Shown: in pieces, positions 1 through 64,000 of the stretch
Layout: each line of letters opens with the position of its first letter
Position numbering within the stretch: the first letter of the stretch is position 1
Assembly (NCBI GenBank): GCA_016206155.1
Contig: JACQSC010000010.1
Location: 8,073 to 72,072 of the forward strand
DNA: 64,000 nucleotides
Direction: 5' to 3'
Origin: Candidatus Uhrbacteria bacterium
Lineage (GTDB): Bacteria; Patescibacteriota; Patescibacteriia; JACQRZ01
The notes under the pieces: generated by a model
What the model saw: the letters and a program-made list of their open reading frames with translations, nothing else
Told to the model about the DNA's origin: nothing
The model's database searches: none
Translations under genes and position numbers: made by a program

Positions 1-1105
1 CTTCGCGGATACCGATACATTCAAGACGTCCCGGCATTCCCGTCCACGATGACAACGCGCGATCCATGGCGGGAACATCTGCGCCAACCATCATGCCAGT
101 GGTTAATGCCGCAAGGGCATTGTCTTGATTGTGCAGCCCCTGAAGCGATAGATTCGACATGTCATACACCGCAAGGCGCGATACGCCATCGTGCCACACA
201 GCAGTCTGCGTATGTGATGCCCGACTCCGTTCGATAGAACATCCGCGTTCGATCGTGGCGCCAGTGCGAGAATACCAATATAGCCGCTCAGAAGCAATGC
301 CTGCTGATAACAATCGATGGATAGGGTCATCGATGTTCAGCACGACCCCACCTTTATCGTCAGTAGGCTGAAATCGAAAAATATTTTTCTTTGCCTCAAT
401 ATACGCATCCATCGATGCGTAACGGTTAAGATGGTCTGGTTTGATGGTCGTCATCACTGCATACTGCGGACTTACTGCGTGAGCGCCAAGTACCTCGAGC
501 TGCCAACTGGAGAGTTCAAGAACAACGGGATCGGTACACCCATTTTGACGATCCTCAAGAACACGGTCAAGAATTGAAAAAAATGAAATGGCTCCTGACG
601 AGGTAGCGATACCACCGACAACCACCCGCGGAAATGTCTGCTTTAGCAGCACTCCAAGGAGCGACACCGTCGTCGTTTTTCCACGGGTACCCGTTACACC
701 GATCGTATTCACTCTCTGTGCAAGCGCAAAAAAAATGCTTGCATCATTATGGATCGGCACGGCGTGCGCGCGTGCCAGAGAAAGAAATGGGGAATCCCGC
801 GGAACGCCTGCGTTTTGAATAATGCAATCGGCGCGCAAGATGTCTTCATCCCGATGGCGCCCGAGAATATATTCAATCGATGCGCAGTGTTTCCCGGGAT
901 GAGCGAGACGATATTCGTTGCATAGTGTTGTCAAACGGACGAGAGATGGCTCGAGCTCTGCTCGACTCTTTATATCGGATACGATAACTTCCGCGCCCTG
1001 TCGGAAAAACCAGTAAGCGGCCGCCACTCCTCCGCCATGGAGGCCAAGTCCAAGGATAAGAATTTTTTTGCCGTAAAAATCGTGAGGAGAAGTGATAGGG
1101 TTCAT
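1..1105 (-). CDS. murD: UDP-N-acetylmuramoylalanine--D-glutamate ligase MurD (3' part runs off the window start)
   Basis: Minus-strand translation from the ATG at 1105 gives MNPITSPHDFYGKKILILGLGLHGGG (Rossmann GxGxxG), GVTGTRGKTTT and LQGLHNQDNALAA. Not in the ORF track because no stop codon lies inside the window. Confidence 0.85.
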   Translation of the reverse strand, partial: MNPITSPHDFYGKKILILGLGLHGGGVAAAYWFFRQGAEVIVSDIKSRAELEPSLVRLTTLCNEYRLAHPGKHCASIEYILGRHRDEDILRADCIIQNAGVPRDSPFLSLARAHAVPIHNDASIFFALAQRVNTIGVTGTRGKTTTVSLLGVLLKQTFPRVVVGGIATSSGAISFFSILDRVLEDRQNGCTDPVVLELSSWQLEVLGAHAVSPQYAVMTTIKPDHLNRYASMDAYIEAKKNIFRFQPTDDKGGVVLNIDDPIHRLLSAGIASERLYWYSRTGATIERGCSIERSRASHTQTAVWHDGVSRLAVYDMSNLSLQGLHNQDNALAALTTGMMVGADVPAMDRALSSWTGMPGRLECIGIRE

Positions 1106-1144
1106 AGTTTATAGTTTGTAGTTTGTAGTTCATGGTTCGTAGTT
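1106..1144 (-). repeat. Tandem heptamer leader (AACTACA/AACTACG units) directly 5' of the murD start codon
   Basis: Top strand tagtttgtagtttgtagttcatggttcgtagtt. Read on the minus strand this is (AACTACn)x5 ending at the ATG, with no SD. Confidence 0.7.
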
Positions 1145-1173
1145 ATTTTTTCTACAAACTCATTAACTACGAA

Positions 1174-2226
1174 CTAATACAGCCCCCTCTCTACCAGCAC
1201 AATACTGACTCCCACGACCGCCGTCACACCCGCGATAACCCAAAATCGCATGACAATCGTTGGCTCTTGCCAGCCCCGTGCCTCCAAGTGGTGATGAAAT
1301 GGCGTAGAAAGAAAGAGCTTGCGCCCAAAAAGTTTTCGTGAGCACTTTTGGATAATAACCGACCCCGTTTCCAGCAGGTACAGAAAACAGATCACGGGCA
1401 ATAACAGCGCGCTGTTGGTCAGCATTGCAACAATGCCAAGCGTTACCCCCAGCGACATGGATCCCGTATCACCCATAAAAAACTTTGCCGGGTAAATGTT
1501 GAACCAAAGAAAAGCAAGAAGCGCCCCGATAATCACTGCGCAGAATGTTGCGAGATCATACTTCCCTTGAGTGAAGGCAATCGCGCCAAACGATGCGAAT
1601 GCCGCAAGCAGCGTTCCGCCGGCAAGGCCGTCGAGACCATCGGCTTCATTGACGGAAAAAGCCGTTGCCACAATAACAATAATAAAAAAAGGAATATACC
1701 AAATACCGATCGTATAGTCTCCCAAGAAAGGCACGTGAAGCGTATCCCAGCCGAGTTTAAAATAAAACCACCACGCGCCAACGCACGCAATCAATGTATA
1801 CAAAAGGAAGCGATGGCGCATGCGCAACCCACTAAATGAACCGAGCCCCTTAATATTCAAAAGATCGTCAACAACCCCAACCAGCGCCGATGCGACGAGC
1901 GCGCCGAGGGGCAAAAGCACCTGAGACCGGCTGAGAAAATTCAATTGTTGAATGAGCGTATCTTCAAAGAGAAGTGCAAGATAGGCAAAAAACAATGCAA
2001 ATAATAGCGGCGTAATCCAAATGAGCACCCCTCCCATAGTTGGCGTTCCCTCTTTGCCTTTATGCAGCGCGGCATAAATCGGGGCAGCGGCATGATCGCG
2101 AATCCTTTTCACCAACTTATAACGAACAAGCAATCGATGTACAACGGGTGTCCACATCCACGCCCAGAGAAATGAAAGGATCGAAAGAAAGGTGATCTTG
2201 AAGATAATTATGTTGAGTGTCACCAC
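1174..2226 (-). CDS. mraY: Phospho-N-acetylmuramoyl-pentapeptide transferase MraY
   Basis: PTMGG, VDDL, NEADGLDGLA and HHH motifs; polytopic membrane protein; GTG start. Confidence 0.9.
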   Translation of the reverse strand: MVTLNIIIFKITFLSILSFLWAWMWTPVVHRLLVRYKLVKRIRDHAAAPIYAALHKGKEGTPTMGGVLIWITPLLFALFFAYLALLFEDTLIQQLNFLSRSQVLLPLGALVASALVGVVDDLLNIKGLGSFSGLRMRHRFLLYTLIACVGAWWFYFKLGWDTLHVPFLGDYTIGIWYIPFFIIVIVATAFSVNEADGLDGLAGGTLLAAFASFGAIAFTQGKYDLATFCAVIIGALLAFLWFNIYPAKFFMGDTGSMSLGVTLGIVAMLTNSALLLPVICFLYLLETGSVIIQKCSRKLFGRKLFLSTPFHHHLEARGWQEPTIVMRFWVIAGVTAVVGVSIVLVERGLY

Positions 2227-2237
2227 AGACCACGGAC

Positions 2238-2621
2238 CTATTGATTAATGCGATAGAGAAGAGTGAGGCTCATATAAAGAACCGCTGACGTTATCAGCGC
2301 GGCACAGGAAAGCGCGCGTGCGAGGGGTTTATGCGCGTGAATCATCCCGCGCGCAAGAGCGGTGTTGCATACAACGATAAATACGGCAAGCGCAGGAATA
2401 AGAAAAATTGACTCCCAGCGCGCGATGAAATCGGTCCCCACAATCATCTTATAATGCAGGGTGATATATTCCGTGTCGCTCGGGCGAAACGTGTCGAGAT
2501 TGATAATAAGAAAGAGCCACGAAAGAATAGACAGCCCTCCCGCCCCTGCGATAAAAAGAAAAAATGGGCGATCGCGGAAGAAAAATTTTGTATACAGTGC
2601 ATCGAGTGATGGATGAAGCAT
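2238..2621 (-). CDS. Hypothetical small membrane protein
   Basis: 127-aa ORF with 3-4 hydrophobic segments between mraY and rpmA. No recognisable motif. Confidence 0.4.
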   Translation of the reverse strand: MLHPSLDALYTKFFFRDRPFFLFIAGAGGLSILSWLFLIINLDTFRPSDTEYITLHYKMIVGTDFIARWESIFLIPALAVFIVVCNTALARGMIHAHKPLARALSCAALITSAVLYMSLTLLYRINQ

Positions 2622-2655
2622 AGATAAACAACAGTGTATCTCAATTACCCAAAAC

Positions 2656-2683
2656 TTGCAATTTTTTTTCAGTCCCCTATACT
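2656..2683 (+). promoter_or_regulatory. Sigma70-like promoter of rpmA (TTGCAA-16-TATACT)
   Basis: -35 TTGCAA, a 16-nt spacer and -10 TATACT. The 31-nt leader contains aaaccctaaac and has no SD before the ATG at 2715. Confidence 0.5.
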
Positions 2684-2714
2684 ATTCACTAAACATAAAC
2701 CCTAAACTCATTGT

Positions 2715-3026
2715 ATGGCACATAAGAAAGCTGGCGGCTCTACCTCTTGGGGCCGCGATTCCCATGGAAAACGCCTCGGAGTCAAACTTCCCGAAGGAGC
2801 ATTTGCCAATACTGGATCGATCATTATTCGACAACGTGGAACGAAATACGCCCCGGGAAAGAATGTACGGCGCGGCGGCGATGATACGCTCTATGCGGCT
2901 GGCAAGGGATTTGTCCATTTTACTCGCCGAGCATTACGCCGCTTTGACGGTACATTGAAGGCAAAAACCGTCGTCAATGTGCTTGAGGAAAAGTTAAAAG
3001 GTGGCGGCGTAAAAGCGCTTGCCTGA
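2715..3026 (+). CDS. rpmA: 50S ribosomal protein L27
   Basis: [24 protein letters not shown] is the canonical L27 N-terminus. Confidence 0.9.
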
Positions 3027-3033
3027 CCAATAA

Positions 3034-3064
3034 AAACATCCGCATGATAGCGGATGTTTTTTGT
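3034..3064 (+). terminator. Rho-independent terminator after rpmA
   Basis: Hairpin aacatccgc-atgata-gcggatgtt followed by tttttgtt. Confidence 0.7.
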
Positions 3065-4341
3065 TACTTCTTTAACTCATCAAATGCACGCTGCAGCTGA
3101 GGATCTCTTTTTTCTTTCAAGTCATCCTCGGTAATCTCTACAACGACATCTGGGGCAATACCATTGTCCTGGATTGTGCGCCCCTTAGGTGTCAGCCACT
3201 TTGCAATCGTCAGCTTTAACGCAGAACCGTCTTGTAAATTTTGAAAGTCCTGAACCGATCCCTTCCCAAAAGTCTGTTCACCAATAATTTTCGCCTTACC
3301 ATAATCTTGCAGTGCGCCTGCAACGATTTCTGATGCCGACGCGCTCCCCCCATTCACCAGCACGACTGTTGGAATGTTCTGGAGTCGAGGACGCGCCCTT
3401 CCTTTATACTCCTCACTTTTATTTCCGTCATATTGTTCGATAACGATTGTTTGCCCATCAACCCAGTATCCCCCAATCTCAACGGCAGCGTCCAAATATC
3501 CTCCGGGGTTATTGCGAAGATCAAGAATCAGCGAATGAATATTCTTCGAAAGAAGATCGTTGACGGCTTTGCGAAAATCAGGAGCCGTATCTTGCGAAAA
3601 ACTCACCAGACGAATATAGCCGACGGAGTCCTCCTTCACTTCCCACCGCACTGATTTGATGACAATTTTATCCCGTGTAATCATAACGTCGCGCTCTTTT
3701 TGTTCCCCGTCCCGATAAATGGTAATGGTCACGCTCGTGCCCCGCTTGCCGCGAATCTTTGTAACCGCCTCATCAATCGTCATGTTTGTCGTTGATTTCT
3801 TGTCGATGGCAAGAATCTTGTCCCCGCCCCGGAGTCCCGCTTTCTCCGCCGGCATATCGGGGAGCGGTGCAATAACGACAAGCTGATTTTTTTTCATACC
3901 GATCTCGGCGCCAATGCCATCAAAGCTCCCCGTAAGGCTCTCGTTAAATTCTTTTGCCGACTTGGGATCGAAAAAAACCGAATAAGGATCATTGAGCGCT
4001 GAAACGACTCCGGCAACTGCGCCGTAAAACAATTTCGTATCCGGGGTATCTTTCGTAATGTAATCGCCCTTGACCCGCTTCCATACATCCCAAAAAAGAT
4101 CAAAGTCAACATCCTTAGAAAGATAATCCGGAAGCGGTTTTTGTGCGTCAAGCACGCGTCCACCGGAAGCCGCCTGCGCGGTCGACCCCGAAGAAAAGGG
4201 CAATGTTACCTCTTTCCTTCCATAGAGATACCCGCCATAAAAGCTTCCTCCTATTACGGCGATTGCTACGTAAAAAAGAAAGTACTTACGCAGAATGTAC
4301 GCGGGCGTTATATGTTTTTTTTGAATCTGTGTCTCGTCCAT
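3064..4341 (-). CDS. ctpA: Carboxyl-terminal processing protease (S41 family, PDZ domain)
   Basis: LVNGGSASASEIVAGALQDYGKAKIIGEQTFGKGSVQ plus a PDZ-like region; N-terminal TM anchor. Confidence 0.85.
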   Translation of the reverse strand: MDETQIQKKHITPAYILRKYFLFYVAIAVIGGSFYGGYLYGRKEVTLPFSSGSTAQAASGGRVLDAQKPLPDYLSKDVDFDLFWDVWKRVKGDYITKDTPDTKLFYGAVAGVVSALNDPYSVFFDPKSAKEFNESLTGSFDGIGAEIGMKKNQLVVIAPLPDMPAEKAGLRGGDKILAIDKKSTTNMTIDEAVTKIRGKRGTSVTITIYRDGEQKERDVMITRDKIVIKSVRWEVKEDSVGYIRLVSFSQDTAPDFRKAVNDLLSKNIHSLILDLRNNPGGYLDAAVEIGGYWVDGQTIVIEQYDGNKSEEYKGRARPRLQNIPTVVLVNGGSASASEIVAGALQDYGKAKIIGEQTFGKGSVQDFQNLQDGSALKLTIAKWLTPKGRTIQDNGIAPDVVVEITEDDLKEKRDPQLQRAFDELKK

Positions 4342-4353
4342 AGTTTTTTAGCA

Positions 4354-5607
4354 TTACGCCTCTCTTCGAATGTCTGCGCCCAGCGCGCGAAGGCGTATGT
4401 CGATATCTTCATAGCCACGATCAATGATCTGCGCGTCGTGAATGACCGTTTGGCCTGAAGCGACCAACGCTGCGACGACAAGAGTAATGCCGGCGCGCAA
4501 ATTAAGGCTTTGTATCTCATGGCCATGAAGTGGCGTGGGACCGGTAATCAATGCCCGATGAGGATCGCACACCGTCGCATCCGCCCCCATATTCACCAGC
4601 TCCTGAATATAAGCAAACCGCCCGTCAAAAATAGTCTCATGGATCAATGTCGTTCCTTGCGCTTGGGTTGCAAGAACGCCAAATTGCGACTGAACATCGG
4701 TAGGAATACCGGGATAGGGACGTGTCTGTATCTTCATCGCCTTGAGTACACCGGTTGATTTCAGTGTAATAGAGTCCTTGTGTATGTCAAATCGAGCGCC
4801 GGCCGCCAGCAATGTCTCAAGTCCAACATCGAGATGATCGGGCCGAATACCGTCGACGACAATCGTGCTCTTTGTTGCAAGGCCCATGATTACGAACGTC
4901 ATCGCGTTGACGGGATCGGGAATGACGGTATGAGTTGTTCCGTGGAGTTTTTTTACTCCTTGAATGGTTATGGTGTTTGTCCCGCCGCCGCTGATTTTTG
5001 CGCCCATGCTGTTCAAAAAGTCACAGAGGTCCTGCACGTGCGGCTCGCATGCTGCATTCTTGAGAACCGTCGTACCCACCGTCAGAGTGGCTGTCATCAC
5101 AATATTTTCTGTCGCGGTAACCGATGGGGCAATGAGTACGATTGTCTTTGCTTCCAGACCACGATGCGAGAGTGTGTACATACCGCGCGAACGGGCAATC
5201 GTAACGCCCATGCGGCGAAACCCATGGAAATGATCGTCTAGAGGGCGGTTCCCCAGCGCGCACCCCCCCGGTTCTGAAATACGTACAGTACGAAACTGCG
5301 TAAGAAGCGGACCCGCAAAAAGCGCGGAGGCGCGAAAACTTCTCATCAGTTTTGGGTCGAGTTTCTTGAGTGAAGGTTTTCCATCCGATACGATGATCGT
5401 ATGTTCGCCATCCCAGCGCACCGTGCGACCAACGCTCAGCATGAGCTGCATCATAACCTCCACATCGCGGATGCGGGGGACGTTGTGAATGACGCATCGC
5501 CGGTCAGCAAGAAGTGTGGCGGCCAATATCGGCAACACGGCATTCTTTGATCCGGAAACATGAATAGTTCCGTGGAGTTTTTTTCCTCCATTGATGATAA
5601 ATTTCAT
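4354..5607 (-). CDS. murA: UDP-N-acetylglucosamine 1-carboxyvinyltransferase MurA
   Basis: MKFIINGGKKLHGTIHVSGSKNAVLPILAATLLA and full-length EPSP-synthase-fold similarity. Confidence 0.9.
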   Translation of the reverse strand: MKFIINGGKKLHGTIHVSGSKNAVLPILAATLLADRRCVIHNVPRIRDVEVMMQLMLSVGRTVRWDGEHTIIVSDGKPSLKKLDPKLMRSFRASALFAGPLLTQFRTVRISEPGGCALGNRPLDDHFHGFRRMGVTIARSRGMYTLSHRGLEAKTIVLIAPSVTATENIVMTATLTVGTTVLKNAACEPHVQDLCDFLNSMGAKISGGGTNTITIQGVKKLHGTTHTVIPDPVNAMTFVIMGLATKSTIVVDGIRPDHLDVGLETLLAAGARFDIHKDSITLKSTGVLKAMKIQTRPYPGIPTDVQSQFGVLATQAQGTTLIHETIFDGRFAYIQELVNMGADATVCDPHRALITGPTPLHGHEIQSLNLRAGITLVVAALVASGQTVIHDAQIIDRGYEDIDIRLRALGADIRREA

Positions 5608-5794
5608 ACCCTACGAATACAAATTTCTACGAATATTACGACTTACGCAGTTGAGTACAGTTCTAGGAGCGACTGAGGAGCGGAATAAGCTGTACTTTGA
5701 TGGTACAGTGTTGAGCGCCGGAAGTCGCGACAACGAAATGTGCCAACTGCGTAAGTCGTGGAATATACGAAGCATGTCTGCCATACTGTCCACA
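5608..5794 (-). promoter_or_regulatory. murA 5' region with heptamer-like repeats and a 15-bp long-range inverted repeat
   Basis: ctacgaatacaaatttctacgaatattacg lies next to the start codon. Inverted repeat cgacttacgcagttg (5638-5652) / caactgcgtaagtcg (5740-5754). Confidence 0.4.
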
Positions 5795-6655
5795 TTATTC
5801 TAGGATGGCATTAATAAGCTCCTCAAGCTCCTCGGGCGAGTAGTAATAGATGACAATTGACCCACCGGCACCATTACGCTTAATCTTAACCTTCGTGCCG
5901 AGCTTCTGACGCAATGCATCTTCTTGGGCGAGATGATGGGGATCCCCGCGCCGCTTGCGTCCGCTTGCGCCGCGCGCTACGGTCACCTGATGCTCGATAT
6001 CATCCTTCTTAACATTCCCCTCAAGAACCTGATAAAAAAATTCCAGCTGCTTGTCTTCCCCGGGAAGACCAAGAATCGCGCGAGCAACCGAAAAATGAAT
6101 CATCCCCTCACGAAGCGCGTCTTGAATAACAGCGGGAAGGTTTAAAAGACGAATCATGTTGGAAATGACCGGACGGCTTTTCCCGACGCGCCGCCCGATC
6201 TCATCGTGGCTCAAATTAAATTCCTCGTGCAGCCGCTTAAAAGCGATCCCTAATTCAATAGGATTGAGGTCGACGCGCTGAACGTTTTCAATAAGCGCAA
6301 CAGCAAGCCTTTCGTGGTCACCCGCTTCGCGGAGAACAACTGGCACTTTTTTGAGTCCCGCCATCTTTGAGGCGCGCAAACGCCGCTCACCGGCGATAAG
6401 CTGGTACCCATCCTTGCTCCGCGAGACAACAAGCGGTTGAATAACCCCATATTCGCGAATCGAATGGGCAAGCTCGGAGAGCTGTTCTTCGTTAAACTCA
6501 TGCCGCGGCTGATATTCGTTTGTTTGAATGACCTCTATCGGCAATTCGACAATAGCCTCGTCCGACGACGGAGGTCTTGTCTGAGATGGAGCGGCGTTTG
6601 CATTTTTGCGAGAGAGGAGCGCATCCAACCCTCGACCAAGCGAAGTCTTTTGCAT
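5795..6655 (-). CDS. parB: Chromosome partitioning protein ParB/Spo0J
   Basis: GRGLDALL, IQPLVVSRSKDGYQLIAGERRLRASKMAGLKKVPVV and an HTH. Confidence 0.9.
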   Translation of the reverse strand: MQKTSLGRGLDALLSRKNANAAPSQTRPPSSDEAIVELPIEVIQTNEYQPRHEFNEEQLSELAHSIREYGVIQPLVVSRSKDGYQLIAGERRLRASKMAGLKKVPVVLREAGDHERLAVALIENVQRVDLNPIELGIAFKRLHEEFNLSHDEIGRRVGKSRPVISNMIRLLNLPAVIQDALREGMIHFSVARAILGLPGEDKQLEFFYQVLEGNVKKDDIEHQVTVARGASGRKRRGDPHHLAQEDALRQKLGTKVKIKRNGAGGSIVIYYYSPEELEELINAILE

Positions 6656-6741
6656 ACCTGCACTGTTACATTGTTAAATGATTATATTGTTGTTTTAATT
6701 TCACCGAGTATGCTCTCATAACAATTGAACCATTTAGCAAT

Positions 6742-7521
6742 TTAACAATTTCGGCTGTCTCCCAGATACTCAAGGACCTCTTTTGCAAACCGTTCGTAGG
6801 CCTTTGCTCCGCGGCTCGACGCATCATAGTCGCCGATTGTTTTCCCGTGGCTTGGCGCTTCGGCAAGGCGCACGTTTCGAGGGATAACGGTGCGAAAAAT
6901 CTTTTCCGGAAAATGCCGATAGAGCTCCATGAGAACGCTTTCCGATAATTTGTAACGGCGATCATACATCGTGAGCACAACTCCCAAGATTGAAAGTTCT
7001 GGTTTGAGATTTTCTTTCACAAGCTGGACTGTTTCAAGCAACTGACCGATGCCTTCAAGCGCAAAATACTCTGCCTGCACCGGCACAAGCACATAATCTG
7101 ACGCAACGAGCGCGTTCAGCGTCAGCAGGCCAAGTGACGGCGGACAGTCAATGATGATATAGTCGTACAGCGAAACGAATCCTGAAAGGGCTTCTTTTAG
7201 CTGAAACTCTCGATCCTCGACAGACACCAGTTCGATACTTGCGCCAGCGAGCGCCATGCTCGCAGGAAGGATACGAAACGCATGGGGCGAAACCTCATGA
7301 ATTGCCTCGTGGGGATTTGAAATTCCGGAGAGTACCTCGTACACTCCTCGCTCAATCTCGCTTGGAACCAATCCACACCCTGAGGTTGCGTTTGCCTGCG
7401 GATCAAGATCAACCAAAAGGCATGATTTGCCGCCCTGGGCAATATATGCCGCAAGGTTCATGGCCGTCGTTGTCTTTCCAACGCCCCCCTTTTGGTTTAC
7501 GATTGCAATAACCTTTCCCAT
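6742..7521 (-). CDS. parA: Chromosome partitioning ATPase ParA/Soj
   Basis: MGKVIAIVNQKGGVGKTTTAMNLAA deviant Walker A. Confidence 0.9.
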   Translation of the reverse strand: MGKVIAIVNQKGGVGKTTTAMNLAAYIAQGGKSCLLVDLDPQANATSGCGLVPSEIERGVYEVLSGISNPHEAIHEVSPHAFRILPASMALAGASIELVSVEDREFQLKEALSGFVSLYDYIIIDCPPSLGLLTLNALVASDYVLVPVQAEYFALEGIGQLLETVQLVKENLKPELSILGVVLTMYDRRYKLSESVLMELYRHFPEKIFRTVIPRNVRLAEAPSHGKTIGDYDASSRGAKAYERFAKEVLEYLGDSRNC

Positions 7522-7640
7522 ATTCGTAAGAGGTCGGATCTCCCCCTATCTCCGGCAGTGCTGCGCTCGTTATAACTTCCGCGCATGGTTACTTCAGGGG
7601 GTCCGACCTCATCAATGATGTGAGTAGTATATCAACTTCG

Positions 7641-8717
7641 TCAATGAGAGGCAAGGTCAAATCCAATATACTGAGCTTCGGGTTCGAGACGCACGCCAAA
7701 TTTGCGGAGCGCGCGCTGTTGAATTTTTTCCGCAAGAGCAACGATATCGCTCGCCCGCGCGCCCCCGTAGTTAATAATGGCAAGGGCGTGCTTTGGAGAA
7801 ATGCCAACACTCCCCTCGCGATACCCTTTATGAAATCCGGACGCTTCCAAAAGACATGCCGCGGCAACTTTCACCTGCCCATCATTTTGAATCCAGAACC
7901 ATGGCGGCGCGCACACCCCGTCAGGATGGTCCATAAGCGCCTTCTCTATATAGGTGAATTGCTCCGGGGCGACAACGGGATTCTTGAAAAATGATCCCGC
8001 TGACTTATGCGCCTCATAGCCTTGAAGGATTACCATGCCCTTTCCCGCGCGAATTTCTAGGATAGCTTTCCGTATATCAACGATCGGCGCCTCAGCCTGA
8101 TCGCCAAATCGCGCCTGAAGATCGTGATATCTCAAAACAGCGCCGAGCAAAGATCTCTTAAGACGAAATGTCACGTTTGTTATAATCAACGACGCGCCAC
8201 TGGAATGCTTGAACATGCTATCGCGGTAGGAAAATTCACACGCGTGTCCGGGTAGCGTACGTATCTTGTTGTCGTTGCGATCAAATACCTCAAGGCGATC
8301 CACGAACGGACCAACACTCACACCGTACGCGCCGATATTTTGCACCGGCGCAGCGCCAACGCTCCCCGGAATTCCCGAAAGGCATTCAAGGCCGCTCAAC
8401 CCTTGCGCCACGCAATAGCCAACCAATCCATCCCACGACTCTCCGGCGCCGGCCCGAACAAGGATATCGTCTCCGTCGAAATATGTTTCGATCCCCTTCA
8501 TCTCCATTTTTATCACAAGGCCGGGAAATCCACTGTCGCTGACAACCACATTGCTCCCTCCGACGAGAATAAAGATCGGAACACCTTTTTCTTTAGCAAA
8601 ACCAACTGCTTCAAGCAGTTCGTTCTGATCTGTTACTGAAACAAAAAAACGCGCCGGCCCGCCGACATCCAGTGTGGTGAGTGGCGCAAGTGGCACATTT
8701 TCGCGAATGTCAATCAT
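7641..8717 (-). CDS. murB: UDP-N-acetylenolpyruvoylglucosamine reductase MurB
   Basis: FAD-binding LAPLTTLDVGGPARFF...VGGGSNVVV and the MurB C-terminal domain. The ORF track extends to 8933, but the ATG (MIDIRENV) at about 8717 overlaps the VKOR stop as ATGA. Confidence 0.8.
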   Translation of the reverse strand: MIDIRENVPLAPLTTLDVGGPARFFVSVTDQNELLEAVGFAKEKGVPIFILVGGSNVVVSDSGFPGLVIKMEMKGIETYFDGDDILVRAGAGESWDGLVGYCVAQGLSGLECLSGIPGSVGAAPVQNIGAYGVSVGPFVDRLEVFDRNDNKIRTLPGHACEFSYRDSMFKHSSGASLIITNVTFRLKRSLLGAVLRYHDLQARFGDQAEAPIVDIRKAILEIRAGKGMVILQGYEAHKSAGSFFKNPVVAPEQFTYIEKALMDHPDGVCAPPWFWIQNDGQVKVAAACLLEASGFHKGYREGSVGISPKHALAIINYGGARASDIVALAEKIQQRALRKFGVRLEPEAQYIGFDLASH

Positions 8718-9133
8718 GATATGGCGGGAAAGAATAATCGCAAGGCCACAAGAAATAGAAGAAATGAAATTGCGGCCGAGAGAAGACAATAAAAACAGTA
8801 TTTTTTTATAACGAATGCCTGCAGCGAAACGAGAAAGAGGGAAAACAGCACACCAATACCTGTCACCAGCGGCAGCAACCATACGATCGTTCCGTCCAGT
8901 GAGGATGCAAAAAGAACGATGAGCATGGCGCACCCCATCCCAATATAATACAAAAGACCAAGCACTTCATTGCGCACCCCAAAAATATGCGACCACGTAC
9001 TCTCGGTTACCACAGAACAATCGTTTCCAATAGGACAGATGAGCGGCTGCTTGCGTGTGTGCTTGTATGTCAAGTATCCCGCATCTGCTATGCCAAGCAC
9101 GGACAATACAAGAAAAAGTGTTTCAAATACCAT
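8714..9133 (-). CDS. Vitamin K epoxide reductase (VKOR) family membrane protein
   Basis: Loop cysteines CPIGNDC and TM CxxC (KYCFYCLL); four TM helices. Confidence 0.7.
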   Translation of the reverse strand: MVFETLFLVLSVLGIADAGYLTYKHTRKQPLICPIGNDCSVVTESTWSHIFGVRNEVLGLLYYIGMGCAMLIVLFASSLDGTIVWLLPLVTGIGVLFSLFLVSLQAFVIKKYCFYCLLSAAISFLLFLVALRLFFPAIS

Positions 9134-9158
9134 ACGGTGTCATCCTTGTTTTCCCCTG

Positions 9159-9524
9159 TCATCCAGCCGAAGTGCGGGATCGAGCCGTCATCGCCACCAT
9201 CGCAAGCGCTGCAAAAAGAATCGGCACATCGCGGAACAGTATGTCAAACGAAGAGATGTTAAAAAGAATGATGAAAAAAAGTGTCGCGGAAGAAAACGCC
9301 GCTGAATAGTACGCCGCCCGTCCCGACAAGAGCCACAGTGCAAGCCCTGTTTCATATACAGAAAAGATCATAAGCAACATATTTCGAGGAACAATGGCGT
9401 CAATCCAAGCGGGCATAAACCCAACCCATGAAAATGGATCTAAAAATGCCGCGATAGCCGCATAGAGGAATGCAACCGCAATGCCGGCACGCAGAAGAAA
9501 TGATATAAGCCGTTCGTTTTTCAT
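9159..9524 (-). CDS. DoxX-family membrane protein
   Basis: 121 aa, four hydrophobic helices, DoxX-like pattern. Confidence 0.5.
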   Translation of the reverse strand: MKNERLISFLLRAGIAVAFLYAAIAAFLDPFSWVGFMPAWIDAIVPRNMLLMIFSVYETGLALWLLSGRAAYYSAAFSSATLFFIILFNISSFDILFRDVPILFAALAMVAMTARSRTSAG

Positions 9525-9537
9525 ACTATCAATTATA

Positions 9538-9556
9538 TAGCAGAGGTGGGACTCCC
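9538..9556 (-). repeat. Direct repeat of the tRNA-Met 3' end (tatagcagaggtgggactc)
   Basis: A 19-bp copy of 9646-9664 lies 94 bp downstream of the tRNA, an att-like duplication. Confidence 0.6.
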
Positions 9557-9649
9557 CCTCGCATCCGACTCGGGGCCGGGGTCTGCGCGCTCTCGACCCT
9601 TCTCATCCCTCACGACAGTCCCCGACTGTCGCTCTTATCAGATTTTATA

Positions 9650-9723
9650 TAGCAGAGGTGGGACTCGAACCCACGACCTTGGCCTTATGAAGACCCTGCT
9701 CTAACCGGCTGAGCTACTCTGCC
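9650..9723 (-). tRNA. tRNA-Met (anticodon CAT), elongator-type
   Basis: Minus strand GGCAGAG-TA-GCTC...GAGC-A-GGGTC-TTCATAA-GGCCA...GTGGG-TTCGAGT-CCCAC-CTCTGCT-A, with a G1·U72 wobble. Confidence 0.8.
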
Positions 9724-9731
9724 GCATCTGC

Positions 9732-9926
9732 TTATCGCTTTTCAATCGGCGAAATTCCGAGATCCTTACAAATTTTCTTCCCAAGAAATGTGTCTATTTC
9801 ATTATGTCGTGGAACTGTACTCGCTCTTTTATACATAGGATTATAGAACACGCTATGATTCGATCCCTCCCGAATAAATACTATTCCGTGTTGCAATAAA
9901 TATTCAATGAGATCTTTTCTCTTCAT
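9732..9926 (-). CDS. hicA: Type II toxin HicA (mRNA interferase)
   Basis: MKRKDLIEYLLQHGIVFIREGSNHSVFYNP...TVPRHNEI matches the HicA/YcfA pattern. Confidence 0.75.
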   Translation of the reverse strand: MKRKDLIEYLLQHGIVFIREGSNHSVFYNPMYKRASTVPRHNEIDTFLGKKICKDLGISPIEKR

Positions 9927-9937
9927 CTTCGCTCTCG

Positions 9938-10162
9938 CTATCTTGAAGAAACCGTCATCGGTTCACGAACTACCCTTCCGATGATCTCTTTTTCAATAAC
10001 TGCTTTGTTTACTTCCAAAATAAGCAGAAGTGCTTCCCGTAAATTCTCTTTCACTTCCTTGCGTGTTCTTCCTTGAGTATTTACGCCGGGAATTTCTTCA
10101 ACCCAGCCGAGATACCATTTGCCGCGTTTTTTATATACGGCGGTGAAAATTTGTTTTTTCAT
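9938..10162 (-). CDS. hicB: Type II antitoxin HicB
   Basis: 74-aa HicB/UPF0150-like protein immediately upstream of hicA. Confidence 0.7.
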   Translation of the reverse strand: MKKQIFTAVYKKRGKWYLGWVEEIPGVNTQGRTRKEVKENLREALLLILEVNKAVIEKEIIGRVVREPMTVSSR

Positions 10163-10246
10163 AATAGTGACTCATTTTTATACCCTGATTATTACACACT
10201 GCTTCAAAACTGTCCAGAACAAAACAAGAAGCAGTTCTGTTGCTCT

Positions 10247-10277
10247 CCAGCAACAAAAAACTTCTCTTTCGAGAAGT
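10247..10277 (-). terminator. Intrinsic terminator downstream of tRNA-fMet
   Basis: Minus strand aacttctc-gaaa-gagaagtt followed by ttttgttg. Confidence 0.55.
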
Positions 10278-10282
10278 TCTTT

Positions 10283-10356
10283 GTTGCGGGGGCGGGATTT
10301 GAACCCGCGATCTCCTGGTTATGAGCCAGGCGAGATGCCGGACTTCTCCACCCCGC
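10283..10356 (-). tRNA. Initiator tRNA-fMet (anticodon CAT)
   Basis: Acceptor CGCGGGG/CCCCGCA with the C1xA72 mismatch typical of bacterial initiators. Anticodon loop CTCATAA. T-arm GCGGG-TTCAAAT-CCCGC. Confidence 0.8.
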
Positions 10357-10384
10357 GCAAGGAGGATACCACGGTTCCTTTATT

Positions 10385-10413
10385 TTGACAAATCACGATT
10401 TTTATGCTATAAT
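10385..10413 (+). promoter_or_regulatory. Perfect consensus TTGACA-17-TATAAT on the top strand (target unclear)
   Basis: ttgaca aatcacgatttttatgc tataat, with a second tataat 3 nt later. It points into the antisense of the antiporter gene. On the minus strand TTGTCA-17-TATCCT could drive tRNA-fMet. Confidence 0.35.
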
Positions 10414-10466
10414 TGCTATAATTAGCTCTGTTTTCGGGGATCTTCCGCGGAGATAACCTGTAACCC

Positions 10467-11471
10467 CTAGAAGGCATTGAACAATCGACCCACGAACAGA
10501 ACATAAAGGGCGAGGAAAAATCCCCCCTCCCAGAGATGCAGGCGACGAGAAATGCCTGAGATGATAAAAAGAAGCGTTGCCCCGGCCATGACCGGCACGC
10601 CTATTGCAAACGTTTGCGCGTCAACAGGAAGGGGTGAGAACAAGGCTGGCAATCCCACAACAACCAAGGCATTAAAAACATTTGATCCAAAGATGTTGCC
10701 AAGCGCCACCTCTGATTGCTTGCGCAACGCGGCGCGTGCCGACACCAAAAGCTCCGGCAATGACGTACCGACAGCGACTGCGGTGATCGCAATTATTCCC
10801 GGAGCGATATCAAGAAGCGCGGAGAGTGTAATAACCGATTCGATAAGGTACTTTGCGCCGATCGCAAGTCCGACAGCGCTGAGAAGCAAAACCAATAGAT
10901 CGACCGTGCGTATCTTTTGACGATTCTGAACAGGCGCTTCTTCGGTTGCAAGCGGCTGAGGCACTTTTCCCTTAAGGCGCATGATAACGCGCTCCATAAA
11001 GGTATCACTTCGCTCCTCCGTATGAAGAATGGAGTAGGCGAGATAGATGCCGTAGGTGAGAAGAAGAATGATCCCTTCTACAAAACTCACCCGCCCATCC
11101 CACACAACGACAAGAAGCAGTGACGTGCTTAACGCAAGCAGTGGCAAGTCGAGGTCAATGAGCTCCTTCGTAACAACCAGAACGCCGGCCACGATCGATG
11201 AGAAGCCAAGGATCAATAGAATGTTTGCGATATTGGACCCAACGGCATTTGCAACAACGACATCCGTCGCCCCCTGGAATACCGCCGAAAGGGACGAGAT
11301 CAGTTCCGGGAAGGATGTTCCAACCCCAACGATCAGTGCGCCGACAATAAATGGCGTGAGTCCCAGCGCAAGGCCAATCTTTTCAGCGCGTGTCAACAAA
11401 AGATCGGAGCTTTTGATCAAAAGCGCGAGAGAGATGCAAAAAATAACGATCCAAAAAATAAGTTGGGGCAT
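10467..11471 (-). CDS. Ca2+/Na+ antiporter (CaCA family, YrbG-like)
   Basis: Two alpha-repeats, GTSFPELISS / GTSLPELLVSA and GSNIANILLILG / GSNVFNALVVVG. The ORF track extends into tRNA-Leu; the start was reset to MPQLIFW. Confidence 0.8.
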   Translation of the reverse strand: MPQLIFWIVIFCISLALLIKSSDLLLTRAEKIGLALGLTPFIVGALIVGVGTSFPELISSLSAVFQGATDVVVANAVGSNIANILLILGFSSIVAGVLVVTKELIDLDLPLLALSTSLLLVVVWDGRVSFVEGIILLLTYGIYLAYSILHTEERSDTFMERVIMRLKGKVPQPLATEEAPVQNRQKIRTVDLLVLLLSAVGLAIGAKYLIESVITLSALLDIAPGIIAITAVAVGTSLPELLVSARAALRKQSEVALGNIFGSNVFNALVVVGLPALFSPLPVDAQTFAIGVPVMAGATLLFIISGISRRLHLWEGGFFLALYVLFVGRLFNAF

Positions 11472-11479
11472 ATATAATT

Positions 11480-11561
11480 TGCCGCGGGTGGGAATCGAAC
11501 CCACATGAGTTACCTCACACGATTTTGAGTCGTGCGCGTCTGCCAGTTCCGCCACCGCGGC
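11480..11561 (-). tRNA. tRNA-Leu (anticodon CAA)
   Basis: Long variable arm; anticodon stem-loop CACGA-CTCAAAA-TCGTG; T-arm GTGGG-TTCGATT-CCCAC. A TATACT -10 lies about 13 nt upstream. Confidence 0.8.
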
Positions 11562-11593
11562 GTACATGAAACCAGTATATCAAAACATCTTTG

Positions 11594-11623
11594 TTGGTCA
11601 ATTGATTGCTTGTGTGCTATACT
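11594..11623 (+). promoter_or_regulatory. Extended -10 promoter (TGcTATACT) for the SIMPL gene
   Basis: ttggtc, an 18-nt spacer, then tgcTATACT. The divergent tRNA-Leu promoter (agtata at 11574-11579) sits in the same intergenic region. Confidence 0.5.
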
Positions 11624-11664
11624 GACGTTATAAAAATTAATACTGGCTTCACAAAAAGCATACT

Positions 11665-12468
11665 ATGCCAAAACTCAACGTTCTGCAGTCTCGACAGCCA
11701 TGGTGGCGCGGGGAAGAAATACATATGCTCGCGGTGCTTGTTCTCTCCGCCCTCTTCTTTTACTTCGGGGCGCTTGCGATCCTCACCCTCAAAGAGGCCG
11801 ATCGCGTTGGAAAAGCGGAGGTTTTCCGTGACACGATCTCGATCAGTGGCAAGGGCGTTGTAACAGTAACGCCCGATACCGCCGTCCTGCTCGCGGGGCT
11901 TGAGACAACGGCGCCAACCGTTGCCGCCGCGCAAAAGGAAAATACCGAGAAGATGAATGCCTTTCTTGCCCGAGCGCGCGCGCTTGGCATTACTGACGCC
12001 GACCGAAAAATAACACGGTACAGCATCTACCCAACGTATGAATACCGGGAGGAGAACGACGAAGAAAAACAAGTGAAAGTTGGCGATACTGTTATGCAGG
12101 AAGTACAGCTCAAAGTCCGCGACCGCCAAAGCCTCGGATCGCTTATGGCTGCCCTTGGCGAATTCAGTCTGAATCAGGTCGGGTCGTTGTCATTCATCCT
12201 GGATGACGAAGAACTCGTAAAGAAGCAGGCTCTAGCAGAGGCGATCAGAGACGCGCGGCGCAAAGCAGAAATTATCGCAACAACGGCGGGAGTGAAGATG
12301 GGAGCAATCGTTTCCTTGTATGAAAACGAGAGCCCCTCATTCTATCCCGAACCTTTTACGGGAGGAGAAGCCATGATGGGGGCGGAAGATGCGGAGATGG
12401 TCCCCGAGCCGCAAGTCGGAACCCAGGACGTTACCGCAAGCGTCACCATCATGGTCGAGTTGAAGTAG
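11665..12468 (+). CDS. SIMPL / DUF541 (YggE-like) periplasmic protein
   Basis: DUF541-like fold pattern. The alternative start MLAVLVLSAL at 11725 gives a cleaner signal peptide. Confidence 0.7.
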   Translation: MPKLNVLQSRQPWWRGEEIHMLAVLVLSALFFYFGALAILTLKEADRVGKAEVFRDTISISGKGVVTVTPDTAVLLAGLETTAPTVAAAQKENTEKMNAFLARARALGITDADRKITRYSIYPTYEYREENDEEKQVKVGDTVMQEVQLKVRDRQSLGSLMAALGEFSLNQVGSLSFILDDEELVKKQALAEAIRDARRKAEIIATTAGVKMGAIVSLYENESPSFYPEPFTGGEAMMGAEDAEMVPEPQVGTQDVTASVTIMVELK

Positions 12469-12470
12469 TT

Positions 12471-14051
12471 ATGAAAAGGCCGCTGGTACTCATTGTCATG
12501 GATGGCTATGGGCTTTCCCCCATCCAAGAAAAAAATCCTGTCAGCGTGGCAAAAAAACCGGTGCTTGACAGTCTGATGCTCCATTATCCATTCGGCGCAT
12601 TGGACGCGTCAGGCATCGCCGTTGGATTGCCATGGGGCGAAGTTGGTAACTCCGAGGTCGGACATCTCAACCTTGGCGCGGGTCTTGTCCTGTATCAGAA
12701 CCTGCCCCGCATCAACATTTCGATTGAAAATGGAAGCCTCTTTAGCAATGACGCATTTGTAAAGGCCGCAGAACATGCAAGGAAAAATAACTCACGCGTG
12801 CATCTCATGGGTCTTGCGAGCAAGGGAGGCGTCCATGGCCATATCGAACATCTCAAAGCATTGTTGAAACTCTGCAAAGAGCAAAAAGTAAAAGAGGTTT
12901 TTGTGCACGCAATTACCGACGGTCGCGATGCCGCGCCTCAGGCGGCCGCCGATGAGCTCAAGGGTCTGCAAAAAGAGATGAAAAAGCTCCGCATCGGCAC
13001 CCTCGCCACACTCTGCGGACGATACTATGCGATGGATCGCAACAGCGCATGGGATCGCACGCAAAAATACTATGATCTCCTCACGAAAGGCGCAGGAGCG
13101 CAGGAGCGCGATCCTATCAAAGCTCTCCAAAAGGCATACGATGCAAAATCTGATGACGAGCTCCTTGACCCGGTTGTTCTGTGCGACCGAAAAGGCGCAC
13201 CCCTCGCAACGGTTCAAGACAATGACGCCGTTTTATTCTTTAACTTCCGCCCGGATCGCGCGCGGCAAATTACCAAAGCCTTTGTCCAGAAAAAATTCGA
13301 CGGCTTCCAGCGCACCGTACATCCCGCCAATCTCTTTTTTGCCACAATGACAGAATATGAGGCCGGACTTCCTAGCGCAGTTGCCTTCCCGCCGGAGAAC
13401 ATCAAACATCCGTTCGGTTGGATTGTCGCAAAGCATAAGCTAAAACAGCTTCGCATCGCCGAAACGGAAAAATACGCGCACGTCACCTATTTTTTCAATG
13501 GCGGCAGTGAGGAAATCTATGACGGTGAAGATCGTATTCTTGTTCCATCGCCAAAGGTGCGCACCTTTGATGAAAAGCCCGAGATGAGCGCGCGTGAAGT
13601 CACGGAAAAGTTGGTTGCGGAAATCAAAAAAAAGAAGTATGACTTTTGTCTTGTTAATTTTGCAAACCCCGATATGGTTGGACATACGGGCAATTTTGAC
13701 GCGACAGTCAAAGCGGTTGAAACAACAGACGCGTGCATTGGCGCCATAGTCGAGGCAAACAGAGCGGTCGGGGGCGTCACCGCAATTACCGCCGACCATG
13801 GCAATGCTGAGGGCGTTGTTGACTTTATTACCAAAAAAACCGAAAAAGAACACTCAACCACTGTTGTCCCCTTCTTCCTTGTCGACGAAGAACAACGCAA
13901 GGATAGAAGCGAGGAAGAAAAACAGCTCCTCAAAGTGCAGTACAATCCCATCGGTATCTTAGCTGACGTCGCGCCAACCCTTCTTGAGATCATCGATCTC
14001 AAACCTGAACCCGAAATGACCGGAAGAAGCCTTTTGCGCGATTTGATGTAG
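12471..14051 (+). CDS. gpmI: 2,3-bisphosphoglycerate-independent phosphoglycerate mutase
   Basis: MKRPLVLIVMDGYGLS and the iPGM metal-binding pattern over the full length. Confidence 0.9.
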   Translation: MKRPLVLIVMDGYGLSPIQEKNPVSVAKKPVLDSLMLHYPFGALDASGIAVGLPWGEVGNSEVGHLNLGAGLVLYQNLPRINISIENGSLFSNDAFVKAAEHARKNNSRVHLMGLASKGGVHGHIEHLKALLKLCKEQKVKEVFVHAITDGRDAAPQAAADELKGLQKEMKKLRIGTLATLCGRYYAMDRNSAWDRTQKYYDLLTKGAGAQERDPIKALQKAYDAKSDDELLDPVVLCDRKGAPLATVQDNDAVLFFNFRPDRARQITKAFVQKKFDGFQRTVHPANLFFATMTEYEAGLPSAVAFPPENIKHPFGWIVAKHKLKQLRIAETEKYAHVTYFFNGGSEEIYDGEDRILVPSPKVRTFDEKPEMSAREVTEKLVAEIKKKKYDFCLVNFANPDMVGHTGNFDATVKAVETTDACIGAIVEANRAVGGVTAITADHGNAEGVVDFITKKTEKEHSTTVVPFFLVDEEQRKDRSEEEKQLLKVQYNPIGILADVAPTLLEIIDLKPEPEMTGRSLLRDLM

Positions 14052-14180
14052 TTTTCCACTTGACACAAAATTGCGTATGTGCCATGATAACCGTGAAGTC
14101 AACCACGAGATTACGATCATGCGATCGTTTCGAACCCCAAGCAAGAAAATCCCGGCGCATTTAGTTCGGGGTTTTCTTTT

Positions 14181-14192
14181 TTGTGGTATACT
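14181..14192 (+). promoter_or_regulatory. Extended -10 (TGgTATACT) upstream of the tRNA-like gene
   Basis: ttgtggtatact lies about 8 nt before GGAGTCA. Confidence 0.45.
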
Positions 14193-14200
14193 GTGCCCGT

Positions 14201-14278
14201 GGAGTCATGGGGCCACCGCAAGGTGCGGATCTCGTGGTTGACGCTCGAGAATTGGGGGTTCGATTCCCCTTGGCTCCA
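14201..14278 (+). tRNA. tRNA-like gene with a canonical acceptor stem and T-arm but an aberrant D/anticodon region (type unresolved)
   Basis: GGAGTCA...TGGCTCC-A acceptor pairing and GGGGG-TTCGATT-CCCCT T-arm. The internal stem TCTCG/CGAGA encloses an 11-nt loop (TGGTTGACGCT). An alternative acceptor register GGGGCCA is possible. Confidence 0.4.
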
Positions 14279-14303
14279 CAACAAATAATCATAGGGGGTT
14301 CTT

Positions 14304-14999
14304 ATGAGCCATCGACCGCAATCTAAACTCAATCCAAAAAAATCCTATCTTCAGATTGCGCTGAACAGCACGCTTGATGATGCGCGGGCAATCATCAACA
14401 ATCTGCCGAAAAGCGACCGCATTCTCATCGAAGCTGGCACGCCGCTCATCAAGCAATATGGGGCTGTGGGAATCAGAACAATACGTGATGCCGCGCGCAA
14501 TCGATTCTTCGGCGTAGTTGCAAATCCCTATATTGTCGCAGACCTCAAAACAATGGATCGGGGCGAGACAGAAGTGATCATGGCAAAAAATGCGGGCGCG
14601 AGTGCCGCGGTCGCGCTTGGATGTGCTCCCGTTGAGACATTGAATGCCTTTATCGCCGCGTGTGACCGCCATGGAATCGACCCGATGATCGACATGATGA
14701 ATGTCGAGTTCCCTCTCGCTATCCTGCGCGCTTTAAAAAAAATTCCCCCCGTCGTGATCGTCCATCGTGGCGTTGACGAAGAGCGGTTCAACAAAGAAAA
14801 ACAAATCCCCCTGCACGAGATTCGCCGCATCAAGGGAAATTATAACATCATGATTTCAATCGCGGGGGGCGACACGATCCGCGAGGTGCAGCGTTCAATA
14901 TTCAATGACGTCGATATCGTTGTCGTTTGGAAATCGGTGTATCAAAAAACATCCGAAACGGTCACACTGATTGAAGAGTTTCTAAAGAATATTAAGTAG
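14304..14999 (+). CDS. OMP-decarboxylase-fold protein, probably 3-hexulose-6-phosphate synthase-like (HPS/KGPDC family)
   Basis: LQIALNSTLDDA...IEAGTPLIKQYG...ADLKTMDRG pattern; SD GGGGG about 7 nt upstream. Confidence 0.6.
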   Translation: MSHRPQSKLNPKKSYLQIALNSTLDDARAIINNLPKSDRILIEAGTPLIKQYGAVGIRTIRDAARNRFFGVVANPYIVADLKTMDRGETEVIMAKNAGASAAVALGCAPVETLNAFIAACDRHGIDPMIDMMNVEFPLAILRALKKIPPVVIVHRGVDEERFNKEKQIPLHEIRRIKGNYNIMISIAGGDTIREVQRSIFNDVDIVVVWKSVYQKTSETVTLIEEFLKNIK

Positions 15000-15005
15000 G
15001 GTCTA

Positions 15006-15056
15006 CCATCCCGGCCGGAGTTTATCCCAAGTACCCACGAGGGGCCGGGATGACAG
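15006..15056. repeat. Palindromic element A, full copy: CCATCCCGGCCGGAGTTTATCCCAAGTACCCACGAGGGGCCGGGATGACAG
   Basis: Terminal inverted repeat catcccggcc/ggccgggatg, between the convergent HPS-like and SPFH genes. About 90% identical to an inverted copy at 62742-62795. Confidence 0.75.
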
Positions 15057-15064
15057 TTTTCTCG

Positions 15065-15937
15065 TTATTTTGTCTTGCCTTTGAAAAATTCTGACATCGC
15101 CTTGACGCCCTCGAAGAACTCTACCGGAAGGGCAAAAATAACGGTCTTTGAGGGGTCGGGGTTGATTTTTTCAATCGTTTGCAGCGTGCGTATGGCAATG
15201 CCGCCCGGCGAAGAGGCAAGTACGGTCGCAGCCTGAGCAAGCTTCTCCGATGCGGTATATTCACCATCAGCTCGAATAATAACAGCGCGTCGCTCCCGCT
15301 CCGACTCAGCCTGTTTTGCCATAATCCGCTTCATGTCTGCGGGCAGTTCAATGTCCTGAATTTTGACATCCGTCACGTTAATCCCCCATGCTTTCGTCGC
15401 CTCGTCAACGATCTTTTTAATTTCTTGCGCAATTTGTTGACGATCAGAGAGGAGCGGGTCAAGCTCGATACCGCCAATCACATCGCGGAGCGCGGCTTGA
15501 GCGTATTGTGCAACCGCCACGGTATAGTTCTGAATATTAAGGATTGCTTTTTCCGCGGTTTCGACGTGGAAATAAACAACAGCATTGATGCCAACCGGCA
15601 CGTTGTCCTTGGTAATCACTTCCTGTTGGGGAATATCGATCGTTCGAATACGAAGGTCGACTTTAATAAGCCGCTGAAACCCGACCAGAATCCAGCGAAG
15701 CCCTGGTTCCTTGGTCGATGAATACTTCCCGAGCGTGAGCACCACCGCCCGTTCATATTGATCGATCACGCGCAACCCAACGAGAAGATAAAGCAGCACA
15801 ATGCCGGCACAAAGCAGAACAAAAAGAACAACGCCGCCGGGTCCGAGAGTAAAAAGATAGAATGACGCTATACCAACGACGACGATCAGCGATATCAATC
15901 CAGATATCGGATTTGATGATTGGCTCTCCATAGGCAT
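15065..15937 (-). CDS. SPFH/band-7 (stomatin/prohibitin-like) membrane protein
   Basis: N-terminal TMs followed by the IKVDLRIRTIDIPQQEVITKDNVPVGINAVVYFHV SPFH core. Confidence 0.8.
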   Translation of the reverse strand: MPMESQSSNPISGLISLIVVVGIASFYLFTLGPGGVVLFVLLCAGIVLLYLLVGLRVIDQYERAVVLTLGKYSSTKEPGLRWILVGFQRLIKVDLRIRTIDIPQQEVITKDNVPVGINAVVYFHVETAEKAILNIQNYTVAVAQYAQAALRDVIGGIELDPLLSDRQQIAQEIKKIVDEATKAWGINVTDVKIQDIELPADMKRIMAKQAESERERRAVIIRADGEYTASEKLAQAATVLASSPGGIAIRTLQTIEKINPDPSKTVIFALPVEFFEGVKAMSEFFKGKTK

Positions 15938-15949
15938 GGGAATTTATGA

Positions 15950-17224
15950 TTAAATCCTGAGAAGCGGCGCGAATGTTTTTGCGTCCTTATACGGCCCGAT
16001 AACCGCGAGGTTAATGTTCTTTGTGACAAAAAGCTCTGCCGCAACTCGTTGAATATCCTCGGCCGTAATCGCATATAGTTTCTTGAGCTTTTCATCCGGT
16101 GAAAGCAATTTTTTTGTAAAGTGTTCCTGGCCTACATACCATGATACCACATTTTCGGAGTCTTCCCAAGAAAGCGCAAGGCGGCCCTTGACGTTGTCTT
16201 TTGCGCGTTTGAGTTCTGCGGCGCCCACACCCTTATCCCTGACGCGTGTAAGTTCTGCGAGAATTGCCCTAAGCGCTTCGGGAGCGCGAGACTTCTCAAG
16301 ACCCGACTGGATATAAAAAATACCAGCATCCTGGAAGCTCTCGTGCCCCGCGCGAATGGAATAGCAAAGACCTCTGCGCTCACGGATGGCGATATGGAGC
16401 CGCGAGCTCATCGTCCCGCCAAGAATCGCTCCGAGCAATGCGGCTGTTTGCGCCCGCCGATCAGTATAGGCATACCCATGAAAGCCAAAATCAACCTGAA
16501 CCTGCTCTGTATCTTTATAATGAAGGTGGACACGGGGACCTTTGTGCGTCGGCCGTCGATACGGCTTATAGATATTTGCCCGTGCACCCCCCTCCCACGG
16601 CGTGCCAAAATAGTGAGCAACGCGTTCGCGCGCATGATCCACGTCGATATTTCCCGCTATGCCGACAATCAAGTTTTTGCCATGGTAATGGCTGTTGCGA
16701 AACCGCACTAAATCCTCGCGCGTGAGGGAGTGAATCACCTGGTCAGAACCGCCAATATCCCATCCAAGAGGTGAGGGGGAGAACATGAACTCCTCAAGCA
16801 GATCGTAAATATAAATGATTGGGTTGTCGCGATGCATGTGTTGCTCTTCACAGATCACTGATTTTTCTCGCTCAACCTCTTTTGCCTCAAACTTCGAATG
16901 ATAAAGCATGTCCGATACGATATCGAGAGCAAGATCAAGCTTGTCCGCGCTGATTTTCACCCAGTAGCCGGTCACTTCTTTTGAGGTAAAGGCGTTATAC
17001 AACGCGCCAACCGCGTCGAGCTCCTTTGACAGCGCAAGTGTCGAGGGACGACGCTTGGTGCCTTTAAACATCATGTGCTCAATGAAGTGGGAAATGCCGT
17101 TAATGCGCTTCTCCTCATAGCGCGAGCCAACGCCAAACCACACCTCGACAGTGACGCTTTTCGTGCTTGGCACGGGGGCGAGAATCACGCGGACGTTATT
17201 ATTCAATGTTGCCTTGTGAACCAT
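15950..17224 (-). CDS. M16-family zinc peptidase (insulinase-like)
   Basis: HFIEHMMFKGT inverted zincin HxxEH motif; two-domain M16 architecture. Confidence 0.85.
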   Translation of the reverse strand: MVHKATLNNNVRVILAPVPSTKSVTVEVWFGVGSRYEEKRINGISHFIEHMMFKGTKRRPSTLALSKELDAVGALYNAFTSKEVTGYWVKISADKLDLALDIVSDMLYHSKFEAKEVEREKSVICEEQHMHRDNPIIYIYDLLEEFMFSPSPLGWDIGGSDQVIHSLTREDLVRFRNSHYHGKNLIVGIAGNIDVDHARERVAHYFGTPWEGGARANIYKPYRRPTHKGPRVHLHYKDTEQVQVDFGFHGYAYTDRRAQTAALLGAILGGTMSSRLHIAIRERRGLCYSIRAGHESFQDAGIFYIQSGLEKSRAPEALRAILAELTRVRDKGVGAAELKRAKDNVKGRLALSWEDSENVVSWYVGQEHFTKKLLSPDEKLKKLYAITAEDIQRVAAELFVTKNINLAVIGPYKDAKTFAPLLRI

Positions 17225-17262
17225 ACACTTGAATCAGGAATTATGAATCAGGAATCATGGGG
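17225..17262 (-). repeat. Heptamer leader (ATTCCTG/ATTCATA units) 5' of the M16 peptidase start
   Basis: Top gaatcaggaattatgaatcaggaatcatgg. On the minus strand (ATTCCTG)(ATTCATA)(ATTCCTG)(ATTCAAG)TGT-ATG. Confidence 0.65.
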
Positions 17263-17308
17263 GGTTATTCCAATAATTCATGACTCCTTATTCCTTATTC
17301 GCCGTTGT

Positions 17309-18700
17309 TTACAAAGAATACTTTTCCTGAAGATATACAACAAGTTCCGGAATCGCAATGCGTTCCTGCTTCATTGAATCGCGATCACGCACAGTCACCG
17401 CATTATCCTCAAGTGATTCAAAGTCAATGGTCACGCAATACGGCGTTCCGATTTCATCTTGCCGGCGATAGCGCTTGCCGATGCTTTGCGTTTCATCATA
17501 ATCCGTCATCCAGCGAAAGGCAAGAAACGCATGTACCTCACGAGCCTTTGGAATGAGTGTTTCATTCTTTGACAAAGGCAATACTGCGACCTTGTATGGA
17601 GCGAGGCGGGGATGGAGCTTGAGAACAACGCGCGTTTCTGTTTTACCGCCCTCAGCAGTTGGCGCCTCTTCTTCACAATATGCGGCCAACAGAGTCATGA
17701 GCGTCAAGCGCGTCAAGCCGAATGTCGGCTCAATCACATGCGGAACGAACTTCTCGTCGCTCTCCGGATCGGTATACGTGAGGTTCTCGCCCGAATGTTT
17801 CATGTGATTAGACAGATCAAAGTCGGTGCGGTATGCAAGCCCAAACATCTCCTTCCACCCGAAGGGCGTGTTATACTCCAAATCGCATGTTCGCTTCGAA
17901 TAGTGGGAAAGCTCTTCTTTTGTGTGTTCGCGTACGCGCAAAGAATGTTGTGCAAAACCCATCTCGGCAACCCATGCCTTCTGTTCTGATAGCCAATAAT
18001 CAAAGTATCGCCCCCAATCCTGCTCGCGAATAAAATATTCGAATTCCATCAGATCAAACTCGAGCGTTCTGAAAATAAAGTTGCCGGGAGTAATTTCATT
18101 GCGAAACACTTTCCCGATTGATGCAATTCCAAAGGGGATGCGCTTGCGCGACGTATCGAGAACACTCTTAAAATTGACAAACATCGCTTGCGCAAGCTCT
18201 CCCCGAAGGTACACGGTGTTTTTTTCGCCTTCCACCGACCCCAATGACGTCTGGAAAAGAAGATTAAATTTTCTCGCGCCGGTGAATGCGTTTGTTGCGC
18301 CACAGGCGGGGCACTGTATCTCCTTCTCTGCAATAATCGCTGAAAGTTCTTCAACCGGCTTCCCGTCAACCTTCAGATCAGGAAACGCATCCTCGATGAG
18401 ATGATCGGCTCGGTGGCGGCTTTTGCACTTTTTACAATCAACTAATGCGTCATTAAACCCGGCGACGTGCCCTGATGCCTCCCATACTTTTGGGTTCATC
18501 ATAATTGCCGCATCAATGCCAACCATATCCAGGCGCCCTTGAACAAAACGCTTCCACCACCAGTCGCGGATATTATTCTTTAATTCGGTCCCGAGCGGCC
18601 CGTAATCCCACGAATTTGCCAGTCCGCCATATATTTCAGAGCCCTGAAAGATAAATCCGCGGCGCTTGCACAAACTAACCACTGTTTCCATTGTTACCAT
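17309..18700 (-). CDS. glyQS: Glycine--tRNA ligase (dimeric alpha2 type)
   Basis: RRGFIFQGSEIYGGLANSWDYGPLG and class-II motifs of the glyQS type. Confidence 0.9.
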   Translation of the reverse strand: MVTMETVVSLCKRRGFIFQGSEIYGGLANSWDYGPLGTELKNNIRDWWWKRFVQGRLDMVGIDAAIMMNPKVWEASGHVAGFNDALVDCKKCKSRHRADHLIEDAFPDLKVDGKPVEELSAIIAEKEIQCPACGATNAFTGARKFNLLFQTSLGSVEGEKNTVYLRGELAQAMFVNFKSVLDTSRKRIPFGIASIGKVFRNEITPGNFIFRTLEFDLMEFEYFIREQDWGRYFDYWLSEQKAWVAEMGFAQHSLRVREHTKEELSHYSKRTCDLEYNTPFGWKEMFGLAYRTDFDLSNHMKHSGENLTYTDPESDEKFVPHVIEPTFGLTRLTLMTLLAAYCEEEAPTAEGGKTETRVVLKLHPRLAPYKVAVLPLSKNETLIPKAREVHAFLAFRWMTDYDETQSIGKRYRRQDEIGTPYCVTIDFESLEDNAVTVRDRDSMKQERIAIPELVVYLQEKYSL

Positions 18701-18701
18701 A

Positions 18702-19784
18702 TTAATAAAATATTCCTTTTACCAATGATTCAAACACTTCCTGATTGCGCGCAACTTCGCGCGCGTGCTCCAGTGAGATGACACGACTCCGCACGAGATT
18801 GACAAGTTCGTGATCAAAGCTTACCATCCCCTCTTGCCGAGATTGGGCGATCACGCCATCGAGCTGCGTGAGTTTGTCGGAAAGAATAAATGCGCGTACC
18901 GACGGCGTATTCACCAGCACCTCATGAACCGGAACAAGCCCTCCGCCGATTTTTGGAAGGAGATATTGGATAACCGTCCCGCGCAGTACATCGGCAAGCA
19001 GTTCCTTGATATAGACTTGTTCATGTGGAAGAAACGAGGAAAGAAGCTTTTCAAGCGCTTTTTCTGATGAACTGACATCAAGCACAGTGATGACAAGAAG
19101 TCCCGCGTTGGCGAGTTCAAGCGCTCGTCGAATGACCGCGGGCGTCGGCAGGTCGCTGATGAAGAGAATGTCAACATCTTCTCTCTCAATCGATACAAGC
19201 CCATCTTCAAAACTGTTCACGTCCTTCCCGACTTCCCGCTGATTGACGATGCTGCTCGCACCAACAAGGTTGTATTCAATGGGTTCTTCAAGTGTCAAAA
19301 TATGCTCGGTGCGCTGCTGGTTAATATGCTCAAGCAAGGTCATCGCAAGCGTAGTGCGCCCGGATCCATAATGGCCGCCAACAATAAGCAGGCCATTCTT
19401 TACGGTGGTAAATCGTTCGATAGCCTTTGGAACACCGAGCGAGCGTACCGTGCCGACATCAAGGCGCAACAAGCGCAAGCTGACAGTAAGATACCCTTCT
19501 TGATAAAAAATATGGATTTTTGTCCGTATTTTTTCGTCGAACACCATTGTGAAAACAAGATCACGATTCTTCTCCAACCGTTCCCTCTGCGGCTGATCAA
19601 TAATAGAATCGACAATCCGTTCCAGTCGAATTGCGGTCATAAGCTCTTCATCTTCGACGGGAATGAGCATGCCATCGACCCGAATCATGGGCGGAGAGCC
19701 GATCGTCAAGTGCAGATCGGTTGCTTCTCGCTTGGCGGCTGTAACCAACAGTTTTCGAAATGCAAGTGTTTCTACGGTGTCCAT
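18702..19784 (-). CDS. pilT: PilT-like type IV pilus retraction ATPase with a non-canonical Walker A (Arg in place of Lys)
   Basis: PilT/GspE-fold similarity, but the Walker A reads GGHYGSGRTT (canonical GPTGSGKST). The track ORF starts with GTG at 19832 inside a repeat; the ATG (MDTVETL) is at 19784. Confidence 0.75.
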   Translation of the reverse strand: MDTVETLAFRKLLVTAAKREATDLHLTIGSPPMIRVDGMLIPVEDEELMTAIRLERIVDSIIDQPQRERLEKNRDLVFTMVFDEKIRTKIHIFYQEGYLTVSLRLLRLDVGTVRSLGVPKAIERFTTVKNGLLIVGGHYGSGRTTLAMTLLEHINQQRTEHILTLEEPIEYNLVGASSIVNQREVGKDVNSFEDGLVSIEREDVDILFISDLPTPAVIRRALELANAGLLVITVLDVSSSEKALEKLLSSFLPHEQVYIKELLADVLRGTVIQYLLPKIGGGLVPVHEVLVNTPSVRAFILSDKLTQLDGVIAQSRQEGMVSFDHELVNLVRSRVISLEHAREVARNQEVFESLVKGIFY

Positions 19785-19832
19785 GGATATGCAGGGGTTA
19801 GGGTATAGGGTATAGGGTATAGGATAGAGCAC
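19785..19832 (-). repeat. Telomere-like heptamer array; coding-strand (CCCTATA)x3-CCCTAACCCC directly 5' of the pilT ATG
   Basis: Top gggttagggtatagggtatagggtatagga. Four or more GGG tracts on the template strand. Confidence 0.7.
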
Positions 19833-19870
19833 ATCCGGTCAATGGCTAAACCGGTTTATCCATTGAATAG

Positions 19871-22324
19871 TCATGAACGAATAGCTGCGCTAAATTTTTT
19901 CGCAAGCGCATCAACGACTGATGCGTGCGCGCGATCCGCCTCTTCTGACGTGAGCGTTCTGTCGCGAGCCTGATACGTGATGTGGAACGAGAGGCATTTT
20001 TTATTTTTTCCCACTTTTTTTTCATCGCGAAAGATGGCACGCGGTTCAAAGACGCTGATAAGGGGGTGTGCGCACGCAAGCGCGCGCGCAATAGCGTCAT
20101 ACGAATGCCGCTCGTCGATCACAAACGTTACGTTGCGAAAACTCGCGGGAAATTCACTGGGTTGGACATAGCGAAGAACATCGCGAGACTGTTTGGCAAG
20201 GAGCGACAGATCAATTTCGCACGCAACTGTCGGTTCATCAATACCGAGTTGTGTTCGTGTCGCTCTCGCAATTTCCCCAATTGCGCCGACCCCTACGCCG
20301 TTCACCATAATCACGGCAGAACGGTTGGGGTAAAAGAGCGACAAAGACGACACCTTTCCGAGCTGTGCATTCCAACCAAGAAACGAAAGGGTTGCTTTCA
20401 TGGCATCGGTACAAAAGGCAAATCTCTTGGCATCATCTCGCGATCCGAAAACAAACGCCCAAAGGAGCGGTTGATGAGGAACGACCGGGCTGTGATCAGA
20501 CGGAATGCTCGGATATGATGATTCTTTCAAAAAAACGCGATTGATTTCAAAATAGGCGTGGCGTTTCTCCTTTTGCTGATTTCTTTCAAGAACTTCCAAA
20601 AGGTTGGGGATAAGCGACCGGCACAACAACGGCCGCTCTTCGGATAAGGGATTTGCAAGTTTCACGTAATCGTCAACGGAGTGTCCGACAGCGCGTACCG
20701 TCTGAGGTCTGGAAAACGCATACGTATATGTTTCGTGAAACGCAAAACGTAACGAAAGATGATGCCGTATGTCACGGCACACCGCGCGCAGTGTATCAGG
20801 ATGCGAAACCGAAAGCGCCACCCGCGGCAGAGCAGAGGGAACGGTCTCATATCCGGCAAGACGAAGAATTTCCTCAAGAATATCCTCGGGCAGCATCACA
20901 TCCTTTCTTCGAAACGACGGCACATCAACGGCTATACTCTGTCTCCCTGCGCGAACGCCAAAACCCAAGCGTTTCAAGAGTGTCACCATCCTCCCCAAGG
21001 GAAACGCGATACCAAGCCGTCTCTCAATATACTCACGGGTAAGCACGATGGGTCTTGATTGTGGCCGCGGACGGAAGACATCGCGCACCGCGCTTGACAC
21101 GCGGCTTTGGGGAAATATTTTCGCGCATAACTGCAAACAGCGTGCCATGGCAAGGCGCGGAAGCTCGGGGTCAAGATCTTTCTCAAATCTGCGCGAACTC
21201 TCCGACACCAAACCAAGTTTTGTTGCGGTGCGGCGAATAGACGCGGGCGCAAAATGCGCAGCCTCAAAAACGACTGTTGTTGTGCTCTCTGTCACACCGC
21301 TTGTCAGTCCCCCCATTACGCCCGCAATCGCGATCGGGCCGCTCTGATTTGCCACAATCAATGAATCGGATGAAAGCACATACTCGCCCCCGTCCAGTGC
21401 GCGGATAGATTCTCCTTCCTGCGCGCGACGCACAATGATATGGGCGTTTTCCTTCTCTGCAATGGCGTCAAAATCAAATGCGTGCATTGGCTGCCCATAC
21501 TCAAGCATCACGTAATTAGTAATATCCACAAGCGCGCTGATCGGCCGAACACCGGCAGCGGAAAGCCGTTCTTGCATCCATCCGGGAGATGACATATATG
21601 AGACTCCGTCTACCGCAAGACCAATATACCGAGAACACAGATCGGCATCGGATACCGTAACGGTGAGCGAACGTCCGGTGCCACCAGGCAATGCCGGCAT
21701 CTTCTTGTCATGAAACGGCGCAGCGAATAGCGCGGCGCATTCACGCGCCATTCCGCGATGTCCCCACAGATCAGAACGATGGGAGAGAGATTTATTATCA
21801 ATCTCAAACACGGTGTGCGCGGGCAGTGCTTTTTCAAGAGACGTTCCAGCGGGCGCAGCAAGAGCCGAGAGATCAAGAATCTCGTGCTCCGCGCATGAAG
21901 GGAATACATCGGCAAGACTAATTTCTGCGCTGGCACAAATCATACCGTCACTTTCTACCCCCCGGATTGCCGTCTTTTCGAGGAGAATCGGATCACCCTG
22001 CCCGTGCCATCGCACCCGAGCGCCGGGGAGCGCAACGGCGACCTTCATACCAACTGCAAGATTGCTTCCACCGCAAATAATTGACAGCGGCTTTTTTTTG
22101 TTTCCGCAATGTACGTGCGCGATACGCAACCGATCCGCATTCGGATGCGGTTCAATCGTAAGAATTTCTCCAACGACAATATCGTGCCAATCCTGTAAGC
22201 CGCCACCCGACCGCACGCCTTCAACCTCAACAGTGGAAAGCGACAACCGACGCGCAATTTCCTCATCGGTCGCGGTTTTCGGCAACGAAACAAATTCTAG
22301 CAACCAATCCTTAACGAGAAGCAT
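19871..22324 (-). CDS. pheT: Phenylalanine--tRNA ligase beta subunit
   Basis: 817 aa with the tRNA-binding, B3/4, B5 and catalytic-like domains in PheT order. Confidence 0.9.
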   Translation of the reverse strand: MLLVKDWLLEFVSLPKTATDEEIARRLSLSTVEVEGVRSGGGLQDWHDIVVGEILTIEPHPNADRLRIAHVHCGNKKKPLSIICGGSNLAVGMKVAVALPGARVRWHGQGDPILLEKTAIRGVESDGMICASAEISLADVFPSCAEHEILDLSALAAPAGTSLEKALPAHTVFEIDNKSLSHRSDLWGHRGMARECAALFAAPFHDKKMPALPGGTGRSLTVTVSDADLCSRYIGLAVDGVSYMSSPGWMQERLSAAGVRPISALVDITNYVMLEYGQPMHAFDFDAIAEKENAHIIVRRAQEGESIRALDGGEYVLSSDSLIVANQSGPIAIAGVMGGLTSGVTESTTTVVFEAAHFAPASIRRTATKLGLVSESSRRFEKDLDPELPRLAMARCLQLCAKIFPQSRVSSAVRDVFRPRPQSRPIVLTREYIERRLGIAFPLGRMVTLLKRLGFGVRAGRQSIAVDVPSFRRKDVMLPEDILEEILRLAGYETVPSALPRVALSVSHPDTLRAVCRDIRHHLSLRFAFHETYTYAFSRPQTVRAVGHSVDDYVKLANPLSEERPLLCRSLIPNLLEVLERNQQKEKRHAYFEINRVFLKESSYPSIPSDHSPVVPHQPLLWAFVFGSRDDAKRFAFCTDAMKATLSFLGWNAQLGKVSSLSLFYPNRSAVIMVNGVGVGAIGEIARATRTQLGIDEPTVACEIDLSLLAKQSRDVLRYVQPSEFPASFRNVTFVIDERHSYDAIARALACAHPLISVFEPRAIFRDEKKVGKNKKCLSFHITYQARDRTLTSEEADRAHASVVDALAKKFSAAIRS

Positions 22325-22338
22325 AGTTCTATCAACAA

Positions 22339-23175
22339 TTATTCAATGAGAACATTATACGGGGTTTCTTTTGTTTTTTCTAGTTTTGAAGAAAGAAGGA
22401 CAAATGTCTCTGATGATGGCTCATATTCAAACACCTCTTCAATACGAGGATGGTCGCATGCCATACATTCATCACCATACTGTTCTCCGCGTACAATAAT
22501 TTCCGGGATGTGATTTCCATTTTGGTCAGAATAAATAAAATCCGCCCGGAGATAATTGCGCTCGAATGCTTGAACTAAGTGAAGCGCGCCTGCATCATAT
22601 CGAAACAGGTATGCCTGAACATCCTGCCTTCCGCCGGTTGAATAAACAATAATCTCTGGAATTGCATCGCTGGTCACGTCAATGGCTGTCGGCGGACCAC
22701 CGCTATATTGGCGATCAATCTTTTGTTGAGTGTGTTTCAGTGTTGACCCCTCCTGATCAATAATCATGATCGTAAGATATTCATGACCCAACGGATCGTC
22801 AAAGATCAAAACCAACTCATTGACTCCATCATTATCAAAATCAGCGGAAATAGAATTGGCCGTGCCGGATTCAAAAAACATACAGACATATACTGTCTGA
22901 TTATTCCCTTTAAGCACGTTGCCGTTCCAAAAATCGTCGGCACGCATTTTCTTCTTCTGCTCAACGATATCGTTGGCATTGATGCGTATCGTAAGGCTAT
23001 CCTTTTTCAGAAATGACCGGCGGGCAACCGTATTCTGCCACCAGCTTTTTGCTGATGCCGTAATTTCGATGAGATAGATGCCGCTTCGTTCTATGGCAAT
23101 GCTTTCTGAAAAATCGTCGGACAGAAAGGCGTTATGAATTTTTTGAAGTATTTTTTTCATTGCAGTATTTGACAT
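22339..23175 (-). CDS. Hypothetical protein with FG-GAP-like repeats. Its N-terminal domain is paralogous to the SLT protein at 40003-41829.
   Basis: Shared SAKSWWQNT...KKDSLTI...DFWNGNVLKG block. DxDNDG / PEIIV FG-GAP-like repeats. Confidence 0.5.
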   Translation of the reverse strand: MSNTAMKKILQKIHNAFLSDDFSESIAIERSGIYLIEITASAKSWWQNTVARRSFLKKDSLTIRINANDIVEQKKKMRADDFWNGNVLKGNNQTVYVCMFFESGTANSISADFDNDGVNELVLIFDDPLGHEYLTIMIIDQEGSTLKHTQQKIDRQYSGGPPTAIDVTSDAIPEIIVYSTGGRQDVQAYLFRYDAGALHLVQAFERNYLRADFIYSDQNGNHIPEIIVRGEQYGDECMACDHPRIEEVFEYEPSSETFVLLSSKLEKTKETPYNVLIE

Positions 23176-24314
23176 TTCATCTCAATAACATCTCGGCAAT
23201 TTTTAAGAAACGCCTCAAGGGGAATCACGTGAATATCCTGATCCCAAAACTCACGATCGCCGCCATAGATCAGTGTAGTGCGCGCTGTTGGATAGTTGCG
23301 ACGAAACGCGCGGAGTCCCCTAAACATATCCGAAGACAACCGTGCGCTTCGCTTCACTTCAAATGCCTGAATTCCGCGCTCTCCATAAAGAACAACATCG
23401 ACCTCTTGCCCGGTTGCAGTACGCCAAAAATAAAAACGAAATCCCCAACGAAGATAATGATTTAATGCTTTGAGCTCCTGAACGACGAGCGTTTCAAGAA
23501 CGGCGCCATCAATTTCTTCAACGCTATCAAGTGGACCACGAGGACGAATTGCACGGTACACCCCTGCGTCAAAAAAATAAAATTTTGGGTGTGATACAAC
23601 ATTCCGTTGTGCTCGTTTAGTAAAGACCGGGATCCGTTCTGCAATCAGCAAATCTTCGAGGATTGAGAAATAATGTTCAACAACCTTTCTGTTCACCGCG
23701 CATTCGCGTGAAACCTCAGATATGTTCAGCAGAGACCCTTGAGAAAAACTTGCCTCCTCCAAAAAACGCGTAAATGCTCCAAGATTTCTGGTAAGCCCTT
23801 CCTGCTGCACCTCCTCCCTAAGATATGTCGCCACATACGACTCCAAATACTGCCTTGCGTCGGGCTTCTGAATAACCGAGGGCAGCGTGCCAAAATTGAG
23901 CGCGTGAATAAAAGAAAAATCTTTGCCAAGCTCATGCGCAGTAAGGGGATACATGGTAAACGTGAGAGCTCTTCCGGCAAGTAAATTTACGTCCTTTGCT
24001 TTCAGCTTTCTTGTGCTTGAGCCGGTAAGTGCAAACACCAAACCGCGTGACTCTATGAGTCTATGAACCTCGTGAAGAAGCGCGGGAACACGCTGAACTT
24101 CATCTAGGATAACAATGCCTTTCTGATCCGTCGGAATCATGGAGGCAAGACGGTTTGGGCGAGCCAAAAAGTTGGTATAGATTTCCGAATCAAGAAGATC
24201 AAAATAAAGCGCGCCTGGAAACTGTGTTTTGAGCCATGTCGTCTTTCCCGTTCCTCGAGGCCCGAAAAGGAAGAAGCTTTTCCGCTCTTGAATTTTTAGT
24301 AATCTGGTATACAT
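23157..24314 (-). CDS. AAA+ ATPase (AAA_14 plus DUF4143 type)
   Basis: FLFGPRGTGKTT Walker A and DEVQ Walker B. Confidence 0.75.
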   Translation of the reverse strand: MYTRLLKIQERKSFFLFGPRGTGKTTWLKTQFPGALYFDLLDSEIYTNFLARPNRLASMIPTDQKGIVILDEVQRVPALLHEVHRLIESRGLVFALTGSSTRKLKAKDVNLLAGRALTFTMYPLTAHELGKDFSFIHALNFGTLPSVIQKPDARQYLESYVATYLREEVQQEGLTRNLGAFTRFLEEASFSQGSLLNISEVSRECAVNRKVVEHYFSILEDLLIAERIPVFTKRAQRNVVSHPKFYFFDAGVYRAIRPRGPLDSVEEIDGAVLETLVVQELKALNHYLRWGFRFYFWRTATGQEVDVVLYGERGIQAFEVKRSARLSSDMFRGLRAFRRNYPTARTTLIYGGDREFWDQDIHVIPLEAFLKNCRDVIEMKCQILQ

Positions 24315-24355
24315 AACTCCATTTTATATTAAAATTTGGAGTTGTCAATACCTTT

Positions 24356-25375
24356 TTAAAATTGCTTGAGAAAGTCGCTGTCTCCGCTATGAAAAAGGCG
24401 GACATCGGTTATGCCGTATTTGAGCATCGCGAGACGTGTGAGGCCAAAGCCAAAGGCAAATCCGGACCAGCGGCGCGCGTTAATGTCGGCTGCGCGCAAT
24501 ACGTTGGGGTGAATAAGACCGGCGCCGAACACTTCCAGAAATCCGGTCTGCTTGCATACGCGGCATCCCTTCCCCTCGCAGAGCATGCAGGTTACTTCCC
24601 CGCTCACGCCTGGCTCAACAAATGGATAATATTTGGGACGCAGCCGCATTCGTACCATTTCGCCAAACAACTGGTGCGCGACGGCCTCGAGCACGCCCTT
24701 GAGATGCGCAAACGATACGTCGGCATCAACGAGAAAACCTTCAAGCTGATGAAAGGTGTGTTCATGGCGCGCATCCGTCGCTTCATTCCGAAAACATCTG
24801 CCCGGAACAATTGCGGCAAGCGGTGCGCCGTACTGGCGTAACGCACGCACTTGCATCGGCGATGTATGGGTGCGCATAAGCAGGGCAGGCGCGTCTTTGA
24901 TATAAAAAGTGTCCTGCATATCTCGCGCCGGGTGATCTGCCGGATGATTGAGCGCTTCAAAGTTATAAAAATCATTTTCAAGCTCGGGCCCATCAAGAAC
25001 GCGAAACCCCATGGCGGAAAAACATTCTTCAAGCTCTTCGGAAATCTGCGTGACTGGATGCAGACTTCCCGTTGCGGGAATGGGAAGCAGCGGCTCCGAC
25101 AGATCAAACGGTTCGCTCCCTTCTTCCAGTCCGCCCACTATTGCGCGTCGCTCCTCAATCTGTTGCGTGAGTCGCGTTTTTAACGTATTTGCCTGCGCCC
25201 CGAATGTACGCCGCTCATGTTCCGGCTTGTCTTTCAATGACTTGAGCACCGTCGTGAGCAATCCTTGTTTCCTTCCAAAAAGCGAGAGCTCGACCTCGGC
25301 AAGCTCCTTGACTGTTTTCGCTTTTTTAATTGCGCGCTCCTCCCTATCCTGAATATCTTTTAATTCCGTGTTCAT
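24356..25375 (-). CDS. pheS: Phenylalanine--tRNA ligase alpha subunit
   Basis: FRNEATDARHEHTFHQLEGF class-II motif 2; SD AGGAGG upstream. Confidence 0.9.
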   Translation of the reverse strand: MNTELKDIQDREERAIKKAKTVKELAEVELSLFGRKQGLLTTVLKSLKDKPEHERRTFGAQANTLKTRLTQQIEERRAIVGGLEEGSEPFDLSEPLLPIPATGSLHPVTQISEELEECFSAMGFRVLDGPELENDFYNFEALNHPADHPARDMQDTFYIKDAPALLMRTHTSPMQVRALRQYGAPLAAIVPGRCFRNEATDARHEHTFHQLEGFLVDADVSFAHLKGVLEAVAHQLFGEMVRMRLRPKYYPFVEPGVSGEVTCMLCEGKGCRVCKQTGFLEVFGAGLIHPNVLRAADINARRWSGFAFGFGLTRLAMLKYGITDVRLFHSGDSDFLKQF

Positions 25376-25422
25376 TTTCGATTTTCTATTTCCTCCTATG
25401 TGTGAATGGTCAGTGAATTTAT

Positions 25423-27156
25423 TTACTCGCGAGTAACTCTCAGAAGTTCTTCCAGGCTTGTCTCACCGCGCAATGCTTTGACAATAACATCCTGTTTCAT
25501 TGATAAAAGTTTTTGCCGCGCGCGTTCCTTTTCAAGAACCTCGATATTTACCTTTGTATTAAGAATATTCTGGAGCTCGTCGCTCATAGAAATGGCCTCC
25601 ACAACAACCGTGCGCCCTTTGTACCCCAAATTGTCACACTCATCACAGCCGGCAGGGCGATAAAATGTTGATTTCCCACCGGCAGACACGAGCGTTTTGA
25701 TGAGCTGGGAATCTGGAAGTGATGCAATCTCGCCATCCACCTCTGCTTTTAAATAATCAGGTATCTCCGCGGGAACCTTGCAGTGTTGGCAGAGTTTGCG
25801 CACAAGGCGCTGTGCCGTAATGGTGTTGAGCGCGGCGCCGATCAAAAATGGCTCAACATGCATGTCGACAAGGCGCGGAATCACGCCAAGCGCGTCTTTT
25901 GCGTGAATCGTCGAGAGCATAAAGTGCCCCGTCAACGCCGTGTGAATAGCAAGCTCAGCCGTTTCCCGGTCTCGAATCTCACCCACCATAACAATATTCG
26001 GATCTTGGCGCAAGATGGCGCGCAATCCTGATGCGAAGGTCAAGCCGACATCGGTATTAATCTGAACTTGATTGAGACCCGGCGTTGCATATTCTATAGG
26101 ATCCTCAAGCGTGGTGATATTGACCGAATCGTTGTTGAGCGCGGTAAGCATTGAGTAAAGCGTAGTCGATTTTCCCGAACCGGTCGGACCTGAAATAAGA
26201 AGTACGCCCGTGGGTCGCTCGATAATCTTCTTGAGAACGGTAAGCGTGTTGCCCCAAAACCCCAGATCTTCAAGAGTAATCACTTTTGTCGTTGTCGGCA
26301 AAATGCGCATGACAACCTTTTCTTGCGCCATCATGGGGAGTGTCGAAACGCGAAGATTAATCTCCTCTTCATACACTTCAGTGTGTATGCGCCCATCTTG
26401 AGGAACGCGCGTTTCGTCGATCTTAAGGTTTGCAAGAACTTTCAAGCGGGCAACCAGCGCGGAATGCAGGTGTCCCGGAAGGGTGAGATACACGCGTAAA
26501 ACTCCATCGACACGAAAACGAACACGCGACTCTTTCTCTGATGGTTCAATATGAATGTCGGATGCCCCCGCGCTCACTGCCTCCTCCACAACAAGTGTCA
26601 CAATTTTTGCCACCGGCGCCTTGCGGATTGTTTCGCTGATGCTTACCCGCTTTTTGCGCTTCTCGCGGAGCTCTTCGCCTTTTTTCTGCTCAATTTGCTC
26701 AACCGCCTCGGTTACCTCTTTTTGAAATGCGGTGTAATTTTTGAGCGCGGCACGGTACCCGGTGGGGGTGGCAATATATTTTTCAAGATCATATCCCTCC
26801 TGCTTTGCCCAAAATTCGAGCGCCTCAAGCGCACGAAAATCCCCGGGGTTGGTAAGCGCAACTTTGACGGTATGATCCTGTTTGGCAAACACCACCATCT
26901 CATAGTTCTCCGCGGCGCTTTGCGGCAAAATAAGCAAAACATCCTGGGGAATCTCTGTGCGCACAAGGTCGACATACGGCAAGCCATACAATTCGCCCTT
27001 AAGCTTGACAATACCCTCCTCAGAGATAATGCCACTGGCGATAAGATGGCTTTCGAAATCTCTCTTTTCCTTTGCGGCATCGGCTTCAAGTCCAGCCACC
27101 GCATCAGGGGCAAGAATATTTGTATCAATCAGTTTTTTTATAAGCCGCGGATCCAT
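25423..27156 (-). CDS. pilB: Type IV pilus assembly ATPase PilB (GspE family)
   Basis: N-terminal GSPII_E_N domain, ISGPTGSGKSTTLYSML Walker A, tetracysteine CQHC...CDEC. Confidence 0.9.
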   Translation of the reverse strand: MDPRLIKKLIDTNILAPDAVAGLEADAAKEKRDFESHLIASGIISEEGIVKLKGELYGLPYVDLVRTEIPQDVLLILPQSAAENYEMVVFAKQDHTVKVALTNPGDFRALEALEFWAKQEGYDLEKYIATPTGYRAALKNYTAFQKEVTEAVEQIEQKKGEELREKRKKRVSISETIRKAPVAKIVTLVVEEAVSAGASDIHIEPSEKESRVRFRVDGVLRVYLTLPGHLHSALVARLKVLANLKIDETRVPQDGRIHTEVYEEEINLRVSTLPMMAQEKVVMRILPTTTKVITLEDLGFWGNTLTVLKKIIERPTGVLLISGPTGSGKSTTLYSMLTALNNDSVNITTLEDPIEYATPGLNQVQINTDVGLTFASGLRAILRQDPNIVMVGEIRDRETAELAIHTALTGHFMLSTIHAKDALGVIPRLVDMHVEPFLIGAALNTITAQRLVRKLCQHCKVPAEIPDYLKAEVDGEIASLPDSQLIKTLVSAGGKSTFYRPAGCDECDNLGYKGRTVVVEAISMSDELQNILNTKVNIEVLEKERARQKLLSMKQDVIVKALRGETSLEELLRVTRE

Positions 27157-27158
27157 AC

Positions 27159-27467
27159 CTATTCAGTCAATTGTGCTGGCGGACTAAATGGCTGCTTATT
27201 GCCCTTGACCCCGACTTCAAGCGGACTTTGAAGAGAATTCTTCAAACGCTTGAGAAGAGCGTGTTCGTAGACGACTCTTTTCCAGTCAACGAGCTTGATT
27301 TGGAGCTGGCGCTTTGTGCCAAGTTCAACAACCGATTCTACGCCACGAGGGGCGAATCGTGTGTAGTAATAGTATCCACCCCCGCCCAGCACAACAATCG
27401 CAAAGACAACCAATAGCGTTGTTTGTCGAGAGGGGCCTTTCTTTTTTTTCTGAATCATGTCAGCCAT
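27159..27467 (-). CDS. Small membrane-anchored protein in the pil operon (PilP-like?)
   Basis: MADMIQKKKKGPSRQTTLLVVFAIVVLGG TM. Operonic position between pilO and pilB. The track ORF is longer and overlaps pilO. Confidence 0.4.
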   Translation of the reverse strand: MADMIQKKKKGPSRQTTLLVVFAIVVLGGGGYYYYTRFAPRGVESVVELGTKRQLQIKLVDWKRVVYEHALLKRLKNSLQSPLEVGVKGNKQPFSPPAQLTE

Positions 27468-27474
27468 ATCGTTG

Positions 27475-28047
27475 TTATTCTGCAAAATAATAGGTAGAAA
27501 CAGCAAAGCTCACCGATTCGCCAATCGGATCATAGGCAAGCGACTCGATTGTCGTCAAGCGCATATTGTTTTCCAGTACCGCGATAAGTGTTTTCAGTGT
27601 TTCGTAGTTGACATTGACAAACCGCAGCGCGATTCTAACTTGTCTGATTTTACCTTGAGTATTGTCAACATCGTTGTCCGTTGGCGTAATGTCAATGACT
27701 TGCAATCCTACGCCTATATCCTGCGCAATCTTTTCAAAGAGCGCGTACAGCGTCGGCGTGTCCTTGCGGGAAGGAAGCACAAGCGCAGCGGGATCCTGCG
27801 CGTTTTCCGATGCCGCCTTAACAACGCCGGCAAGATCCTTTAAAACGTTTCTGTATTCGGTCCGGCTTAAAAGAAGCTGCTTGATTGCCGTCGAATTCTC
27901 GGTTCCCCCTGGTAAATACTTCTGTAGTTCCGGCTGGATAACATAATAAAAAAATGAACCGAATACAGCAGCAAAAATCAACACGATAAGAAAGGGAACA
28001 ATCGCATCGAACATTTTTACCGGGGATTGTTGAATTCGTGCCGCCAT
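27475..28047 (-). CDS. pilO: Type IV pilus assembly protein PilO-like
   Basis: N-terminal TM, coiled coil and PilO-like C-terminal domain; operonic context. Confidence 0.55.
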   Translation of the reverse strand: MAARIQQSPVKMFDAIVPFLIVLIFAAVFGSFFYYVIQPELQKYLPGGTENSTAIKQLLLSRTEYRNVLKDLAGVVKAASENAQDPAALVLPSRKDTPTLYALFEKIAQDIGVGLQVIDITPTDNDVDNTQGKIRQVRIALRFVNVNYETLKTLIAVLENNMRLTTIESLAYDPIGESVSFAVSTYYFAE

Positions 28048-28056
28048 ACTGAATAG

Positions 28057-28737
28057 TTATTGCTGTGAAAAGTCCAGTTTTAAGATTTCAGGGTTCAGGG
28101 TAAGGACAACACTAAACCGCACGCCAATAATCGAGCCCAGCTGGTCGAGTGACGAGCTAATGCCGGAGAACTGTACGCTTTTAAGAAACTTTTCCGACTG
28201 CTCGAAGGCAAGAAGCTGGCGCCCCAGTGTTGTATAGTTTCCGGCCCCCGCGCTTAAAAGAACGTCACCGTTGCGAGAGAATGAAAGAGTGTCGTATGAA
28301 ACCTCGGGAAGCGTGTTCTCTTCCAGTTTTTGAAAAAACGGCAAAAATGTTGTCTGCCCGTCAAGAAGCGCCTTGATTGAGGTAAGCTTATTCTGAAAGC
28401 CGAGCAATTTTTTGTTATCCTTCTCAAGGAGCGCGATATCCGCCTCTATCCGATTGAGGTCCTGACGCAGAATAGCGACGCGGCCGGACTCCTGCGTACC
28501 GTACAGGAGTACCACCCCATAGACGAGAAGAGAGAGAATCAATGCCAAAAGAAAACTCAAAAATAGCTGAATGCCGTTCTTCCTGATGATTGCCCTTTCC
28601 ACCTCACTTTTCGCCTCGGACGTAATAAGATTGACGCCGACCGCACGCTTCTTTTCTTTGCCAAATGAAAACAGCTTCCGCTTTTTCACGGGCGTTTCTT
28701 TCTTTTTTCCTGTTTCGAGAAAATTGAGGTCTGGCAT
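28057..28737 (-). CDS. pilN: Type IV pilus assembly protein PilN-like
   Basis: Short cytoplasmic N-terminus, TM and coiled coil (LRQDLNRIEADIALLEKDNKKLL); lies after pilM. Confidence 0.6.
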   Translation of the reverse strand: MPDLNFLETGKKKETPVKKRKLFSFGKEKKRAVGVNLITSEAKSEVERAIIRKNGIQLFLSFLLALILSLLVYGVVLLYGTQESGRVAILRQDLNRIEADIALLEKDNKKLLGFQNKLTSIKALLDGQTTFLPFFQKLEENTLPEVSYDTLSFSRNGDVLLSAGAGNYTTLGRQLLAFEQSEKFLKSVQFSGISSSLDQLGSIIGVRFSVVLTLNPEILKLDFSQQ

Positions 28738-28779
28738 GGGGAAAGAAATCTTTCAACGTATTGCTAACAGTATATCATA

Positions 28780-29898
28780 TTACTCTCGAATGGCGAGCCC
28801 GATTGCGACTGAAAACTTTGGGCCTATAGTTTCCAGTACGGCTTTAAGATCGGCGGGGTATTGGATATACGACCATGGATCGCCGATAAACACCCGCGCA
28901 TCAAGCGCGGACACAAAGTACTCCGCGATACCTGGCATCAATGCCGACCCCCCTGTCAGGATAATCTTTTCAATAGTGCCGCTTGCCTTTCCCGACGGAG
29001 TAAGGGAATGGCTCTTATACAGATCGAGCGTATAACGGACTTCGTGCACAATGGGCTCGAGAGCGGAACGGATAACATCGGGAATGCCGCCCGTGCCACT
29101 GGTATCTTGGCTTCCGGTGCGAATGCCGATATCCCGTTTCAGCTGTTCCGCGCGCTTTTCATTAATATGAAGACTGTTCACAATCGCCCGCGTGATACTC
29201 GACCCGCCTTGTTCCAGGCTTCGACCAAAAAAAGGAATACCGTTCTCCATGATAATGATATCGGTAACCGCCGATCCTATTTCCACGATCATGATCTCGC
29301 CGGGCTGGCTGCCGATAATAGACCGGGAAAGCGCAAACATTTCCGTTTCAAGTCCGGCGAGTTCAAGGCCGCTCAGTCCAAAAATCTCCGTATATTTCTC
29401 AACGGTTTCTTTTGCCGCGCCAGTAATCAGAATCTTGAGCTGAGGCTCTTCTTCCTCTGATGCGCTCTTTTTCCCAAACGGAAGCTTTAATCCTTTTTCG
29501 CCTTTTGCGGGCGCGTTCAGGATGCGATAATCAAGAACGATCTCGTCAAGTGGCAGTGGAATAATCTTTTTTGCCTCCCAGTGCACCGCGGAATCAAGTT
29601 CTTCGCCGGATAATTGGGGAAGGCTTATAAGGGATGTGAAGACCGCGTACGTTGGAAGCGCGGCAATGGCGCGTTTTGAACGGCATCGCGAGCGCTCGAC
29701 AACCGAACGGATGGCTTGACTCGTCAGCTTTGCGTCCTCGCGGCCGAGATTACGCAAATCGCGATGAAAATCCTCGACAAATCCATAGGTAAGCAGCGCG
29801 TGCCCCTCTTTTTTTCGATCGACTTCGATCACCTTGATGCTCGAGGTTCCGATATCGATACCGAGGATGGATGTTTCTTTTTTTTCAAATAATGGCAT
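28780..29898 (-). CDS. pilM: Type IV pilus assembly protein PilM (actin-like ATPase)
   Basis: ILGIDIGTSSIKVIEV phosphate-1 motif. The ATG start (MPLFEKKE) is at about 29898; the track gives a TTG start at 29916 inside the heptamer leader. Confidence 0.85.
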   Translation of the reverse strand: MPLFEKKETSILGIDIGTSSIKVIEVDRKKEGHALLTYGFVEDFHRDLRNLGREDAKLTSQAIRSVVERSRCRSKRAIAALPTYAVFTSLISLPQLSGEELDSAVHWEAKKIIPLPLDEIVLDYRILNAPAKGEKGLKLPFGKKSASEEEEPQLKILITGAAKETVEKYTEIFGLSGLELAGLETEMFALSRSIIGSQPGEIMIVEIGSAVTDIIIMENGIPFFGRSLEQGGSSITRAIVNSLHINEKRAEQLKRDIGIRTGSQDTSGTGGIPDVIRSALEPIVHEVRYTLDLYKSHSLTPSGKASGTIEKIILTGGSALMPGIAEYFVSALDARVFIGDPWSYIQYPADLKAVLETIGPKFSVAIGLAIRE

Positions 29899-29937
29899 AA
29901 CAATTTCAACTTTCAACTTTCAGATTAAAGTATAGCA
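29899..29937 (-). promoter_or_regulatory. pilM promoter (TGcTATACT) and heptamer leader (GAAAGTT)x2-GAAATTG
   Basis: Top caatttcaactttcaactttcagattaaagtatagca. No SD. Confidence 0.6.
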
Positions 29938-29943
29938 CTCTTT

Positions 29944-32427
29944 TCACCAAAGAGGTAGTGATCGCGCGAATTCCGCAATGCCGGGAGATGGATTGACGAG
30001 CGCGCGACCGGTGTTGACAATGGTCTCCGATCCACGATTGACACCGCGGTACACGCGCTGAAGAAGCATTTTCTTTGCAACCACGACACCGCGGATCTCA
30101 AGAGGAAGATCGTAATAGAGTTCATTTAAAACCGCCTCTCCAATCTTTTTCTTCTCATTTCCGACGGCGTCGTACTGCTGTCGGCCTTGATCATCAAGGT
30201 CTGACACCTCGGTCGTTGTCCAATATTTTATTTTCAAATTGGGACATTCGCCACCACTCGCATTCGCACCGCCCCTTCCCTCTCCGGTTGCAAAAATATT
30301 TTCAACAAAAAACGATCCGGACACAACCGTAAATTGTTGATTCTCAAAAATCTTATTCACTGCCGCAGTTTCTGTTGGATTCTCGGGAACCAAAACCTTT
30401 TTTCCATTCTCTAAAACTAAGTTTCCAGCTGCGTCTTTTTTATATTCTAGCTTCATATTATATTCATAGTCGGGCGTTCCGGTTCCCATACCCTCTTTGG
30501 AATCAATATGCCCAGGGATACATTTATCGATAACAACATTCCCGCCCGCGCGCCACTCATCGTCGAGAATACCCTCAATCGGTGATTCACCGTGCAGTGC
30601 GGGAGTATCTCTATTCAGCACCACCCACGAGAGCGAAGCAAGTTGGTGAAAATTGGTCAGTCCCAATGCTGATGCTTGCTGATACTCAATCGGCCGCTTA
30701 ATGGTAAGATTACCCCTCACCACAATCGTTCCCGCACCGCTTCCCGTAATGCCGTTCAATAGTTCCCGCCTGCCCCTATTGTCGTTTGCGCCAATCTCAA
30801 GATCTCCATCGTGATAATAGATAGTGTTGTTCAAAATAATTGGATCGTATATTGACTGGCCAAAAACATCGCTTTCACTTTGAATAATTTTCACGTTATT
30901 CCCATACGCGTTCTTAAGCGCCGGACCGGCCTGCTGAGGCGGGTCGGTCGGCTTTGGAAATAACGCATCCCCATTCAATGATCCCAGCGATCCCCGCTTA
31001 ATCGCCGAGCGGTTCACGCGTTGTGACGCGGTGGGAGGGCGAAGATCAAAAATCTCTTGGCTAGTCTCTTGACTGGTGATTGGTGGTTTCTTTCTCTTTT
31101 GTTCAAAAATATCAGCAAGTGGAGGACATCCGCTGCGTACGGCAAGGCGCGGATCGTCGCAGGCCCCCTCCCATGTATCAACACTGCCCTGTTTATCCCC
31201 ATACCGCCCGGTCACAAGAAGATAGTCGGTATTAAACTCACCCGGTGGCGGATTCACTCCGGAAAAACCTTTTCTGCTAAAAAGATTGCCGCCAATGCCT
31301 TTAACCCACACCCCAAGGTATGCGGTATTCCACCGGCTCCGTTTTGAATTCTGGTCGTAGTTCACCTCCGTACATGAAGGGCCGTCGCACCACGTTTTAT
31401 TATCCCATTCCCGCGTATCATAGAGTGTGCTTCCGCTAAAAGAAATCCACTCAACGAACGGATTCCACGCCCATCCATAAAATTCCTTTTTGCGCGGATC
31501 ATAGGCTACGCGGTAAGAACATGCCATCTTGTTGGCACTGAATACGGCATCATTAGAGCAGTTTAACTTATCCAATAGCGGCCACGTTCCAAAATGACCT
31601 GGCTGAATACCAGTAATGTTCCACTTGTCATCTCTCTTCTCTTTCGGCACATTATCGCCAAAAATTCTTCCGCTCAAGCGCGTCCAACCATTATCCCCGA
31701 GGCCACGAATCTTCATCCATCCCTTCAGTGGATAGATGCAGTATGCTGGAATTTTCCCACTATCTGATTCCTTCGACTTACGCATCTCTTCATATTTCTC
31801 TTTATTGTCCATCATCTCACACGGCTTGTACACCGGCTCTCTGTTCCCACCGCTTCCTCTGTAGTGAGGCTCATAAATGCCGTCTTCGATGCCGTCTTCA
31901 TTGCGATCAACAACCTCATGGCACATCGGCTCACGATTGTCAAAGTCAAGTCTTGCAAATGAATCATTTCGCCCACGAGGAAGTCCATCGTTCCCATCAA
32001 GAAATGTTCGAAGGTCAAGTGTGTCATAGCTATCCTTCAGCGGAGGCCCTTCGCACGTCTCTCCCCAACAGATGAGTCCGTGCTCGGGATCTTCCATAAT
32101 ATTGTCCGGCCACTGGGGACGCGACCAGCCGTAAATCTCATTTCCAACAGATGCGTCAGTGCCGCCTATCTTCTCAGCCTTTTTATACACGCCGTACGGT
32201 TTATTATCCCCGCCGGTAAATCTATTATAAATCCACTGGGTGTAATAATTCCATGCGTTGCCGCCAATACTGGCCTTACGGTTTTTCAGCGTCGCGTATT
32301 CAGGACAATTATCAACATAGGATCCGCCGGTCACCGCCTCGTCGGCGCGGAGACTTGAGCTGTGCGCAAAAAAAAGAAAAAGAAGGACCGCCGCTATGAT
32401 TGAAACACTTTTGACGTTCATATACAT
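29944..32427 (-). CDS. Large secreted hypothetical protein (Trp/Cys-rich), immediately upstream of the pil operon
   Basis: Signal peptide MYMNVKSVSIIAAVLLFLFFAHSSSLRA; 827 aa. No recognisable catalytic motif. The promoter tatatact sits next to the start. Confidence 0.6.
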   Translation of the reverse strand: MYMNVKSVSIIAAVLLFLFFAHSSSLRADEAVTGGSYVDNCPEYATLKNRKASIGGNAWNYYTQWIYNRFTGGDNKPYGVYKKAEKIGGTDASVGNEIYGWSRPQWPDNIMEDPEHGLICWGETCEGPPLKDSYDTLDLRTFLDGNDGLPRGRNDSFARLDFDNREPMCHEVVDRNEDGIEDGIYEPHYRGSGGNREPVYKPCEMMDNKEKYEEMRKSKESDSGKIPAYCIYPLKGWMKIRGLGDNGWTRLSGRIFGDNVPKEKRDDKWNITGIQPGHFGTWPLLDKLNCSNDAVFSANKMACSYRVAYDPRKKEFYGWAWNPFVEWISFSGSTLYDTREWDNKTWCDGPSCTEVNYDQNSKRSRWNTAYLGVWVKGIGGNLFSRKGFSGVNPPPGEFNTDYLLVTGRYGDKQGSVDTWEGACDDPRLAVRSGCPPLADIFEQKRKKPPITSQETSQEIFDLRPPTASQRVNRSAIKRGSLGSLNGDALFPKPTDPPQQAGPALKNAYGNNVKIIQSESDVFGQSIYDPIILNNTIYYHDGDLEIGANDNRGRRELLNGITGSGAGTIVVRGNLTIKRPIEYQQASALGLTNFHQLASLSWVVLNRDTPALHGESPIEGILDDEWRAGGNVVIDKCIPGHIDSKEGMGTGTPDYEYNMKLEYKKDAAGNLVLENGKKVLVPENPTETAAVNKIFENQQFTVVSGSFFVENIFATGEGRGGANASGGECPNLKIKYWTTTEVSDLDDQGRQQYDAVGNEKKKIGEAVLNELYYDLPLEIRGVVVAKKMLLQRVYRGVNRGSETIVNTGRALVNPSPGIAEFARSLPLW

Positions 32428-32504
32428 ATAGTATATAATACTGTTAAAGATTTCACTATACCCTAACCACTATAACCTATACCCTGTCTCGTATGCCCCG
32501 CACT

Positions 32505-32638
32505 TAACTCCGATTGCTGCTATTAATCATCCGTCCTATGATATACACTACACACCGTTTATTCATCATCACCTCGATTTCCTCTGCTGTCGTGTCGCAG
32601 CATGAGGATGATCGGAGTTAAGTGCGGGGTATGGAATC
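32505..32638 (+). promoter_or_regulatory. 19-bp perfect inverted repeat (ccccgcacttaactccgat / atcggagttaagtgcgggg) spanning the clp 5' region
   Basis: The arms are 96 nt apart and the right arm ends 1 nt before the ATG of MESFLKRC. An upstream CCCTAACC/CCTATACCCT motif lies at 32470-32495. Confidence 0.5.
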
Positions 32639-34943
32639 ATTTTTAAAACGCTGTACCGAGCCACTGTTGCGCGTTTTCGCAAACGCCGCTCAAGCAGCCG
32701 CCTCGGAGGGAAAAGAGACGATTGAGCCGTCCCATCTTTTTTTTGGACTCACAAACCAGGATCAACGGATGGAAAAGCCACGCGCGCGAAAACGCAATAC
32801 GCGCGTTAATCCCACAAGCGCCTCTCCCGTATCGGTTGCCTCACTTTCGCTCTCCCCGTTAAGCGCGCATCTTCTCGCTGACGCCGTACGGTTGGCCGAG
32901 AACTACTCGCACGACGCGGTCGGACCCGAGCATCTTTTTATAAGCCTTCTCCATCATCCGGACCCAGGTATCCGAGAGATTCTAAAAAACCACAACGTAG
33001 ACTCCGGCGCGATCAAACGCCAGCTTGTCGGCATCGTCAATCACACCTCAAGGCTCCTCGACCTCCTTGAAATGTTGGAGCGTGAAGGACAGCGATCCCC
33101 AGACAACACAGCTCAGGATCCGGCGGCGCTTCCCGGCCATCATCATCATGGAAAAAATCCTTCGGCGCTTGAATTTTTCACAACCGAGCTCACGCAGGAG
33201 TACGTTGCTGCGTCAATCGACCCTTTGATCGGTCGGGAAAAAGAGATTGAACGGCTCATGCATATCCTTGCGCGAAGGACGAAGAACAATCCGGTATTGG
33301 TTGGTCCGCCGGGGGTCGGAAAAACCGCGATTGTCGAAGGCCTTGCGAAGCGCATTGTGGAAGGGAATGTCCCCGCATATTTGAAAGACACGCGGCTGTT
33401 TTCGTTGAATCTTACGACACTGCTCGCGGGAGCGGGAATGCGCGGCGAACTTGAATTCCGCCTCTCCGCGCTGATCGCCGACGTTCATAAAATGGAGCGC
33501 GCTATCCTGTTTATCGACGAATTGCACAACATCGTTGGAGCGGGCGGCATGCACGGCTCCATGGATGCCGGCGAAATCCTAAAACCGGAACTTGCGCGAG
33601 GAACACTCCATTGTATCGGCGCGACTACTCAGGAAGAGTACAAACGATGGATTGAGGACGATCCGGCGCTTGAGCGTCGATTTCAGCCCATCGCTGTCGC
33701 AGCGCCGACCAAGGACGAGACAAAACAAATTCTCCTGGGACTGACGGAACGCTATGAACAGTTTCACGGCGTCACCATTCCGCCCGCCGCCCTTGATGCT
33801 TGCATTAATCTTGCGGATCGCTACATCACCGAAAAATACTTTCCCGACAAAGCCATTGACGTCATTGACGAAGCGGCGGCAAAAATAAAGGTGGAAGAAC
33901 AACAAGACCGCGTCATTACGTCGCAGGTTATAACCGATATTATCTCGAACATGACCGGTATTCCGCGCGCCCTGCTTGCGTATGAAGACTCTTCACGCAC
34001 GCTCGCGCTTGAAGAGTCGCTCAAAAAACATGTGATCGGACAGGACGCGGCAATCAACACCGTCGCACGCGCGATCATGCGCGCCTCATCGGGCCTTACG
34101 CAACAAGGACGCCCACGCGCATCCTTTCTTTTTTTGGGTCCCAGCGGCGTGGGGAAAACAGAGCTTGCGCGCCAGCTTGCGCGCCAACTCTTCGGCGAGG
34201 GCGCGCTCCTCAAGTTTGACATGTCGGAATTTTCCGAAAGCCATACCATCGCGCGACTCCTCGGATCGCCCAGCGGATATATCGGATACAAGGAGGGTGG
34301 ACGGCTGACCGAAAGCGTCCGGCACAAACCCCATTCAATCGTACTCTTTGACGAAGCGGAAAAGGCGCATCCGCGCGTCTTGAATGTGTTATTGCAGATC
34401 CTTGACGAAGGACGACTGACCGATATGGCGGGACGCGAAGTTGATTTTTCTAACACGATTATTATCCTGACCTCAAATATTGGCGCGGCGCATTGGACAA
34501 CAAATGGCGGAACGCTTGGATTCGAGTCTGAAACGACGGTCGGCGCCGTTAACCAAGAGCGCGTCCTTGCCGATGTTCGGCAGTGGCTCTCTCCCGAACT
34601 CCTCAATCGCATTAACCATACCATCACCTTTCATCCTCTGCTGACGGGTCACCTTCGCGCTATTGCAAACCTCTGCCTGGACGAACTTGCGTCGCGGGTT
34701 GTTCCTCACCACATTACACTCCAATGGCAAAAAACGCTTCCCGACGCAATTATGGCGCACAATACAGCCGCGAACAAAGGCGCGCGGTTTATTCGACATA
34801 CGATTGAGGAAACCGTCGAGGACGCGCTTGCGCAGGTGCTCTTGCGCCGCACGTCCGAGGAGCCGATCACGCTTTCGCTCGAATACAAAGATCGCGCATT
34901 CAGATGCCGGACCATACACAACCGCTATGCCAAAAGGCGTTGA
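32622..34943 (+). CDS. ATP-dependent Clp ATPase/chaperone (ClpC/ClpA-like, two AAA+ modules)
   Basis: Duplicated Clp_N, VLVGPPGVGKTA and FLFLGPSGVGKTE Walker A motifs, a short inter-domain linker (no long ClpB M-domain), and a low-complexity insertion in the N-domain. GTG start; the ATG (MESF) is 9 nt downstream. Confidence 0.85.
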   Translation: MRGMESFLKRCTEPLLRVFANAAQAAASEGKETIEPSHLFFGLTNQDQRMEKPRARKRNTRVNPTSASPVSVASLSLSPLSAHLLADAVRLAENYSHDAVGPEHLFISLLHHPDPGIREILKNHNVDSGAIKRQLVGIVNHTSRLLDLLEMLEREGQRSPDNTAQDPAALPGHHHHGKNPSALEFFTTELTQEYVAASIDPLIGREKEIERLMHILARRTKNNPVLVGPPGVGKTAIVEGLAKRIVEGNVPAYLKDTRLFSLNLTTLLAGAGMRGELEFRLSALIADVHKMERAILFIDELHNIVGAGGMHGSMDAGEILKPELARGTLHCIGATTQEEYKRWIEDDPALERRFQPIAVAAPTKDETKQILLGLTERYEQFHGVTIPPAALDACINLADRYITEKYFPDKAIDVIDEAAAKIKVEEQQDRVITSQVITDIISNMTGIPRALLAYEDSSRTLALEESLKKHVIGQDAAINTVARAIMRASSGLTQQGRPRASFLFLGPSGVGKTELARQLARQLFGEGALLKFDMSEFSESHTIARLLGSPSGYIGYKEGGRLTESVRHKPHSIVLFDEAEKAHPRVLNVLLQILDEGRLTDMAGREVDFSNTIIILTSNIGAAHWTTNGGTLGFESETTVGAVNQERVLADVRQWLSPELLNRINHTITFHPLLTGHLRAIANLCLDELASRVVPHHITLQWQKTLPDAIMAHNTAANKGARFIRHTIEETVEDALAQVLLRRTSEEPITLSLEYKDRAFRCRTIHNRYAKRR

Positions 34944-35559
34944 CGAGAGCTTCCTGGCGCAAGTTGCTCCTGCCGTTGACACCGACGAAGAACAACAAGC
35001 GCAGGAGCGTGGTGGAGGTGAACAGCACGGCGCTCTTGTTCGCGCAATCTTCGCGCAACGGCTCGGGCAAAACAAGCGCGAGGAACAAAAACTGACCAAG
35101 GAGCTCGAACACTGGAAAGAGGAACTCGCGGCACAAGAACGAAAAAAAGGAACGTGTATGATACTCCTCATTGTTGCTATGGGCGATGATGTTATAGACG
35201 TTCTCGGCGCTCTTGTCAGCTTTGGCCTCTTAAGCTCAGTCACCTTTCCAATACCAGGCATTATCCGCATGATGGTTGCAATCCATGAACGGGAGCCGCG
35301 TCCAGATCGTCTTTTACGTACAGTCGCCGCAATGGCAATTGAAGCGATACCATTGCTCAATCTTCTTCCAACGACAACGATCAATCTGATCATTGACCTT
35401 ATCGAGGCGTCCTGGGATGGGGATCAAGCGAAAAATAAAGTTGAAGATCTTGAGAAAAAAATAAAGACATTGAAGCAAACAACTGGTGCGCAGACCAGAA
35501 ACGCCATGCAAATCATGCGCGGGATGTCCCAATCTGCCATGTCCCGCCGCGCGGCATAG
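34927..35559 (+). CDS. Hypothetical membrane/coiled-coil protein
   Basis: Start reset to MPKGVDESF; the upstream part of the track ORF overlaps clp out of frame. One TM plus coiled coil. Confidence 0.4.
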   Translation: MPKGVDESFLAQVAPAVDTDEEQQAQERGGGEQHGALVRAIFAQRLGQNKREEQKLTKELEHWKEELAAQERKKGTCMILLIVAMGDDVIDVLGALVSFGLLSSVTFPIPGIIRMMVAIHEREPRPDRLLRTVAAMAIEAIPLLNLLPTTTINLIIDLIEASWDGDQAKNKVEDLEKKIKTLKQTTGAQTRNAMQIMRGMSQSAMSRRAA

Positions 35560-35612
35560 AAATGGTGTCTGGCTCAGTTTTGTGAAGCAAATCTGTGCCT
35601 GACACCATTTCA
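35560..35612. repeat. Palindromic element B copy (GAAATGGTGTCtgg...CCtGACACCATTTC); likely terminator
   Basis: gaaatggtgtc / gacaccatttc 11-bp arms with a 27-nt loop immediately after a stop codon. Confidence 0.6.
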
Positions 35613-35636
35613 TTCACTAACCAAGTGTGCTATACT
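35608..35636 (+). promoter_or_regulatory. Extended -10 promoter (TGcTATACT) for the TolB-like gene
   Basis: tttcat-17-tgctatact, followed by the (CCCCTAA)x5 leader. Confidence 0.5.
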
Positions 35637-35648
35637 GCCTTCTAGAGG

Positions 35649-35690
35649 CCTAACCCCTAACCCCTAACCCCTAACCCCTAACCCCTATTC
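35649..35690 (+). repeat. (CCCCTAA)x5 telomere-like heptamer array in the 5' leader
   Basis: taacccctaacccctaacccctaacccctaacccctattccc ends 8 nt before the ATG at 35699. Confidence 0.8.
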
Positions 35691-35698
35691 CCTGGAAC

Positions 35699-36913
35699 AT
35701 GAAACGAATTCTACTTATTATCGGCTTTGTCGCAATAGTTATTCTGCTCGTTGTGCTGATTTGGTACTTTTTCTTCCGCCCGCTCCCCCCTCGTGAGGAG
35801 GTCACACTGGAGGAACCTGTCACCAAGCTGCCAATCCCTGGAGAATATATTCCGCCCGAAGGTCCGGGTGTCTTGACATCACCCACAACCGCTGAGGAGC
35901 AATTACCCGAAACCGCCATGGAAGCGCAGGGAGGACCGGTGCAAACCGCTGAGCTGGACTCAGGCAACAATATCGGCTCCCGGATCGCACCCGATGGATC
36001 GAGTGTCGTAACCTTCGACTCGTACGCCGGAACGTTTTACCGCATCACACCTGACGGGATGGCTGAAAAACTAACCGATCAGACATTTGCGGGCGCAACG
36101 AACGTCACCTTGTCGCCAAACAACGAACGGGCGGTTATTGAATTTCTAGACGACTCAAAAATTCTCTATGATTTTAGCCGCAAACAGCAAGTCGCAACAC
36201 TTCCCAAGCATTGGGAAGCGTTCGATTTCTCTCCTGACGGCGGAAATATCGTTTTCAAAAGTATTGCCACAAACCCGGATAACAATTGGTTCGCCATCGC
36301 AAACGCCGACGGATCCGATGGTCAAGAGCTTGAACTCATGGGAAAGAAGATTAATCAGTTTACTCCACTCTGGTCCCCATCTGATCAAATTGTCGGCTTT
36401 TATGAGGAGGGCGTTGACGCGGATCGCAAACAGCTCTATTTCATCGGAAAGTACGGCGAGAATTTTCAGGCGATTACGGTCGAGGGAAGGGGCATCAAGG
36501 CACAGTGGTCTCCTTTGGGCACCCAGCTCTTGTATAGCGCGTACTCGGCGAAATCTGGCTTCCGACCCGAGGTATGGATTGTCGATGCGCTTGGCGACAC
36601 AATCGGCGAGAATCGCCGCAAGCTTGATATACAAACATGGGCTGATAAATGCGGCTTTGCCGGAAATGAGACACTCTACTGTTCGGTTCCAAAAATCATA
36701 CCTGAAGGCGGCGGGCTCCTGCCTGTCGTTGCCGAGGAAAAGAGCGGCGGCGAGGTGATTTATAAAATTGATCTGACAACAGGCGAAAGGCAAAAGGTCG
36801 CCGAACCGCGAAGCGATCTGATCGCGCAAAACCTCCAGGTATCTAAAGATCAAACATATCTTTTCTTCACGAACAAATACTCGGGGAAATTGTATAGTAT
36901 ACAATTGCAATAG
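35699..36913 (+). CDS. TolB-like periplasmic beta-propeller (PD40 repeat) protein
   Basis: N-terminal TM and repeated SPDG/FSPDG PD40-type blades. Confidence 0.6.
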   Translation: MKRILLIIGFVAIVILLVVLIWYFFFRPLPPREEVTLEEPVTKLPIPGEYIPPEGPGVLTSPTTAEEQLPETAMEAQGGPVQTAELDSGNNIGSRIAPDGSSVVTFDSYAGTFYRITPDGMAEKLTDQTFAGATNVTLSPNNERAVIEFLDDSKILYDFSRKQQVATLPKHWEAFDFSPDGGNIVFKSIATNPDNNWFAIANADGSDGQELELMGKKINQFTPLWSPSDQIVGFYEEGVDADRKQLYFIGKYGENFQAITVEGRGIKAQWSPLGTQLLYSAYSAKSGFRPEVWIVDALGDTIGENRRKLDIQTWADKCGFAGNETLYCSVPKIIPEGGGLLPVVAEEKSGGEVIYKIDLTTGERQKVAEPRSDLIAQNLQVSKDQTYLFFTNKYSGKLYSIQLQ

Positions 36914-36992
36914 TACCTCCTTGACTGATACGTCTGTCATCCCGCCGGTGAAGCATGCCACGGACACCGATCCGGGGAACTGGATCCAGCCT

Positions 36993-38216
36993 ATGCGTGA
37001 TAAAACTTTCTTTTACTGGGTTTTGGCTTTCGCGGGAATGACAATGCTTCTTGTGTTTTTAGTTTCGCCGAACATGGTAGCCGCCGCCTCTGTCGGCTCC
37101 CCAAGCGTGTCTGGGGGCAGCGGTGTTATTCCTGAATTTTTTTTTCAAATCCCAATCGGGGGGCTGCGGTCAGTGATTGTCTGTGAAACCGGAAGCGACG
37201 GTAAACTGGCATGTCCCGGCATTGCAAAGTATGTCCAAGTCGTCTATCGCTTCCTGGTTGGGTTTGCTGCCGTGCTTGCGGTCCTTGCGCTCACCTGGGG
37301 CGGCGTGCGTTGGCTCATGTCGGGAGGGGACAGTAGCGCCATCCAGGAAGCAAAAAAAATCATGGGCAATGCCCTTATCGGCCTCCTTCTTGCGCTGGGG
37401 TCGTACGCGCTGCTTTTTACGCTTGGCAAACAATTTGTTGAGTATAAACCGATTAGCATACGGCGTATACAACTCATAATTCTCAACATTACGCCGACAA
37501 CGATATCGGCTGGCGGAACAAGCGCCACATACGATGTCAACAGGTTTGCCGCGTATGGGTTCCCTCCCCCAAATACAGAGCCGGATAAAAGCGGGAAAAA
37601 AATGGAAGGAGAGGCTTTGCGACGGTGGAACAAGTACAAGGATTTGGCAATGAAGGCATCAGTGGCAACGAGGACCGATATAGGATTTATCGGCATGTGG
37701 CCATTACTCGAAAATAGTTTTGATACATTTATGGATAACTGCGCCGACACTGACCACAATCCCAACACTCCCTGTGCATCGTGGGGTAGCAATTGGCAGG
37801 TCGGACTTGGAATTCATCCTGGAAATATGCCGTGGGCGTATGAAGACGGAGTTAGTGCAATGTATGGCAATACAAATGATGCTACTGTCCAGAACATTGG
37901 CCAGAGTGTTCTTGATACCGCAAAAGCCGCGGGAAGGCCACTCACGCTCGTCAGCGATCCGTTCCCAACAATCTCACTCAATAGCACGATCGATGCGGCA
38001 AAAAACGGCGATCAAAACGCTCGGCTTCTTATTGCAACACTTTCAAAAGATCCTGCTCTTGGTCTTTATCTTGTTGGCGCCCACTTTGGCTCAAAAGACG
38101 TTGGCAAAGAGCCAAAGAGTGAAATGGCGACAAGAATGAACAATTGGCCGCCTGCGGGTGCGTATACCCCCCAACGGATCAGTAATCTCATCAAGTCGAT
38201 CTATGACGCGAAATAG
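36993..38216 (+). CDS. VirB2/TrbC-like pilin-domain protein with a ~250-aa C-terminal extension (paralog 1)
   Basis: IAKYVQVVYRFLVGFAAVLAVLALTWGGVRWLMSGGDSSAIQEAKKIMGNALIGLLLALGSYALLF two-helix pilin core. The start was reset to MRDKTFFYW; the upstream part of the track ORF is encoded by a degenerate element A copy. Confidence 0.6.
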   Translation: MRDKTFFYWVLAFAGMTMLLVFLVSPNMVAAASVGSPSVSGGSGVIPEFFFQIPIGGLRSVIVCETGSDGKLACPGIAKYVQVVYRFLVGFAAVLAVLALTWGGVRWLMSGGDSSAIQEAKKIMGNALIGLLLALGSYALLFTLGKQFVEYKPISIRRIQLIILNITPTTISAGGTSATYDVNRFAAYGFPPPNTEPDKSGKKMEGEALRRWNKYKDLAMKASVATRTDIGFIGMWPLLENSFDTFMDNCADTDHNPNTPCASWGSNWQVGLGIHPGNMPWAYEDGVSAMYGNTNDATVQNIGQSVLDTAKAAGRPLTLVSDPFPTISLNSTIDAAKNGDQNARLLIATLSKDPALGLYLVGAHFGSKDVGKEPKSEMATRMNNWPPAGAYTPQRISNLIKSIYDAK

Positions 38217-39150
38217 GAAAAGGGTTGTATTGGCCACGGTTGGAATACTCGGGACAATCATAACGGCATATATTGGCACGTCTGTATTTGCGGCAGGCGC
38301 CAGTTTTCCATTGCAAATCCCAATTTCCGGCGAGGGTTCTATTGAGGTATGTGTCGGCAAAAAATGCGCCGGCATCGCAAAATACATTACCCTCATCTAT
38401 CGCGTTCTTATCGGTTTTGCCGCCGTTCTCGCGGTCCTCGCCATGACCTGGGGCGGCGTGCAGTGGCTTATTTCCCGCGGCGAAAGTGGCAAAATACAAG
38501 AAGCGCGGAAAATAATTGGCAACGCCCTTGTTGGCCTCCTCATTGCCCTCCTCTCATACGCCGGCCTTTGGGCAATCAATCCGTCATTCGTCCAATTTGG
38601 CCCCCTCACCATCGCCGCTATCAATAAAATAGATCTGGATATTGAGGCGGACGTTTCGAGCCATGCCGCTCTCGCGGGGCGATTTGCGCTTGGGGCAGGT
38701 GTTTCTGTGTCCGGATTTACCAATGTTAAGTTCGATCCCGACACAAAAAAAGATGTAGAAACGTCGGGTGTCATTACGCAACTCCTAGCCGATCTTCTAA
38801 GTGACATTGATAAAGCTGGCTATGCAGTGACCTTTTCCGCGATTGTAAGCGGTCATGGTCCAGGCAACACCTTCCATAATCCGGCTGGACGCGCCGCCGA
38901 TATTACTGGCGACCGGGCAACGCTTACTCGTCTTGCCGACTATTTGGGAACACGGCCGAATGTCAATGAGCTCTTCTACGCGTATAACACGGATCGAACA
39001 TTTAATGACTGTAATAAACAAGGTTCGGACTGGCTTAAAAATACTACGTACAAAAGGAAAGACGGAACCATAACAAATCTCTACGAAGCGCACAAAGACC
39101 ACCTCCACGTTGCGGTTGGCTGCGGAAGCGGCGCATTTCCCAAAAAATGA
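38203..39150 (+). CDS. VirB2/TrbC-like pilin domain fused to an LAS-type (peptidase M15-like) peptidoglycan hydrolase domain (paralog 2)
   Basis: Pilin core IAKYITLIYRVLIGFAAVLAVLAMTWGGVQWL. The C-terminus has SGHGPGNTFHNPAGRAADI (H..D) and HKDHLHVAV (HxH) Zn-binding signatures. Confidence 0.6.
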   Translation: MTRNRKRVVLATVGILGTIITAYIGTSVFAAGASFPLQIPISGEGSIEVCVGKKCAGIAKYITLIYRVLIGFAAVLAVLAMTWGGVQWLISRGESGKIQEARKIIGNALVGLLIALLSYAGLWAINPSFVQFGPLTIAAINKIDLDIEADVSSHAALAGRFALGAGVSVSGFTNVKFDPDTKKDVETSGVITQLLADLLSDIDKAGYAVTFSAIVSGHGPGNTFHNPAGRAADITGDRATLTRLADYLGTRPNVNELFYAYNTDRTFNDCNKQGSDWLKNTTYKRKDGTITNLYEAHKDHLHVAVGCGSGAFPKK

Positions 39151-39263
39151 AAAACGTATCCAGCCCAATTAAGGATTCTTGCGACGGAACAAAAAGCTTT
39201 GTGCCGTAGTAAAAAAATAGCATGGCAGCGCATGGGCGAGCCGGTGGTTTGGGTTTTAACACT

Positions 39264-39698
39264 ATGAAGAAAGCTCTCTTGTTCGTTTTTGCTCTCTCTC
39301 TATTTATCGCTACAACGTTCCTGTCTCCCGCTTCTGCAGGTGATGTTTCAGTTCAGCTTGAGATCCCTATTCCCGATATCGGTCAGTCACTTCCCGTCTG
39401 CACGACGAGGGAAACGAATCGTGCATGCGCCGGCATTGAGGAATACTTGTCCGCTATCTATCGCTGGCTTATTGGAATCACGGCAGTTCTTGCGGTGGTC
39501 GCGCTCACTTGGGGCGGAGTTCGCTGGTTGACATCGTCAGGAGACAAGGGTGTAATTCAAGATGCAAAAAAAGTCATAATCAATGCCGTTATCGGTATTC
39601 TTGTCGCGCTTAGCTCCTACTCACTTCTATGGGCAATTAACCCCAATCTCGCGCAGTTTGAGCCACTGAGAATAACACAATACGACCAAAAGCGCTGA
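39264..39698 (+). CDS. VirB2/TrbC-like pilin (short paralog 3)
   Basis: Signal peptide MKKALLFVFALSLFIA and the core IEEYLSAIYRWLIGITAVLAVVALTWGGVRWLTSSGDKGVIQDAKKVIINAVIGILVALSSYSLLW. Confidence 0.6.
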   Translation: MKKALLFVFALSLFIATTFLSPASAGDVSVQLEIPIPDIGQSLPVCTTRETNRACAGIEEYLSAIYRWLIGITAVLAVVALTWGGVRWLTSSGDKGVIQDAKKVIINAVIGILVALSSYSLLWAINPNLAQFEPLRITQYDQKR

Positions 39699-39701
39699 TT
39701 T

Positions 39702-39790
39702 CAGAAATGGTGCAGAAATGGCAGAAATGGTGTCACAGAAATGGGAAATGGTGGTAATGGGAAATGGTGGGAAATGGTGTCAGGTCTGGT
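39702..39790. repeat. Tandem cluster of element-B half-sites (CAGAAATGG / GGAAATGGTG repeats)
   Basis: cagaaatggtgcagaaatggcagaaatggtgtcacagaaatgggaaatggtggtaatgggaaatggtgggaaatggtgtcagg. Confidence 0.7.
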
Positions 39791-39809
39791 TTTCTATAGC
39801 CCACGAAGT

Positions 39810-39935
39810 AATAATGGGGTCAGAATATAATGGGGTCAGGAGCCATTAATTTAATGGCTCCTGACCCCATTATTCTGACCCCATTATTCCCCATTATTCC
39901 CATTATTACTCCTGACCCCATTATTCATTCACTTG
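39810..39935. repeat. Large near-perfect palindrome (~40-bp arms) plus CTGACCCCATTATT-type repeats between convergent genes
   Basis: aataatggggtcagaatataatggggtcaggagccattaa | ttaatggctcctgaccccattattctgaccccattatt, then cccattatt repeats. Likely a bidirectional terminator. Confidence 0.7.
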
Positions 39936-39937
39936 AC

Positions 39938-39984
39938 CAAAAAATCAATGCCTCTTTCTGCCACCATCTGCTAAAATTGTGATG
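39938..39984 (+). repeat. Degenerate duplicate of the radA 5' end (ccaaaaaatcaATGcctctttctgccaccatctgctaaaattgtgatg)
   Basis: About 81% identical to 41908-41955, which contains the radA ATG. The copy is interrupted by a stop after 9 codons. Confidence 0.65.
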
Positions 39985-40002
39985 AAATAGGCGGGAGGGA
40001 TG

Positions 40003-41829
40003 TCATGGTACCGGCATGAAATCAGAGAGCTTCAAAGGCTTTTTCGTATTGATGGATGGACAGCACTGTGGATCATCGGGAGCATGAATCACGGCCTCAA
40101 CTTCTACGACGCCATCCTCGACGGAAATATCTCTGACAACATCTCTATCATTGAACACATAATCGCCTGCATGCCGATACGTGCCGTCGACCATGGAAAG
40201 CATTGCTGCAAGATGAATGTAATATCCAGTGCCGCCATAATTCGCGCCAAGGACAGCGACCCCGTCTTGAATGCCATCATTATTAAGGTCGCCAAGAGCA
40301 CCATTCTCATAGCGGACATAATAAGGACCGTCATACGTATCATATGAATTTATTCTCTCGCGCTCGTCAGGAGTGAGCGCTGAATGAAATGAATGAAATC
40401 CATTGATGAGTTGTATCGGCTTATGATCAATAGTATAGAGTGCATTTTTCAGTGTTGACATCATGGCCTGTGAATTATCGCTGTTTGCGATATTCGCAAA
40501 AGACATGCCATATGCTCCCAATGCTCCACTTGTAAGAATACCCATGACCAAAAAGAAGAGTAACAATTTCCACCCATTCTGGTCAATCCCTTTGCGGTAA
40601 ACTTTCATAACAGCATCTCTGTATTGCGTATCGCCATTCTTATGATACGCCTCAACCGCTTCATCCCACGTTTTCCAATTGCGCTGATTATTCTTTACAT
40701 ATTGAGCCTTGTGAAATAACCATCGTACACCCCAGTGGATGCTATCTTTCGGCTCTTTTATTTCAATGGGTTGATCGAATGCCATGACAACGGATTTCCC
40801 CTGTTGATCATTCCATTCATTTTCCACAAATCCTTTTTCTGATTTCAGTACATGAATCGCGGGATTCCTAACATCACCAACCTGCATGATGTCGGGAAAA
40901 GGAGGATAATTCACTGCGTTTGCCCCATATCCAAGACGTGATTCTTGATAGGCTATTGCCTTAACAAGCGAGGGGTCAAGCGGCTCGGGCACCGGATTCT
41001 TTTTCTTTAAAAAATGCTCATTCCAGTAATGAACGACCTCTCCAATGATCGTATCATAGGCGTTATAATCCTGATTCGCCGGTCCCGGTCTATATGCATG
41101 AGGAGTGGCGAATGCGCCATTTACCACACATGTTATTTCTCGAATAAAGGGGGTGCCGTCCCCGTCAATATCAAATCGCCGCGGCTGCTGGCCGTCAGTA
41201 AATGAGCGGGTGAATGTTTTTGAGGAGCCTTTGAGTGTTTTTCCGCACAAATACCAATCACGATGAGCGCCCTTGTCGTTATTTCTTTCCGTGGCTCCAT
41301 CGATACGAAGACGAATATCGTCGTCATCGAAGCGCTTCTCTGCGTGCGCCGTCATAGTAAAAGAAGAAACACTAATCGTGTCTTTAACAACAAGCACCAG
41401 CCACGGAATACGATCACGATCGGGGGAACTCATTGATGGTATCGTCAGCTTTCCATCATCAATGTCATACAGTGCTAGCGATCCAACGGTTGGCGTTCCG
41501 TGCACAATCAATGAAAGCGAATGACTGCCTTTCGCAAGGGATACAAGAACGAAAAGAGTCAGCTCGTGTCCCTTTAATACATTCCCATTCCAAAAATCTC
41601 CCGCTAATAACCGTTGCTTTTTAGCGGATGGAACAATCTCGGCACCGTCAACGTGAATAGTAAGGCTGTCCTTTTTTGGCAACGAACGTCCGGTACGGGT
41701 ATTTTGCCACCAGCTTTTTGCGGACGCTTGCACAACAACACAATAGATGCCGTCGCGATCTATGATGAATTCCCGGTTGTATATGCTGGTAAATTCCTTG
41801 TTAAAGATCGTTTTACTTATCTGTTTCAT
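40003..41829 (-). CDS. Membrane protein with an SLT-like lytic transglycosylase domain (VirB1-like) and an N-terminal domain paralogous to the 22339-23175 protein
   Basis: AIAYQESRLGY...DIMQVGD...AVEAYHKNG (ES / GLMQ / AYNAG-like SLT motifs). TM LLLFFLVMGILTSGALGAYG. The track ORF extends antisense across radA; the start was reset to MKQISKTIF. Confidence 0.6.
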   Translation of the reverse strand: MKQISKTIFNKEFTSIYNREFIIDRDGIYCVVVQASAKSWWQNTRTGRSLPKKDSLTIHVDGAEIVPSAKKQRLLAGDFWNGNVLKGHELTLFVLVSLAKGSHSLSLIVHGTPTVGSLALYDIDDGKLTIPSMSSPDRDRIPWLVLVVKDTISVSSFTMTAHAEKRFDDDDIRLRIDGATERNNDKGAHRDWYLCGKTLKGSSKTFTRSFTDGQQPRRFDIDGDGTPFIREITCVVNGAFATPHAYRPGPANQDYNAYDTIIGEVVHYWNEHFLKKKNPVPEPLDPSLVKAIAYQESRLGYGANAVNYPPFPDIMQVGDVRNPAIHVLKSEKGFVENEWNDQQGKSVVMAFDQPIEIKEPKDSIHWGVRWLFHKAQYVKNNQRNWKTWDEAVEAYHKNGDTQYRDAVMKVYRKGIDQNGWKLLLFFLVMGILTSGALGAYGMSFANIANSDNSQAMMSTLKNALYTIDHKPIQLINGFHSFHSALTPDERERINSYDTYDGPYYVRYENGALGDLNNDGIQDGVAVLGANYGGTGYYIHLAAMLSMVDGTYRHAGDYVFNDRDVVRDISVEDGVVEVEAVIHAPDDPQCCPSINTKKPLKLSDFMPVP

Positions 41830-41880
41830 ACGTATGATCGATATGACCACAACGCCGATTGTAAAAATTTTGGTACCGCC

Positions 41881-41896
41881 ATATACTATTAGTATA
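41881..41896. promoter_or_regulatory. Palindromic bidirectional -10 element TATACTAtTAGTATA between the divergent SLT-protein gene and radA
   Basis: The perfect palindrome gives TATACT on both strands at a suitable distance from both start codons. Confidence 0.5.
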
Positions 41897-41918
41897 CCAT
41901 ATTTTAAGCAAAAAATCA

Positions 41919-43343
41919 ATGGCTCTTTCTGTCTATATCTGCTCGAATTGCGATGCGCAAAGCCCGAAATGGGCAGGGCGGTGCTTGGAGTGCGGATCGT
42001 GGGGAACGCTTGCGCAAGGAATCGCAGATGAAAAAACCAGCGGAAAAAAATCAACCGCAGGCATAGCGCCAGCAGACGCAATTCCCTTCTCGCAGATTTC
42101 AAACGAACATGTCCCGCGCCGCTCCACCGGCATTGCCGAAGTTGATCAAGTTTTGGGTGGCGGTATCGTTCCGGGAAGTTTGATTTTACTTGGCGGAGAG
42201 CCGGGGATTGGGAAGAGTACGATTTTAGGACAGCTTGCGTGCTCAATTTCACAACAAAAAAACTCCGTCATCTATTGCTCTGGGGAGGAGTCGGCCCAGC
42301 AAGTCAAAATGCGGTTTGACAGGATCAAAGCACTGGATCCCGGCCTGCGCCGGGATGACAAAGGGAGCGGGGCTGACACCCTCCTCTTCATCGGTGAAAC
42401 CAACTGCGAAAAAATCTGCGGTGCGCTTCGTCATCATAAACCGACGCTCGCAATCGTTGACTCCATACAAACTATCGCCTCTTCCGATATTCCTTCAGAA
42501 GCGGGAAGTATCGCGCAAGTACGCGCATGCACAGTCAAACTCCTTGAAGTCGCAAAGCAGGAAAACATCCCAATCATTATTACCGGCCATGTCACAAAAG
42601 AAGGCGGTGTTGCCGGTCCCAAAACTCTTGAACATCTTGTTGACACAGTCCTCTATCTTGAGGGGGATGCAAGCCAGTATTTTCGCCTATTGAAAACAGT
42701 AAAAAATCGCTTTGGCTCGACAAATGAGATTGGCGTCTTTGAAATGACTGGCGCAGGGTTAGTTGAAGTAAAAAATCCGTCAGAGCTTTTTCTCTCGTCA
42801 GAAAACGAACACGCGGCAGGCACTGCAACGACTGCGGTTGTAGAAGGATCGCGCGCGTTTCTCGTTCCCATTCAGGCGCTGACGAGCAAGACATATTTCG
42901 GCTACCCCCAACGAAAAAGCATCGGCATAGACGCCAATCGCCTCGGACTTCTTGTCGCGGTGCTTTCAAAACGTCTTGGGGTTAATCTTGGCGATCAGGA
43001 TATTCATGTCAACGTTGTCGGAGGCCTCAGAATATCCGAGCCTGCCGCAGACCTCGCGGTATGCGCAAGTATTCTCTCCTCGTACAAAGGGAAAATGGTG
43101 TCAGGTACCATTTTTGAAGAAATGGAACCAGACACCATTTTACCAGACACCATTTTGCCGACTATTTTCTTTGGCGAGGTTGGCCTCACAGGAGAAGTGC
43201 GTCCCGTAAGTCACACTGAGAAGCGACTCAAGGAAGCGGAGAAGCTCGGCTTCAAGACTGCGTATATTCCGAAGCAGTCAAAAAAAATCTCAACAAGCAT
43301 TCAGCTTGTTGAGATTAAAAACGTCCGCGAGTTGGAAATTTAA
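41919..43343 (+). CDS. radA: DNA repair protein RadA/Sms (carries two in-frame palindromic-element insertions)
   Basis: CxxC zinc ribbon, GEPGIGKST Walker A, KNRFG motif, Lon-like C-terminal domain. Extra segments ALDPGLRRDDKGSG and KMVSGTIFEEMEPDTILPDTILP. Confidence 0.9.
   Translation: MALSVYICSNCDAQSPKWAGRCLECGSWGTLAQGIADEKTSGKKSTAGIAPADAIPFSQISNEHVPRRSTGIAEVDQVLGGGIVPGSLILLGGEPGIGKSTILGQLACSISQQKNSVIYCSGEESAQQVKMRFDRIKALDPGLRRDDKGSGADTLLFIGETNCEKICGALRHHKPTLAIVDSIQTIASSDIPSEAGSIAQVRACTVKLLEVAKQENIPIIITGHVTKEGGVAGPKTLEHLVDTVLYLEGDASQYFRLLKTVKNRFGSTNEIGVFEMTGAGLVEVKNPSELFLSSENEHAAGTATTAVVEGSRAFLVPIQALTSKTYFGYPQRKSIGIDANRLGLLVAVLSKRLGVNLGDQDIHVNVVGGLRISEPAADLAVCASILSSYKGKMVSGTIFEEMEPDTILPDTILPTIFFGEVGLTGEVRPVSHTEKRLKEAEKLGFKTAYIPKQSKKISTSIQLVEIKNVRELEI
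42335..42366. repeat. Element A mini-hairpin inside radA (GGATCCCGGCC-tgc-GCCGGGATGACAAAG), in frame, encoding DPGLRRDDK
   Basis: 11-bp inverted repeat with a 3-nt loop inside the coding sequence. The same peptide and sequence recur in the 911-aa gene at about 58771-58812. Confidence 0.75.
43092..43160. repeat. Element B inside radA, in frame (aaatggtgtcaggtaccattt...ccagacaccatttt x2)
   Basis: Encodes KMVSGTIFEEMEPDTILPDTILP; contains the GAAATGGTGTC/GACACCATTT palindrome. Confidence 0.75.
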
Positions 43344-43363
43344 TTTTGAAGAAGGCCAAAGTA

Positions 43364-45505
43364 TTACTTCCTCAACAGCCCGCCCCACTCAACAAGCGTA
43401 AAGCCATTGCGAGGGATGCTGCTGAGAGCCTGAGGCCGCATCACAACGGGCTTATCAAGCCCATCGAAGTCCAAGAATATGCGAATCACTGTGTCTGGCT
43501 TTGGCGTTACGGAAAGCGGCGCAAGCGCGTTCATCTCGCGCGTGCCAAGCCAACTCAAGCGCGTGTACGGTGTCGTTGGCATCTTTGACAGCCAGAATTC
43601 CAAGAAATCGGCAGCTTCTTTTTCATTAAGCCCAAGCTGTGCAAGGTGTTCTCGCAACGTGCCTTCAAGCTGATCTTTTGCAACGACGAATCCTCGTGTG
43701 ATGGTCGGATACTGCTTTCCGGTCCCCTCCCAGAACAGCGATGAGTATGTCCCGCTCGCATGCTGCAACGTTCCATCGGGATACGCGCGAACCTGCCAGC
43801 CATTTCCGTACGCCGGCTCAGAGATGCGGATCTCCGCATCAACCGCCACCGATACATCTGTTGGCGTTGTCGGATAGAGGTAGATGACGGGCTTGCCGCA
43901 TTCGACGGCAGGACCGTACGTTGTGTTATTGTATACGACATAGCGATTGAGCGCGTCTTTCACCATAATCACGGGCCGCTTTGCCAGAAACTGTTCATAG
44001 CTTAACTTCTTGCTTTCCCCGTCTGCATAATATGCGCCGCCCGACATCTCGTACAGCGCCCGCTCAACGGAATTGGCTCCTGCCTTAAACGCGTATACGG
44101 TTTTGTTCCCTGCTCCGGTGCCAATCTTAGTGATGTTAGAAATCGAAGCATCACCAAGCACTGGCGTGAACGATCCGCCACCACACCCACCGGTTGCAAG
44201 TTCCTCATACCCGTCGGTATTTTTTATGCCATTATTCCACTTAATGCTGGGAACGCCATCATCACCCCCGAGCTCATTCTTGGTATAATCGTAAGAATAT
44301 TCAATGCCATTGGGCGCCTTTAAGACAAACGTCTGCACGCGCAATGGTTCGATTGATCCTGGCCCATCAACGGAATACAGCGTGCCGTTTGCCGTACTTG
44401 CAACCTGCGTACGCGTTGTCTTAAATTCAGGTTCTGCGTAGCGAGAATCGCCGCGGTTCAATGTAACTCCTTTATACGCAATCGTATCAGGCGCTTTAAT
44501 GGATGGATAGAAGGTCGTGGTGTTAATCCTCACGTTCCGGTCAACGACACCGCCAAACACCTTTCCGGTATCCTTATCATACACCTCGGAGTTGCGGGCA
44601 ATAAATTCATAGTTCCCGCCTGCATCCAAAAAGTACGCGTGGTAATCCTCGAACGAAGGTCCGTCCGGAGGAATCGCTGCAAGCAAAACATCGCGTCCGT
44701 TATCGCTGCCTGTTTTGTAATAGGTGACCTCCTCCCCGTTTGTTTGCAGGAAGAGGTGTGGCGGATTAGATAGTTTTTGTGGCGTGGAAAGCCATGTTAC
44801 TCCTGACTCCGGCGTTTGTGGAGCAGAAAATATTTGACCAGATGTTGAAAAATAGGGCGCATATGCTTGCGGGATGTTGCTGATATCTCGATTGGTAATG
44901 CCAAGCCCGAGTTCGCGCATGATGTTAAACGCATCCGACGGTCGGCCGAGAAAATAGCGCCTGCTATCTACTGGATTGACATACCATGCCTCACCGTTTC
45001 GTTGAGTCTGAAGCAAAATTTTCCCATGAAGGCGCCGAGTAAGGCTCGTATCTATTGGTAAAGCTCCCGATCCAAGCGGATCAAGATTTTCTTGAAGCTC
45101 AACGTCATCGCGATATCCGTCATAATCCGTGTCAGCGGCCTGTGGATTCATGCCAAGAGTTTCCTCCAGATTGTTTGGAACACCATCCATGTCAGAATCA
45201 TTAAAACGACCGCCACCCATGGTATCGCGTGCGACGCCAACAGGAATTTTGCGCAAATCCGAATTTGAAATGCCAAGACCCAAGCTGTTCATGAGCTCAA
45301 ACGCGTCAGATGGCCGACCCATATATATGCGGCTTCCGGTGTCGGGCCTGATATACCACGCTTCGCCAAGACTCTCAACCTGAAGAACGATTCTTCCCTT
45401 GAGACGATCGGTCAATGTCGCGGCACTTGCCGACAACACAAACGCGCCAAGAACAACCGCTCCGAGGGTTATCAGTCCCGTTCCTAACAAAAGACGATTT
45501 TTCAT
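43364..45505 (-). CDS. Secreted protein with 2 copies of a novel ~55-aa repeat, TSP3-like Asp-rich Ca-binding repeats and a large C-terminal domain of unknown function
   Basis: Signal peptide. Repeats LKGRIVLQVESLGEAWYIRPDTGSRIYMGRPSDAFELMNSLGLGISNSDLRKIP and LHGKILLQTQRNGEAWYVNPVDSRRYFLGRPSDAFNIMRELGLGITNRDISNIP. DSDMDGVPN...DTDYDGYRDD. Confidence 0.7.
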   Translation of the reverse strand: MKNRLLLGTGLITLGAVVLGAFVLSASAATLTDRLKGRIVLQVESLGEAWYIRPDTGSRIYMGRPSDAFELMNSLGLGISNSDLRKIPVGVARDTMGGGRFNDSDMDGVPNNLEETLGMNPQAADTDYDGYRDDVELQENLDPLGSGALPIDTSLTRRLHGKILLQTQRNGEAWYVNPVDSRRYFLGRPSDAFNIMRELGLGITNRDISNIPQAYAPYFSTSGQIFSAPQTPESGVTWLSTPQKLSNPPHLFLQTNGEEVTYYKTGSDNGRDVLLAAIPPDGPSFEDYHAYFLDAGGNYEFIARNSEVYDKDTGKVFGGVVDRNVRINTTTFYPSIKAPDTIAYKGVTLNRGDSRYAEPEFKTTRTQVASTANGTLYSVDGPGSIEPLRVQTFVLKAPNGIEYSYDYTKNELGGDDGVPSIKWNNGIKNTDGYEELATGGCGGGSFTPVLGDASISNITKIGTGAGNKTVYAFKAGANSVERALYEMSGGAYYADGESKKLSYEQFLAKRPVIMVKDALNRYVVYNNTTYGPAVECGKPVIYLYPTTPTDVSVAVDAEIRISEPAYGNGWQVRAYPDGTLQHASGTYSSLFWEGTGKQYPTITRGFVVAKDQLEGTLREHLAQLGLNEKEAADFLEFWLSKMPTTPYTRLSWLGTREMNALAPLSVTPKPDTVIRIFLDFDGLDKPVVMRPQALSSIPRNGFTLVEWGGLLRK

Positions 45506-45565
45506 AATTCTTAATTCTTAATTCTTAATTCTTAATTCTTAATTCTTAATTCTATTAGTATAGCA
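45506..45565 (-). promoter_or_regulatory. Promoter (TGcTATACT) and (AGAATTA)x7 heptamer leader ending at the ATG
   Basis: Top ttcttaattcttaattcttaattcttaattcttaattcttaattctattagtatagca. No SD. Confidence 0.7.
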
Positions 45566-45567
45566 CA

Positions 45568-47349
45568 CTATTGGGATGCGGGAAAGTAGAAAACTGTCCC
45601 GAACGGCGTGTCCTGCCGATATGCCGCTATCGCGGAGGTTATTGTATCAATAATTTTCTTCTTGGAATCACCCTTCAGTAGGCGAGGCTTGGCACGCACG
45701 GATTCGTGCCCAAGCACCATGAGCGATAATCCCTTGTCGGTAAATTCGCCGGCGGCAATCAGGCCTTGCTGAGTTTCCTTTGAAAATGTTTGATCAAAGA
45801 CAAAATTACCAAGAGAGTAGACAATGGGCTTTTCTTTATACACGCCAATATCTTGAACAACATGCGGGTGTGCGCCAATAACGGCGTCAGCGCCAGCGTC
45901 AATCCACTGCTTTGCGAGCTGTTCTTGCTCTGGTGAGTGTTTCGGTTGATATTCGACACCCCAATGGGGAAACACAATGACTCGACTCGTGTCATCTTTC
46001 TTTAATTCCCGAATGGCGTCAATGACCGGCTGTTGTTTGGGATGCGACAGCACATTCACGCCGATAACAGTAAGCCGTAATCCCTGTCCTTGAAATGTGC
46101 AGACAGTCTGCTGGCTCACTTCTCGCGGATCGCCGATCGGACAGATGCTCTGTTTGCGCAGAAGTGTGCGGGTTGTCTCAAGGCCGTTTGCACCCTGATT
46201 TAAGGTATGATTGTTTGCCAAACTTACTGCTCGAAGCTTGAGAAAGCGGAGCGCGGACATACTTTGAGGAGGGAAATTAAATGACAAATTGTTTGGTTTT
46301 GGATTTGATCGCAGGATAGCAGCACTGATGGGCCCCTCCAGATTTGCTACCGGCGCATCAACGCCCCAGAAAACACGATTGCCAAAATCAGAAAAAAGTT
46401 TACGAAAAGAATCCTTCTCATACCAATAGCCGACAGCACGCCCAAGCATGATATCACCGGCAAACGCAAACGAAACCGACGGCTCCGGCACGACCGGCTC
46501 GCCCTCTTCGTACCAACCGAATACATGAGACGTACTCTCGGCGTCAGGATTACCAATAATAACACCGCTGTTAGTGTGATCAAATACGACAAAACGTTTC
46601 GTGTCGTGCCTATTCGCCCACGTTGCAAGAAATGACAGAACCGCGGGCGCGTCAACCTCCGCTTTTTGCATCAGCAATGAGCTGTCGCGATTCACAAGCG
46701 CGCGCAATGTCAACCGATCGTGAAGATCGGCAAGCGCAGCGGGTTGATAATGGGAAAAATCAACCGAGGCGACAACAAAACACGCGGGGCAGCGCCCATT
46801 GAGCGCATCAGCAAGCGCCGTAACTTCTTCTTGCGATGTTTCCATCTTGACGATGATTGGAACAATGCGCGCGTCCGGAAATGTTTGCTTTATATCACGA
46901 ACAATAAGGTAAATGCTGTGCTCGCCGTTGAAACTTCCTGGTTCATCGCGAACCGTTTTGTTGCTTGCAAGTGCGTCAATGACGCCGCCATCGGCCTCAA
47001 GCATGCCAACACTGGTGTTCCACGAGCGACGTGTTGTCTGAATGTTGGCAATCCCACGCTCAAAATGATTGGGGCCGATAAGGATGATTGTCTCCGGCTT
47101 CTCTACCTCGGCAAACCGCTCCCCAACAACCCGAAACATCTCCGTGCGCCGCTGTCCAACTATTTCATGATGCGGTACAACCAGAGCAGAAATACGCGAC
47201 GCAAAAGATGGCTGCACCGCCGTAGCGCGACTGGATTCGACTTGCGCTGGTGACGGCGGGACCCCAACATCAACGACTAACCCACCAGCAACACCCGCCG
47301 GTATCACGGTGCAGAGAAACACCATCTTCAGGACGGAGTGTATACGCAT
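45568..47349 (-). CDS. Secreted fusion protein: N-terminal Memo/AmmeMemoRadiSam-B-like domain plus C-terminal CapA (PGA-synthesis metallophosphatase) domain
   Basis: VPHH...GPNH...SVDFSHY (Memo-like), then GDIMLGR...ANNH...GAHPHV...GNFVFDQTF (CapA). Confidence 0.7.
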   Translation of the reverse strand: MRIHSVLKMVFLCTVIPAGVAGGLVVDVGVPPSPAQVESSRATAVQPSFASRISALVVPHHEIVGQRRTEMFRVVGERFAEVEKPETIILIGPNHFERGIANIQTTRRSWNTSVGMLEADGGVIDALASNKTVRDEPGSFNGEHSIYLIVRDIKQTFPDARIVPIIVKMETSQEEVTALADALNGRCPACFVVASVDFSHYQPAALADLHDRLTLRALVNRDSSLLMQKAEVDAPAVLSFLATWANRHDTKRFVVFDHTNSGVIIGNPDAESTSHVFGWYEEGEPVVPEPSVSFAFAGDIMLGRAVGYWYEKDSFRKLFSDFGNRVFWGVDAPVANLEGPISAAILRSNPKPNNLSFNFPPQSMSALRFLKLRAVSLANNHTLNQGANGLETTRTLLRKQSICPIGDPREVSQQTVCTFQGQGLRLTVIGVNVLSHPKQQPVIDAIRELKKDDTSRVIVFPHWGVEYQPKHSPEQEQLAKQWIDAGADAVIGAHPHVVQDIGVYKEKPIVYSLGNFVFDQTFSKETQQGLIAAGEFTDKGLSLMVLGHESVRAKPRLLKGDSKKKIIDTITSAIAAYRQDTPFGTVFYFPASQ

Positions 47350-47369
47350 AGAGAAGGACGTATCCTGTT

Positions 47370-49238
47370 TTACGGATTGCGGATAATGCCCATGAACAGC
47401 GGTTCGCCTGTCTGATTATCGCGAATCGCAAAGAAGAATGGCCTGTTTACCTCCATATAAAATGTCTTTTTCACCGGTCCGACTGATGTGATTCCCACGC
47501 CGCCGACACCCGTTACCGCGGCGGCTTCGGTTCCTTCTTCATTGACGTCAACGTATGTTTTATGCTTGACTTCACTTATTTTAAGACTCCTGCCAATGCC
47601 GGTGAAATCGGCGCTATTTTCAAATGCAATGCCCATACCAAGTTTTGTCAGCAACGGTATCAATCTCTTCTCATATTCCATTTTGAACTTTGGAAGCAAG
47701 AGCGTACCCTCTGTTTCTTTGTATTGTTTCATCCAGCCGGTCCAGGTATCGGCATTCAGCGACTGCACAAAGGCATCGAGATTTTTTGGCAAAAACACAA
47801 CCATGCTCAATCGTTTGTTTTTTCCATACGGCAGTTGCACGCTTTGAAAATCCTCGGTTTCAAAATACGGCATGTCGTCTCGACGCATCATAAGCGGGTG
47901 TTTTTTTGAGGCGCCGCTGGCGGACGTAAATGCCCTCTCTTCTGTTAATTGCTTGTTAAATTCAGTAGTCCAGCTCCCCTTAAAATACACCGCGTTGATA
48001 AGATACATTACCATGTCATCCGGGATCGGTGGAGATACTATGCTCGATATTTTCCCTTTTGTATTTTTGTTCACCCACGCATTGATTGTGTTCGCCGCAT
48101 TCGAGTTTGAAAAATCAAGCGTTGAAATCTCGGCGTTAAAATAGTGTTTGACAACGTCAAGAAATTCCCTCCGAAACTCAATACCCTTCTTCGCCCAAAC
48201 GGAATTGGCAACTGATAATTCAACTTTTTGATCGGGATTTTTAAGAGCGTCAATGAGTTCGCGGCTCTTGCTGTTAATGGTATTGATATCAAAGCCTCGA
48301 AATGATAATGCGTTTTGCATCGCGTTATATGTTCCTCCCTTCGCGCCGTTATACACCATTGACAAAGCCAGCGCGATGCTTGATGGCGAAATAAATATGT
48401 TGTCTTGCTCCTCTTTGGCAAGAAATTTCAACGTCTCTATGCCAAATGCTGTGTGAGCATCTGTAATGTTTGCAACGATGGGCGCTTGAGTGATCGGCGT
48501 CGTTTGACTGTCAGCGCCAATGGAGGCAAGGTCTGCGTTTGATATCCCGAGACCAAGCGCGCGCATCACGGAAAAAGCATCTGCTGGACGGCCGAGGAAA
48601 TAACGTTTTTCGCTTTTTGGATCAACATACCACGCCCCTCCCTTCTGCTCGACCTGAATAAGGATCCTGCCGGCCATCTTTTTTGTAAACGCTTGATCAA
48701 TAGGCATCTTGCCCTGACCAAAGGGATCATAACTGTTCAAAATCTCGGTAATATCGTCATACCCGTCCCTGTCACTGTCTTCTGTCAGCTTCATCCCGAC
48801 AAGCTTCTCGAGTACCTGTTCATAGCATGTTGCGTAGGAATCTGGCGAGCCACTGTCGAGAAGCGCGTTTGTACAGGGTTCCAGCTGTTTCATGATCGAA
48901 TTGTAAACCTGCTCGCTGGTTGCATCCGTCGTCATAAGGGTGACAAGTTCGGGCGTAAGGATACCGATTGGAATTTTGCGAATATCCGCGTTTGTAATAC
49001 CAACACCCCGTTCGCGCATCACCAGAAATGCGTCTGCGGGCCGGCCGAGATTTGCGCGAGTGCCGGTATCCGGACGCACATACCACGCCTCTCCTTTGCT
49101 TTCAACTTGAAGAAGAATTCTTCCTTTGAGTTTTTCGGACAAGCTCAAAGCGCCATTGGCGATGGACACAACACCTCCAAGCGCAAGAATCATGCCAAGG
49201 CTTATCCCAGCGATCGCAAAAGTCGGCATCTTTTTCAT
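47370..49238 (-). CDS. Secreted fusion protein: 3 copies of the novel ~55-aa repeat, a TSP3-like segment and a C-terminal serpin domain
   Basis: Repeats LKGRILLQVESKGEAWYVRPDTGTRANLGRPADAFLVMRERGVGITNADIRKIP etc. Serpin core ISPSSIALALSMVYNGAKGGT...INAVYFKGSW...FYMEVNRPFFFAIRD...PLFMGIIRNP. Confidence 0.8.
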   Translation of the reverse strand: MKKMPTFAIAGISLGMILALGGVVSIANGALSLSEKLKGRILLQVESKGEAWYVRPDTGTRANLGRPADAFLVMRERGVGITNADIRKIPIGILTPELVTLMTTDATSEQVYNSIMKQLEPCTNALLDSGSPDSYATCYEQVLEKLVGMKLTEDSDRDGYDDITEILNSYDPFGQGKMPIDQAFTKKMAGRILIQVEQKGGAWYVDPKSEKRYFLGRPADAFSVMRALGLGISNADLASIGADSQTTPITQAPIVANITDAHTAFGIETLKFLAKEEQDNIFISPSSIALALSMVYNGAKGGTYNAMQNALSFRGFDINTINSKSRELIDALKNPDQKVELSVANSVWAKKGIEFRREFLDVVKHYFNAEISTLDFSNSNAANTINAWVNKNTKGKISSIVSPPIPDDMVMYLINAVYFKGSWTTEFNKQLTEERAFTSASGASKKHPLMMRRDDMPYFETEDFQSVQLPYGKNKRLSMVVFLPKNLDAFVQSLNADTWTGWMKQYKETEGTLLLPKFKMEYEKRLIPLLTKLGMGIAFENSADFTGIGRSLKISEVKHKTYVDVNEEGTEAAAVTGVGGVGITSVGPVKKTFYMEVNRPFFFAIRDNQTGEPLFMGIIRNP

Positions 49239-49270
49239 ATGATTTCTGTAAATTTGAAACTATATACCCA

Positions 49271-49292
49271 TAGAGGCCTCTATAGTATACCA
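49271..49292 (-). promoter_or_regulatory. Extended -10 (TGgTATACT) and palindromic leader (atagaggcctctat) for the serpin-fusion gene
   Basis: Top tagaggcctctatagtatacca, about 45 nt upstream of the ATG at 49238. Confidence 0.5.
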
Positions 49293-49297
49293 CACCG

Positions 49298-51421
49298 CTA
49301 CTCGATATGCACGGTATCCTGGAATGTGGCGATTCGGTTTTTAAGTTCCGGGTGATCATTGAGCTTGGAATGATATGCCGCTGCATATTCTCGCGCTTTT
49401 ATAATCAACTCGATATCGGTAAGCGTCGCGATTTTCAAGCGCGGCATTCCTGATTGGCGCAGTCCCAAGATATCACCTTCTCCGCGCAATGCTAAATCTT
49501 TCTCTGCCAGCGCAAAGCCGTCATGTGACGATACAACGGCTTTGAGACGGCTGATTTCTTCTTTGTCCTCGTCGGTTGGTGCAAGAAAGCAGTACGACTG
49601 ATGGTCTGCCCGCCCGACTCGCCCGCGCAATTGATGCAAGCTCGCAAGCCCGAACCGCTCCGCGCCCTCGATGAAGACGATCGTCGCATTTGGCACATCG
49701 ATGCCAACCTCGACAACTGACGTTGTAACTAATATATCAATCTCATGGTCTCGAAATGCGGCCATCACCCGTTCTTTCTCCGCGGTTTTTATTCGGCCAT
49801 GGAGCATTTCGACTCTTTCGTGTCGAAACGGTCCATCGATTAATTTTTTATACTCTTCCTTTACCGACCGCACACCCAATATATCAGATTGATCAATGAT
49901 CGGACAGACAATAAATGCCTGGCGCCCTCGCCTCACGTGTTTTCGGATAAAATCGTATGTCCACGCGCGATAGGACTGCGGCACAATTTTTGTGATAATT
50001 TTTTTTCGCCCCTTTGGCAATGCGCGAATCGTGGAAATATCAAGGTCACCATACACCGTGAGCGCCAAGCTCCTCGGAATTGGCGTTGCCGTCATTGACA
50101 GGACGTGCGCAGTGATTGGCGCACTGTTTTTTTCTCTCAAGGCTTTCCGTTGATTGACGCCAAAGCGATGCTGCTCGTCTACAATCACAAACGCGAGGTT
50201 CTTGAATGAAATTTTTTCTTGAATCAACGCATGTGTCCCGATAACGATATCAACACCTCCATTTGCTATCGTATCTCGTAACTCGTAATCCTTGATTCTT
50301 AATTCTTGATTCTTAATTCTTAATTCGTGATGCTGTGCTGTGAAAAGCGCAATGCGAACATCAAAATCCGCAAACACCTTTTTTAATGTAGTGAAATGCT
50401 GCCGTGCAAGCACCTCCGTCGGCGCCATGAACGCGCACTGGTATCCTGCGTGCACAACGTTAAGCATTGCGAGGATAGCAACGATTGTCTTACCGGATCC
50501 GACATCACCCTGAAGAAGGCGATTCATTGGCGTCGCTTTCTGGATATCACAGAGAATCTCCCATGCAACGGTCTTCTGCTCTTTTGTCAACGTAAACGGA
50601 AGCGCCGCAATGAGCCGCTTCGTTATTTTTTGATCAAACGGTATGGCACATGAAGTCTGGGCGGCTAGCGATTCCTTGAGATTCTTGCAATAAAGTTGAA
50701 GTAAAAAAAGCTCCTCAAACTTAAAGCGCTGTTCGGCGATACAATATTCCTCCTGTTTTTCCGGAAAATGAATTGATAAAAGAGCGGTCGAAAGATCGGG
50801 ATATCGCTCGTGCGCGCGGATATCATCTGGAAGCCACTCTTTGACAAAGGGAAGACATCGATCAAGCGCCGTACGCATGAGGAGGCGAAATTGCTTTTGC
50901 GCAACGTTTGCGGGAAACGAATAGACGGGCACGAGCCGCGCCGTGTGAAGCGATGGAAATACGGTGTCAGGTATCCTGACCCCGTTTTCTGCGCCTGACC
51001 CCGTTTTCTCATATACGGGACTCACCATCTGGAGATCATAATAATGATCGCTCGTTTTTCCCGAAAGACTCAACCAGTCCCCGACTTGCAGGTTTTTTGT
51101 AAGAAAAGGTTGATTGAACCATACGATCTTGATGCTCCCGCTTGCGTCCGAAACCAATGCTTCGGTGACGATCATCCGCGAACGTCGAGAGCGGCGATTG
51201 GCGATCATATCGATCCGCCCCCGAATTGTTGCTGTTATCTGGGTGCGCAGGTCTGCGATTGGAAGCACGAGGGAAAAATCGTCAAATCGTCGCGGAAAAT
51301 AAAAAATGAGATCCTCGCAGGTCTCAATACCAAGTGGCTTTAGTTTTTTTTCCAATGCCTTTCCTGTTCGGCCTAAGCTCGCGAGAGGTTGCGCAAGAGG
51401 ATTCATAAGTTGATTCACCAT
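49298..51421 (-). CDS. recG: ATP-dependent DNA helicase RecG (carries in-frame repeat insertions)
   Basis: Wedge domain, GDVGSGKT Walker A, DEQHRFG and the TRG-like C-terminus. Insertions HELRIKNQELRIKDYELRD and KTGSGAENGVRIPDTV. Confidence 0.9.
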   Translation of the reverse strand: MVNQLMNPLAQPLASLGRTGKALEKKLKPLGIETCEDLIFYFPRRFDDFSLVLPIADLRTQITATIRGRIDMIANRRSRRSRMIVTEALVSDASGSIKIVWFNQPFLTKNLQVGDWLSLSGKTSDHYYDLQMVSPVYEKTGSGAENGVRIPDTVFPSLHTARLVPVYSFPANVAQKQFRLLMRTALDRCLPFVKEWLPDDIRAHERYPDLSTALLSIHFPEKQEEYCIAEQRFKFEELFLLQLYCKNLKESLAAQTSCAIPFDQKITKRLIAALPFTLTKEQKTVAWEILCDIQKATPMNRLLQGDVGSGKTIVAILAMLNVVHAGYQCAFMAPTEVLARQHFTTLKKVFADFDVRIALFTAQHHELRIKNQELRIKDYELRDTIANGGVDIVIGTHALIQEKISFKNLAFVIVDEQHRFGVNQRKALREKNSAPITAHVLSMTATPIPRSLALTVYGDLDISTIRALPKGRKKIITKIVPQSYRAWTYDFIRKHVRRGRQAFIVCPIIDQSDILGVRSVKEEYKKLIDGPFRHERVEMLHGRIKTAEKERVMAAFRDHEIDILVTTSVVEVGIDVPNATIVFIEGAERFGLASLHQLRGRVGRADHQSYCFLAPTDEDKEEISRLKAVVSSHDGFALAEKDLALRGEGDILGLRQSGMPRLKIATLTDIELIIKAREYAAAYHSKLNDHPELKNRIATFQDTVHIE
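50281..50330. repeat. Heptamer array (cgtaatc/cttgatt/cttaatt units) inside recG, in frame, encoding ELRIKNQELRIKDYELRD
   Basis: Top actcgtaatccttgattcttaattcttgattcttaattcttaattcgtga. Confidence 0.75.
50961..51012. repeat. Element C (CCTGACCCCGTTTTCT x2 with a GGTGTCAGG palindrome arm) inside recG, in frame
   Basis: ggtgtcaggtatcctgaccccgttttctgcgcctgaccccgttttctc encodes KTGSGAENGVRIPDTV. Confidence 0.7.
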
Positions 51422-51425
51422 TCAT

Positions 51426-51497
51426 TGCACTCGCGAGGAATCGAACCTCGATTACGGGATCCGCAATCCCGTGTCCTATCCGTTGAACGACGAGTGC
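51426..51497 (-). tRNA. tRNA-Arg with a GCG anticodon
   Basis: GCACTCG-TC-GTTC...GGAC-A-CGGGA-TTGCGGA-TCCCG-TAAT-CGAGG-TTCGATT-CCTCG-CGAGTGC-A. The anticodon stem is perfect, and loop positions 34-36 read GCG. Confidence 0.7.
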
Positions 51498-51603
51498 GCA
51501 AAGAAAGGTGGTGGGACAAGCCTCGATTGCTTGATCCCGTGTCTCGGATTCATTCCGTTGCATGTCCGCCTCTGGCTGAAACGACGGATTCACGAATACG
51601 CAA

Positions 51604-52086
51604 CTAGAGGCGGAGTGTACGCATCAGCCAGTCCCACATCGGTTCATACTGATGGTCGGCATCTTCGTCCAAAAATTCCATCAGGAATAGTTTAATAGAT
51701 TCGGGCTCAATGTCAATTAGGGGCAGGGGAAGAATATTCCGAAGCCCGCGGGCTTCATGCACATAGAGTACGCGCGCGCCGTCCCCACGCTCAATAATCG
51801 AGAATGATGCAAGGTCGTTAAATGAATACTGCTTGTTGCCCACGCGAATGCCTGTTGGGGCTATCTCACAGGTAACATCCGCCGGACTCTGGAATTGCCG
51901 CGCAAAAATAATCAATACCACCAGCACGACGATGACGGTAAAGAGAAAATTGTTCGTCGCGAAACTATACAGCACCGCCAACGCAACAACGACGCCGGCA
52001 ATGACATACCACCACACGCCGCGCGCATGCTGGTCGAATTCTTTGAATGTCCATGTGAACCCTGTTTGCTCTGGCATAAACGTCAT
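51604..52086 (-). CDS. Hypothetical membrane protein
   Basis: Two N-terminal TMs followed by a soluble domain; no motif recognised. Confidence 0.5.
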   Translation of the reverse strand: MTFMPEQTGFTWTFKEFDQHARGVWWYVIAGVVVALAVLYSFATNNFLFTVIVVLVVLIIFARQFQSPADVTCEIAPTGIRVGNKQYSFNDLASFSIIERGDGARVLYVHEARGLRNILPLPLIDIEPESIKLFLMEFLDEDADHQYEPMWDWLMRTLRL

Positions 52087-52174
52087 ACTACGGAGTATAG
52101 CAAATTATGCAATTGGTGTAAATAATTGACGGGTGACCTTTATTCCGATAGACTATTTTCATCATACATTAACT

Positions 52175-52262
52175 GGAGAGGTGCCGGAGCGGCCTAACGG
52201 AATGCACTGCTAATGCATTGACCTCGCAAGGGGTCCGAGGGTTCGAATCCCTCCCTCTCCGA
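52175..52262 (+). tRNA. tRNA-Ser (anticodon GCT)
   Basis: GGAGAGG acceptor, anticodon stem-loop ATGCA-CTGCTAA-TGCAT, long variable arm, T-arm GAGGG-TTCGAAT-CCCTC. Confidence 0.85.
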
Positions 52263-52277
52263 ATTTGAATATTTTCT

Positions 52278-52661
52278 ATGAAAAGCAAAAAACTGCTTCC
52301 CTTGACACTCGTTGGCATTGCTGTCATCGCCGTTATTGGTATGATCGCTGCTGCGTCCAACAAACCGGCGCCCCTTGACGAATTTGCCTCATGTCTCAAA
52401 GACAAGGGGGCGACATTCTACGGGGCCTTTTGGTGTCCGCACTGTCAGACTCAAAAAAAACTTTTTGGCAAATCGGCGAACAAACTACCCTATGTTGAAT
52501 GCTCGCTGTCAAACGGCAAAGGACAGACCAAAAACTGCACTGACAAAAAAATTGAAGGGTACCCAACATGGGAATTTGGCGATGGATCGCGTGAATCCGG
52601 CGAACTCTCGCTTGGGCGCCTTGCAGAGAAAACCAATTGCGCACTTCCAAGCGCTCAGTAA
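52278..52661 (+). CDS. Membrane-anchored thioredoxin-like thiol:disulfide oxidoreductase
   Basis: N-terminal TM and WCPHCQ active site. Confidence 0.7.
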   Translation: MKSKKLLPLTLVGIAVIAVIGMIAAASNKPAPLDEFASCLKDKGATFYGAFWCPHCQTQKKLFGKSANKLPYVECSLSNGKGQTKNCTDKKIEGYPTWEFGDGSRESGELSLGRLAEKTNCALPSAQ

Positions 52662-52664
52662 ATC

Positions 52665-53348
52665 TTACCCGTGCGCAAAGGTCAGCGCGCGTACGTCGCG
52701 CGCTCCTGCATTGCGCAGCGTTCGTGCCGCTTCATTCAACGTTGAACCACTGGTAAAAACATCATCGAAAAGAAGGACGCTGACATCAAGAACGTCCTCA
52801 CTTTTTTTGCAGGCAAACGCCCCCTCAACATTGCGAAGGCGTTCGTCACGCGCAAGCTCCGCCTGCGCATGAGTTGCGCGCGTGCGGATGAGGATATCGT
52901 CACGATACTGCAAGCATGCGCCTCGCGCGAACTCTCTCGCAAACAGCGCCGCTTGATTGAATCCTCGTTCACGCATGCGACTTGCGTGAAGCGGAATTGG
53001 CACAACGACAGAGTTCCACTCACCGCCGTACACATGCCATGCATCGCGAAGAAGCGCCGCCAAAATCGGAATACAAAGAGATACGGAGCCGAACTTGATT
53101 GTATGAACGATGCGGCGAACATGCTCGTCCCAGGCAACCGCCGCAATCACCTGCGAAAGCGCATAGCGCTCTCGACACCACAAACACAAAAATCCTCGAA
53201 CTGAGGATTTTTTACAAAACGGACAGCGGTCGTTTGTGTGTTGCTTCAACGACCCCAAACACTCAGCGCACACCCACGATCCTTCATTTCCGCAACCGAC
53301 GCACGTCGGCGGAAAGAGGAAATCTAGCATCGTTTCAATAATGTTCAT
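52665..53348 (-). CDS. comFC: Competence protein ComFC (double zinc ribbon plus phosphoribosyltransferase domain)
   Basis: CVGCG...CAEC...CPFC zinc ribbons and a C-terminal PRTase motif LLFDDVFTSGSTL. Confidence 0.8.
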   Translation of the reverse strand: MNIIETMLDFLFPPTCVGCGNEGSWVCAECLGSLKQHTNDRCPFCKKSSVRGFLCLWCRERYALSQVIAAVAWDEHVRRIVHTIKFGSVSLCIPILAALLRDAWHVYGGEWNSVVVPIPLHASRMRERGFNQAALFAREFARGACLQYRDDILIRTRATHAQAELARDERLRNVEGAFACKKSEDVLDVSVLLFDDVFTSGSTLNEAARTLRNAGARDVRALTFAHG

Positions 53349-53360
53349 CCCGCACCAAGC

Positions 53361-53975
53361 TCACTGCCAGTAGGCGCTGTCCACCACCCACGCCCCATCA
53401 TCTTTCACAAGCTTTACAACCACGTCTTGATTGTATATGCGCGCGTTGACCGTGCTGCCAATAAGCTCCTTGCGCTGCGTTGCGACAAGAATCTCAGCGC
53501 GTCCCTGCTCGGGCTTATAATCCTTCATGGTGTACGAGAGCGCCTTGGTCGTCACACCGCGATACAACTCCTGAAAGGGTTTGTTTACTTGTTCAGCTAT
53601 TTGCTTTTGCGCCCAGTTTCTCATGGACGAGCCCATAAACGGCAACAAGTCTGAGAGATTTTCAAAATTTCCTTGGTTTGAGTAGCTCCCAAATCGCTCG
53701 ACAAACGGCAGCGCCAGAGAGACGATCTCCTCGCCCGGTTCTGCCGGAGGTGGCGATGAGAGGGGCGCTTGCACAGCACCCTTTCCGACGGATGAAGATG
53801 GCGATGCCTGCCCGGAGCTATTCGATCCTTGATTTCCCTGTTCCTCAACCTGCGTGACAAGTGGTTGCTCTTTTTTTGCGCGGACATATCGCACAACAGC
53901 AATTGCCGAGAATAGAATCATGAGTCCCACCACGGAGAGAATCGCGATCAGAACAATTTTTACGCGTAATGTCAT
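53361..53975 (-). CDS. Membrane-anchored hypothetical protein (NTF2-like C-terminal domain, possibly VirB8-like)
   Basis: N-terminal TM, Ser/Pro-rich linker, C-terminal ...ILVATQRKELIGSTVNARIYNQDVVVKLVKDDGAWVVDSAYW. Confidence 0.45.
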   Translation of the reverse strand: MTLRVKIVLIAILSVVGLMILFSAIAVVRYVRAKKEQPLVTQVEEQGNQGSNSSGQASPSSSVGKGAVQAPLSSPPPAEPGEEIVSLALPFVERFGSYSNQGNFENLSDLLPFMGSSMRNWAQKQIAEQVNKPFQELYRGVTTKALSYTMKDYKPEQGRAEILVATQRKELIGSTVNARIYNQDVVVKLVKDDGAWVVDSAYWQ

Positions 53976-54012
53976 GGATTAGGGCTTAGGGTTTAGGGTT
54001 TAGGGTTTAGGA
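53976..54012 (-). repeat. Telomere-like heptamer array; coding strand (CCTAAAC)x3-CCCTAAGCCCTAATCC directly 5' of the ATG
   Basis: Top gattagggcttagggtttagggtttagggtttagg (a TTTAGGG-type repeat on the template strand). Confidence 0.75.
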
Positions 54013-54021
54013 ATATCCTAG

Positions 54022-55896
54022 CTAGGCTTGGTGTTTCTTTTCAAGCTCGAACTCTTTCTTCGCCGCTTCGATCTCAAGTAATTGGCGCGGATCGGTCGTA
54101 ATCAGCTGATCCTCCGAGTAGGACGCAATCACTTTAATCGCAACGTGTTTGGTTCCCGCGAAAAAAATGCCCTCTCCCGGACCTCCTTCTAATAATAGAT
54201 ACTTCTCACCCTCTGTCAACAAGAATGTCTTCTGTACAACATCGATGGCCGCGGGCGATTGCTTGAGCAGGAGCTGAAGAGCGGAGTTCGTGAGAATCGC
54301 GCGTCCATATTCCGATGTCAAAAAGTCGTTCACGTCCTGCGTGATGGTGGATACCCCGAGATAGTACTTGCGGGCGCGCTTGACCAGCGCGAAGATAAAG
54401 CGCGCGGAGTCCTCGTGCTGCATCAGCCACCATGCCTCATCAATGACCAATATGCGACGCTTCACCTCCGAACGCACGACATTCCAGATGTAATTGACGA
54501 CCGTATAAATCGCAATGGGTCGAAGCTCGTCCTCAAGATCACGCACCGAAAAAACAACCAATTGATTTCGCGTCTCCACGTTTGTCTGATGGTTGAGGAG
54601 CCCTGCAAACGTCCCTTCGGTGTATTTCCGCAGTTTATTCGAAAGCCCTGCTCCTCCTTCCATACCCTCGAGAATATCCTGGAGGTCGGAAAGCGTCGGG
54701 GGCTGGATGCCTGCGGAGAGGTCGGCTTGCGGAGTAATATCTCGCTTGGCATATGCCTCAAGCAAGGCGCGATCCATGATGGAATCCTCCTCTTGCGTAA
54801 ACTCTCCAAGCATCAGGCGCGTGAGCCCTTTGAGCGTAATAACAGCGCTGCGAATAATATCGGCAACCGACGCTTGTTCCCCTACTGCCCGCGGCAGATC
54901 AAAGGGATTGATGCGGCTGGTTGAGGAAAGTGAGATGTTAATATAGGTGCCACCGACGGCATCGGAAAGGTGCTTGTACTCCCGCTCCGGATCAATAACC
55001 AGCACATCAGTCCCCATCATCATGGAGCGTAGAATTTCTAACTTAACGGCGAACGACTTACCGGCGCCGCTCGTTGCGAACACGGTGAGGTTCGCATTCT
55101 GGAGGCTGAACCGATCAAAGAGAATCAAGCTGTTGTTATGCCGATTAATCCCGTAGAGAATCCCATTGTCAGATGTGAGATCAGATGAGATAAATGGAAA
55201 GGCCGCCGCGGCCGGCGAGGTGTTCATGTTAAATGGAATAGCAAGCTCATCGTTGCAAAGCGGCAGGGTTGAATTGTATCCCTGCTCCGCTTGATACAGC
55301 ACGCGTTTGGTAAAAATCAGCTTCGATCCATAGAGTGATTCGATGTCCTCCGTCATCTTGTCGAGTTGCTCAAGCGTATCGGCATAGAGTGTTGTGTAAA
55401 CACCGATGGAAAAAAAGTGCTCAATGCCTTGCGTCAGGTCATCGCGCAATTGCTCCATATCGCGCAGCGCCGTCTCCGCTTGCGGATCGCGGGGCTTGCC
55501 GCGCTCCTGCCCGGAAGAAATCTCCGCCTCAACGCGCCCCACTTTATCGCGCAATTGTTTTAAAACAATGGGCGTCGGCAAAGGTGCAAAAAAGAGCCCG
55601 ACATCAAAAGACGCAGCATAGTTGATAATCGGAGAAAACCATCCGACATTGATATATCGCGGATAGCCGACGACAAAAAGCGTTCTGCAATACTTCGACC
55701 CAACACGGACATAGTTGGGCTGCACCTCAAACGCGGACGGGGCAATCAGATCCTTGACCGCGACCAAACCGCGCCGATACGCTAATTCCTCTTCAAGAAC
55801 GGCTTTTTGCGCCGCTTCTTTCTGCGCAGTTGGTGTGATGGGCTTTTTTTCGTGCTCCTCCTTTTTAGCTTTAATGGGTTTAAATGGCATAAACAT
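54022..55896 (-). CDS. VirB4/TrbE-like type IV secretion ATPase
   Basis: FATSGAGKSF Walker A, ILVIDEAWWL Walker B, VirB4 C-terminal domain architecture. Confidence 0.85.
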   Translation of the reverse strand: MFMPFKPIKAKKEEHEKKPITPTAQKEAAQKAVLEEELAYRRGLVAVKDLIAPSAFEVQPNYVRVGSKYCRTLFVVGYPRYINVGWFSPIINYAASFDVGLFFAPLPTPIVLKQLRDKVGRVEAEISSGQERGKPRDPQAETALRDMEQLRDDLTQGIEHFFSIGVYTTLYADTLEQLDKMTEDIESLYGSKLIFTKRVLYQAEQGYNSTLPLCNDELAIPFNMNTSPAAAAFPFISSDLTSDNGILYGINRHNNSLILFDRFSLQNANLTVFATSGAGKSFAVKLEILRSMMMGTDVLVIDPEREYKHLSDAVGGTYINISLSSTSRINPFDLPRAVGEQASVADIIRSAVITLKGLTRLMLGEFTQEEDSIMDRALLEAYAKRDITPQADLSAGIQPPTLSDLQDILEGMEGGAGLSNKLRKYTEGTFAGLLNHQTNVETRNQLVVFSVRDLEDELRPIAIYTVVNYIWNVVRSEVKRRILVIDEAWWLMQHEDSARFIFALVKRARKYYLGVSTITQDVNDFLTSEYGRAILTNSALQLLLKQSPAAIDVVQKTFLLTEGEKYLLLEGGPGEGIFFAGTKHVAIKVIASYSEDQLITTDPRQLLEIEAAKKEFELEKKHQA

Positions 55897-55903
55897 GATG
55901 TCA

Positions 55904-56061
55904 TTCGTAACTCGTAATCCGTAATCCGTAATTATTTTTGATTTTCGATTGAACTAATAAGCCCGTTAATAAGCTGCATAACCTCTTTTGATTATTCTCC
56001 AAGTTCTTTGCACTGTTCCTTGTACAAGTTACGAGTTACGGATTACGGATTACGAGTTACG
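55904..56061. repeat. Inverted pair of heptamer arrays (CGTAACT/CGTAATC units, ~28 bp each) flanking a 93-bp spacer
   Basis: Left cgtaactcgtaatccgtaatccgtaatt (55904-55935). Right ttacgagttacggattacggattacgagttacg (56029-56061). 27 of 28 positions are complementary. The left array is the VirB4 leader; the right array encodes the C-terminus and stop of the upstream gene. Confidence 0.75.
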
Positions 56062-56768
56062 TTCTCTTCGTTTTCCACCTGCAGCTTGCCAACCTCCGCC
56101 ATCCGCTGATTGGCTGCCGTCAGTGGGTTATAGGTGGTGTAGAGCAGTTCAATAAGGCTCTGCGTGTCAAGACGCGCGGCGTTCAGCGACATGCTCAAGA
56201 GCCCGGATATGACAGCATCAACGCGCTGATCCAGAATATGTTTTCGCTTTAAAAATGCTTCACGGCGCAGGGTGATCTCTCCAACGGCAGTAAACACGTT
56301 TGTCAGTTGACGGAAAAACCCGCGACGCGTATCGGTCGTCGGGTCATACGGTATGACGACATAAAACTTCTTATCCATAATATCGCCCAGTTGCACAAGC
56401 TCGCCGACGAATTGGCGGTAGTCCGCCATCTGCATCTTGAGCAGATCGTTCGTTTGCTGCGCCTCAAGCTCCTGCAAATGCGCAAGGTAGTGCGAGATAT
56501 CGTACTTGCGCGATTGAATGACGATCTGAAGCGGGTAGTCAATGGAGTTGAGAAACTGCTGATACGTCTGGATCGTCGCGTTCTGCTCGTCCTCCGACTT
56601 GAGAAAAAAGTTGACCGAGGATACGAGCAACGCTGCGCGCAACGTCCCGTCCTTCATAACGATCGTGTCATTTTTAATCTCCGCAACCTGAAGGTGCTTC
56701 TGCGTCGAGGCCGTTCCCTTCCCTGCTTTTGGGTTTGGTTCGGAGGTTTGTTTTTTCTTTTTTCCCAC
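56043..56768 (-). CDS. Hypothetical protein, possibly a stand-alone VirB4 N-terminal-domain-like component; the C-terminus ...ENVTRNP is encoded by heptamer repeats
   Basis: GTG start. Weak resemblance to the VirB4/TraC N-domain (LRAALLVSSVNFFLKSEDEQ...LQIVIQSRKYD). Position between the VirB3-like and VirB4 genes. Confidence 0.45.
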   Translation of the reverse strand: MGKKKKQTSEPNPKAGKGTASTQKHLQVAEIKNDTIVMKDGTLRAALLVSSVNFFLKSEDEQNATIQTYQQFLNSIDYPLQIVIQSRKYDISHYLAHLQELEAQQTNDLLKMQMADYRQFVGELVQLGDIMDKKFYVVIPYDPTTDTRRGFFRQLTNVFTAVGEITLRREAFLKRKHILDQRVDAVISGLLSMSLNAARLDTQSLIELLYTTYNPLTAANQRMAEVGKLQVENEENVTRNP

Positions 56769-56770
56769 AG

Positions 56771-56797
56771 ATTACGAGTTACGAGTTACGAGTTACG
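56771..56797. repeat. Heptamer array (TTACGAG)x3 that overlaps the stop of the 56779 gene and forms the leader of the 56043 gene
   Basis: attacgagttacgagttacgagttacg. On the minus strand it reads ...GAC GTA ACT CGT AAC TCG TAA (DVTRNS-stop). Confidence 0.75.
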
Positions 56798-57222
56798 TCC
56801 TGACGATACGCCCCGCCGGTGTCGACAATGAGGGCAAGGTCGCTGAGACGATGGCTGCCGACAAGCGCGCGCGGCCGCTCAGGGGGCAATGGAGCCTCCC
56901 GCTCTTCTTTCGTTTCTTTTGCGTGGCGCACATGGCGCGCCTCTTTTTTCCAAACCCGCAAAGAAGGCCGACTTGCGGTACGTATAATATTGAGGAGAAA
57001 AAAGTGAAACGGCTGGCCGTTGACGCGATAGAACGCGAGCGTTGCCGCGACCCCGCCGATAATAATCGCCATTATGACAAAGAGCGTCAAGTCGGATGTC
57101 TTGTACGCCACGTAAATCATCCCAGCGGCAACCAGGAGTATGACAAACTGCCGCGCCGTTATAGGCCCCAAGATGCGGTCTTCATTCTCAATGAATTGCG
57201 GAACGGTTATTTGATCCATCAC
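56779..57222 (-). CDS. VirB3/PrgI-like small membrane protein
   Basis: ILGPITARQFVILLVAAGMIYVAY followed by a second TM. Ends ...QDVTRNS inside the heptamer repeats. An ATG alternative start lies at 57219. Confidence 0.5.
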   Translation of the reverse strand: MMDQITVPQFIENEDRILGPITARQFVILLVAAGMIYVAYKTSDLTLFVIMAIIIGGVAATLAFYRVNGQPFHFFLLNIIRTASRPSLRVWKKEARHVRHAKETKEEREAPLPPERPRALVGSHRLSDLALIVDTGGAYRQDVTRNS

Positions 57223-57225
57223 TGC

Positions 57226-57264
57226 GAGAATTAAGAATGACGAATTAAGAATTACGAATGATTG
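57226..57264. repeat. Heptamer array (AGAATTA/CGAATTA-type) that forms the leader of the 56779 gene and encodes the IRNS-stop tail of the 57245 gene
   Basis: gagaattaagaatgacgaattaagaattacgaatgattg. On the minus strand it reads ATT CGT AAT TCT TAA. Confidence 0.7.
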
Positions 57265-57640
57265 ATTTTGTGCCCCTGATCAGACCATTGATAATTTTAC
57301 TTACCACTATGGTAAGATCAGCGATTTTCTTAAAGGTGCTTCTCTCGACATAGCCTATATCCCTTGCTATCAACAATTGATTCTGAATTTCCGTAAGCGA
57401 CCCAAGGGCCATTGAGTAAAACTGCGCCTTCTCTTTATAGGAATTTCTGCTGAAGCCTTCAGCAATATTTGACGTTATGGAAACAGCTGCCCTACGCAAT
57501 TGATTTGTTAAACCGAACTGTTCATCTTTTGGAAACGTTGTTGTAATTTTGTATATCTCTAAAACGAGAGCGTGCCCTTCTTGCCAGGCCTTGAGATCTG
57601 TAAATGATTGTATCTTGCTTCTGCTTAATTCTTGATTCAT
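57245..57640 (-). CDS. Four-helix-bundle protein (23S rRNA IVS protein / Avd-like family)
   Basis: LKAWQEGHALVLEIYKITTTFPKDEQFGLTNQLRRAAVSITSNIAEG is characteristic of the TIGR02436-type family. Confidence 0.7.
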   Translation of the reverse strand: MNQELSRSKIQSFTDLKAWQEGHALVLEIYKITTTFPKDEQFGLTNQLRRAAVSITSNIAEGFSRNSYKEKAQFYSMALGSLTEIQNQLLIARDIGYVERSTFKKIADLTIVVSKIINGLIRGTKSIIRNS

Positions 57641-57672
57641 AATTCTTAATTCTTCATTGCAGACAGTATACC
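57641..57672 (-). promoter_or_regulatory. Promoter (gGTATACT) and AGAATTA heptamer leader of the four-helix-bundle gene
   Basis: Minus strand TATACTGTCTGCAATGAAGAATTAAGAATT-ATG. Confidence 0.6.
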
Positions 57673-57695
57673 ATTATTCTGAAGGCATCACAACG

Positions 57696-60431
57696 CTAGT
57701 GCCGTAACTTCTCGTTCACATCAAGGAGCGCGTCGAATTCTTCTGGTGTAAGATACTCTTTCCCTGCGCTTTTCCTCTCTTCAATAAGTTTCGTCATGTC
57801 CTGTCCAAAATTCTGTTGGCCAATCTCAAGATAGAGCTGGTAGGCAGGGCTCTCCTTCCATGCGTTTATCGCCTCGGCTTTTTTGCTCAGGGATTCTTTT
57901 CCCAGCGCGTTAATTTTTTCCAAAATTTTCTGTGTCGCCGCATCAGGATCCTGTGAAATGCGGCGGAGGTCCTTGATGGTCAATGCGCGCAGTTCATCAA
58001 TGGGTCCGACAAGGCGCACCGGCGCTTTCACGTCCGGTATTGGTTTTTTGTCCGCGCCAACGGCAGTTTTTGCCACCGCTCCTCCGCCAGATTCTGAAGC
58101 TTTTGCCGTAACCACAATGGGAATATCCTTTGCATCTTCAAGATGTTCGGGCACCTTCACCGGCTCGGAAATGGTGTCTGGCTCGGAAATGGTGTCTGGT
58201 TTCATTTCTCCGGAAATGATACCTGACACCATTTCCGGAGCTAACTCAGGAGTTTCCTCAGGAGTTTTTTCTGGAACAACAGGCGTCTCTTCTTTCTTTT
58301 TTCCGTTCGCCTTTTTCTCGACTTTCTCAACAATAGTCGGCACCCCTCCCACTTCCTTAATAACCATCTTCGGAGGAGTGGGGTCTGGCTCTGACCCCGT
58401 TCCCACATACTCCCCACTCCTTCCTTCAGCAACAGCTTGTGCCGCTCGTGCCGCCTCCTGCAAGAGCTTCTCAGCATCCTCTGAGGACAAACCAGTGCCG
58501 CCTTCAGCGGTTGGCGCGCACAATCGATCTTTTGTGTCTATCGCATTGCGGATGTTGCGCAGCAGCGTCACGATAATTTTCTTCACCCGCTCTCGATTGT
58601 CGTCAGTAAGGATTGCACCCGCCTTGTTAGTCACCGCATCGGCAACCGCCATAAAATCAATTCCCGTTCCCACTGCCTGATTCTTAATTCGTAATTCTTG
58701 ATTCTGCATTGTCGGCGCCTCAACAATAGTAATCGTCGGTGTCGGTACCGCTGGGGTCTGGCTTAATCCTGCTTTGTCATCCCGAACCTCCTCTTTGTCA
58801 TCCCGGCGAAGGCCGGGATCCATTTGTCCCTGACCCCGTTCTGCGCTTTCAACGACCGTCTCCTCTTCCTGTGAAAGAGCGTCAGACATTATTTTCATAA
58901 CTCTCTCGCGTGTGTTCTCCTCTTCTTCTGAGAGTTGAAACGGTATGACCATCCAATCTATACGTGGCAATTCCAATAAACTGTTTGGAAACCCTTTGAG
59001 AACGAGATAAGTATCCAAGAGTTTGCGCAGCGCCTCGCGATCGCGCTCAACGAGTTTTGGCGCGGCGGCGCTTTGTGTCAGATATTTCGCAAGCGTGAGA
59101 GACGATCCCTCGCCTTTGGAAAATCCCAAAAAGTCCTTGATCCAGTTGCCAACCGTCGGATCTGCCCCGTTCACCTGCTCTGTTCCAATCTTCTGCTCGT
59201 TTTTATACATCGCATTAAGGAGCTCCTGCGCATACCCCTCGATCTCGTTGAGAAGTTGCAAAATCGTCGTGTTCAATGCGGGAAGAATAGAGTCATTCCC
59301 ATACAGATGGAATACAAGCGTGGTTTGGAAAAGATGCGCCATGTCATGCCTCTCTTTTTCAACATCCTTTATGGTATAGCTCTCGTATATCTTTTGGGCA
59401 ACATCAATGAATATCTTCTGCGCCGCTATATTCAATCGGCTTCCTTGAACGTCCTTGTCGGGGTTGCCGCCAAGCGATCGATACAATTCCCGCTGATCGC
59501 CAAAATGATAGGGGAACAGAAGAACGACATTCAGAAAAATCTCACGAGCGCAAAGCTGATCTCTTTCATCCTTAAATGCACAAATGCTGTCGATTTCAGC
59601 CGCAAGATTCTCAACAGGAAGTTCTTTGGTCCACACATTGAGAATGGTCTCATTAATACGGCCAACCTGTTCATCAGAGAGCTGAAACGCTTCCTTTAAC
59701 TGGCTAAGAAAGATGTCGTAGTCGGCTGTGAGATTTACTTCTTGGATATAGTCAGGGATTGAGAAAAGTTTTTTGGCGTCAGGAGAAAACGCAATCTTTG
59801 CGGCAAACTTTTTCACCGCTTCCTGGCCATGATCTCTGAGGTCAAGCGCAATCGCGTGACAAGCATCTTTCATCGCGTCAATCCCTTCGCGTGCGCGGCG
59901 TAACATGACATGGGGTGTGGCTATGTCTGTAACGTGCTCACGAACTGCGGCAAAAATATCTTCATTATGAATGCTTGTTGCGGGAATAGAGAGAAGAATA
60001 TCAGCCGCAAAGTCCGGATTCTTGCACGCATCGGCAATGAGCGCAGTTGTTGCCGCGCGCCGTAATGGATCAGAAAGCGCCCACGTTCCGTCATCGGCGA
60101 GCGCGAGAAAGCGCCCGGTCAAACCATGCGCGCGGCCGAGCATGCGAACCGCACACACAAAGCCATTCGTATAGTTGTTTGGTTCACGCTCTGCGAATCG
60201 AATTCCTGCTTCGAGCTGGGGCAAAAGCGCTTCCATCTGCACCTTTAGTGCATCACGAACATCCGGCTTTATAAACACAAGCCTGTCAAACGCAAGTAGC
60301 GCCTTTGCACTATCGTTTTGCCCGACCAAATATAAGGCGCCAACCAACACCCAACTCACATCCTTGACGGTAATGTTGTCGAGGTTGAATATCCCCTGTT
60401 CTATAAATTGTGCGAGCTGTTCTGAAGTCAT
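57696..60431 (-). CDS. Large hypothetical protein (911 aa) in the T4SS-like cluster; carries elements A and B, an ELRIKNQ heptamer insertion and a Pro/Glu/Lys-rich low-complexity region
   Basis: No catalytic motif recognised. In-frame segments QMDPGLRRDDKEEVRDDKAGL, MVSGIISGEMKPDTISEPDTISEP and MQNQELRIKNQ. Confidence 0.6.
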   Translation of the reverse strand: MTSEQLAQFIEQGIFNLDNITVKDVSWVLVGALYLVGQNDSAKALLAFDRLVFIKPDVRDALKVQMEALLPQLEAGIRFAEREPNNYTNGFVCAVRMLGRAHGLTGRFLALADDGTWALSDPLRRAATTALIADACKNPDFAADILLSIPATSIHNEDIFAAVREHVTDIATPHVMLRRAREGIDAMKDACHAIALDLRDHGQEAVKKFAAKIAFSPDAKKLFSIPDYIQEVNLTADYDIFLSQLKEAFQLSDEQVGRINETILNVWTKELPVENLAAEIDSICAFKDERDQLCAREIFLNVVLLFPYHFGDQRELYRSLGGNPDKDVQGSRLNIAAQKIFIDVAQKIYESYTIKDVEKERHDMAHLFQTTLVFHLYGNDSILPALNTTILQLLNEIEGYAQELLNAMYKNEQKIGTEQVNGADPTVGNWIKDFLGFSKGEGSSLTLAKYLTQSAAAPKLVERDREALRKLLDTYLVLKGFPNSLLELPRIDWMVIPFQLSEEEENTRERVMKIMSDALSQEEETVVESAERGQGQMDPGLRRDDKEEVRDDKAGLSQTPAVPTPTITIVEAPTMQNQELRIKNQAVGTGIDFMAVADAVTNKAGAILTDDNRERVKKIIVTLLRNIRNAIDTKDRLCAPTAEGGTGLSSEDAEKLLQEAARAAQAVAEGRSGEYVGTGSEPDPTPPKMVIKEVGGVPTIVEKVEKKANGKKKEETPVVPEKTPEETPELAPEMVSGIISGEMKPDTISEPDTISEPVKVPEHLEDAKDIPIVVTAKASESGGGAVAKTAVGADKKPIPDVKAPVRLVGPIDELRALTIKDLRRISQDPDAATQKILEKINALGKESLSKKAEAINAWKESPAYQLYLEIGQQNFGQDMTKLIEERKSAGKEYLTPEEFDALLDVNEKLRH
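58163..58238. repeat. Element B inside the 911-aa gene (ggctcggaaatggtgtctgg x2 ... cctgacaccatttccgg), in frame
   Basis: Encodes MVSGIISGEMKPDTISEPDTISEP. Followed by the tandem ctcaggagttt x2. Confidence 0.7.
58771..58835. repeat. Element A derivative inside the 911-aa gene (ctttgtcatcccg x2 ... gccgggatcc, plus ctgaccccgtt), in frame
   Basis: tttgtcatcccgaacctcctctttgtcatcccggcgaaggccgggatccatttgtccctgaccccgtt. Confidence 0.7.
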
Positions 60432-60461
60432 ACTAGTAAAGCACCATCTCTCTTAAGGATT

Positions 60462-62672
60462 TCACGTGCGGTTTTGATCGCGAATCGCATCAATAAGTCT
60501 CTGAAAATCTGCAGCGGTTGGCGGCGGTCCCGCCGCCCCTGGCGGTGGTGGTGGGCCCCAGCGCGCGATCTCAACCTGATGCGCATTGATCATTGATGCA
60601 AATCGTCCAAATTGAGCAACGAGCTCGTCAGGAGCATACCCGTTAACTAGATCTTGCGACATGGCAACCTTTGCCGCCGCACGTTCAATATCTGAGTAGC
60701 CTGGTGCTGTACCGTTTGCAACTGAATTTCGTAGCTCGGGGGTAAGTCGTTGCATCTCTCTAATCAATCTTCCCATGGTGCTGTCAAGGGCATCTGCGGC
60801 AGCAAGTGTTTGTGACTCACCGCTCCTTTGAATATCGGTCACAACACCGGGACCGTAAATGACTCCAATTCCTGCGCTTGCAAGGGCGCCATGCCCAGCT
60901 GCTGCCACACCGGATGCTCCGGCCATTCCCGGCATACCCGCCATGCCTTCCATACCCCACATGCCAACTTGACTAGCAAGCCATGCCTTCCCCATTTCCA
61001 TTGTAATCTTTGGCATTGCCGTTAGGACACTATCACGTACATTTCTTGCCTCAAGATTCTCCGCTTCGTTAATATTTCTATATGCAGCAGCGCGCTCTTG
61101 CGTCGCTAGCATGCGCAAACCCGGAGCAGCAACTGGGTCATTCCGTGCCAGCGCATCTAAACGCTCTGCTTCACGCATACTAATTGCTGCCTCGGTGCGC
61201 AAGTTTGGTGCCCGCTCTGCGGCATCTTGCTTTCTAGCGGCTAAACGATCCTGATGTCCCTTGCCCCATCCAAGTACACCCCCTGACACATTGCCAAAAA
61301 ACCGATCTGCCGCCGAGGATGCTCTGCCAAGTTGCTCGTGTATTGCGCGTACGGGAGCAATTCGATCGAAAGCCTCCCTCCCCAATCGTCGCGCTGTTTG
61401 TCCGGGCAACTTTTTGGCAATACCCGCAACTTGTGCCAGACGCGCAGCGCGACGCTGTGTTCTTTGCTCCCGCTCCTGTCGTCGAATTTTCGCATATGCG
61501 CCCAACGTCTCTCGCGCTCGGCGAAACGGACTGAACGGTCCGCGTTTACCCGCCATCCAGTCCTTGGCAAACGATGCGGCACCACCGGCAATACTCCCGC
61601 CAACCGATGACAGCTGCTGCGCCGCCATGAGCGATCCAAGCAACATGACTATGCCAAGGATGTAGCTTGCAGTGCCTCCCAGAGTGCCAATAATGGAACT
61701 GCCGAGGCTTCCGAATTGTTTATCTCCAGACCACTCCGGTTTATTGGCTAAATCAAGCCCCAATTCACTTGCAATATAAATAGTTGACCCATCGGTAGTA
61801 CCCTCCATCTGTGTTGCGACAACTGTAAGCGAGAGCCAAAGAAAGAACGCCATCACCGGTCCAAGCAACAAATAGCTGACAAATTGCTCCTGCCATTTTG
61901 AAAAATATCCGCGGTCATTGGGAAGCGACATCAAAAAGAACGCCGCCGGGGAAAGGATAATGAGAAACCACAATGCGACGATACGAATAACAAGCATCAC
62001 AACCATTATCACAACGACAATAAAGGCAACAACAACATAAAAAAATGCTAAGAGCATGCCGGTCGCGGCCATCGTTCCACTAACAGGGTCATTGCTCCCT
62101 CCGACATGTTTGAGGAGCCCATGAAGACCAATGAGCACGGCAAAGTTGCCTCCGCCGGCAGACGAGATCGCACCCATGAACGTCATCATCACCACCTGTG
62201 CCGCGTCAATGGCAATGCCGCAGATTGTTTTTGAAAAATTGACGAGGATAGCGGCGGCAAGAAACTTCGGTAATGTTTGAGAATAGTGGTACTGCTGCTG
62301 CTGAAGAATGGTGCCAATAGCAATGGCAAGCAGAACCAAGACAAAGAACATGTTGACAAAATCGCGGACAACAACCCAGCCGGTGGTAACGGCTGTTGAT
62401 GCCAAAAACTGATTGTAGTTGCCAACCGCAAGGAGCACCCAGATAAAATTCAAGAGCATCCACCCAATCGTCTGAACAAGCCAACCAACCAATCCGCCAA
62501 CAATTTTTGTAAGCGATGCGGTGGTAAAATCTCCAATGTTGTCAAGGATCCCTGCCGCCTGTATGCTATTCCCAAAAACAAAAACCCCTGTGCCGATAAA
62601 AAATAAAACAAGGGCTGCGGCTGTTATGGTGCCTAACCTTTTCTTTTTGATGCTACTAAAAAACTGCCTCAT
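60462..62672 (-). CDS. TrbL/VirB6-like polytopic membrane protein with a long hydrophilic C-terminal tail
   Basis: More than 8 TM helices in the N-terminal 330 aa (TrbL/VirB6-like topology), then a Gly/Ala-rich linker and a charged C-terminal region. Confidence 0.65.
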   Translation of the reverse strand: MRQFFSSIKKKRLGTITAAALVLFFIGTGVFVFGNSIQAAGILDNIGDFTTASLTKIVGGLVGWLVQTIGWMLLNFIWVLLAVGNYNQFLASTAVTTGWVVVRDFVNMFFVLVLLAIAIGTILQQQQYHYSQTLPKFLAAAILVNFSKTICGIAIDAAQVVMMTFMGAISSAGGGNFAVLIGLHGLLKHVGGSNDPVSGTMAATGMLLAFFYVVVAFIVVVIMVVMLVIRIVALWFLIILSPAAFFLMSLPNDRGYFSKWQEQFVSYLLLGPVMAFFLWLSLTVVATQMEGTTDGSTIYIASELGLDLANKPEWSGDKQFGSLGSSIIGTLGGTASYILGIVMLLGSLMAAQQLSSVGGSIAGGAASFAKDWMAGKRGPFSPFRRARETLGAYAKIRRQEREQRTQRRAARLAQVAGIAKKLPGQTARRLGREAFDRIAPVRAIHEQLGRASSAADRFFGNVSGGVLGWGKGHQDRLAARKQDAAERAPNLRTEAAISMREAERLDALARNDPVAAPGLRMLATQERAAAYRNINEAENLEARNVRDSVLTAMPKITMEMGKAWLASQVGMWGMEGMAGMPGMAGASGVAAAGHGALASAGIGVIYGPGVVTDIQRSGESQTLAAADALDSTMGRLIREMQRLTPELRNSVANGTAPGYSDIERAAAKVAMSQDLVNGYAPDELVAQFGRFASMINAHQVEIARWGPPPPPGAAGPPPTAADFQRLIDAIRDQNRT

Positions 62673-62741
62673 GAAACGCGACCATGAGTGATAGCTCTAG
62701 TATACCATGCGCAAGAAAGAAAAACAGTGGACGACTAAGAA

Positions 62742-62795
62742 TTGTCATCCCGGTCCCTCGGGGGTACTCGGGATAAACTCCGGCCGGGATCCAGG
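62742..62795. repeat. Palindromic element A, second full copy (inverted orientation relative to 15006-15056)
   Basis: ttgtcatcccggtccctcgggggtactcgggataaactccggccgggatccagg. Its reverse complement is about 90% identical to the copy at 15006-15056. Confidence 0.75.
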
Positions 62796-62801
62796 CCAAA
62801 A

Positions 62802-64000
62802 TTAAACTCCTTTGCTCCGTAATGCGGCGTCCGAAACTATGTGTTTATCGATAAAACGCTTTCTCAATTCTGTCTGCTTCGCAGAATCAGAAGCGAGATT
62901 TTTTAATCGCTCAACAGCTATGCGCTCCATAAAATCAACAAAGCGGGGGTGCACAAGGTCGGCATCTTTAATAATACGATACTGCCAATACGCGTCTTTT
63001 CCTCGTTCTTTCAATAATTCGGCGCGAAATGTGATAAAATCATCATCATGTCCTTGCTCAAAAAGACTTATGAGCCGCTGCAGCTGTTTCTTCTTCGTGT
63101 CCTCATTTGAAATCGTATCGTCCAACTCATCCTTGCTTAGACGTCGATAGGGAGCAAAGAGCGCCTCCCGCTCCGAAGGTCCATATTTATCGGCAAGAGA
63201 TTTGATGTTTTTCTTTAATTCCTCAATCGTTTTATCAAGTTCTGCGAGTTTGTCCTCCGCCTTTTTTATGAGCCTGTCGCTCTTCATGTCCTTCAGTTCT
63301 TTCTCCATCACTTCCTGCTGTTTGCCCGCCGCATCAAGTTCTTTTTGCAATGTAGATATGGTAGCGGGTATGGTGACAAGAATTTCCATTTTTTTCTCAG
63401 CATCCGGATGTCCCGGCGTATCTGGCAGCGCGGAAAATGGCTCAAGAACACGATTTTTTACAAAGGCGTCAAATTGAGCGATTCCGTCTTGCCACTCGGG
63501 AAGCGTGCTCCCCCCTTCGAGCATGGCTCTCATTGCACCAATGGTCTGCTCCTTTACTCGCGAATTGTTAACAGCCTCGGCATAGTTTGAAAACGGTACT
63601 TTAGTATCAGAAAAAACACGGGCGAGCCGCTCTAATGAACTGTCATCGTCAACGGTCTGACTCGCCGCGCGTTCAAGCGTACGTTCTGCAAGATGCATTG
63701 GAACGTTTCGCGCTTCGATAACACCCAGTTCCAACGCCTCGAGAGTCCTCGGCTCAACACCATCATCAAACTGCCTATTAAGAAGTTCTAGTACTTCGCG
63801 CTGTACGCCAGAATGTGCAAGCCTATCAGGTTGCACCGGCATATCTTTCTTTGTAAGGCCATTCAGGAGATTGGTGTGTTCAAACATCTCGACAAATTTC
63901 CTCTGATTTCTATCCGCATCCAGATCGCTCGGGTCGAGCATGTCACGCACCCGCCCCAACAATTGTCCGCGTAAAAATGTCAGTGTCGCCTCGCGCCGCG
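62802..64000 (-). CDS. Hypothetical coiled-coil protein (5' end beyond the window)
   Basis: The reading frame stays open past 64000 (...RREATLTFLRGQLLGRVRDM...). Coiled-coil stretch LQKELDAAGKQQEVMEKELKDMKSDRLIKKAEDKLAELDKTIEELKKNIKSL. Confidence 0.5.
   Translation of the reverse strand, partial: RREATLTFLRGQLLGRVRDMLDPSDLDADRNQRKFVEMFEHTNLLNGLTKKDMPVQPDRLAHSGVQREVLELLNRQFDDGVEPRTLEALELGVIEARNVPMHLAERTLERAASQTVDDDSSLERLARVFSDTKVPFSNYAEAVNNSRVKEQTIGAMRAMLEGGSTLPEWQDGIAQFDAFVKNRVLEPFSALPDTPGHPDAEKKMEILVTIPATISTLQKELDAAGKQQEVMEKELKDMKSDRLIKKAEDKLAELDKTIEELKKNIKSLADKYGPSEREALFAPYRRLSKDELDDTISNEDTKKKQLQRLISLFEQGHDDDFITFRAELLKERGKDAYWQYRIIKDADLVHPRFVDFMERIAVERLKNLASDSAKQTELRKRFIDKHIVSDAALRSKGV

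Follow-up and report, generated by a model that had tools for sequence, protein, structure and literature searches.

What does a segment shared by two otherwise unlike secreted proteins do for them? The question is raised by two genes in a 64-kb stretch of bacterial DNA (the window, here always the whole stretch analysed), whose products carry the same pair of repeats near the N-terminus and continue as a serpin in one case and as a domain outside the curated families in the other. The initial annotation had described two minus-strand genes, and open reading frames were found at exactly these positions (A and C), with a third gene between them:

43286-43316, minus strand: hairpin with a 13-bp stem and a T-run, directly 3' of gene A (terminator scan)
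43364-45505, minus strand: gene A, ORF of 713 aa; signal peptide, two-repeat module, 500-aa domain
45568-47349, minus strand: gene B, ORF of 593 aa; hydrophobic N-terminal segment, Memo domain, PGA_cap/CapA-like domain
45790-46470, minus strand: PGA_cap domain of B, aa 294-520 (PF09587, E=2.9e-52, 178 bits, cut-off 27)
46663-47187, minus strand: Memo domain of B, aa 55-229 (PF01875, E=1e-18, 68 bits, cut-off 27)
47370-49238, minus strand: gene C, ORF of 622 aa; signal peptide, two-repeat module, serpin

The genes RecG, C, B and A are co-directional, with intergenic gaps of 59, 20 and 62 bp, and the hairpin 3' of A is likely to mark the end of this array. The Memo-CapA fusion that had been noted between A and C was confirmed by the PF01875 and PF09587 matches, both above their curated thresholds within one polypeptide; NCBIfam added TIGR04336 (E=3e-26, 92 bits, cut-off 26), and a counterpart of gene B is the neighbour in the relatives L001 and L002, too. 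The nearest homologues carry the names Uhrbacteria or 'Patescibacteria group', in agreement with a Patescibacteria-like genome, and the best explanation of the locus appears to be that A, B and C encode three extracytoplasmic proteins in a Uhrbacteria-type Patescibacteria genome. The window also encodes MraY, MurA-type and MurB enzymes, which indicates that the organism makes peptidoglycan. Type IV pilus and T4SS-pilin genes are likewise present.

The layout of A and C upstream of the serpin is as follows:

45422-45505, minus strand: predicted signal peptide of A, aa 1-28, ..LSASA/ATL (hydrophobic window aa 4-32; AXA motif immediately before repeat 1)
45236-45421, minus strand: repeat 1 of A (repeat HMM, i-E 9.5e-37)
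45053-45235, minus strand: inter-repeat linker of A, containing two DxDxDGxxDxxE motifs at a 22-aa spacing (regex)
45164-45199, minus strand: linker motif of A, aa 103-114 (regex)
45098-45133, minus strand: linker motif of A, aa 125-136 (regex)
44867-45052, minus strand: repeat 2 of A (repeat HMM, i-E 1.3e-37)
43367-44866, minus strand: C-terminal 500-aa domain of A, with invariant ECGKPVIYLYP, GGCG, FWEG and EWGG motifs
49152-49238, minus strand: predicted signal peptide of C, aa 1-29, ..VSIANG/ALS (hydrophobic window aa 4-34; repeat directly after)
48963-49145, minus strand: repeat 1 of C (repeat HMM, i-E 6.2e-37)
48699-48962, minus strand: inter-repeat linker of C, 88 aa (sequence and regex)
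48744-48779, minus strand: linker motif of C, DSDRDGYDDITE, aa 154-165 (regex)
48510-48698, minus strand: repeat 2 of C (repeat HMM, i-E 3.3e-37)

Hydrophobic N-terminal segments ending ..SASA/ATL and ..IANG/ALS bear out the signal peptides assigned to A and C, and cleavage would be expected at these points. A repeat profile built from the four copies in the window was run on the six-frame translation of the 64 kb; it recovered each of the four at an i-E of about 1e-37, far above chance, and no further copy in that translation. There are thus exactly two copies in A and two in C, not '2 or 3', the unit measures about 60 aa instead of about 55, and the copies are 48-64% identical pairwise. The Asp-rich DxDxDG segments, described as following the repeats, are placed between the two copies in both proteins, so that the module reads repeat, TSP3-like linker, repeat, about 180 aa in total. 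The TSP3 likeness itself held in part: the motifs are present in A and C, but both proteins fall below the Pfam threshold for TSP3_bac, with no PF18884 hit at E<=1. Homologues do match PF18884 at the linker position in 16 of 112 module proteins, and NCBIfam gave weak matches to TSP3-bearing proteins at aa 101-143 of A. A typical linker shares with bacterial TSP3 and dockerin Ca loops the pattern DxDxDGxxDxxE, twice and 22 aa apart; here, however, two larger repeats flank the motifs, which serve only as the hinge joining them. The linker of C is atypical, being 88 aa long against a family median of 55 aa and having a Cys-containing insertion and the single DxDxDG motif DSDRDGYDDITE. From these motifs it seems that the linker may bind Ca, and the module is probably Ca-stabilised.

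Comparison of the repeat with Pfam-A, NCBIfam, PDB sequences and PDB folds gave no match, and the earlier view that the repeat of A and C lies outside known families stands. LysM, SLH, SH3b, PG_binding_1, CW_binding_1/2, SPOR and PASTA gave no hit for A or C at E<=1 and none for eight diverse repeat sequences at E<=10; Pfam dockerin matched neither A and C nor the eight sequences. In the AF2 model of the module (pLDDT 87, pTM 0.75) each repeat is predicted to fold as a three-stranded meander with a short helix before it and another helix behind, the linker of A is the most confident part (pLDDT 94-97), and no fold similarity to any solved wall-binding or surface-anchoring module was detected.

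The repeat is not an oddity of this cluster. Its profile matched 3,616 representative clusters at E<=1e-3 and 2,426 at E<=1e-30 (representatives at 50% identity), and it behaves as a portable module found across the phylum. Nearly all of the 3,616 representatives have exactly two repeat stretches, as do 120 of the 120 best hits to A. The distribution in related genomes, which the initial annotation had singled out for checking, extends to at least 557 confirmed stretches of species-representative genomes, most of them titled Uhr-, Falkow-, Buchanan- or Doudnabacteria, Parcubacteria or 'Patescibacteria group'. In 201 of 242 proteins the module directly follows an N-terminal hydrophobic segment and in 28 it occupies the extreme C-terminus; a second TM-like segment occurs in only 10 of the 242, and LPXTG in the last 60 residues in none. 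Some proteins consist of little beyond the module (165-255 aa). Others, in a set of 112, join it to CAP (12 proteins), trypsin-like peptidases, NAGPA, YHYH, fn3, CARDB, SNase, Kazal, M23 or PG_binding_1, and altogether more than 20 unrelated passengers share it. Across unrelated passengers the module remains 47-64% identical, with 28 invariant columns, which fits a conserved ligand.

The passenger of A had been called a 450-aa domain without known function. No curated family and no known fold matched it; it measures 500 aa, though, and belongs to a large family common across Patescibacteria (more than 2,000 hits). What the module may do is suggested by relatives of the two passengers that do not have it. 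Among module-less homologues of the serpin, up to 74% identical, an N-terminal hydrophobic segment was found in 110 of 118; about 20 of these N-termini open with MNQKGFANIIILIV... and continue with a P/T-rich spacer, and the 40 residues past the hydrophobic segment consist on average to 61% of P/T/S/Q/A/E/N. Module-less homologues of the A domain show a hydrophobic start and a P/T-rich spacer in 107 of 118 (62% P/T/S/Q/A/E/N). Proteins A, C, P0002, P0003 and P0240 have a signal peptide and the module in these places. The comparison shows that in both passenger families the module takes the place of a predicted membrane-anchor helix and Pro/Thr-rich spacer.

This exchange is the reason why the module is read here as a surface-retention device. 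Sec export and signal-peptide cleavage would free A and C from the membrane, and the module would then do the job of the anchor helix and spacer, keeping the passenger non-covalently on the cell surface by way of its ligand; this might be peptidoglycan, a wall polymer, the S-layer or another conserved part of the cell's own envelope. We give about an even chance to this reading as a whole, in which a portable module right after a cleavable signal peptide retains its passengers non-covalently and the serpin traps proteases; for the role of the module, which resembles no known wall-binding module in sequence or fold, the argument is one of architecture and substitution logic alone. If the signal peptides stayed uncleaved, A and C would be membrane-anchored regardless and the argument from the swap would be weaker. 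Phage lysins carrying the module, which would have directly supported wall binding, were searched for and none was found; their absence counts against the proposal, as does the result from 80 loci, in which module genes have no conserved companion gene, for instance one for a scaffold or for making the ligand. In its logic, and only there, the module resembles the SLH, LysM, CWB2, SH3b and choline-binding repeats of monoderms, which are small, repeated and attached to either terminus of diverse secreted enzymes in proteins devoid of other anchors.

The serpin of C was described as complete, with hinge and reactive-centre loop (RCL), and this proved correct:

47373-48458, minus strand: serpin domain, aa 261-622 (PF00079, E=2.8e-112, profile positions 2-370 of 370)
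47466-47540, minus strand: hinge and RCL, EEGTEAAAVTGVGGVGITSVGPVKK, aa 567-591 (HMMER alignment to 5ncs; RCL comparison with 120 homologues)

Both EEGTEAAAV (aa 567-575) and NRPFFFAIRD are intact. Inhibitory serpins have the hinge consensus ExGTEAAAA at P17-P9, with small uncharged residues at P12-P9 (PMC8233489); EEGTEAAAV fits it, and the hinge is therefore of the inhibitory type. A PDB search matched 196 serpins, the best being miropin of Tannerella forsythia (5ncs, E=5e-66), a bacterial serpin anchored at the surface, whose extended RCL offers several sites, with reactive bonds in Val367-Lys368-Thr369-Ser370 (bioRxiv 10.1101/2025.09.05.674453). EEGTEAAAVT is the hinge of both, and in both the RCL is lengthened on the P' side; that of C is a 25-residue loop followed by TFYMEV-NRPF, 5-6 residues longer than in alpha-1-antitrypsin. 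In its layout the loop agrees with that of an inhibitory serpin, where an exposed RCL has its scissile bond some 16-17 residues past the hinge Glu and leads into s1C and the NxPF motif. The reactive residues of miropin align with Val581-Gly582-Ile583-Thr584 of C (RCL positions 15-18, VGIT vs VKTS). By register counting and this one alignment, P1 would be small or aliphatic, Gly582 or Ile583, and a Lys-Lys pair is found 7-8 residues further towards the C-terminus than the canonical site. Such a P1 makes elastase- or subtilisin-like serine proteases the expected targets, which the serpin might trap covalently as they arrive at the cell surface; since C has no basic P1, a protease range different from that of miropin is expected. 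Miropin is displayed on the bacterial surface, where a lipid anchor holds it in the outer membrane of a diderm (bioRxiv 10.1101/2025.09.05.674453); surface display is also the role proposed for C, whereas the N-terminus of C, MKKMPTFAIAGISLGMILALGGVVSIANGALS, has no lipobox Cys and a signal peptide and two-repeat module precede the serpin. On the reading given above, C may act as an inhibitor retained at the cell surface, much like miropin, its passenger being of the miropin-like bacterial group. Module-less Patescibacteria/Uhrbacteria serpins (P0241-P0261 and others) are 65-74% identical to the serpin of C and keep the same RCL framework (..TFYMEVNRPF); they are 400-450 aa long and open with MNQKGFANI.., a hydrophobic helix that is followed by a Pro/Thr-rich spacer, in contrast to the signal peptide and module of C. 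The surface-targeted serpin of the initial annotation is thus plausible and has comparative support, given that the module replaces anchor and spacer in both families, but was not supported in the form in which it was put forward. Inhibition of host proteases, the function suggested there, would be one candidate among several, as the sequence favours neither host nor environmental nor self proteases as targets.

Several other functions can be envisaged for the module. It might recognise the surface of a bacterial host and deliver enzymes and inhibitors from the episymbiont. Partners with attack potential (trypsin-like peptidases, SNase, Peptidase_M23, NAGPA) would suit this, as would the fact that module proteins without another anchor could act at a distance, and Patescibacteria are widely inferred to be episymbionts (PMC13059738). 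We nevertheless consider it unlikely: the module is 47-64% identical, with many invariant residues, across lineages with presumably different hosts, and its substitution for a self-membrane anchor in two families suggests that association with the own cell is preserved. Host-recognition domains usually diversify. Less probable still is a Ca-dependent docking unit that, with dockerin-like logic, attaches to a common protein scaffold, for instance a pilus or an S-layer protein. The duplicated architecture with its two DxDxDG loops at a spacing of 22 aa, the confidently modelled linker, the occurrence at either terminus of many different enzymes and the pilus and T4SS-pilin genes of the window speak for it; yet the likeness to dockerins is confined to the loop spacing, Pfam Dockerin gave no match, the conserved bulk is the two ~60-aa repeats and not the loops, and C keeps only one motif. 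Nor did any recurrent gene neighbour, be it a 'cohesin-like' scaffold or ligand synthesis, appear across 80 loci. A further reading, which we hold to be doubtful although somewhat better placed than either, makes repeat-TSP3-repeat the shared address tag of a Patescibacteria-specific surface display, with a new fold and Ca-dependent docking on one envelope receptor or host contact zone. If it were true, one address would be common to proteases, nuclease, CAP proteins and serpin or Kazal inhibitors, dozens per lineage, and the module would define an episymbiont extracellular toolkit and offer a sequence handle for cataloguing it phylum-wide. That the module has no address function at all, being a folding or solubility aid, spacer or pro-domain mobile by chance, is very improbable. 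In favour of it, the fold has no informative match and proteins of little more than the module exist, but a fixed two-copy layout with many invariant surface-type residues (W, Y, R, D, N), kept in over 3,600 clusters whichever terminus carries it, is unlike a spacer, and pro-domains are normally enzyme-specific, not common to more than 20 unrelated passengers.

For the serpin, the target could instead be the bacterium's own module-tethered trypsin-like surface proteases. Several family members have Trypsin_2/Trypsin fused to the module and another has a Kazal inhibitor, so protease and inhibitor could share an address. There is little probability in this, as the 64-kb window has no S1 protease gene (an S41 at 3064-4341 is the sole serine peptidase seen there), the predicted P1 (Gly/Ile/Val) is ill-suited to trypsin-type specificity with the Lys-Lys pair off the canonical site, and the nearest relative that has been characterised, miropin, acts on foreign proteases (bioRxiv 10.1101/2025.09.05.674453). 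Surface retention by the module, with a serpin directed at incoming proteases, remains the reading that we prefer.

Patescibacteria account for a large share of bacterial diversity. To our knowledge, almost nothing is known about their surface organisation and host interaction, and a module that thousands of their secreted proteins share would provide a practical handle on the cell surface: a query with which to find surface and secreted proteins, and a candidate tag to display or localise proteins in largely uncultured organisms. Its novelty is moderate, as the domain family appears unnamed and widespread, with a probable role of a familiar kind; being absent from the searched domain libraries and without a relative of solved structure, it also invites structural study. 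The exchange of anchor for module in two unrelated families turns its role into a concrete, testable hypothesis. Fusions of module and serpin were found only in C, in the identical protein P0239 and in P0240 (71% identical), and they would add a surface-tethered inhibitor to the few bacterial serpins with a plausible ecological function.

Three genes on the minus strand, here called A, B and C, were found exactly where the initial annotation had placed them. The surrounding features of the window are the following.

51426-51497, minus strand: tRNA-Arg(GCG), which heads the RecG-C-B-A array; only 5 bp separate it from the downstream RecG start (51421)
49298-51421, minus strand: RecG, preceding C, B and A on the same strand
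47370-49238, minus strand: C, ORF of 622 aa
45568-47349, minus strand: B, ORF of 593 aa, a Memo + PGA_cap fusion behind a hydrophobic N-terminus
43364-45505, minus strand: A, ORF of 713 aa
43286-43316: 13-bp hairpin with a T-run, directly following A

With intergenic gaps of 59, 20 and 62 bp and the hairpin and T-run after A, the genes RecG, C, B and A look like one co-directional array. A link between the PGA_cap domain of B and a poly-gamma-glutamate capsule was considered and set aside; neither CapB nor CapC was present among the window ORFs scanned.

When a profile built from the four repeat copies of A and C was run against all six translated frames of the window, each of the four was recovered at i-E ~1e-37 and nothing else was found. 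The repeat is thus real, but where two or three copies had been claimed the profile gives two in each protein, and the Asp-rich DxDxDG (TSP3-like) motifs, described as following the repeats, sit between the copies (two in A, one in C). The resulting unit of repeat, linker and repeat, about 180 aa long, is referred to below as the module, and the domain joined to it as the passenger. The linker of C bears an unusual Cys-containing insertion. A recent duplication giving rise to A and C was ruled out, because the four copies are only 48-64% identical in pairwise comparison. Of two Logan contigs from related organisms, L001 has the order RecG, serpin fusion, Memo/PGA_cap, and in L002 Memo/PGA_cap is followed by an additional module protein of 364 aa, a homologue of A and then RadA. 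This common gene order shows that the cluster is kept among close relatives, while its number of module genes varies.

The repeat matched no Pfam-A or NCBIfam family, either in scans of A, B and C or when eight diverse isolated repeats were searched at E<=10, and the repeat profile, run against PDB sequences, gave only insignificant ribosomal L30 matches (E ~0.5). The earlier statement that the repeat could not be placed therefore survives Pfam-A, NCBIfam and PDB sequence searches. Neither the module nor any serpin from Patescibacteria turned up in the literature searched. The module is an undescribed family in what seems a familiar role, and would interest those who study CPR organisms or look for new protein domains, the serpin itself less so. 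The initial observation was essentially right; the repeat now takes on a different scale and meaning.

A search with protein A gave more than 1,786 proteins, almost all matching only its N-terminal 25-30%, and exactly two repeat copies were present in all 120 of the 120 best matches. Among 1.84 billion cluster representatives searched with the four-copy profile, 3,616 proteins passed E<=1e-3, of which 2,426 also passed E<=1e-30; two stretches were matched in nearly every one. Species-representative genomes contributed at least 557 confirmed repeat stretches; several of these genomes have more than one repeat locus, and some loci consist of two or three tandem module genes. The lineages named for the repeat loci are Uhr-, Falkow-, Buchanan- and Doudnabacteria, Parcubacteria and 'Patescibacteria group'. 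The repeat, first described from a secreted-protein cluster, is spread over 3,616 representatives across the phylum, and on these matches can be regarded as a module in use throughout Patescibacteria, with a fixed number of two copies and a putative Ca-binding linker. In a Falkowbacteria locus (UBA11705, L034 3459-5760), six copies in the same orientation within ~2.3 kb suggest two or three adjacent module genes. L002, L003 and L060 have four copies each, and the pattern suggests that paralogues have expanded locally. Twenty-two module loci (L003, L006, L009, L010, L018, L026 and 16 others), from binchicken/SRP co-assemblies, carry the title 'uncultured Gammaproteobacteria bacterium'; these titles look like placeholders or mislabels and were treated as unreliable.

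In 242 module proteins the module most often lies directly after an N-terminal hydrophobic segment (201), less often at the extreme C-terminus (28) or elsewhere (13), and the median inter-repeat linker is 55 aa. A second TM-like segment occurs in only 10 of the 242, and an LPXTG motif near the C-terminus in none. Most partners in 112 module representatives are without a Pfam domain; the others include CAP (12), Trypsin_2 and Trypsin (3 each) and NAGPA (3), and further YHYH, fn3, CARDB, SNase, Kazal, Peptidase_M23, PG_binding_1 and SH3_3. The Kazal-type protease-inhibitor domain was fused to the module in one of the 112 proteins scanned, so the serpin is not the sole inhibitor class found with it. 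A conserved neighbour gene for a scaffold or for ligand synthesis was sought in 80 module loci, where no non-module family occurred in more than six; those inspected resemble housekeeping genes.

The role of the module can be approached through homologues of its passengers. Full-length homologues of C, with module and serpin, were limited to the identical P0239 and the 71%-identical P0240, making the fusion rare. About a hundred serpin homologues, described as 'closer-than-50%', are 400-450 aa long, and 110 of 118 module-less serpin homologues have an N-terminal hydrophobic segment. The approximately 20 N-termini read start with MNQKGFANIIILIV...GGYFVLNRQ, a hydrophobic helix without an AXA-type site, followed by a Pro/Thr-rich spacer. 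The passenger of A behaves similarly. Its C-terminal domain had been annotated as 450 aa of unknown function; it measures 500 aa, matches no Pfam-A or NCBIfam family in scans of A, and belongs to a family of more than 2,132 matches, whose members typically have 550-600 aa and no Pfam domain. A TM-like helix starts 107 of 118 module-less homologues, and in those read a P/T/Q-rich spacer separates it from the domain, which opens with a conserved 'GVTWL'. In A and C of the window and in their relatives P0002, P0003 and P0240, a signal peptide and the module stand in place of anchor and spacer. This comparison indicates that two unrelated passengers have each traded a membrane anchor and spacer for the module behind a putatively cleavable signal. 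On the simplest reading the two devices would be functionally equivalent, and the module would then hold its passenger on the surface of the cell. Such retention of secreted proteins is the most likely role we can propose, and we give it an even chance. The high conservation of the module across lineages (47-64% identity, 28 invariant columns) would favour a conserved ligand on the bacterium itself rather than a diversifying host ligand; one candidate is peptidoglycan, since genes for MraY, MurB and a MurA-type enzyme are present in the window. The module-less serpins P0241-P0261 share an N-terminal MNQKGFANI(I/V)ILI motif resembling a prepilin-type (class III) signal (K-G|F, without the +5 Glu), and might be substrates of prepilin peptidase instead of simple signal anchors.

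Residues 261-622 of C form a complete serpin (PF00079, E=2.8e-112, profile positions 2-370 of 370), as had been proposed together with an intact hinge and reactive-centre loop. Its hinge, EEGTEAAAV, agrees with the consensus of inhibitory serpins, ExGTEAAAA (PMC8233489); the loop reads EEGTEAAAVTGVGGVGITSVGPVKK, followed by TFYMEV-NRPF. Among 120 homologues the loop framework is constant and its centre variable. The best solved relative is miropin of Tannerella forsythia (PDB 5ncs, E=5e-66), a surface lipoprotein in which three adjacent bonds within Val367-Ser370 are used (bioRxiv 10.1101/2025.09.05.674453). The HMMER alignment places the reactive Val367-Lys368-Thr369-Ser370 of miropin on Val581-Gly582-Ile583-Thr584 of C. 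A Lys-Lys pair in the loop of C is too far downstream of the canonical site, as is the Ser373-Thr bond of miropin (bioRxiv 10.1101/2025.09.05.674453). On this analogy C should be inhibitory and its P1, predicted to be Gly582 or Ile583, small or aliphatic, which would suit elastase- or subtilisin-like enzymes rather than trypsin-like ones. In itself the serpin is intact, unexceptional and of the miropin-like bacterial kind; what it has acquired is the module as a putative address. Its targets may be host, environmental or self proteases. Regulation of the bacterium's own proteases is kept alive as an explanation by proteins elsewhere in which the module is fused to a trypsin-like protease or a Kazal inhibitor.

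Phage lysins carrying the module as wall-binding domain would directly support surface retention. A first IMG/VR scan for the repeat found nothing; a second gave three loci (L083, L084 and L085), each coding for a signal peptide and one repeat behind it, near integrase and tail-fibre-like genes. The partner is Trypsin_2 in L083 and a small beta-rich domain in L084 and L085.

L083, 5903-6940: single repeat copy behind a signal peptide, Trypsin_2 joined by a poly-Pro spacer
L083, 3928-4890, minus strand: putative cysteine peptidase, weak PHROG 'peptidase' match
L085, 5920-6549: single repeat copy behind a signal peptide

The copies in L083 and L085, both phage-like contigs, lack TSP3 linker and second copy and show that the repeat can exist alone. 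The tail of the L083 peptidase (last ~65 aa, KLKGKYILRAEGAGEVYKV...GISESDF) was considered as a divergent repeat in an endolysin-like layout and rejected, the match (2.9 bits) not being significant.

Other genes of the window are listed here.

25423-27156 and 28780-29916, minus strand: type IV pilus assembly ATPase (T2SSE + MshEN) and PilM
29944-32427: 827-aa ORF without a Pfam domain, adjoining the pilus ATPase/PilM genes
40003-42252, minus strand: 749-aa ORF; its one match, to SLT lytic transglycosylase, falls below threshold
41919-43343, plus strand: RadA, overlapped by the 5' end of the 749-aa ORF
36921-38216, 39222-39698, 54022-55896 and 57696-62672: two T4SS_pilin (PF18895) ORFs, a TraG/VirB4-like P-loop ATPase and two large ORFs

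Because of its 5' overlap with RadA, the 749-aa ORF probably starts at an internal Met. The two very large ORFs after the TraG/VirB4-like ATPase (911 and 736 aa) are without a Pfam domain; with the ATPase and the T4SS_pilin ORFs they may constitute a type IV secretion or conjugation-like set flanking the cluster.

Follow-up and report, generated by a model that had tools for sequence, protein, structure and literature searches.

In this Candidatus Uhrbacteria genome the start codon of a 713-aa gene (43364–45505, minus strand) directly follows seven perfect copies of one heptanucleotide, (AGAATTA)x7 (45506–45553, minus strand), and the locus raises the question whether such arrays are a new kind of translation-initiation signal or have some other origin. 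We examined a 64,000-nt stretch of contig JACQSC010000010.1, hereafter the window. Our preferred answer, to which we give a probability of about 0.6, is that these are lineage-specific heptamer arrays, recent colonisers of short leaders and gene junctions devoid of a Shine-Dalgarno (SD) sequence, and that several of them derive from hairpin cassettes carrying an S23p gene. It is improbable that they constitute a new signal for recruiting ribosomes.

Heptamer arrays in the window

Period 7 is the sole enriched tandem period in the window. Ten exact arrays were observed versus 0.05 in 20 dinucleotide shuffles; there were none at periods 2–6, 9, 11–13 and 15, one each at periods 8 and 10, and three at period 14, a multiple of 7. 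Leader and SD statistics were collected for 47 genes with starts curated by us. In 8 of these genes the −60 to +3 region has a 28-nt stretch whose period-7 self-match is 80% or higher; none of 282 random segments from coding interiors has one, and the same upstream test at the other periods from 4 to 11 gave 0/47. The heptamer leaders running up to the start codon without an SD, which a sequence-only reading of this DNA had described, are therefore real, and at the level of the window arrays are commoner upstream of genes than within them. That reading spoke of many genes; about a fifth have such a leader, and at a looser cut-off (11/47) roughly three quarters are still without an array. One of its examples, the murA leader given as TATTCGTAG x2, is not a tandem heptamer and consists of two 9-mers 16 nt apart.

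Outside coding sequence lie 12 of the 14 window arrays, and for 10 of the 14 the distance from array end to ATG is −6 to +16 nt, which may reflect either a preference for sites near starts or mere tolerance of insertions at such sites. At least six unit families are represented (AGAATTA, TTACGRR, CCCTAAM, TATACCC, AACTACA and GAAAGTT), AGAATTA recurring at five sites and TTACGRR at four, and one unit can occur in both orientations relative to the mRNA. The strongly skewed units, only three in number (CCCTAAC, CCCTAAA and TATACCC), are all C-rich in the mRNA sense; over the leader arrays together G-versus-C orientation was 7 versus 4, which is not significant. Rfam at gathering thresholds recognised five tRNAs in the window, no rRNA, and no family over the arrays or hairpins.

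The leader of the 713-aa gene

On the minus strand the segment 45565–45503 reads TGCTATACT-aat-(AGAATTA)x6-AGAATT-ATG, and TRF reports the repeat at 45501–45553 (period 7, 7.6 copies, 97% matches). The TGCTATACT element (45557–45565, minus strand) is a putative extended −10 promoter, recognised by the enrichment of its motif and its conservation in the relative L004. From its position we infer a transcription start at about 45550, within the first repeat unit; the array would make up nearly the entire predicted 5' UTR. The gene product has no Pfam match, and its homologues are Patescibacteria proteins, some of them annotated as thrombospondin type 3 repeat-containing.

The array is composed of 57% A, 29% U, 14% G and 0% C, contains UAA in all three frames, and is unstructured (MFE −3.7 kcal/mol, z 0.1); the best anti-SD duplex of the leader is −0.4 kcal/mol. 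It is missing from the orthologues in L002, L003 and L004, the last of which keeps the promoter as TGTGCTATAAT, followed by a 30-nt non-repeat leader.

Promoters, SD pairing and leader structure

The motif TGNTATAMT occurs at 19 sites in the window versus 1.9 expected. A generic sigma-70 and terminator scan of 44–64 kb missed the extended −10 promoters and returned 19 promoters versus 20.5 expected. The proposed order of promoter followed by leader array holds directly at four arrays, those beginning at 45506, 35649, 29904 and 57624, but most window arrays lie between cistrons and lack a separate promoter. Among the four are (CCTAACC)x5.6 (35649–35687, plus strand), the unstructured solo leader of a 404-aa gene, which follows TGCTATACT at 35628–35636, and (GAAAGTT)x2.7 (29904–29922, minus strand), the pilM leader, which follows TGCTATACT at 29929–29937.

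No SD-like match was found in the 11 array leaders, where the best anti-SD duplex is never −6 kcal/mol or below. In genes without arrays, anti-SD pairing is no stronger than in random coding windows (mean −3.0 versus −3.1 kcal/mol), a duplex of −6 kcal/mol or below being found in 5 of 36 such genes versus 12% of coding windows. Since pairing is at background in all window genes, with an array or without, the suggestion that arrays replace the SD at particular genes does not hold; judging from these leaders the organism appears to start translation without SD pairing generally. Array leaders are less structured than the others (MFE from −40 to +20 of −2.8 versus −8.8 kcal/mol, Mann-Whitney p 8e-5) and poorer in G (11% versus 20%).

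SD-independent initiation occurs on unstructured leaders and leaderless mRNAs. The window resembles such systems in its lack of SD enrichment, in its weakly structured starts and in some genes that look leaderless (TATACT-N7-ATG). Work on such initiation, comparative analyses such as PMC5397173 included, is concerned with composition and structure, not with tandem repeats.

S23p hairpin cassettes in the window

An S23p gene (PF05635, 23S rRNA intervening-sequence protein, a four-helix bundle; Pfam E 2e-38) is located at 57245–57640 on the minus strand, in a type IV secretion system (T4SS) operon, with the 911-aa gene on one side and prgI on the other. It is bracketed by two inverted arrays on the same strand. 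The 5' arm, of AGAATTA-type units (57624–57658), contains the S23p ATG and is preceded by a TGGTATACT promoter at 57665–57673; the 3' arm, of TAATTCT/TAATTCG units (57227–57261), is also the "leader" of the PrgI gene (ATG 57219). The first and last S23p codons are encoded by the arms, which are 89% complementary over 28 nt (57626–57653 and 57227–57254; duplex −29 kcal/mol). The cassette is absent at this site from the relatives L169 and L172, the former having the same TGGTATACT promoter 7 nt before ATGGATCAA.

A second, decayed cassette accounts for what had been taken for a virB4 leader array. These TTACGGA/TTACGAG units (55897–55932, minus strand) are its 3' arm, and its 5' arm, of GTAACTC/GTAATCC units (56023–56061, minus strand), holds the last codons and stop of a TraC-like gene. 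The interval between them (55933–56022, minus strand) is an S23p 3'-end remnant with an in-frame stop, detected by blastx (LYKEQCKELGE*SKEVMQLINGLISS; 54% identity over 26 aa to S23p C-termini, E 0.002 in a small S23p protein database). The arms include a perfect 26-bp inverted repeat (56036–56061 and 55906–55931), and the predicted hairpin is very stable (−55.8 kcal/mol, z −6.8). Relatives have 5–8 nt at this junction.

Two further hairpins are "empty". One lies directly upstream of the M16 peptidase ATG (17231–17300, minus strand); its GAATAAG/GAATTAT units (17271–17300) pair with TGATTCC/TAATTCC units (17231–17260), its MFE is −25.7 kcal/mol (z −3.9), and it carries an S23p-type junction, GAATTATGAATCAGGAATCA, on the plus strand. 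The other (1100–1175, minus strand; arms at about 1152–1175 and 1117–1142; MFE −22 kcal/mol, z −4.2) continues with (AACTACA)-type units into the murD ATG. From their sequence and predicted folding, at least four window array sites fit the pattern of a hairpin cassette: one intact, one decayed and two empty. As to a MITE/REP-like mobility of the hairpins, filled and empty sites both exist, but the arms differ between the window copies, and the flanking gtctgcaATG / cgcagtgATG is no more than a weak candidate for a target-site duplication.

The main array is connected to these cassettes by its unit and by its junction. AGAATTA is a rotation of AAGAATT, the commonest 5'-arm unit of S23p cassettes in metagenome loci, and the junction GAATT-ATG-AA is common to the start of the 713-aa gene and 36 of 80 S23p starts. 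No inverted partner of the array exists in the window, and the blastx match beside it (KTIFHNS, E 0.87) is no evidence of an S23p remnant. Because partner and detectable remnant are both missing, it is solely the identity of unit and junction that points to a cassette origin here.

Solo arrays and arrays in coding sequence

The C-rich arrays have no inverted partners. Besides the CCTAACC leader they include (CCCTAAA)x4.7, the leader of a 204-aa gene (53979–54011, minus strand; TRF), and (TATACCC)x4.3 (19795–19823, minus strand), upstream of a T2SSE-family ATPase gene. Another solo array, (GTAACTC)x3.7, occupies the junction of the PrgI and TraC-like genes (56772–56797, minus strand), where it encodes the PrgI C-terminus (..VTRNS) and stop codon; relatives have 1–9 nt at this position.

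Heptamer arrays thus extend across gene ends, and they also occur inside coding sequence, always in frame. One, within recG (50269–50331, minus strand), encodes ELRIKNQELRIKDYELRD and falls in a variable loop in which the window protein has seven residues more than that of L004 (21 nt, three units); arrays of different units occupy the same loop in other Patescibacteria. The other is an AGAATYA-type array in the 911-aa ORF (58680–58705, minus strand), which encodes QNQELRIKNQ and is 92% complementary to 57227–57252.

Comparison with relatives

At the positions of the window arrays, relatives whose VirB4 is 83–94% identical have junctions of 5–17 nt or genes that overlap. Their junctions are compact and array-free at all four T4SS-operon sites, and neither a period-7 array nor an S23p gene was found in about 55 kb of them. 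Since orthologues with the same promoter (as in L004) or with such compact junctions manage without an array, the arrays would be recent insertions or expansions, and a requirement for them in initiation can be set aside.

At the junction of the VirB4 and 204-aa genes the window has (CCCTAAA)x4.7 and L004 has (ACCCCTA)x5; in L174 there is just one ACCCCTAA, which takes in the VirB4 stop codon, and the repeat is absent from L169 and L172. Differences between species therefore come in whole units, 21 nt in recG and 0, 1, 4.7 or 5 copies at this junction. The CCCTAAA array itself is identical in five Logan contigs, which are independent metagenome assemblies 99.9–100% identical to the window, and for this one array the copy-number polymorphism that the sequence-only reading had proposed to look for was not found. 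We also considered a telomere- or telomerase-like origin of the CCCTAAA and CCCTAAC arrays and rejected it, the array shrinking to, or growing from, a single ACCCCTAA in a 94%-identical relative. For some arrays local seeding seems a better description than descent from a cassette, as for the one prefigured by the L174 ACCCCTAA at the end of VirB4.

Array density in Patescibacteria loci lies between 0 and 9 per 10 kb and is patchy and lineage-specific. In these loci 49 of 126 arrays lie in coding sequence and 17 only after gene ends.

S23p cassettes beyond the window

Flanks of 76 metagenome S23p loci were scored for period 7, and 49 upstream and 54 downstream flanks reached 0.85 or more; at periods 5, 6, 8 and 9 none did. 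Some 65–70% of S23p flanks have heptamer arrays, whereas the contigs that carry them have about 3.3 arrays per 10 kb as background. As such arrays can pair in more than one register and their alignment is ambiguous, duplex energies with shuffled and cross-locus controls were used in place of covariation. The mean flank duplex of the 76 loci is −43.7 kcal/mol versus −27.7 kcal/mol in shuffles, and arms pair better within than between S23p loci (−26.8 versus −21.4 kcal/mol, p 2e-7). Co-directional neighbour genes were found upstream at 74 and downstream at 68 of 80 metagenome S23p loci, most within about 50 nt of S23p, and arm units and the arm–ATG junction are common to distant loci.

Of 14 plasmid loci inspected in Nostocales, Riemerella, Geminocystis and Azospirillum, about 10 likewise have complementary arrays on their flanks; on cyanobacterial plasmids such elements sit between cas genes. 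Nostoc punctiforme has several heptamer hairpins with no trace of S23p. From such sequences S23p may be a passenger of heptamer hairpins, not their source.

Relation to known systems

The sequence-only reading was not aware of any description of this feature. Start-proximal heptamers have in fact been described in Beggiatoaceae (PMC4679880), in Xanthomonas and Nostoc (PMC4692102) and in the Coxiella intervening sequence or IVS (PMC4990558); in our literature search we did not find them described in Patescibacteria, nor did we find a general link of S23p with heptamer hairpins outside rRNA.

The Beggiatoaceae TAACTGA repeats stop 1 nt before start codons that lack a ribosome-binding site (RBS) (MacGregor 2015, PMC4679880). 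They occur in marine Beggiatoaceae, some Cyanobacteria and some Bacteroidetes, and no S23p link is reported (PMC4679880). Both they and the window arrays are tandem heptamers of 2–7 copies, mainly intergenic, a few nt from the start and without an RBS, with stops in forward orientation, occasional stop-free copies in ORFs and 7-nt steps between strains. Unlike that system, which has a single unit with a strong forward bias, the window has at least six families, both orientations and many inverted pairs; the TAACTGA unit is not among them, and the TAACTGA hosts belong to phyla other than Patescibacteria.

The G-rich repeats of Xanthomonas and Nostoc (GGGAATC and GGGGA(C/T)T) lie within 50 bp upstream of ORFs, are C-rich in the mRNA sense and include inverted pairs (Rehm 2015, PMC4692102). 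The window's CCCTAAC, CCCTAAA and TATACCC arrays likewise have the C-rich strand in the mRNA sense, but most window units are A/T-rich and not G4-forming. The STRR repeats of Calothrix are of the heptanucleotide class. With this LSSR/STRR class the window shares an over-represented heptamer period, mainly non-coding positions and patchiness by lineage; unlike those cases, four window arrays fill the 5' UTR from the extended −10 to the ATG, and the genome is small and compact with 5–50-nt spacers.

Comparable to the cassettes are the S23p-bearing 23S rRNA IVS, for example those of Coxiella burnetii and Leptospira, in which a PF05635 ORF is likewise held in a stem loop of about 26–28 bp, with heptamers before the S23p ATG, variable copy number and ORF decay. 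The terminal stems of IVS, of about 28 bp, are cut by RNase III (PMC4990558), and in Coxiella the tandem heptamers number 2 or 3 according to strain (Warrier 2016, PMC4990558). IVS are inserted in helix 25 or 45 of 23S rRNA, whereas the window cassettes sit between protein genes of a T4SS operon, and both their arms are heptamer arrays which double as host-gene stop region and leader.

Phase-variable tandem repeats in 5' UTRs can tune expression through their copy number. Examples such as AGAT of Moraxella uspA2 (as cited in PMC4679880) and the heptamers of Haemophilus influenzae, for which RNase III-dependent control involving 5'-UTR structure is reported (PMC12721329), resemble the window arrays in lying between promoter and start codon. 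Unlike these, the window arrays show no population polymorphism (one array tested), belong mostly to housekeeping genes and have no known host-pathogen context.

Origin of the arrays

In the preferred reading a cassette would be a small S23p gene enclosed by a pair of inverted arrays of 7-nt units, the design of an rRNA IVS inserted between protein genes. The 5' arm would give the upstream gene its stop, and the 3' arm would give the downstream gene its leader and sometimes its AUG; with stop and leader provided by the arms, insertion would leave operon expression unbroken. The paired arms might hide the downstream start until the stem is opened, presumably by translation of the upstream gene or by RNase III cleavage as in rRNA IVS. 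The main array would be a solo copy of the commonest arm unit, probably expanded by slippage between a conserved extended −10 and the ATG. The unstructured, G-poor 5' UTR that it creates, with stops in all frames, would fit initiation on an accessible AUG; such an array would be tolerated and possibly mildly favourable. The period of 7 would be set by the process that generates the repeats, not by the ribosome.

A bolder reading, which we consider less likely than not, is that S23p heptamer-hairpin cassettes are widespread outside rRNA (Patescibacteria, Nostocales and other Cyanobacteria, Bacteroidota and some Proteobacteria), are mobile or copy-maintained, and with empty hairpins and orphan arms form a major source of the bacterial heptamer excess, cyanobacterial STRR and start-proximal heptamers included, S23p acting on or binding the arrays.

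It is doubtful that the arrays are neutral by-products of heptamer-biased slippage, unlinked to S23p, which would merely share the same permissive spacers or ride on hairpins. In many bacteria no long simple repeats are commoner than heptamers, whose proposed cause is polymerase slippage (Mrazek 2007, as cited in PMC4679880); the apparent proto-unit at the VirB4 stop codon of L174, the patchy array content of Patescibacteria, the N. punctiforme hairpins and the independent rise of different units in the same recG loop all agree with this. Slippage alone, however, yields direct repeats and not the perfect 26-bp inverted pair, in which the variant units stand in mirrored order, and it accounts neither for the frequency of arrays beside S23p relative to background nor for the units and arm–ATG junctions shared by distant loci.

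We think it unlikely that the arrays are a dedicated SD-independent signal, perhaps a platform for S1 or another RNA-binding regulator, possibly S23p itself, with genes of a shared unit forming a post-transcriptional regulon. Such a case was made for TAACTGA in Beggiatoaceae (MacGregor 2015, PMC4679880), and in the window it would draw on the closeness of 10 of the 14 arrays to start codons (about 16 nt or less), the unstructured, G-poor leaders without SD, the recurrence of unit families, and the C-rich sense of the skewed units, as in Xanthomonas and Nostoc (PMC4692102). Yet orthologues manage without arrays, the units are many and unrelated, one of them occurring in both mRNA orientations, numerous Patescibacteria arrays lie in coding sequence or only after gene ends, and in several cases the "leader" is one half of a stable hairpin, a structure that would block ribosomes and not recruit them.

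That the arrays are contingency loci, in which slipped-strand changes of copy number switch or tune the downstream gene, is very unlikely: the perfection of the main array and the short-read assembly break inside it, the whole-unit differences between related species, the strain-dependent heptamer number of the Coxiella IVS (PMC4990558) and the thrombospondin-type annotation in the 713-aa family would suit the idea, but the CCCTAAA array is unchanged in five independent samples, many array genes are housekeeping genes (murD, M16 peptidase, recG), the arrays lie after the −10 or between cistrons and not in a promoter spacer, those within genes keep the reading frame, so that on/off switching has no evident mechanism, and without an SD the length of a leader should matter little.

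Heptamers have been known since 2007 as the most over-represented long simple repeats of bacteria, with neither a generating mechanism nor a function established. The present data extend start-proximal heptamers from Beggiatoaceae, Xanthomonas and Nostoc to the candidate phyla radiation, and tie several of the window arrays to an S23p hairpin cassette, that is, to the architecture of an rRNA IVS inside protein operons. If general, this link would offer a testable origin for heptamer repeats and a first functional context for PF05635.

There are consequences for annotation: next to an array it is easy to miscall a start codon, a gene end or a small gene, and short-read assemblies break in arrays. 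An assembly artefact was considered as a source of the arrays themselves and rejected: the CCCTAAA array is present in five independent assemblies, and the one other contig covering the AGAATTA array, which ends inside it, reproduces its start.

Heptamer arrays in gene leaders

Ten exact period-7 arrays are present in the window against 0.05 in dinucleotide shuffles, and each of the other periods from 2 to 15 gave none or one, the exception being 14, which is a multiple of 7. When upstream regions were scored for 28-nt segments whose period-7 self-match was 80% or more, 8 of 47 genes possessed one compared with 0 of 282 coding-interior controls; under the same test, periods 4 to 11 other than 7 gave no hit in any of the 47. 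These counts refer to hand-curated gene starts in a genome known through one 64-kb window. On this evidence the heptanucleotide leaders described in the sequence-only reading are real, with the exception of its murA example, which is not a tandem heptamer. A looser cut gave 11 array leaders: those of murD, the M16 peptidase, the T2SSE ATPase, pilM, the 404-aa, 713-aa and 204-aa genes, virB4, a TraC-like gene, prgI and the S23p gene. In mRNA sense a unit may appear as itself or as its reverse complement (AGAATTA and TAATTCT, TTACGAG and CTCGTAA).

The promoter-like motif TGNTATAMT is genuine (19 sites in the window, 1.9 expected) and is found directly 5' of four arrays, the remaining arrays being intercistronic. 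Two adjacent extended -10 elements, a tandem pair of TGCTATAAT at 10405–10422 (+ strand), adjoin one of the two tRNA-Met genes (9650–9723 and 10283–10357).

Over-represented heptamers have been known in general since Mrazek 2007, as cited in later work (PMC4679880, PMC4692102). TAACTGA heptamers in Beggiatoaceae are start-proximal and lack a ribosome-binding site, and the speculation that S1 or other binding proteins recognize them (PMC4679880) is the same as may be offered for the arrays here. In Xanthomonas and Nostoc, heptamers which are C-rich in the mRNA sense lie within 50 bp upstream of ORFs, occasionally as inverted pairs (PMC4692102). The leader arrays are a further instance of this known kind of repeat; a full-text literature search of incomplete coverage returned no description of them in Patescibacteria.

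The leader of the 713-aa gene

On the minus strand, window 45565–45503 reads TGCTATACT-aat-(AGAATTA)x6-AGAATT-ATG, and 45501–45553 has period 7, 7.6 copies and 97% matches (TRF). The ATG directly after this main array opens a 713-aa ORF (43364–45505, minus strand) without a Pfam hit, whose homologs come from Patescibacteria and in some cases bear the annotation thrombospondin type 3 repeat-containing. Since the TAG of the upstream gene, a PGA_cap/Memo fusion, directly abuts the promoter-like element, the 62-nt spacer consists of promoter and array and nothing else. With a predicted transcription start at about 45550, the array would constitute the whole 5' UTR. The leader is 57% A, 29% U, 14% G and 0% C, has an MFE of -3.7 kcal/mol (z 0.1), and contains UAA in all three frames.

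A Logan contig (L001, 1–20), 99.8% identical to the window, stops after three AGAATTA units. Because short-read assemblies are interrupted within heptamer arrays, metagenome assemblies probably contain too few of them.

Shine-Dalgarno background and leader structure

Assuming the usual anti-SD sequence (the window contains no rRNA from which that of the host could be read), genes without arrays paired with it at a mean of -3.0 kcal/mol versus -3.1 for random coding windows, and a duplex of -6 or lower was reached by 5 of 36 such genes versus 12% of random windows. Because this is background pairing, the absence of an SD appears to be a general condition here: the array leaders do lack one, as had been proposed, but are not special, the other genes being equally SD-less. 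Array leaders are less structured (MFE of -40..+20, -2.8 vs -8.8 kcal/mol, p 8e-5) and contain less G (11% vs 20%) than other leaders.

Some genes display a TATACT-N7-ATG arrangement, which suggests that leaderless mRNAs may be made in this clade. TG(C/G)TATACT stands exactly 7 nt 5' of ATG at window 52087–52102 (gene 51604–52086) and at the prgI promoter of the VirB4 relative L169 (8790–8822).

Comparison with relatives

By its protein homologs and by contigs syntenic with it, the window belongs to Patescibacteria, near Candidatus Uhrbacteria. The Ca. Uhrbacteria MAG L004 is syntenic with the window (78% nucleotide identity in the main-array region). Its ortholog of the 713-aa gene keeps the promoter (TGTGCTATAAT) and has a 30-nt, A-rich, repeat-free leader; the main array is also absent from the more distant orthologs L002 and L003. 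In L169, L172 and L174, with VirB4 83–94% identical, T4SS-operon junctions are 1–17 nt or the genes overlap, whereas the window has arrays or about 150–430 nt of inserted DNA at these tight positions. Neither period-7 arrays nor S23p genes occur in about 55 kb of these relatives. Arrays common to the window and its relatives vary in steps of a whole unit. At the VirB4/204-aa junction, L169 and L172 are array-free, L174 carries a single ACCCCTAA, L004 has ACCCCTA five times over, and the CCCTAAA array of the window runs to 4.7 copies. The CCCTAAA array is identical in five independent metagenome assemblies (99.9–100% identical to the window).

Judged from these whole-unit differences, array-free relatives and five identical assemblies, the arrays are evolutionarily young and dynamic, not visibly hypervariable within the population, and dispensable to their genes. 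The proposal that they serve either non-SD initiation or slipped-strand contingency is partly supported, in that the leaders have no SD. Orthologs in L004, L002 and L003 and the VirB4 relatives manage without arrays, which are thus not necessary for initiation, and contingency behavior finds no support in the single testable array, CCCTAAA.

Hairpin cassettes in the window

Gene 57245–57640 belongs to the S23p family (PF05635, "23S rRNA intervening-sequence protein"; E 2e-38) and is flanked by inverted AGAATTA-type arrays at 57626–57653 and 57227–57254 (28 nt, 89% complementary), which encode its first (MNQEL) and last (IIRNS*) codons. This cassette has the conserved TGGTATACT promoter on one side and the prgI start on the other, a site at which relatives have none. 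The window's prgI copy of the promoter-7-nt-ATG arrangement is split by it, leaving a 3-codon ORF (ATGAAGAATTAA) behind the promoter at 57665–57673.

A perfect 26-bp inverted repeat (56036–56061 and 55906–55931; -55.8 kcal/mol, z -6.8), in which even the order of variant units is mirrored, encloses a remnant S23p C-terminus, 54% identical across 26 aa and containing an in-frame stop (E 0.002, small database). The upstream gene takes its last codons and its stop from the 5' arm of this repeat, and the virB4 leader array is the 3' arm. The M16 peptidase and murD upstream regions are "empty" inverted-array hairpins (-25.7 and -22 kcal/mol, respectively; z about -4).

At 55890–55896 the cassette arm gives virB4 an extra upstream in-frame ATG (ATGTTTATGCCA). 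The NCBI VirB4 record (P0121) has 622 aa versus 624 for the ORF, consistent with initiation at the second ATG, the one matching the start in relatives.

Cassettes in other genomes

Inverted arms, built of different units, also flank the S23p homologs of two further Patescibacteria loci. Among 76 metagenome loci with S23p 58–74% identical, period 7 reached a score of 0.85 or more in the upstream flank of 49 and the downstream flank of 54, which no other period did. Duplexes between the two arms of one locus are stronger than those formed across loci (-26.8 vs -21.4 kcal/mol, p 2e-7), and both exceed the -14.4 of a non-complementary control. In the usual arrangement, co-directional host genes flank the cassette (upstream neighbor in 74 of 80 loci, downstream in 68 of 80), most of them no more than about 50 nt from the S23p gene, and host start codons fall in, or directly after, the 3' arm, as with folA-like and carB-like N-termini identified by eye. 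Period-7 arrays are also present on these contigs outside cassettes, at 3.3 per 10 kb and frequently in closely spaced inverted pairs.

Plasmid S23p homologs are mostly from Nostocales, with some from Riemerella and Azospirillum; of 14 loci inspected, about 10 are flanked by arrays complementary to each other, and several are nested between cas genes. Nine heptamer arrays lie in 50 kb of a Nostoc punctiforme plasmid; eight of them make up four inverted pairs, of which one encloses an S23p gene and three enclose short loops with no detectable S23p remnant. The architecture is general, the cross-phylum sample being small outside the metagenome set. Array-flanked S23p ("four helix bundle protein") genes inside CRISPR-cas operons of cyanobacterial plasmids lie between cas6 and cas4 in Pseudanabaena (L177), between cas10 and cmr3 in Picosynechococcus (L182), and upstream of cas4 in Anabaena sp. 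90 (L184).

In Coxiella the IVS is closed by a terminal stem of 28 bp, is cleaved by RNase III, and contains an S23p ORF with two or three GACAGAT heptamers 5' of its ATG (PMC4990558). Within incomplete literature coverage we found no description of non-rRNA S23p genes being generally enclosed by inverted heptamer arrays; what looks new, and merits follow-up, is the presence of the cassette in protein operons and the fact that it recurs in several phyla.

Proposed origin and workings

The unit most frequent in the 5' arms of S23p cassettes is AGAATTA in rotated form, and the junction GAATT|ATG|AA is shared by the 713-aa gene start and 36 of 80 S23p starts. We infer that the main array is an arm-type repeat, orphaned or independently seeded, and expanded by slippage to seven perfect copies. 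Against a cassette origin count the lack of a partner arm or significant S23p remnant, and the C-rich arrays, which look locally seeded. Because heptamer hairpins without S23p exist, S23p may be the passenger, not the source, of these hairpins.

Solo arrays would offer accessible, SD-less start regions with stop codons in all frames, and arms would permit cassette insertion without breaking operon translation. Paired arms would mask the downstream start until translation from upstream opens the stem or RNase III cuts it, such cleavage being established for rRNA intervening sequences (PMC4990558).

Arrays within coding sequence and other repeats

In recG an in-frame array encodes ELRIKNQELRIKDYELRD, T-to-C variants removing TAA, and exceeds its L004 counterpart by 21 nt; another in the 911-aa ORF encodes QNQELRIKNQ. 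In 1.26 Mb of Patescibacteria loci anchored on recG, the dominant period is 7 (126 arrays; next is period 9 with 44), the arrays being concentrated in a minority of lineages; 49 arrays are coding, 30 start-proximal, 17 only after gene ends and 30 other. The RecG variable loop, 61 to 100 residues between conserved anchors, carries in-frame arrays of different units (AGAATTA, CAAAATT, AATACCA) just ahead of the D(I/V)IIGT(H/Q)AL motif in several Patescibacteria (window 50269–50331, L004 11055–11092, L064 1905–1931, L030 10090–10119, L043 11360–11385).

A dispersed palindromic motif, GGAAATGGTGTC(T/A)GG (8 matches, 0.3 expected), usually in hairpin-forming inverted pairs, looks like a REP-like or terminator-like element. 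Its sites are window 35559–35611, 39724–39782, 43091–43102 and 58167–58236, the last inside the 911-aa ORF, and L004 19760–19812; a 53-nt stretch holding it is 98% identical in L004. The convergent spacer 39805–39930 contains nested perfect inverted repeats of ATAATGGGGTCAG / CTGACCCCATTAT, including a 23-nt perfect palindrome (39827–39873), and 39724–39782 contains GAAATGGTG repeats; neither is a heptamer array, the latter having periods of 10–21 nt. A 22-nt inverted repeat (32493–32514 and 32611–32632; 95% complementary, 96 nt between arms) lies just upstream of, and overlaps, the listed GTG start of a ClpB/ClpC-like gene, and is adjoined by a degenerate GGGTATA-type array at about 32455–32490.

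Follow-up and report, generated by a model that had tools for sequence, protein, structure and literature searches.

A chromosomal type IV secretion operon conserved in ABY1 Patescibacteria, with a comFC end and an inserted IVS-type cassette

What does a string of conjugation-type genes without a relaxase do in a patescibacterial chromosome, and does the four-helix-bundle (4HB) gene embedded in it belong to the machine? Both questions are raised by a co-directional gene string on the minus strand (52665-63962) of a 64,000-nucleotide stretch of DNA from Candidatus Uhrbacteria (class ABY1), here called the window. All of its open reading frames (ORFs) were confirmed at their positions, and they run in the order coiled-coil protein, VirB6-like protein, 911-aa protein (p911), 4HB protein, PrgI/VirB3, TrsD-like protein, VirB4, VirB8-fold protein and ComFC (Table 1). 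A sequence-only reading had taken the string for a reduced type IV secretion system (T4SS) of the CPR type, and that description holds on the evidence of component profiles and of synteny within the class ABY1. We regard the locus as very probably a conserved chromosomal T4SS operon of ABY1 Patescibacteria; as a whole, with a probability of roughly 0.6, it is a vertically inherited operon whose most likely cargo is incoming DNA and whose 4HB gene is no component but an IVS-type selfish cassette. The operon is derived from monoderm (MPF-FATA) conjugation machinery and encodes a cytoplasmic-membrane core made up of a putative VirB6-like channel protein, PrgI/VirB3, a free-standing TrsD, the VirB4 ATPase and a VirB8-fold bitopic protein. 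The locus is real but less novel than had been assumed, as loci of this class, including the co-location with comF, recG and radA, have already been reported from ABY1 (Quinonero-Coronel et al., 2025, Microb Genom; PMC12102498), and the present one is a further member.

Table 1. Positions of the operon components, inserted elements and neighbouring genes in the window.
Feature	Position	Strand	Remarks
Four paralogous genes (array)	35699-39698	+	two with a T4SS_pilin (VirB2-like) domain (PF18895, 4e-5 and 6.5e-9); VirB2-like pilins at 36921-38216 and 39222-39698
PilT-family gene	18702-19832		type IV pilus
PilB gene	25423-27156		type IV pilus
PilM gene	28780-29916		type IV pilus
RadA/Sms	41919-43343	+	TIGR00416, 537 bits vs cut-off 403; outside the finding itself, conserved neighbourhood
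RecG helicase	49298-51421	-	outside the finding itself, conserved neighbourhood
ComFC-type protein	52665-53348	-	double zinc ribbon (DZR_2) and PRTase (Pribosyltran), both above Pfam cut-offs
VirB8-like bitopic protein, 204 aa	53361-53975	-	N-terminal TM helix, disordered linker, NTF2-like domain
Solo tandem heptamer array	53979-54011	.	[quoted passage not shown]
VirB4 ATPase body	54022-55896	-	NCBIfam CD1110-family VirB4, 351.6 bits vs cut-off 325; MPF-FATA
Decayed 4HB cassette	55906-56061	-	perfect 26-nt heptamer inverted repeats around 104 nt; TrsD/VirB4 spacer
TrsD-like protein, free-standing VirB4 N-domain homologue	56043-56768	-	TrsD 4.8e-6, N part of VirB4_plasma 4.7e-11; profile scores all below NCBIfam full-length cut-offs
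PrgI/VirB3-like small membrane protein	56779-57222	-	Pfam PrgI PF12666, 45.3 bits vs 27, 1.3e-11
IVS-type cassette, 427 nt	57227-57653	-	131-aa 4HB/S23p ORF (57245-57640) inside inverted tandem-heptamer arms (57227-57254, 57626-57653)
p911, soluble protein, 911 aa	57696-60431	-	no family match by profile
Putative VirB6/TrbL-like polytopic membrane protein, 736 aa	60462-62672	-	7-8 TM in residues 1-345
REP-like palindromic repeat (element A copy)	62740-62790	.	51 nt, 92% complementary to 15008-15058
Coiled-coil protein, 386 aa	62802-63962	-	opens the string within the window; no TM segments

The component assignments of the sequence-only reading hold, with unequal strength in profile searches: VirB4 and PrgI/VirB3 scored above their cut-offs, the VirB4 N-domain protein was supported through its orthologues, and VirB6 stayed weak and below cut-off. 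VirB4 carries the Walker A motif ATSGAGKS (read from the translation) and the Walker B motif ILVIDE (found by motif scan); a protein 100% identical to it is annotated as Candidatus Uhrbacteria, and its homologues number in the thousands in CPR, with bodies of 613-676 aa and a single 520-aa case that is a partial record. TrsD and the N part of VirB4_plasma were matched in 75/75 orthologues of the TrsD-like protein and the CD1110-family VirB4 in 60/75, and orthologues in relatives carry the TraC-like domain PF26593. The overlapping hydrophobic windows at residues 17-67 of PrgI/VirB3 can be read as a two-helix hairpin. For the putative VirB6, whose membrane region is followed by a long Ala/Arg/Gly-rich tail, the assignment is weak but consistent: TrbL (17.7 bits vs 25.9, 3e-3) and MMCAP2_0566 (32.8 vs 90, 4e-8) both fell below the curated cut-offs, TrbL was matched in 10 of 48 orthologues (best 1.5e-5) with otherwise one DUF7167 match at 0.004, one orthologue carries TrbL_3 as a weak match, and no sequence match was found in the PDB.

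The 204-aa protein, earlier described as an NTF2-like anchored protein, proved to be just that, and comparison of its AlphaFold2 (AF2) model now identifies it as a VirB8-fold protein, an assignment new here. By sequence it has no family match, the sole T4SS domain returned being PrgL at a non-significant E = 6; the best structural matches of the model (pLDDT 85.4), by contrast, are VirB8 homologues, namely CagV (3e-6), PrgL (1e-5), IcmL-like, TrwG/VirB8 of R388, A. tumefaciens VirB8, TraM and DotI. The C-terminal 330 aa of p911 form, in its AF2 model, two small helical domains with a disordered linker between them, and no significant PDB fold match was found for the model; the p911 family comprises 2254 representative clusters, in all of which the domain lies at the C-terminus. 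The coiled-coil protein, with weak profile matches of coiled-coil type and no homologues in 82 related loci, is lineage-specific. Between it and the VirB6-like gene, a 129-nt spacer holds a genuine copy of the repeat that had been named element A.

A comparison of synteny showed the same gene order in about 80 other ABY1 species belonging to several ABY1 orders, with VirB4 66-85% identical; relatives are present in at least 597 species-representative genomes. Across 82 related loci the order p911 - PrgI - TrsD - VirB4 - VirB8-like recurs with median spacers of 15-25 nt. PrgI is found in 79 of the 82, p911 in 75, always directly upstream of PrgI, and the VirB8-like protein likewise in 75/82, so that the VirB8-fold protein is a near-universal component of the sampled ABY1 loci. 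In the published survey of the Patescibacteria T4SS clade, TrsD was the most abundant component, relaxases were rare, and VirB8 matches were few (~50 phylum-wide) and mostly from ABY1 (PMC12102498). The ABY1 systems described there combine TrsD, VirB4, PrgI/VirB3, a VirB6-like protein, an occasional VirB8 and VirB2-like pilin arrays, lack a relaxase, and are chromosomal and accompanied by comF, recG and radA, all of which applies to the window. Our results differ in the frequency of the VirB8 fold among the sampled ABY1 loci and in defining p911 as a conserved member, and the window instance itself departs from the common form in its shorter VirB6-like protein (736 aa vs ~950), its longer p911 (911 aa vs ~470), the lineage-specific coiled-coil gene and two IVS-type insertions. 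The T4SS part of this work is incremental; it adds the VirB8 fold, a defined and very large p911 family, and numbers for the coupling to ComFC.

The machinery resembles the MPF-FATA conjugative systems of monoderms (pGO1 TrsC/D/E, pCF10 PrgH-I-J-K-L, the C. difficile CTn with CD1110, and Mycoplasma ICE), with which it shares the CD1110-family VirB4, the free-standing TrsD, PrgI, the putative VirB6-like protein, a VirB8 fold like that of PrgL and a pilin-like protein of the Mbov_0395 type; it differs in having no relaxase, coupling protein (T4CP) or PrgK/TrsG-type hydrolase within the operon and in having VirB2-like pilins. The earlier statement that no relaxase, coupling protein or VirB9/10/11 is visible was borne out by profile scans, which found no relaxase, T4CP (VirD4/TcpA) or VirB9/10/11 among ~47 window ORFs, and neither relaxase nor T4CP was found in the loci of three relatives (L001, L084 and L085).

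On the minus strand comFC closes the operon; a gap of 12 nt separates it from the VirB8-like gene, and it converges on a thioredoxin-like gene. For the latter a match was indeed found, but at 22.2 bits it lies just under the Pfam cut-off of 23.5. ComF/GntX models match ComFC at E ~1e-27, yet below their curated cut-offs. The link is not a one-off, because in 42 of the 63 related loci that could be evaluated comFC lies directly behind the VirB8-like gene and in the same direction (it is missing in 21/63), and the short spacer (median 2 nt, 46 loci) suggests co-transcription. Further downstream, within 2-25 kb, lie VirB2-like pilins, an SLT-like protein, RadA and RecG; recG is found at most 10 kb away in 29 related loci, and RadA is a neighbour in L084 and L085 as well. 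The VirB2-like pilins and the type IV pilus genes noted from the sequence were confirmed by profile, the pilin array also giving an Mbov_0395 pilin-like match (2e-5) and containing a 198-nt repeat in three copies. ComEC, ComEA and DprA were absent from the scanned window ORFs.

With relaxase and T4CP unseen nearby, and with a ComFC end in two thirds of ABY1 loci beside RadA/RecG, DNA is the likeliest cargo, and on this neighbourhood evidence we tentatively propose DNA import as the function of the operon. VirB4, docked via TrsD and PrgI on a VirB6/VirB8 platform, would supply the energy to assemble a filament or conduit of the VirB2 type that spans the monoderm envelope, and would drive a macromolecule through it, in this proposal DNA entering from a host or neighbour cell, whose single strand would be passed to ComFC and the recombination helicases. 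Parallels would be ComB of H. pylori, a partner of ComEC and ComF, and the Ced systems of archaea; no CPR T4SS is known to import DNA. ComB and the archaeal Ced/Ted systems, T4SS-derived DNA importers (the latter cited in PMC12102498), are likewise reduced T4SSs without relaxase or coupling protein that have genetic links to competence and recombination; ComB, however, is a diderm MPF-T system with VirB7/9/10, and Ced uses CedA/A1/A2, with CedB giving a weak partial match (7e-11) in the profile search. The data on VirB8, p911 and ComFC sharpen the testable idea that ABY1 bacteria take in DNA via a conjugation-derived machine. ABY1 bacteria cannot make nucleotides.

The earlier suggestion of a DNA-uptake apparatus therefore gains from the comFC/RecG/RadA neighbourhood and loses from the third of evaluable loci that have no comFC and from the dispensability of comEC in a tested CPR bacterium. 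In Southlakia (Saccharimonadia), the one genetically tested CPR bacterium, T4SS genes are reported to be essential for epibiotic growth and comEC to be dispensable, and VirB2 pilin arrays to be variable as in pathogens (PMC12102498); the first two findings indicate a role other than classical competence. The apparatus might accordingly be a host-interaction T4SS that builds VirB2-type pili, delivers proteins or toxins or takes up small molecules, with ComFC, RecG and RadA as mere neighbours; the pilin array and type IV pilus genes within the window would fit this, as would the giant surface proteins with CBM domains encoded directly upstream of the VirB6-like gene in relatives (L084, L085) and the lack of comFC in one third of the evaluable loci. 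We consider it rather unlikely, given the tight comFC spacing, the recurrence of three separate DNA-processing genes in the same neighbourhood and the lack of a recognisable effector/immunity pair in the operon. Hardly credible is the view that the region is an integrative conjugative element, decaying or defective, from which relaxase and coupling protein have been lost, even though conjugation families supply the best-scoring models (CD1110 VirB4, TrsD, PrgI, the Mycoplasma ICE families MMCAP2_0565/0566, and Mbov_0397) and the region contains repeats and selfish cassettes. Against decay stand the conservation of VirB4 and gene order across ABY1 orders, the intactness of all ORFs and the phylum-wide scarcity of relaxases (PMC12102498). 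The locus is, moreover, surrounded by housekeeping genes (ParAB, MurA/B, aminoacyl-tRNA synthetases, ClpB), GC content is flat across the region (0.45-0.54) with no shift in composition, and no integrase or att-like borders were seen in the window flanks. An operon inherited vertically among housekeeping genes is not a mobile element, and the conserved T4SS operon with incoming DNA as its likeliest cargo remains our preferred reading.

The 4HB gene, which had been listed with the apparatus as an Avd/IVS-type protein, has to be separated from it. Only the IVS half of that label stands: the protein belongs to the 23S-rRNA-IVS protein family (PF05635 2e-38, TIGR02436 3e-36). As a diversity-generating retroelement (DGR) Avd it was rejected, since DivGenRetAVD (21.6 bits vs 80) and bAvd (25.6 vs 40) fell far below cut-off. 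The gene lies in the p911/PrgI spacer between inverted heptamer arms whose score of 19 compares with a control mean of 8.0 (sd 1.5) and which are base-paired in the MFE fold as well as in the centroid fold, the z-score of the whole-element fold being only -1.6. In the closest full-length relative (L001) this junction holds no cassette, and the other closest relatives also lack it; 4HB genes occur in 9 of 81 related operons, at five different junctions. From these distributions and the bracketing repeats, the gene is an insertion, a self-contained selfish cassette and not a part of the T4SS. That the protein instead serves the T4SS or a DGR as a functional accessory is very improbable. Its fold superfamily and a distant sequence relation are common to Avd (hence the weak matches), all 17 of the 4HB genes in related loci are, like the window copy, co-oriented with the operon, and 4HB genes are mildly enriched inside it (13 vs 4, p = 0.03); however, sporadic occurrence argues against a T4SS role, and the DGR check found no reverse transcriptase domain in the scanned window ORFs and no template/variable repeat pair in the window. 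The same bracketed architecture, furthermore, is found in unrelated contexts with a GC content of 0.28-0.71, an inverted-heptamer bracket flanking 44 of 66 unrelated metagenomic 4HB genes but only 2 of 186 control ORFs.

Comparison with the rRNA intervening sequences supports the reading of the 4HB gene as a cassette. The IVS of Coxiella burnetii 23S rRNA has a 28-bp stem, heptamers and a length of 428 nt (PMC4990558), and the window element, at 427 nt, shares with it a PF05635 ORF, terminal inverted repeats with a stem of ~28 bp and heptamers by the start codon. It differs from the Coxiella and Leptospira IVSs (Ralph and McClelland, 1993, as cited in PMC4990558) in lying in the spacer of a protein operon rather than in helix 25 or 45 of 23S rRNA; no rRNA was found in 51000-64000, and the cassette sits between two protein genes. 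No published description of the S23p/inverted-heptamer architecture outside rRNA was found. Together with the arms of a second, decayed copy, the arms are predicted to form stems of 26-28 bp in the operon transcript; the analogy with rRNA IVSs suggests that RNase III would act on them. A sense-strand G:U bias is absent from the arm mismatches (31 vs 28), so that selection for an RNA stem, rather than for a DNA inverted repeat, is not demonstrated.

The decayed copy in the TrsD/VirB4 spacer retains a 26-bp stem (z = -7.4) around 104 nt that encode the last 4HB helix with an in-frame stop (profile positions 94-125, 15 bits). This junction measures only 8 nt in a 94%-identical relative (L087), against a median spacer of 15 nt in 78 loci. 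The solo heptamer array is also absent in L087, where the spacer is 17 nt. It is conceivable, though we hold it with reserve, that the S23p/4HB element (~430-450 nt) is no rRNA peculiarity but a general and widespread selfish cassette in the spacers of co-directional operons across bacteria, this presumably important CPR T4SS operon among them, leaving behind stem-only relics and solo heptamer arrays, even in frame in recG and p911. As a by-product, an S23p "rRNA IVS" element with the same inverted-heptamer architecture outside rRNA, hitchhiking in operons and decaying to stem-only relics, is of more interest than the T4SS itself and gives a way into two long-standing questions, what S23p does and where tandem heptamer arrays come from. 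If the reading as a general cassette is true, the heptamer microsatellites of the genome would be traces left by the S23p element family or would serve as its substrates, and the S23p protein would be a factor belonging to the element; for the STRR heptamers of cyanobacteria the same explanation might then apply. The in-frame array in recG spans 63 nt (50269-50331), and three in-frame repeat insertions lie in the linkers of p911 (58162-58237, 58680-58705 and 58793-58822).

The minus strand between 52665 and 63962 was found by ORF scanning to carry nine long reading frames, all in one direction, in the arrangement that an earlier, sequence-only reading had described. Spacers are mostly 10–55 nt long; those preceding the polytopic and ATPase genes are longer, at 129 and 146 nt respectively, and a thioredoxin-like gene converges on comFC from 3 nt away. 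Rfam matches near the locus were limited to two tRNAs, and terminator and promoter scans of the locus stayed at chance level, including the promoter scan that returned a TGn-extended -10 promoter-like site (TTGTGA, 17 nt, TGgTATACT) immediately upstream of the four-helix-bundle (4HB) cassette, next to its 5′ arm; no conclusion is drawn from this site.

Features of the locus and its surroundings (window positions; order of transcription for the gene string)
Feature	Size	Position	Strand	Order
Coiled-coil protein	386 aa	62802-63962	-	1
Polytopic (VirB6-like) protein	736 aa	60462-62672	-	2
p911	911 aa	57696-60431	-	3
4HB protein	131 aa	57245-57640	-	4
PrgI protein	147 aa	56779-57222	-	5
TrsD-like protein	241 aa	56043-56768	-	6
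VirB4 ATPase	624 aa	54022-55896	-	7
VirB8-like protein	204 aa	53361-53975	-	8
ComFC	227 aa	52665-53348	-	9 (last)
4HB cassette arms		57227-57254, 57626-57653		
Promoter-like site		57693-57665	-	
In-frame repeat elements in p911 gene		58162-58237, 58680-58705, 58793-58822		
Second copy, p911 hairpin		43093-43140		
Second copy, p911 palindrome		42334-42363		
Intergenic heptamer arrays		1100-1144, 17230-17300, 19795-19823, 29904-29922, 35649-35687, 45501-45553, 53979-54011, 56772-56797		
Heptamer array in recG	63 nt	50269-50331		
Membrane protein	160 aa	51604-52086		
Serpin-domain protein	622 aa	47370-49238		
SLT-like protein ORF	749 aa	40003-42252	-	
radA		41919-43343	+	

In profile searches, the ATPase matched the NCBIfam VirB4-like CD1110 family (351.6 bits against a cut-off of 325), the PrgI protein scored above the Pfam PrgI threshold, and ComFC displayed a zinc-ribbon plus PRTase architecture, while the 241-aa protein matched TrsD as well as several VirB4 models over their N-terminal part, as did 75 of 75 orthologues. 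Sequence searches assigned no family to the 204-aa protein, and its identity was resolved by fold search alone: its confident AF2 model (pLDDT 85.4) consists of an N-terminal TM helix, a linker, and an NTF2-like domain, and the top fold matches are VirB8 homologues (CagV, PrgL, IcmL-like, TrwG/VirB8 of R388, A. tumefaciens VirB8, TraM, and DotI). Through these profile matches and the structural matches of the model, the VirB3 and VirB4-N assignments of the sequence-only reading are confirmed, and its NTF2-like anchored protein is confirmed, at the level of a predicted fold, as a VirB8 homologue. The VirB6 assignment is plausible but weak; the polytopic protein has 7–8 predicted TM segments and 10 of 48 orthologues matched TrbL and essentially no other family, but its own matches to TrbL/VirB6 and to Mycoplasma-ICE MMCAP2_0566 were weak and sub-threshold. 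PDB sequence-profile searches with the VirB8-like, VirB6-like, p911, and TrsD families gave nothing significant.

A VirB4 protein 100% identical to that of the window, from a 77-kb contig, carries the annotation Candidatus Uhrbacteria. Relatives of the VirB4 protein are encoded in at least 597 species-representative genomes, the best 80 of which belong to Uhr-, Magasanik-, Falkow-, and Buchananbacteria and to unnamed Patescibacteria. In the 82 related loci that we compared (these 80 genomes plus two ENA loci), VirB4 is 66–85% identical to the window protein, and the order VirB6-like, p911, PrgI, TrsD, VirB4, VirB8-like is kept, with median spacers of 15–25 nt. comFC lies directly next, and co-directional, in 42 of 63 evaluable loci, recG lies at most 10 kb away in 29, and two distant relatives (L084 and L085) share the wider layout of ClpB, pilin/SLT protein, RadA, RecG, 160-aa protein, and ComFC. 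Published work describes a VirB4 clade of Patescibacteria, monophyletic and related to MPF-FATA, with TrsD as its commonest associated component alongside PrgI and VirB6 homologues, VirB2-like pilin arrays, nearly no relaxases, a handful of VirB8 matches (nearly all in ABY1), and comF, recG, and radA common in ABY1 loci (Quinonero-Coronel et al., 2025; PMC12102498). Since the window locus matches these features, it is a faithful instance of this published Patescibacteria/ABY1 class, to which the present analysis adds a fold-level VirB8 assignment (75 of 82 loci), a definition of the p911 family, and figures for ComFC coupling.

Judging from this parts list, the system would be a membrane translocon, driven by VirB4, with a VirB2-type filament. 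DNA uptake, as the sequence-only reading had proposed, is suggested by the neighbourhood alone—that is, by tight ComFC coupling and recurrent RadA and RecG—and we give DNA import a probability of about 0.4. Against it, comFC is missing from one third of evaluable loci, the window contains neither ComEC nor DprA, and Saccharimonadia can do without comEC, whereas their T4SS genes are essential (PMC12102498). A role in host interaction that involves no DNA is rated somewhat less likely than import. That the locus is a decaying ICE is highly improbable. As previously claimed, the scanned window ORFs include neither a relaxase nor a coupling protein nor VirB9/10/11, and none of these turned up in three Pfam-annotated relatives either; the rest of the window is housekeeping in content (ParAB, MurA/B, MraY, aminoacyl-tRNA synthetases, and type IV pilus PilB/M/T), with a flat GC profile.

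The earlier interpretation is partly supported; what does not stand is the Avd side of its Avd/IVS-type label for the 4HB protein, Avd being the accessory protein of a diversity-generating retroelement (DGR): the 4HB protein scored far under the Avd thresholds, the window holds no reverse transcriptase or TR/VR pair, and the protein instead matches PF05635 (23S rRNA IVS protein, 2e-38) and TIGR02436. The window gene is an IVS-type hitchhiker, bracketed by inverted tandem-heptamer arms in an element of 427 nt, and the arms pair in predicted MFE and centroid folds. Related loci hold 17 further 4HB genes, all 18 co-oriented with the operon and spread over five different junctions; arms were found in 16 of the 18, with scores of 12–32 (controls: mean 8.0, sd 1.5, max 17, n = 299). 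Arm sequence varies between cassettes, even inside one genome, cassettes are only marginally enriched within the operon (p = 0.03), and a search for RNA-level selection on the arms returned no sense-strand G:U bias (31 sense vs 28 antisense mismatches). In the 146-nt TrsD/VirB4 spacer, heptamer arms of 26 nt (55906-55931 and 56036-56061) form a perfect inverted repeat (z = -7.4) around 104 nt that still align to the 4HB profile at its final helix and hold an in-frame stop. A 94%-identical relative has 8 nt at this junction. This element is a decayed 4HB cassette.

The same architecture was encountered beyond these loci. Among 66 4HB genes on unrelated metagenome contigs (GC 0.28–0.71), arms scoring at least 12 flank 44, as opposed to 2 of 186 control ORFs. 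Of these 44 elements, 37 have an arm period of 7; the median element size is 454 nt, and none of the best 20 lies within rRNA. The Coxiella 23S IVS, a 428-nt element cleaved by RNase III, with an S23p ORF, a 28-bp terminal stem, and tandem heptamers at the start codon (PMC4990558), has the same anatomy and nearly the same length as the window cassette. A limited literature search found no published description of inverted-heptamer S23p architecture outside rRNA, and this architecture is the sole lead here that is possibly new.

Many intergenic stretches of the window also carry tandem heptamer arrays, which fall into several sequence families; examples are (TTCTTAA) x 7.6, (CCTAACC) x 5.6, and (TTAGGGT) x 4.7. 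A number of them have units in common with the cassette and relic arms, and we take the arrays to resemble cyanobacterial STRR repeats. Within recG, an in-frame array of nine heptamers, translated as ..ELRIKNQELRIKDYELR..., combines the heptamer types seen in the two cassette arm families and falls in a loop of variable length among 24 orthologues.

The p911 family was defined by an exhaustive homologue search with the C-terminal 330 aa, a region found in 2254 representative clusters, always C-terminally, and modelled by AF2 as a pair of small helical domains and a disordered linker. Comparison of the model with PDB folds gave no significant match, the best being the Nab2 N-domain (E = 0.46), which was not built on. 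Three different in-frame repeat elements sit within the disordered linkers of p911: an 18-nt duplication with a 25-nt hairpin, a heptamer array translated as ..QNQELRIKNQ.., and a REP-like palindrome, GTCATCCCGGC...GCCGGGAT, the hairpin and palindrome each recurring elsewhere in the window. The closest relative of p911, at 65% identity, is in locus L086; the gene that comes after it there (3479-3553) begins MEQKKQTTFAFIDSQNLNLGVRSQG, presumably an NYN/LabA-type start, and is neither PrgI nor 4HB, which suggests that the p911/PrgI junction accepts other small inserts too.

Several neighbouring genes deserve mention. Directly upstream of the VirB6-like gene, L084 (1-5091) and L085 (1-3338) encode giant proteins (2635–3406 aa) with CBM_4_9 matches where the window has the unrelated coiled-coil gene. 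The 160-aa membrane protein has counterparts downstream of comFC in 23 related loci, 12 of which have it between comFC and recG. A full serpin domain (2.8e-112), unusual in a reduced-genome bacterium, is encoded between the PGA_cap/Memo gene and recG. The SLT-like ORF overlaps radA on the opposite strand by 334 nt, and its true start probably lies further downstream; the L085 orthologue has T4SS_pilin and faint SLT matches, and the protein may be VirB1-like or a pilin fusion.
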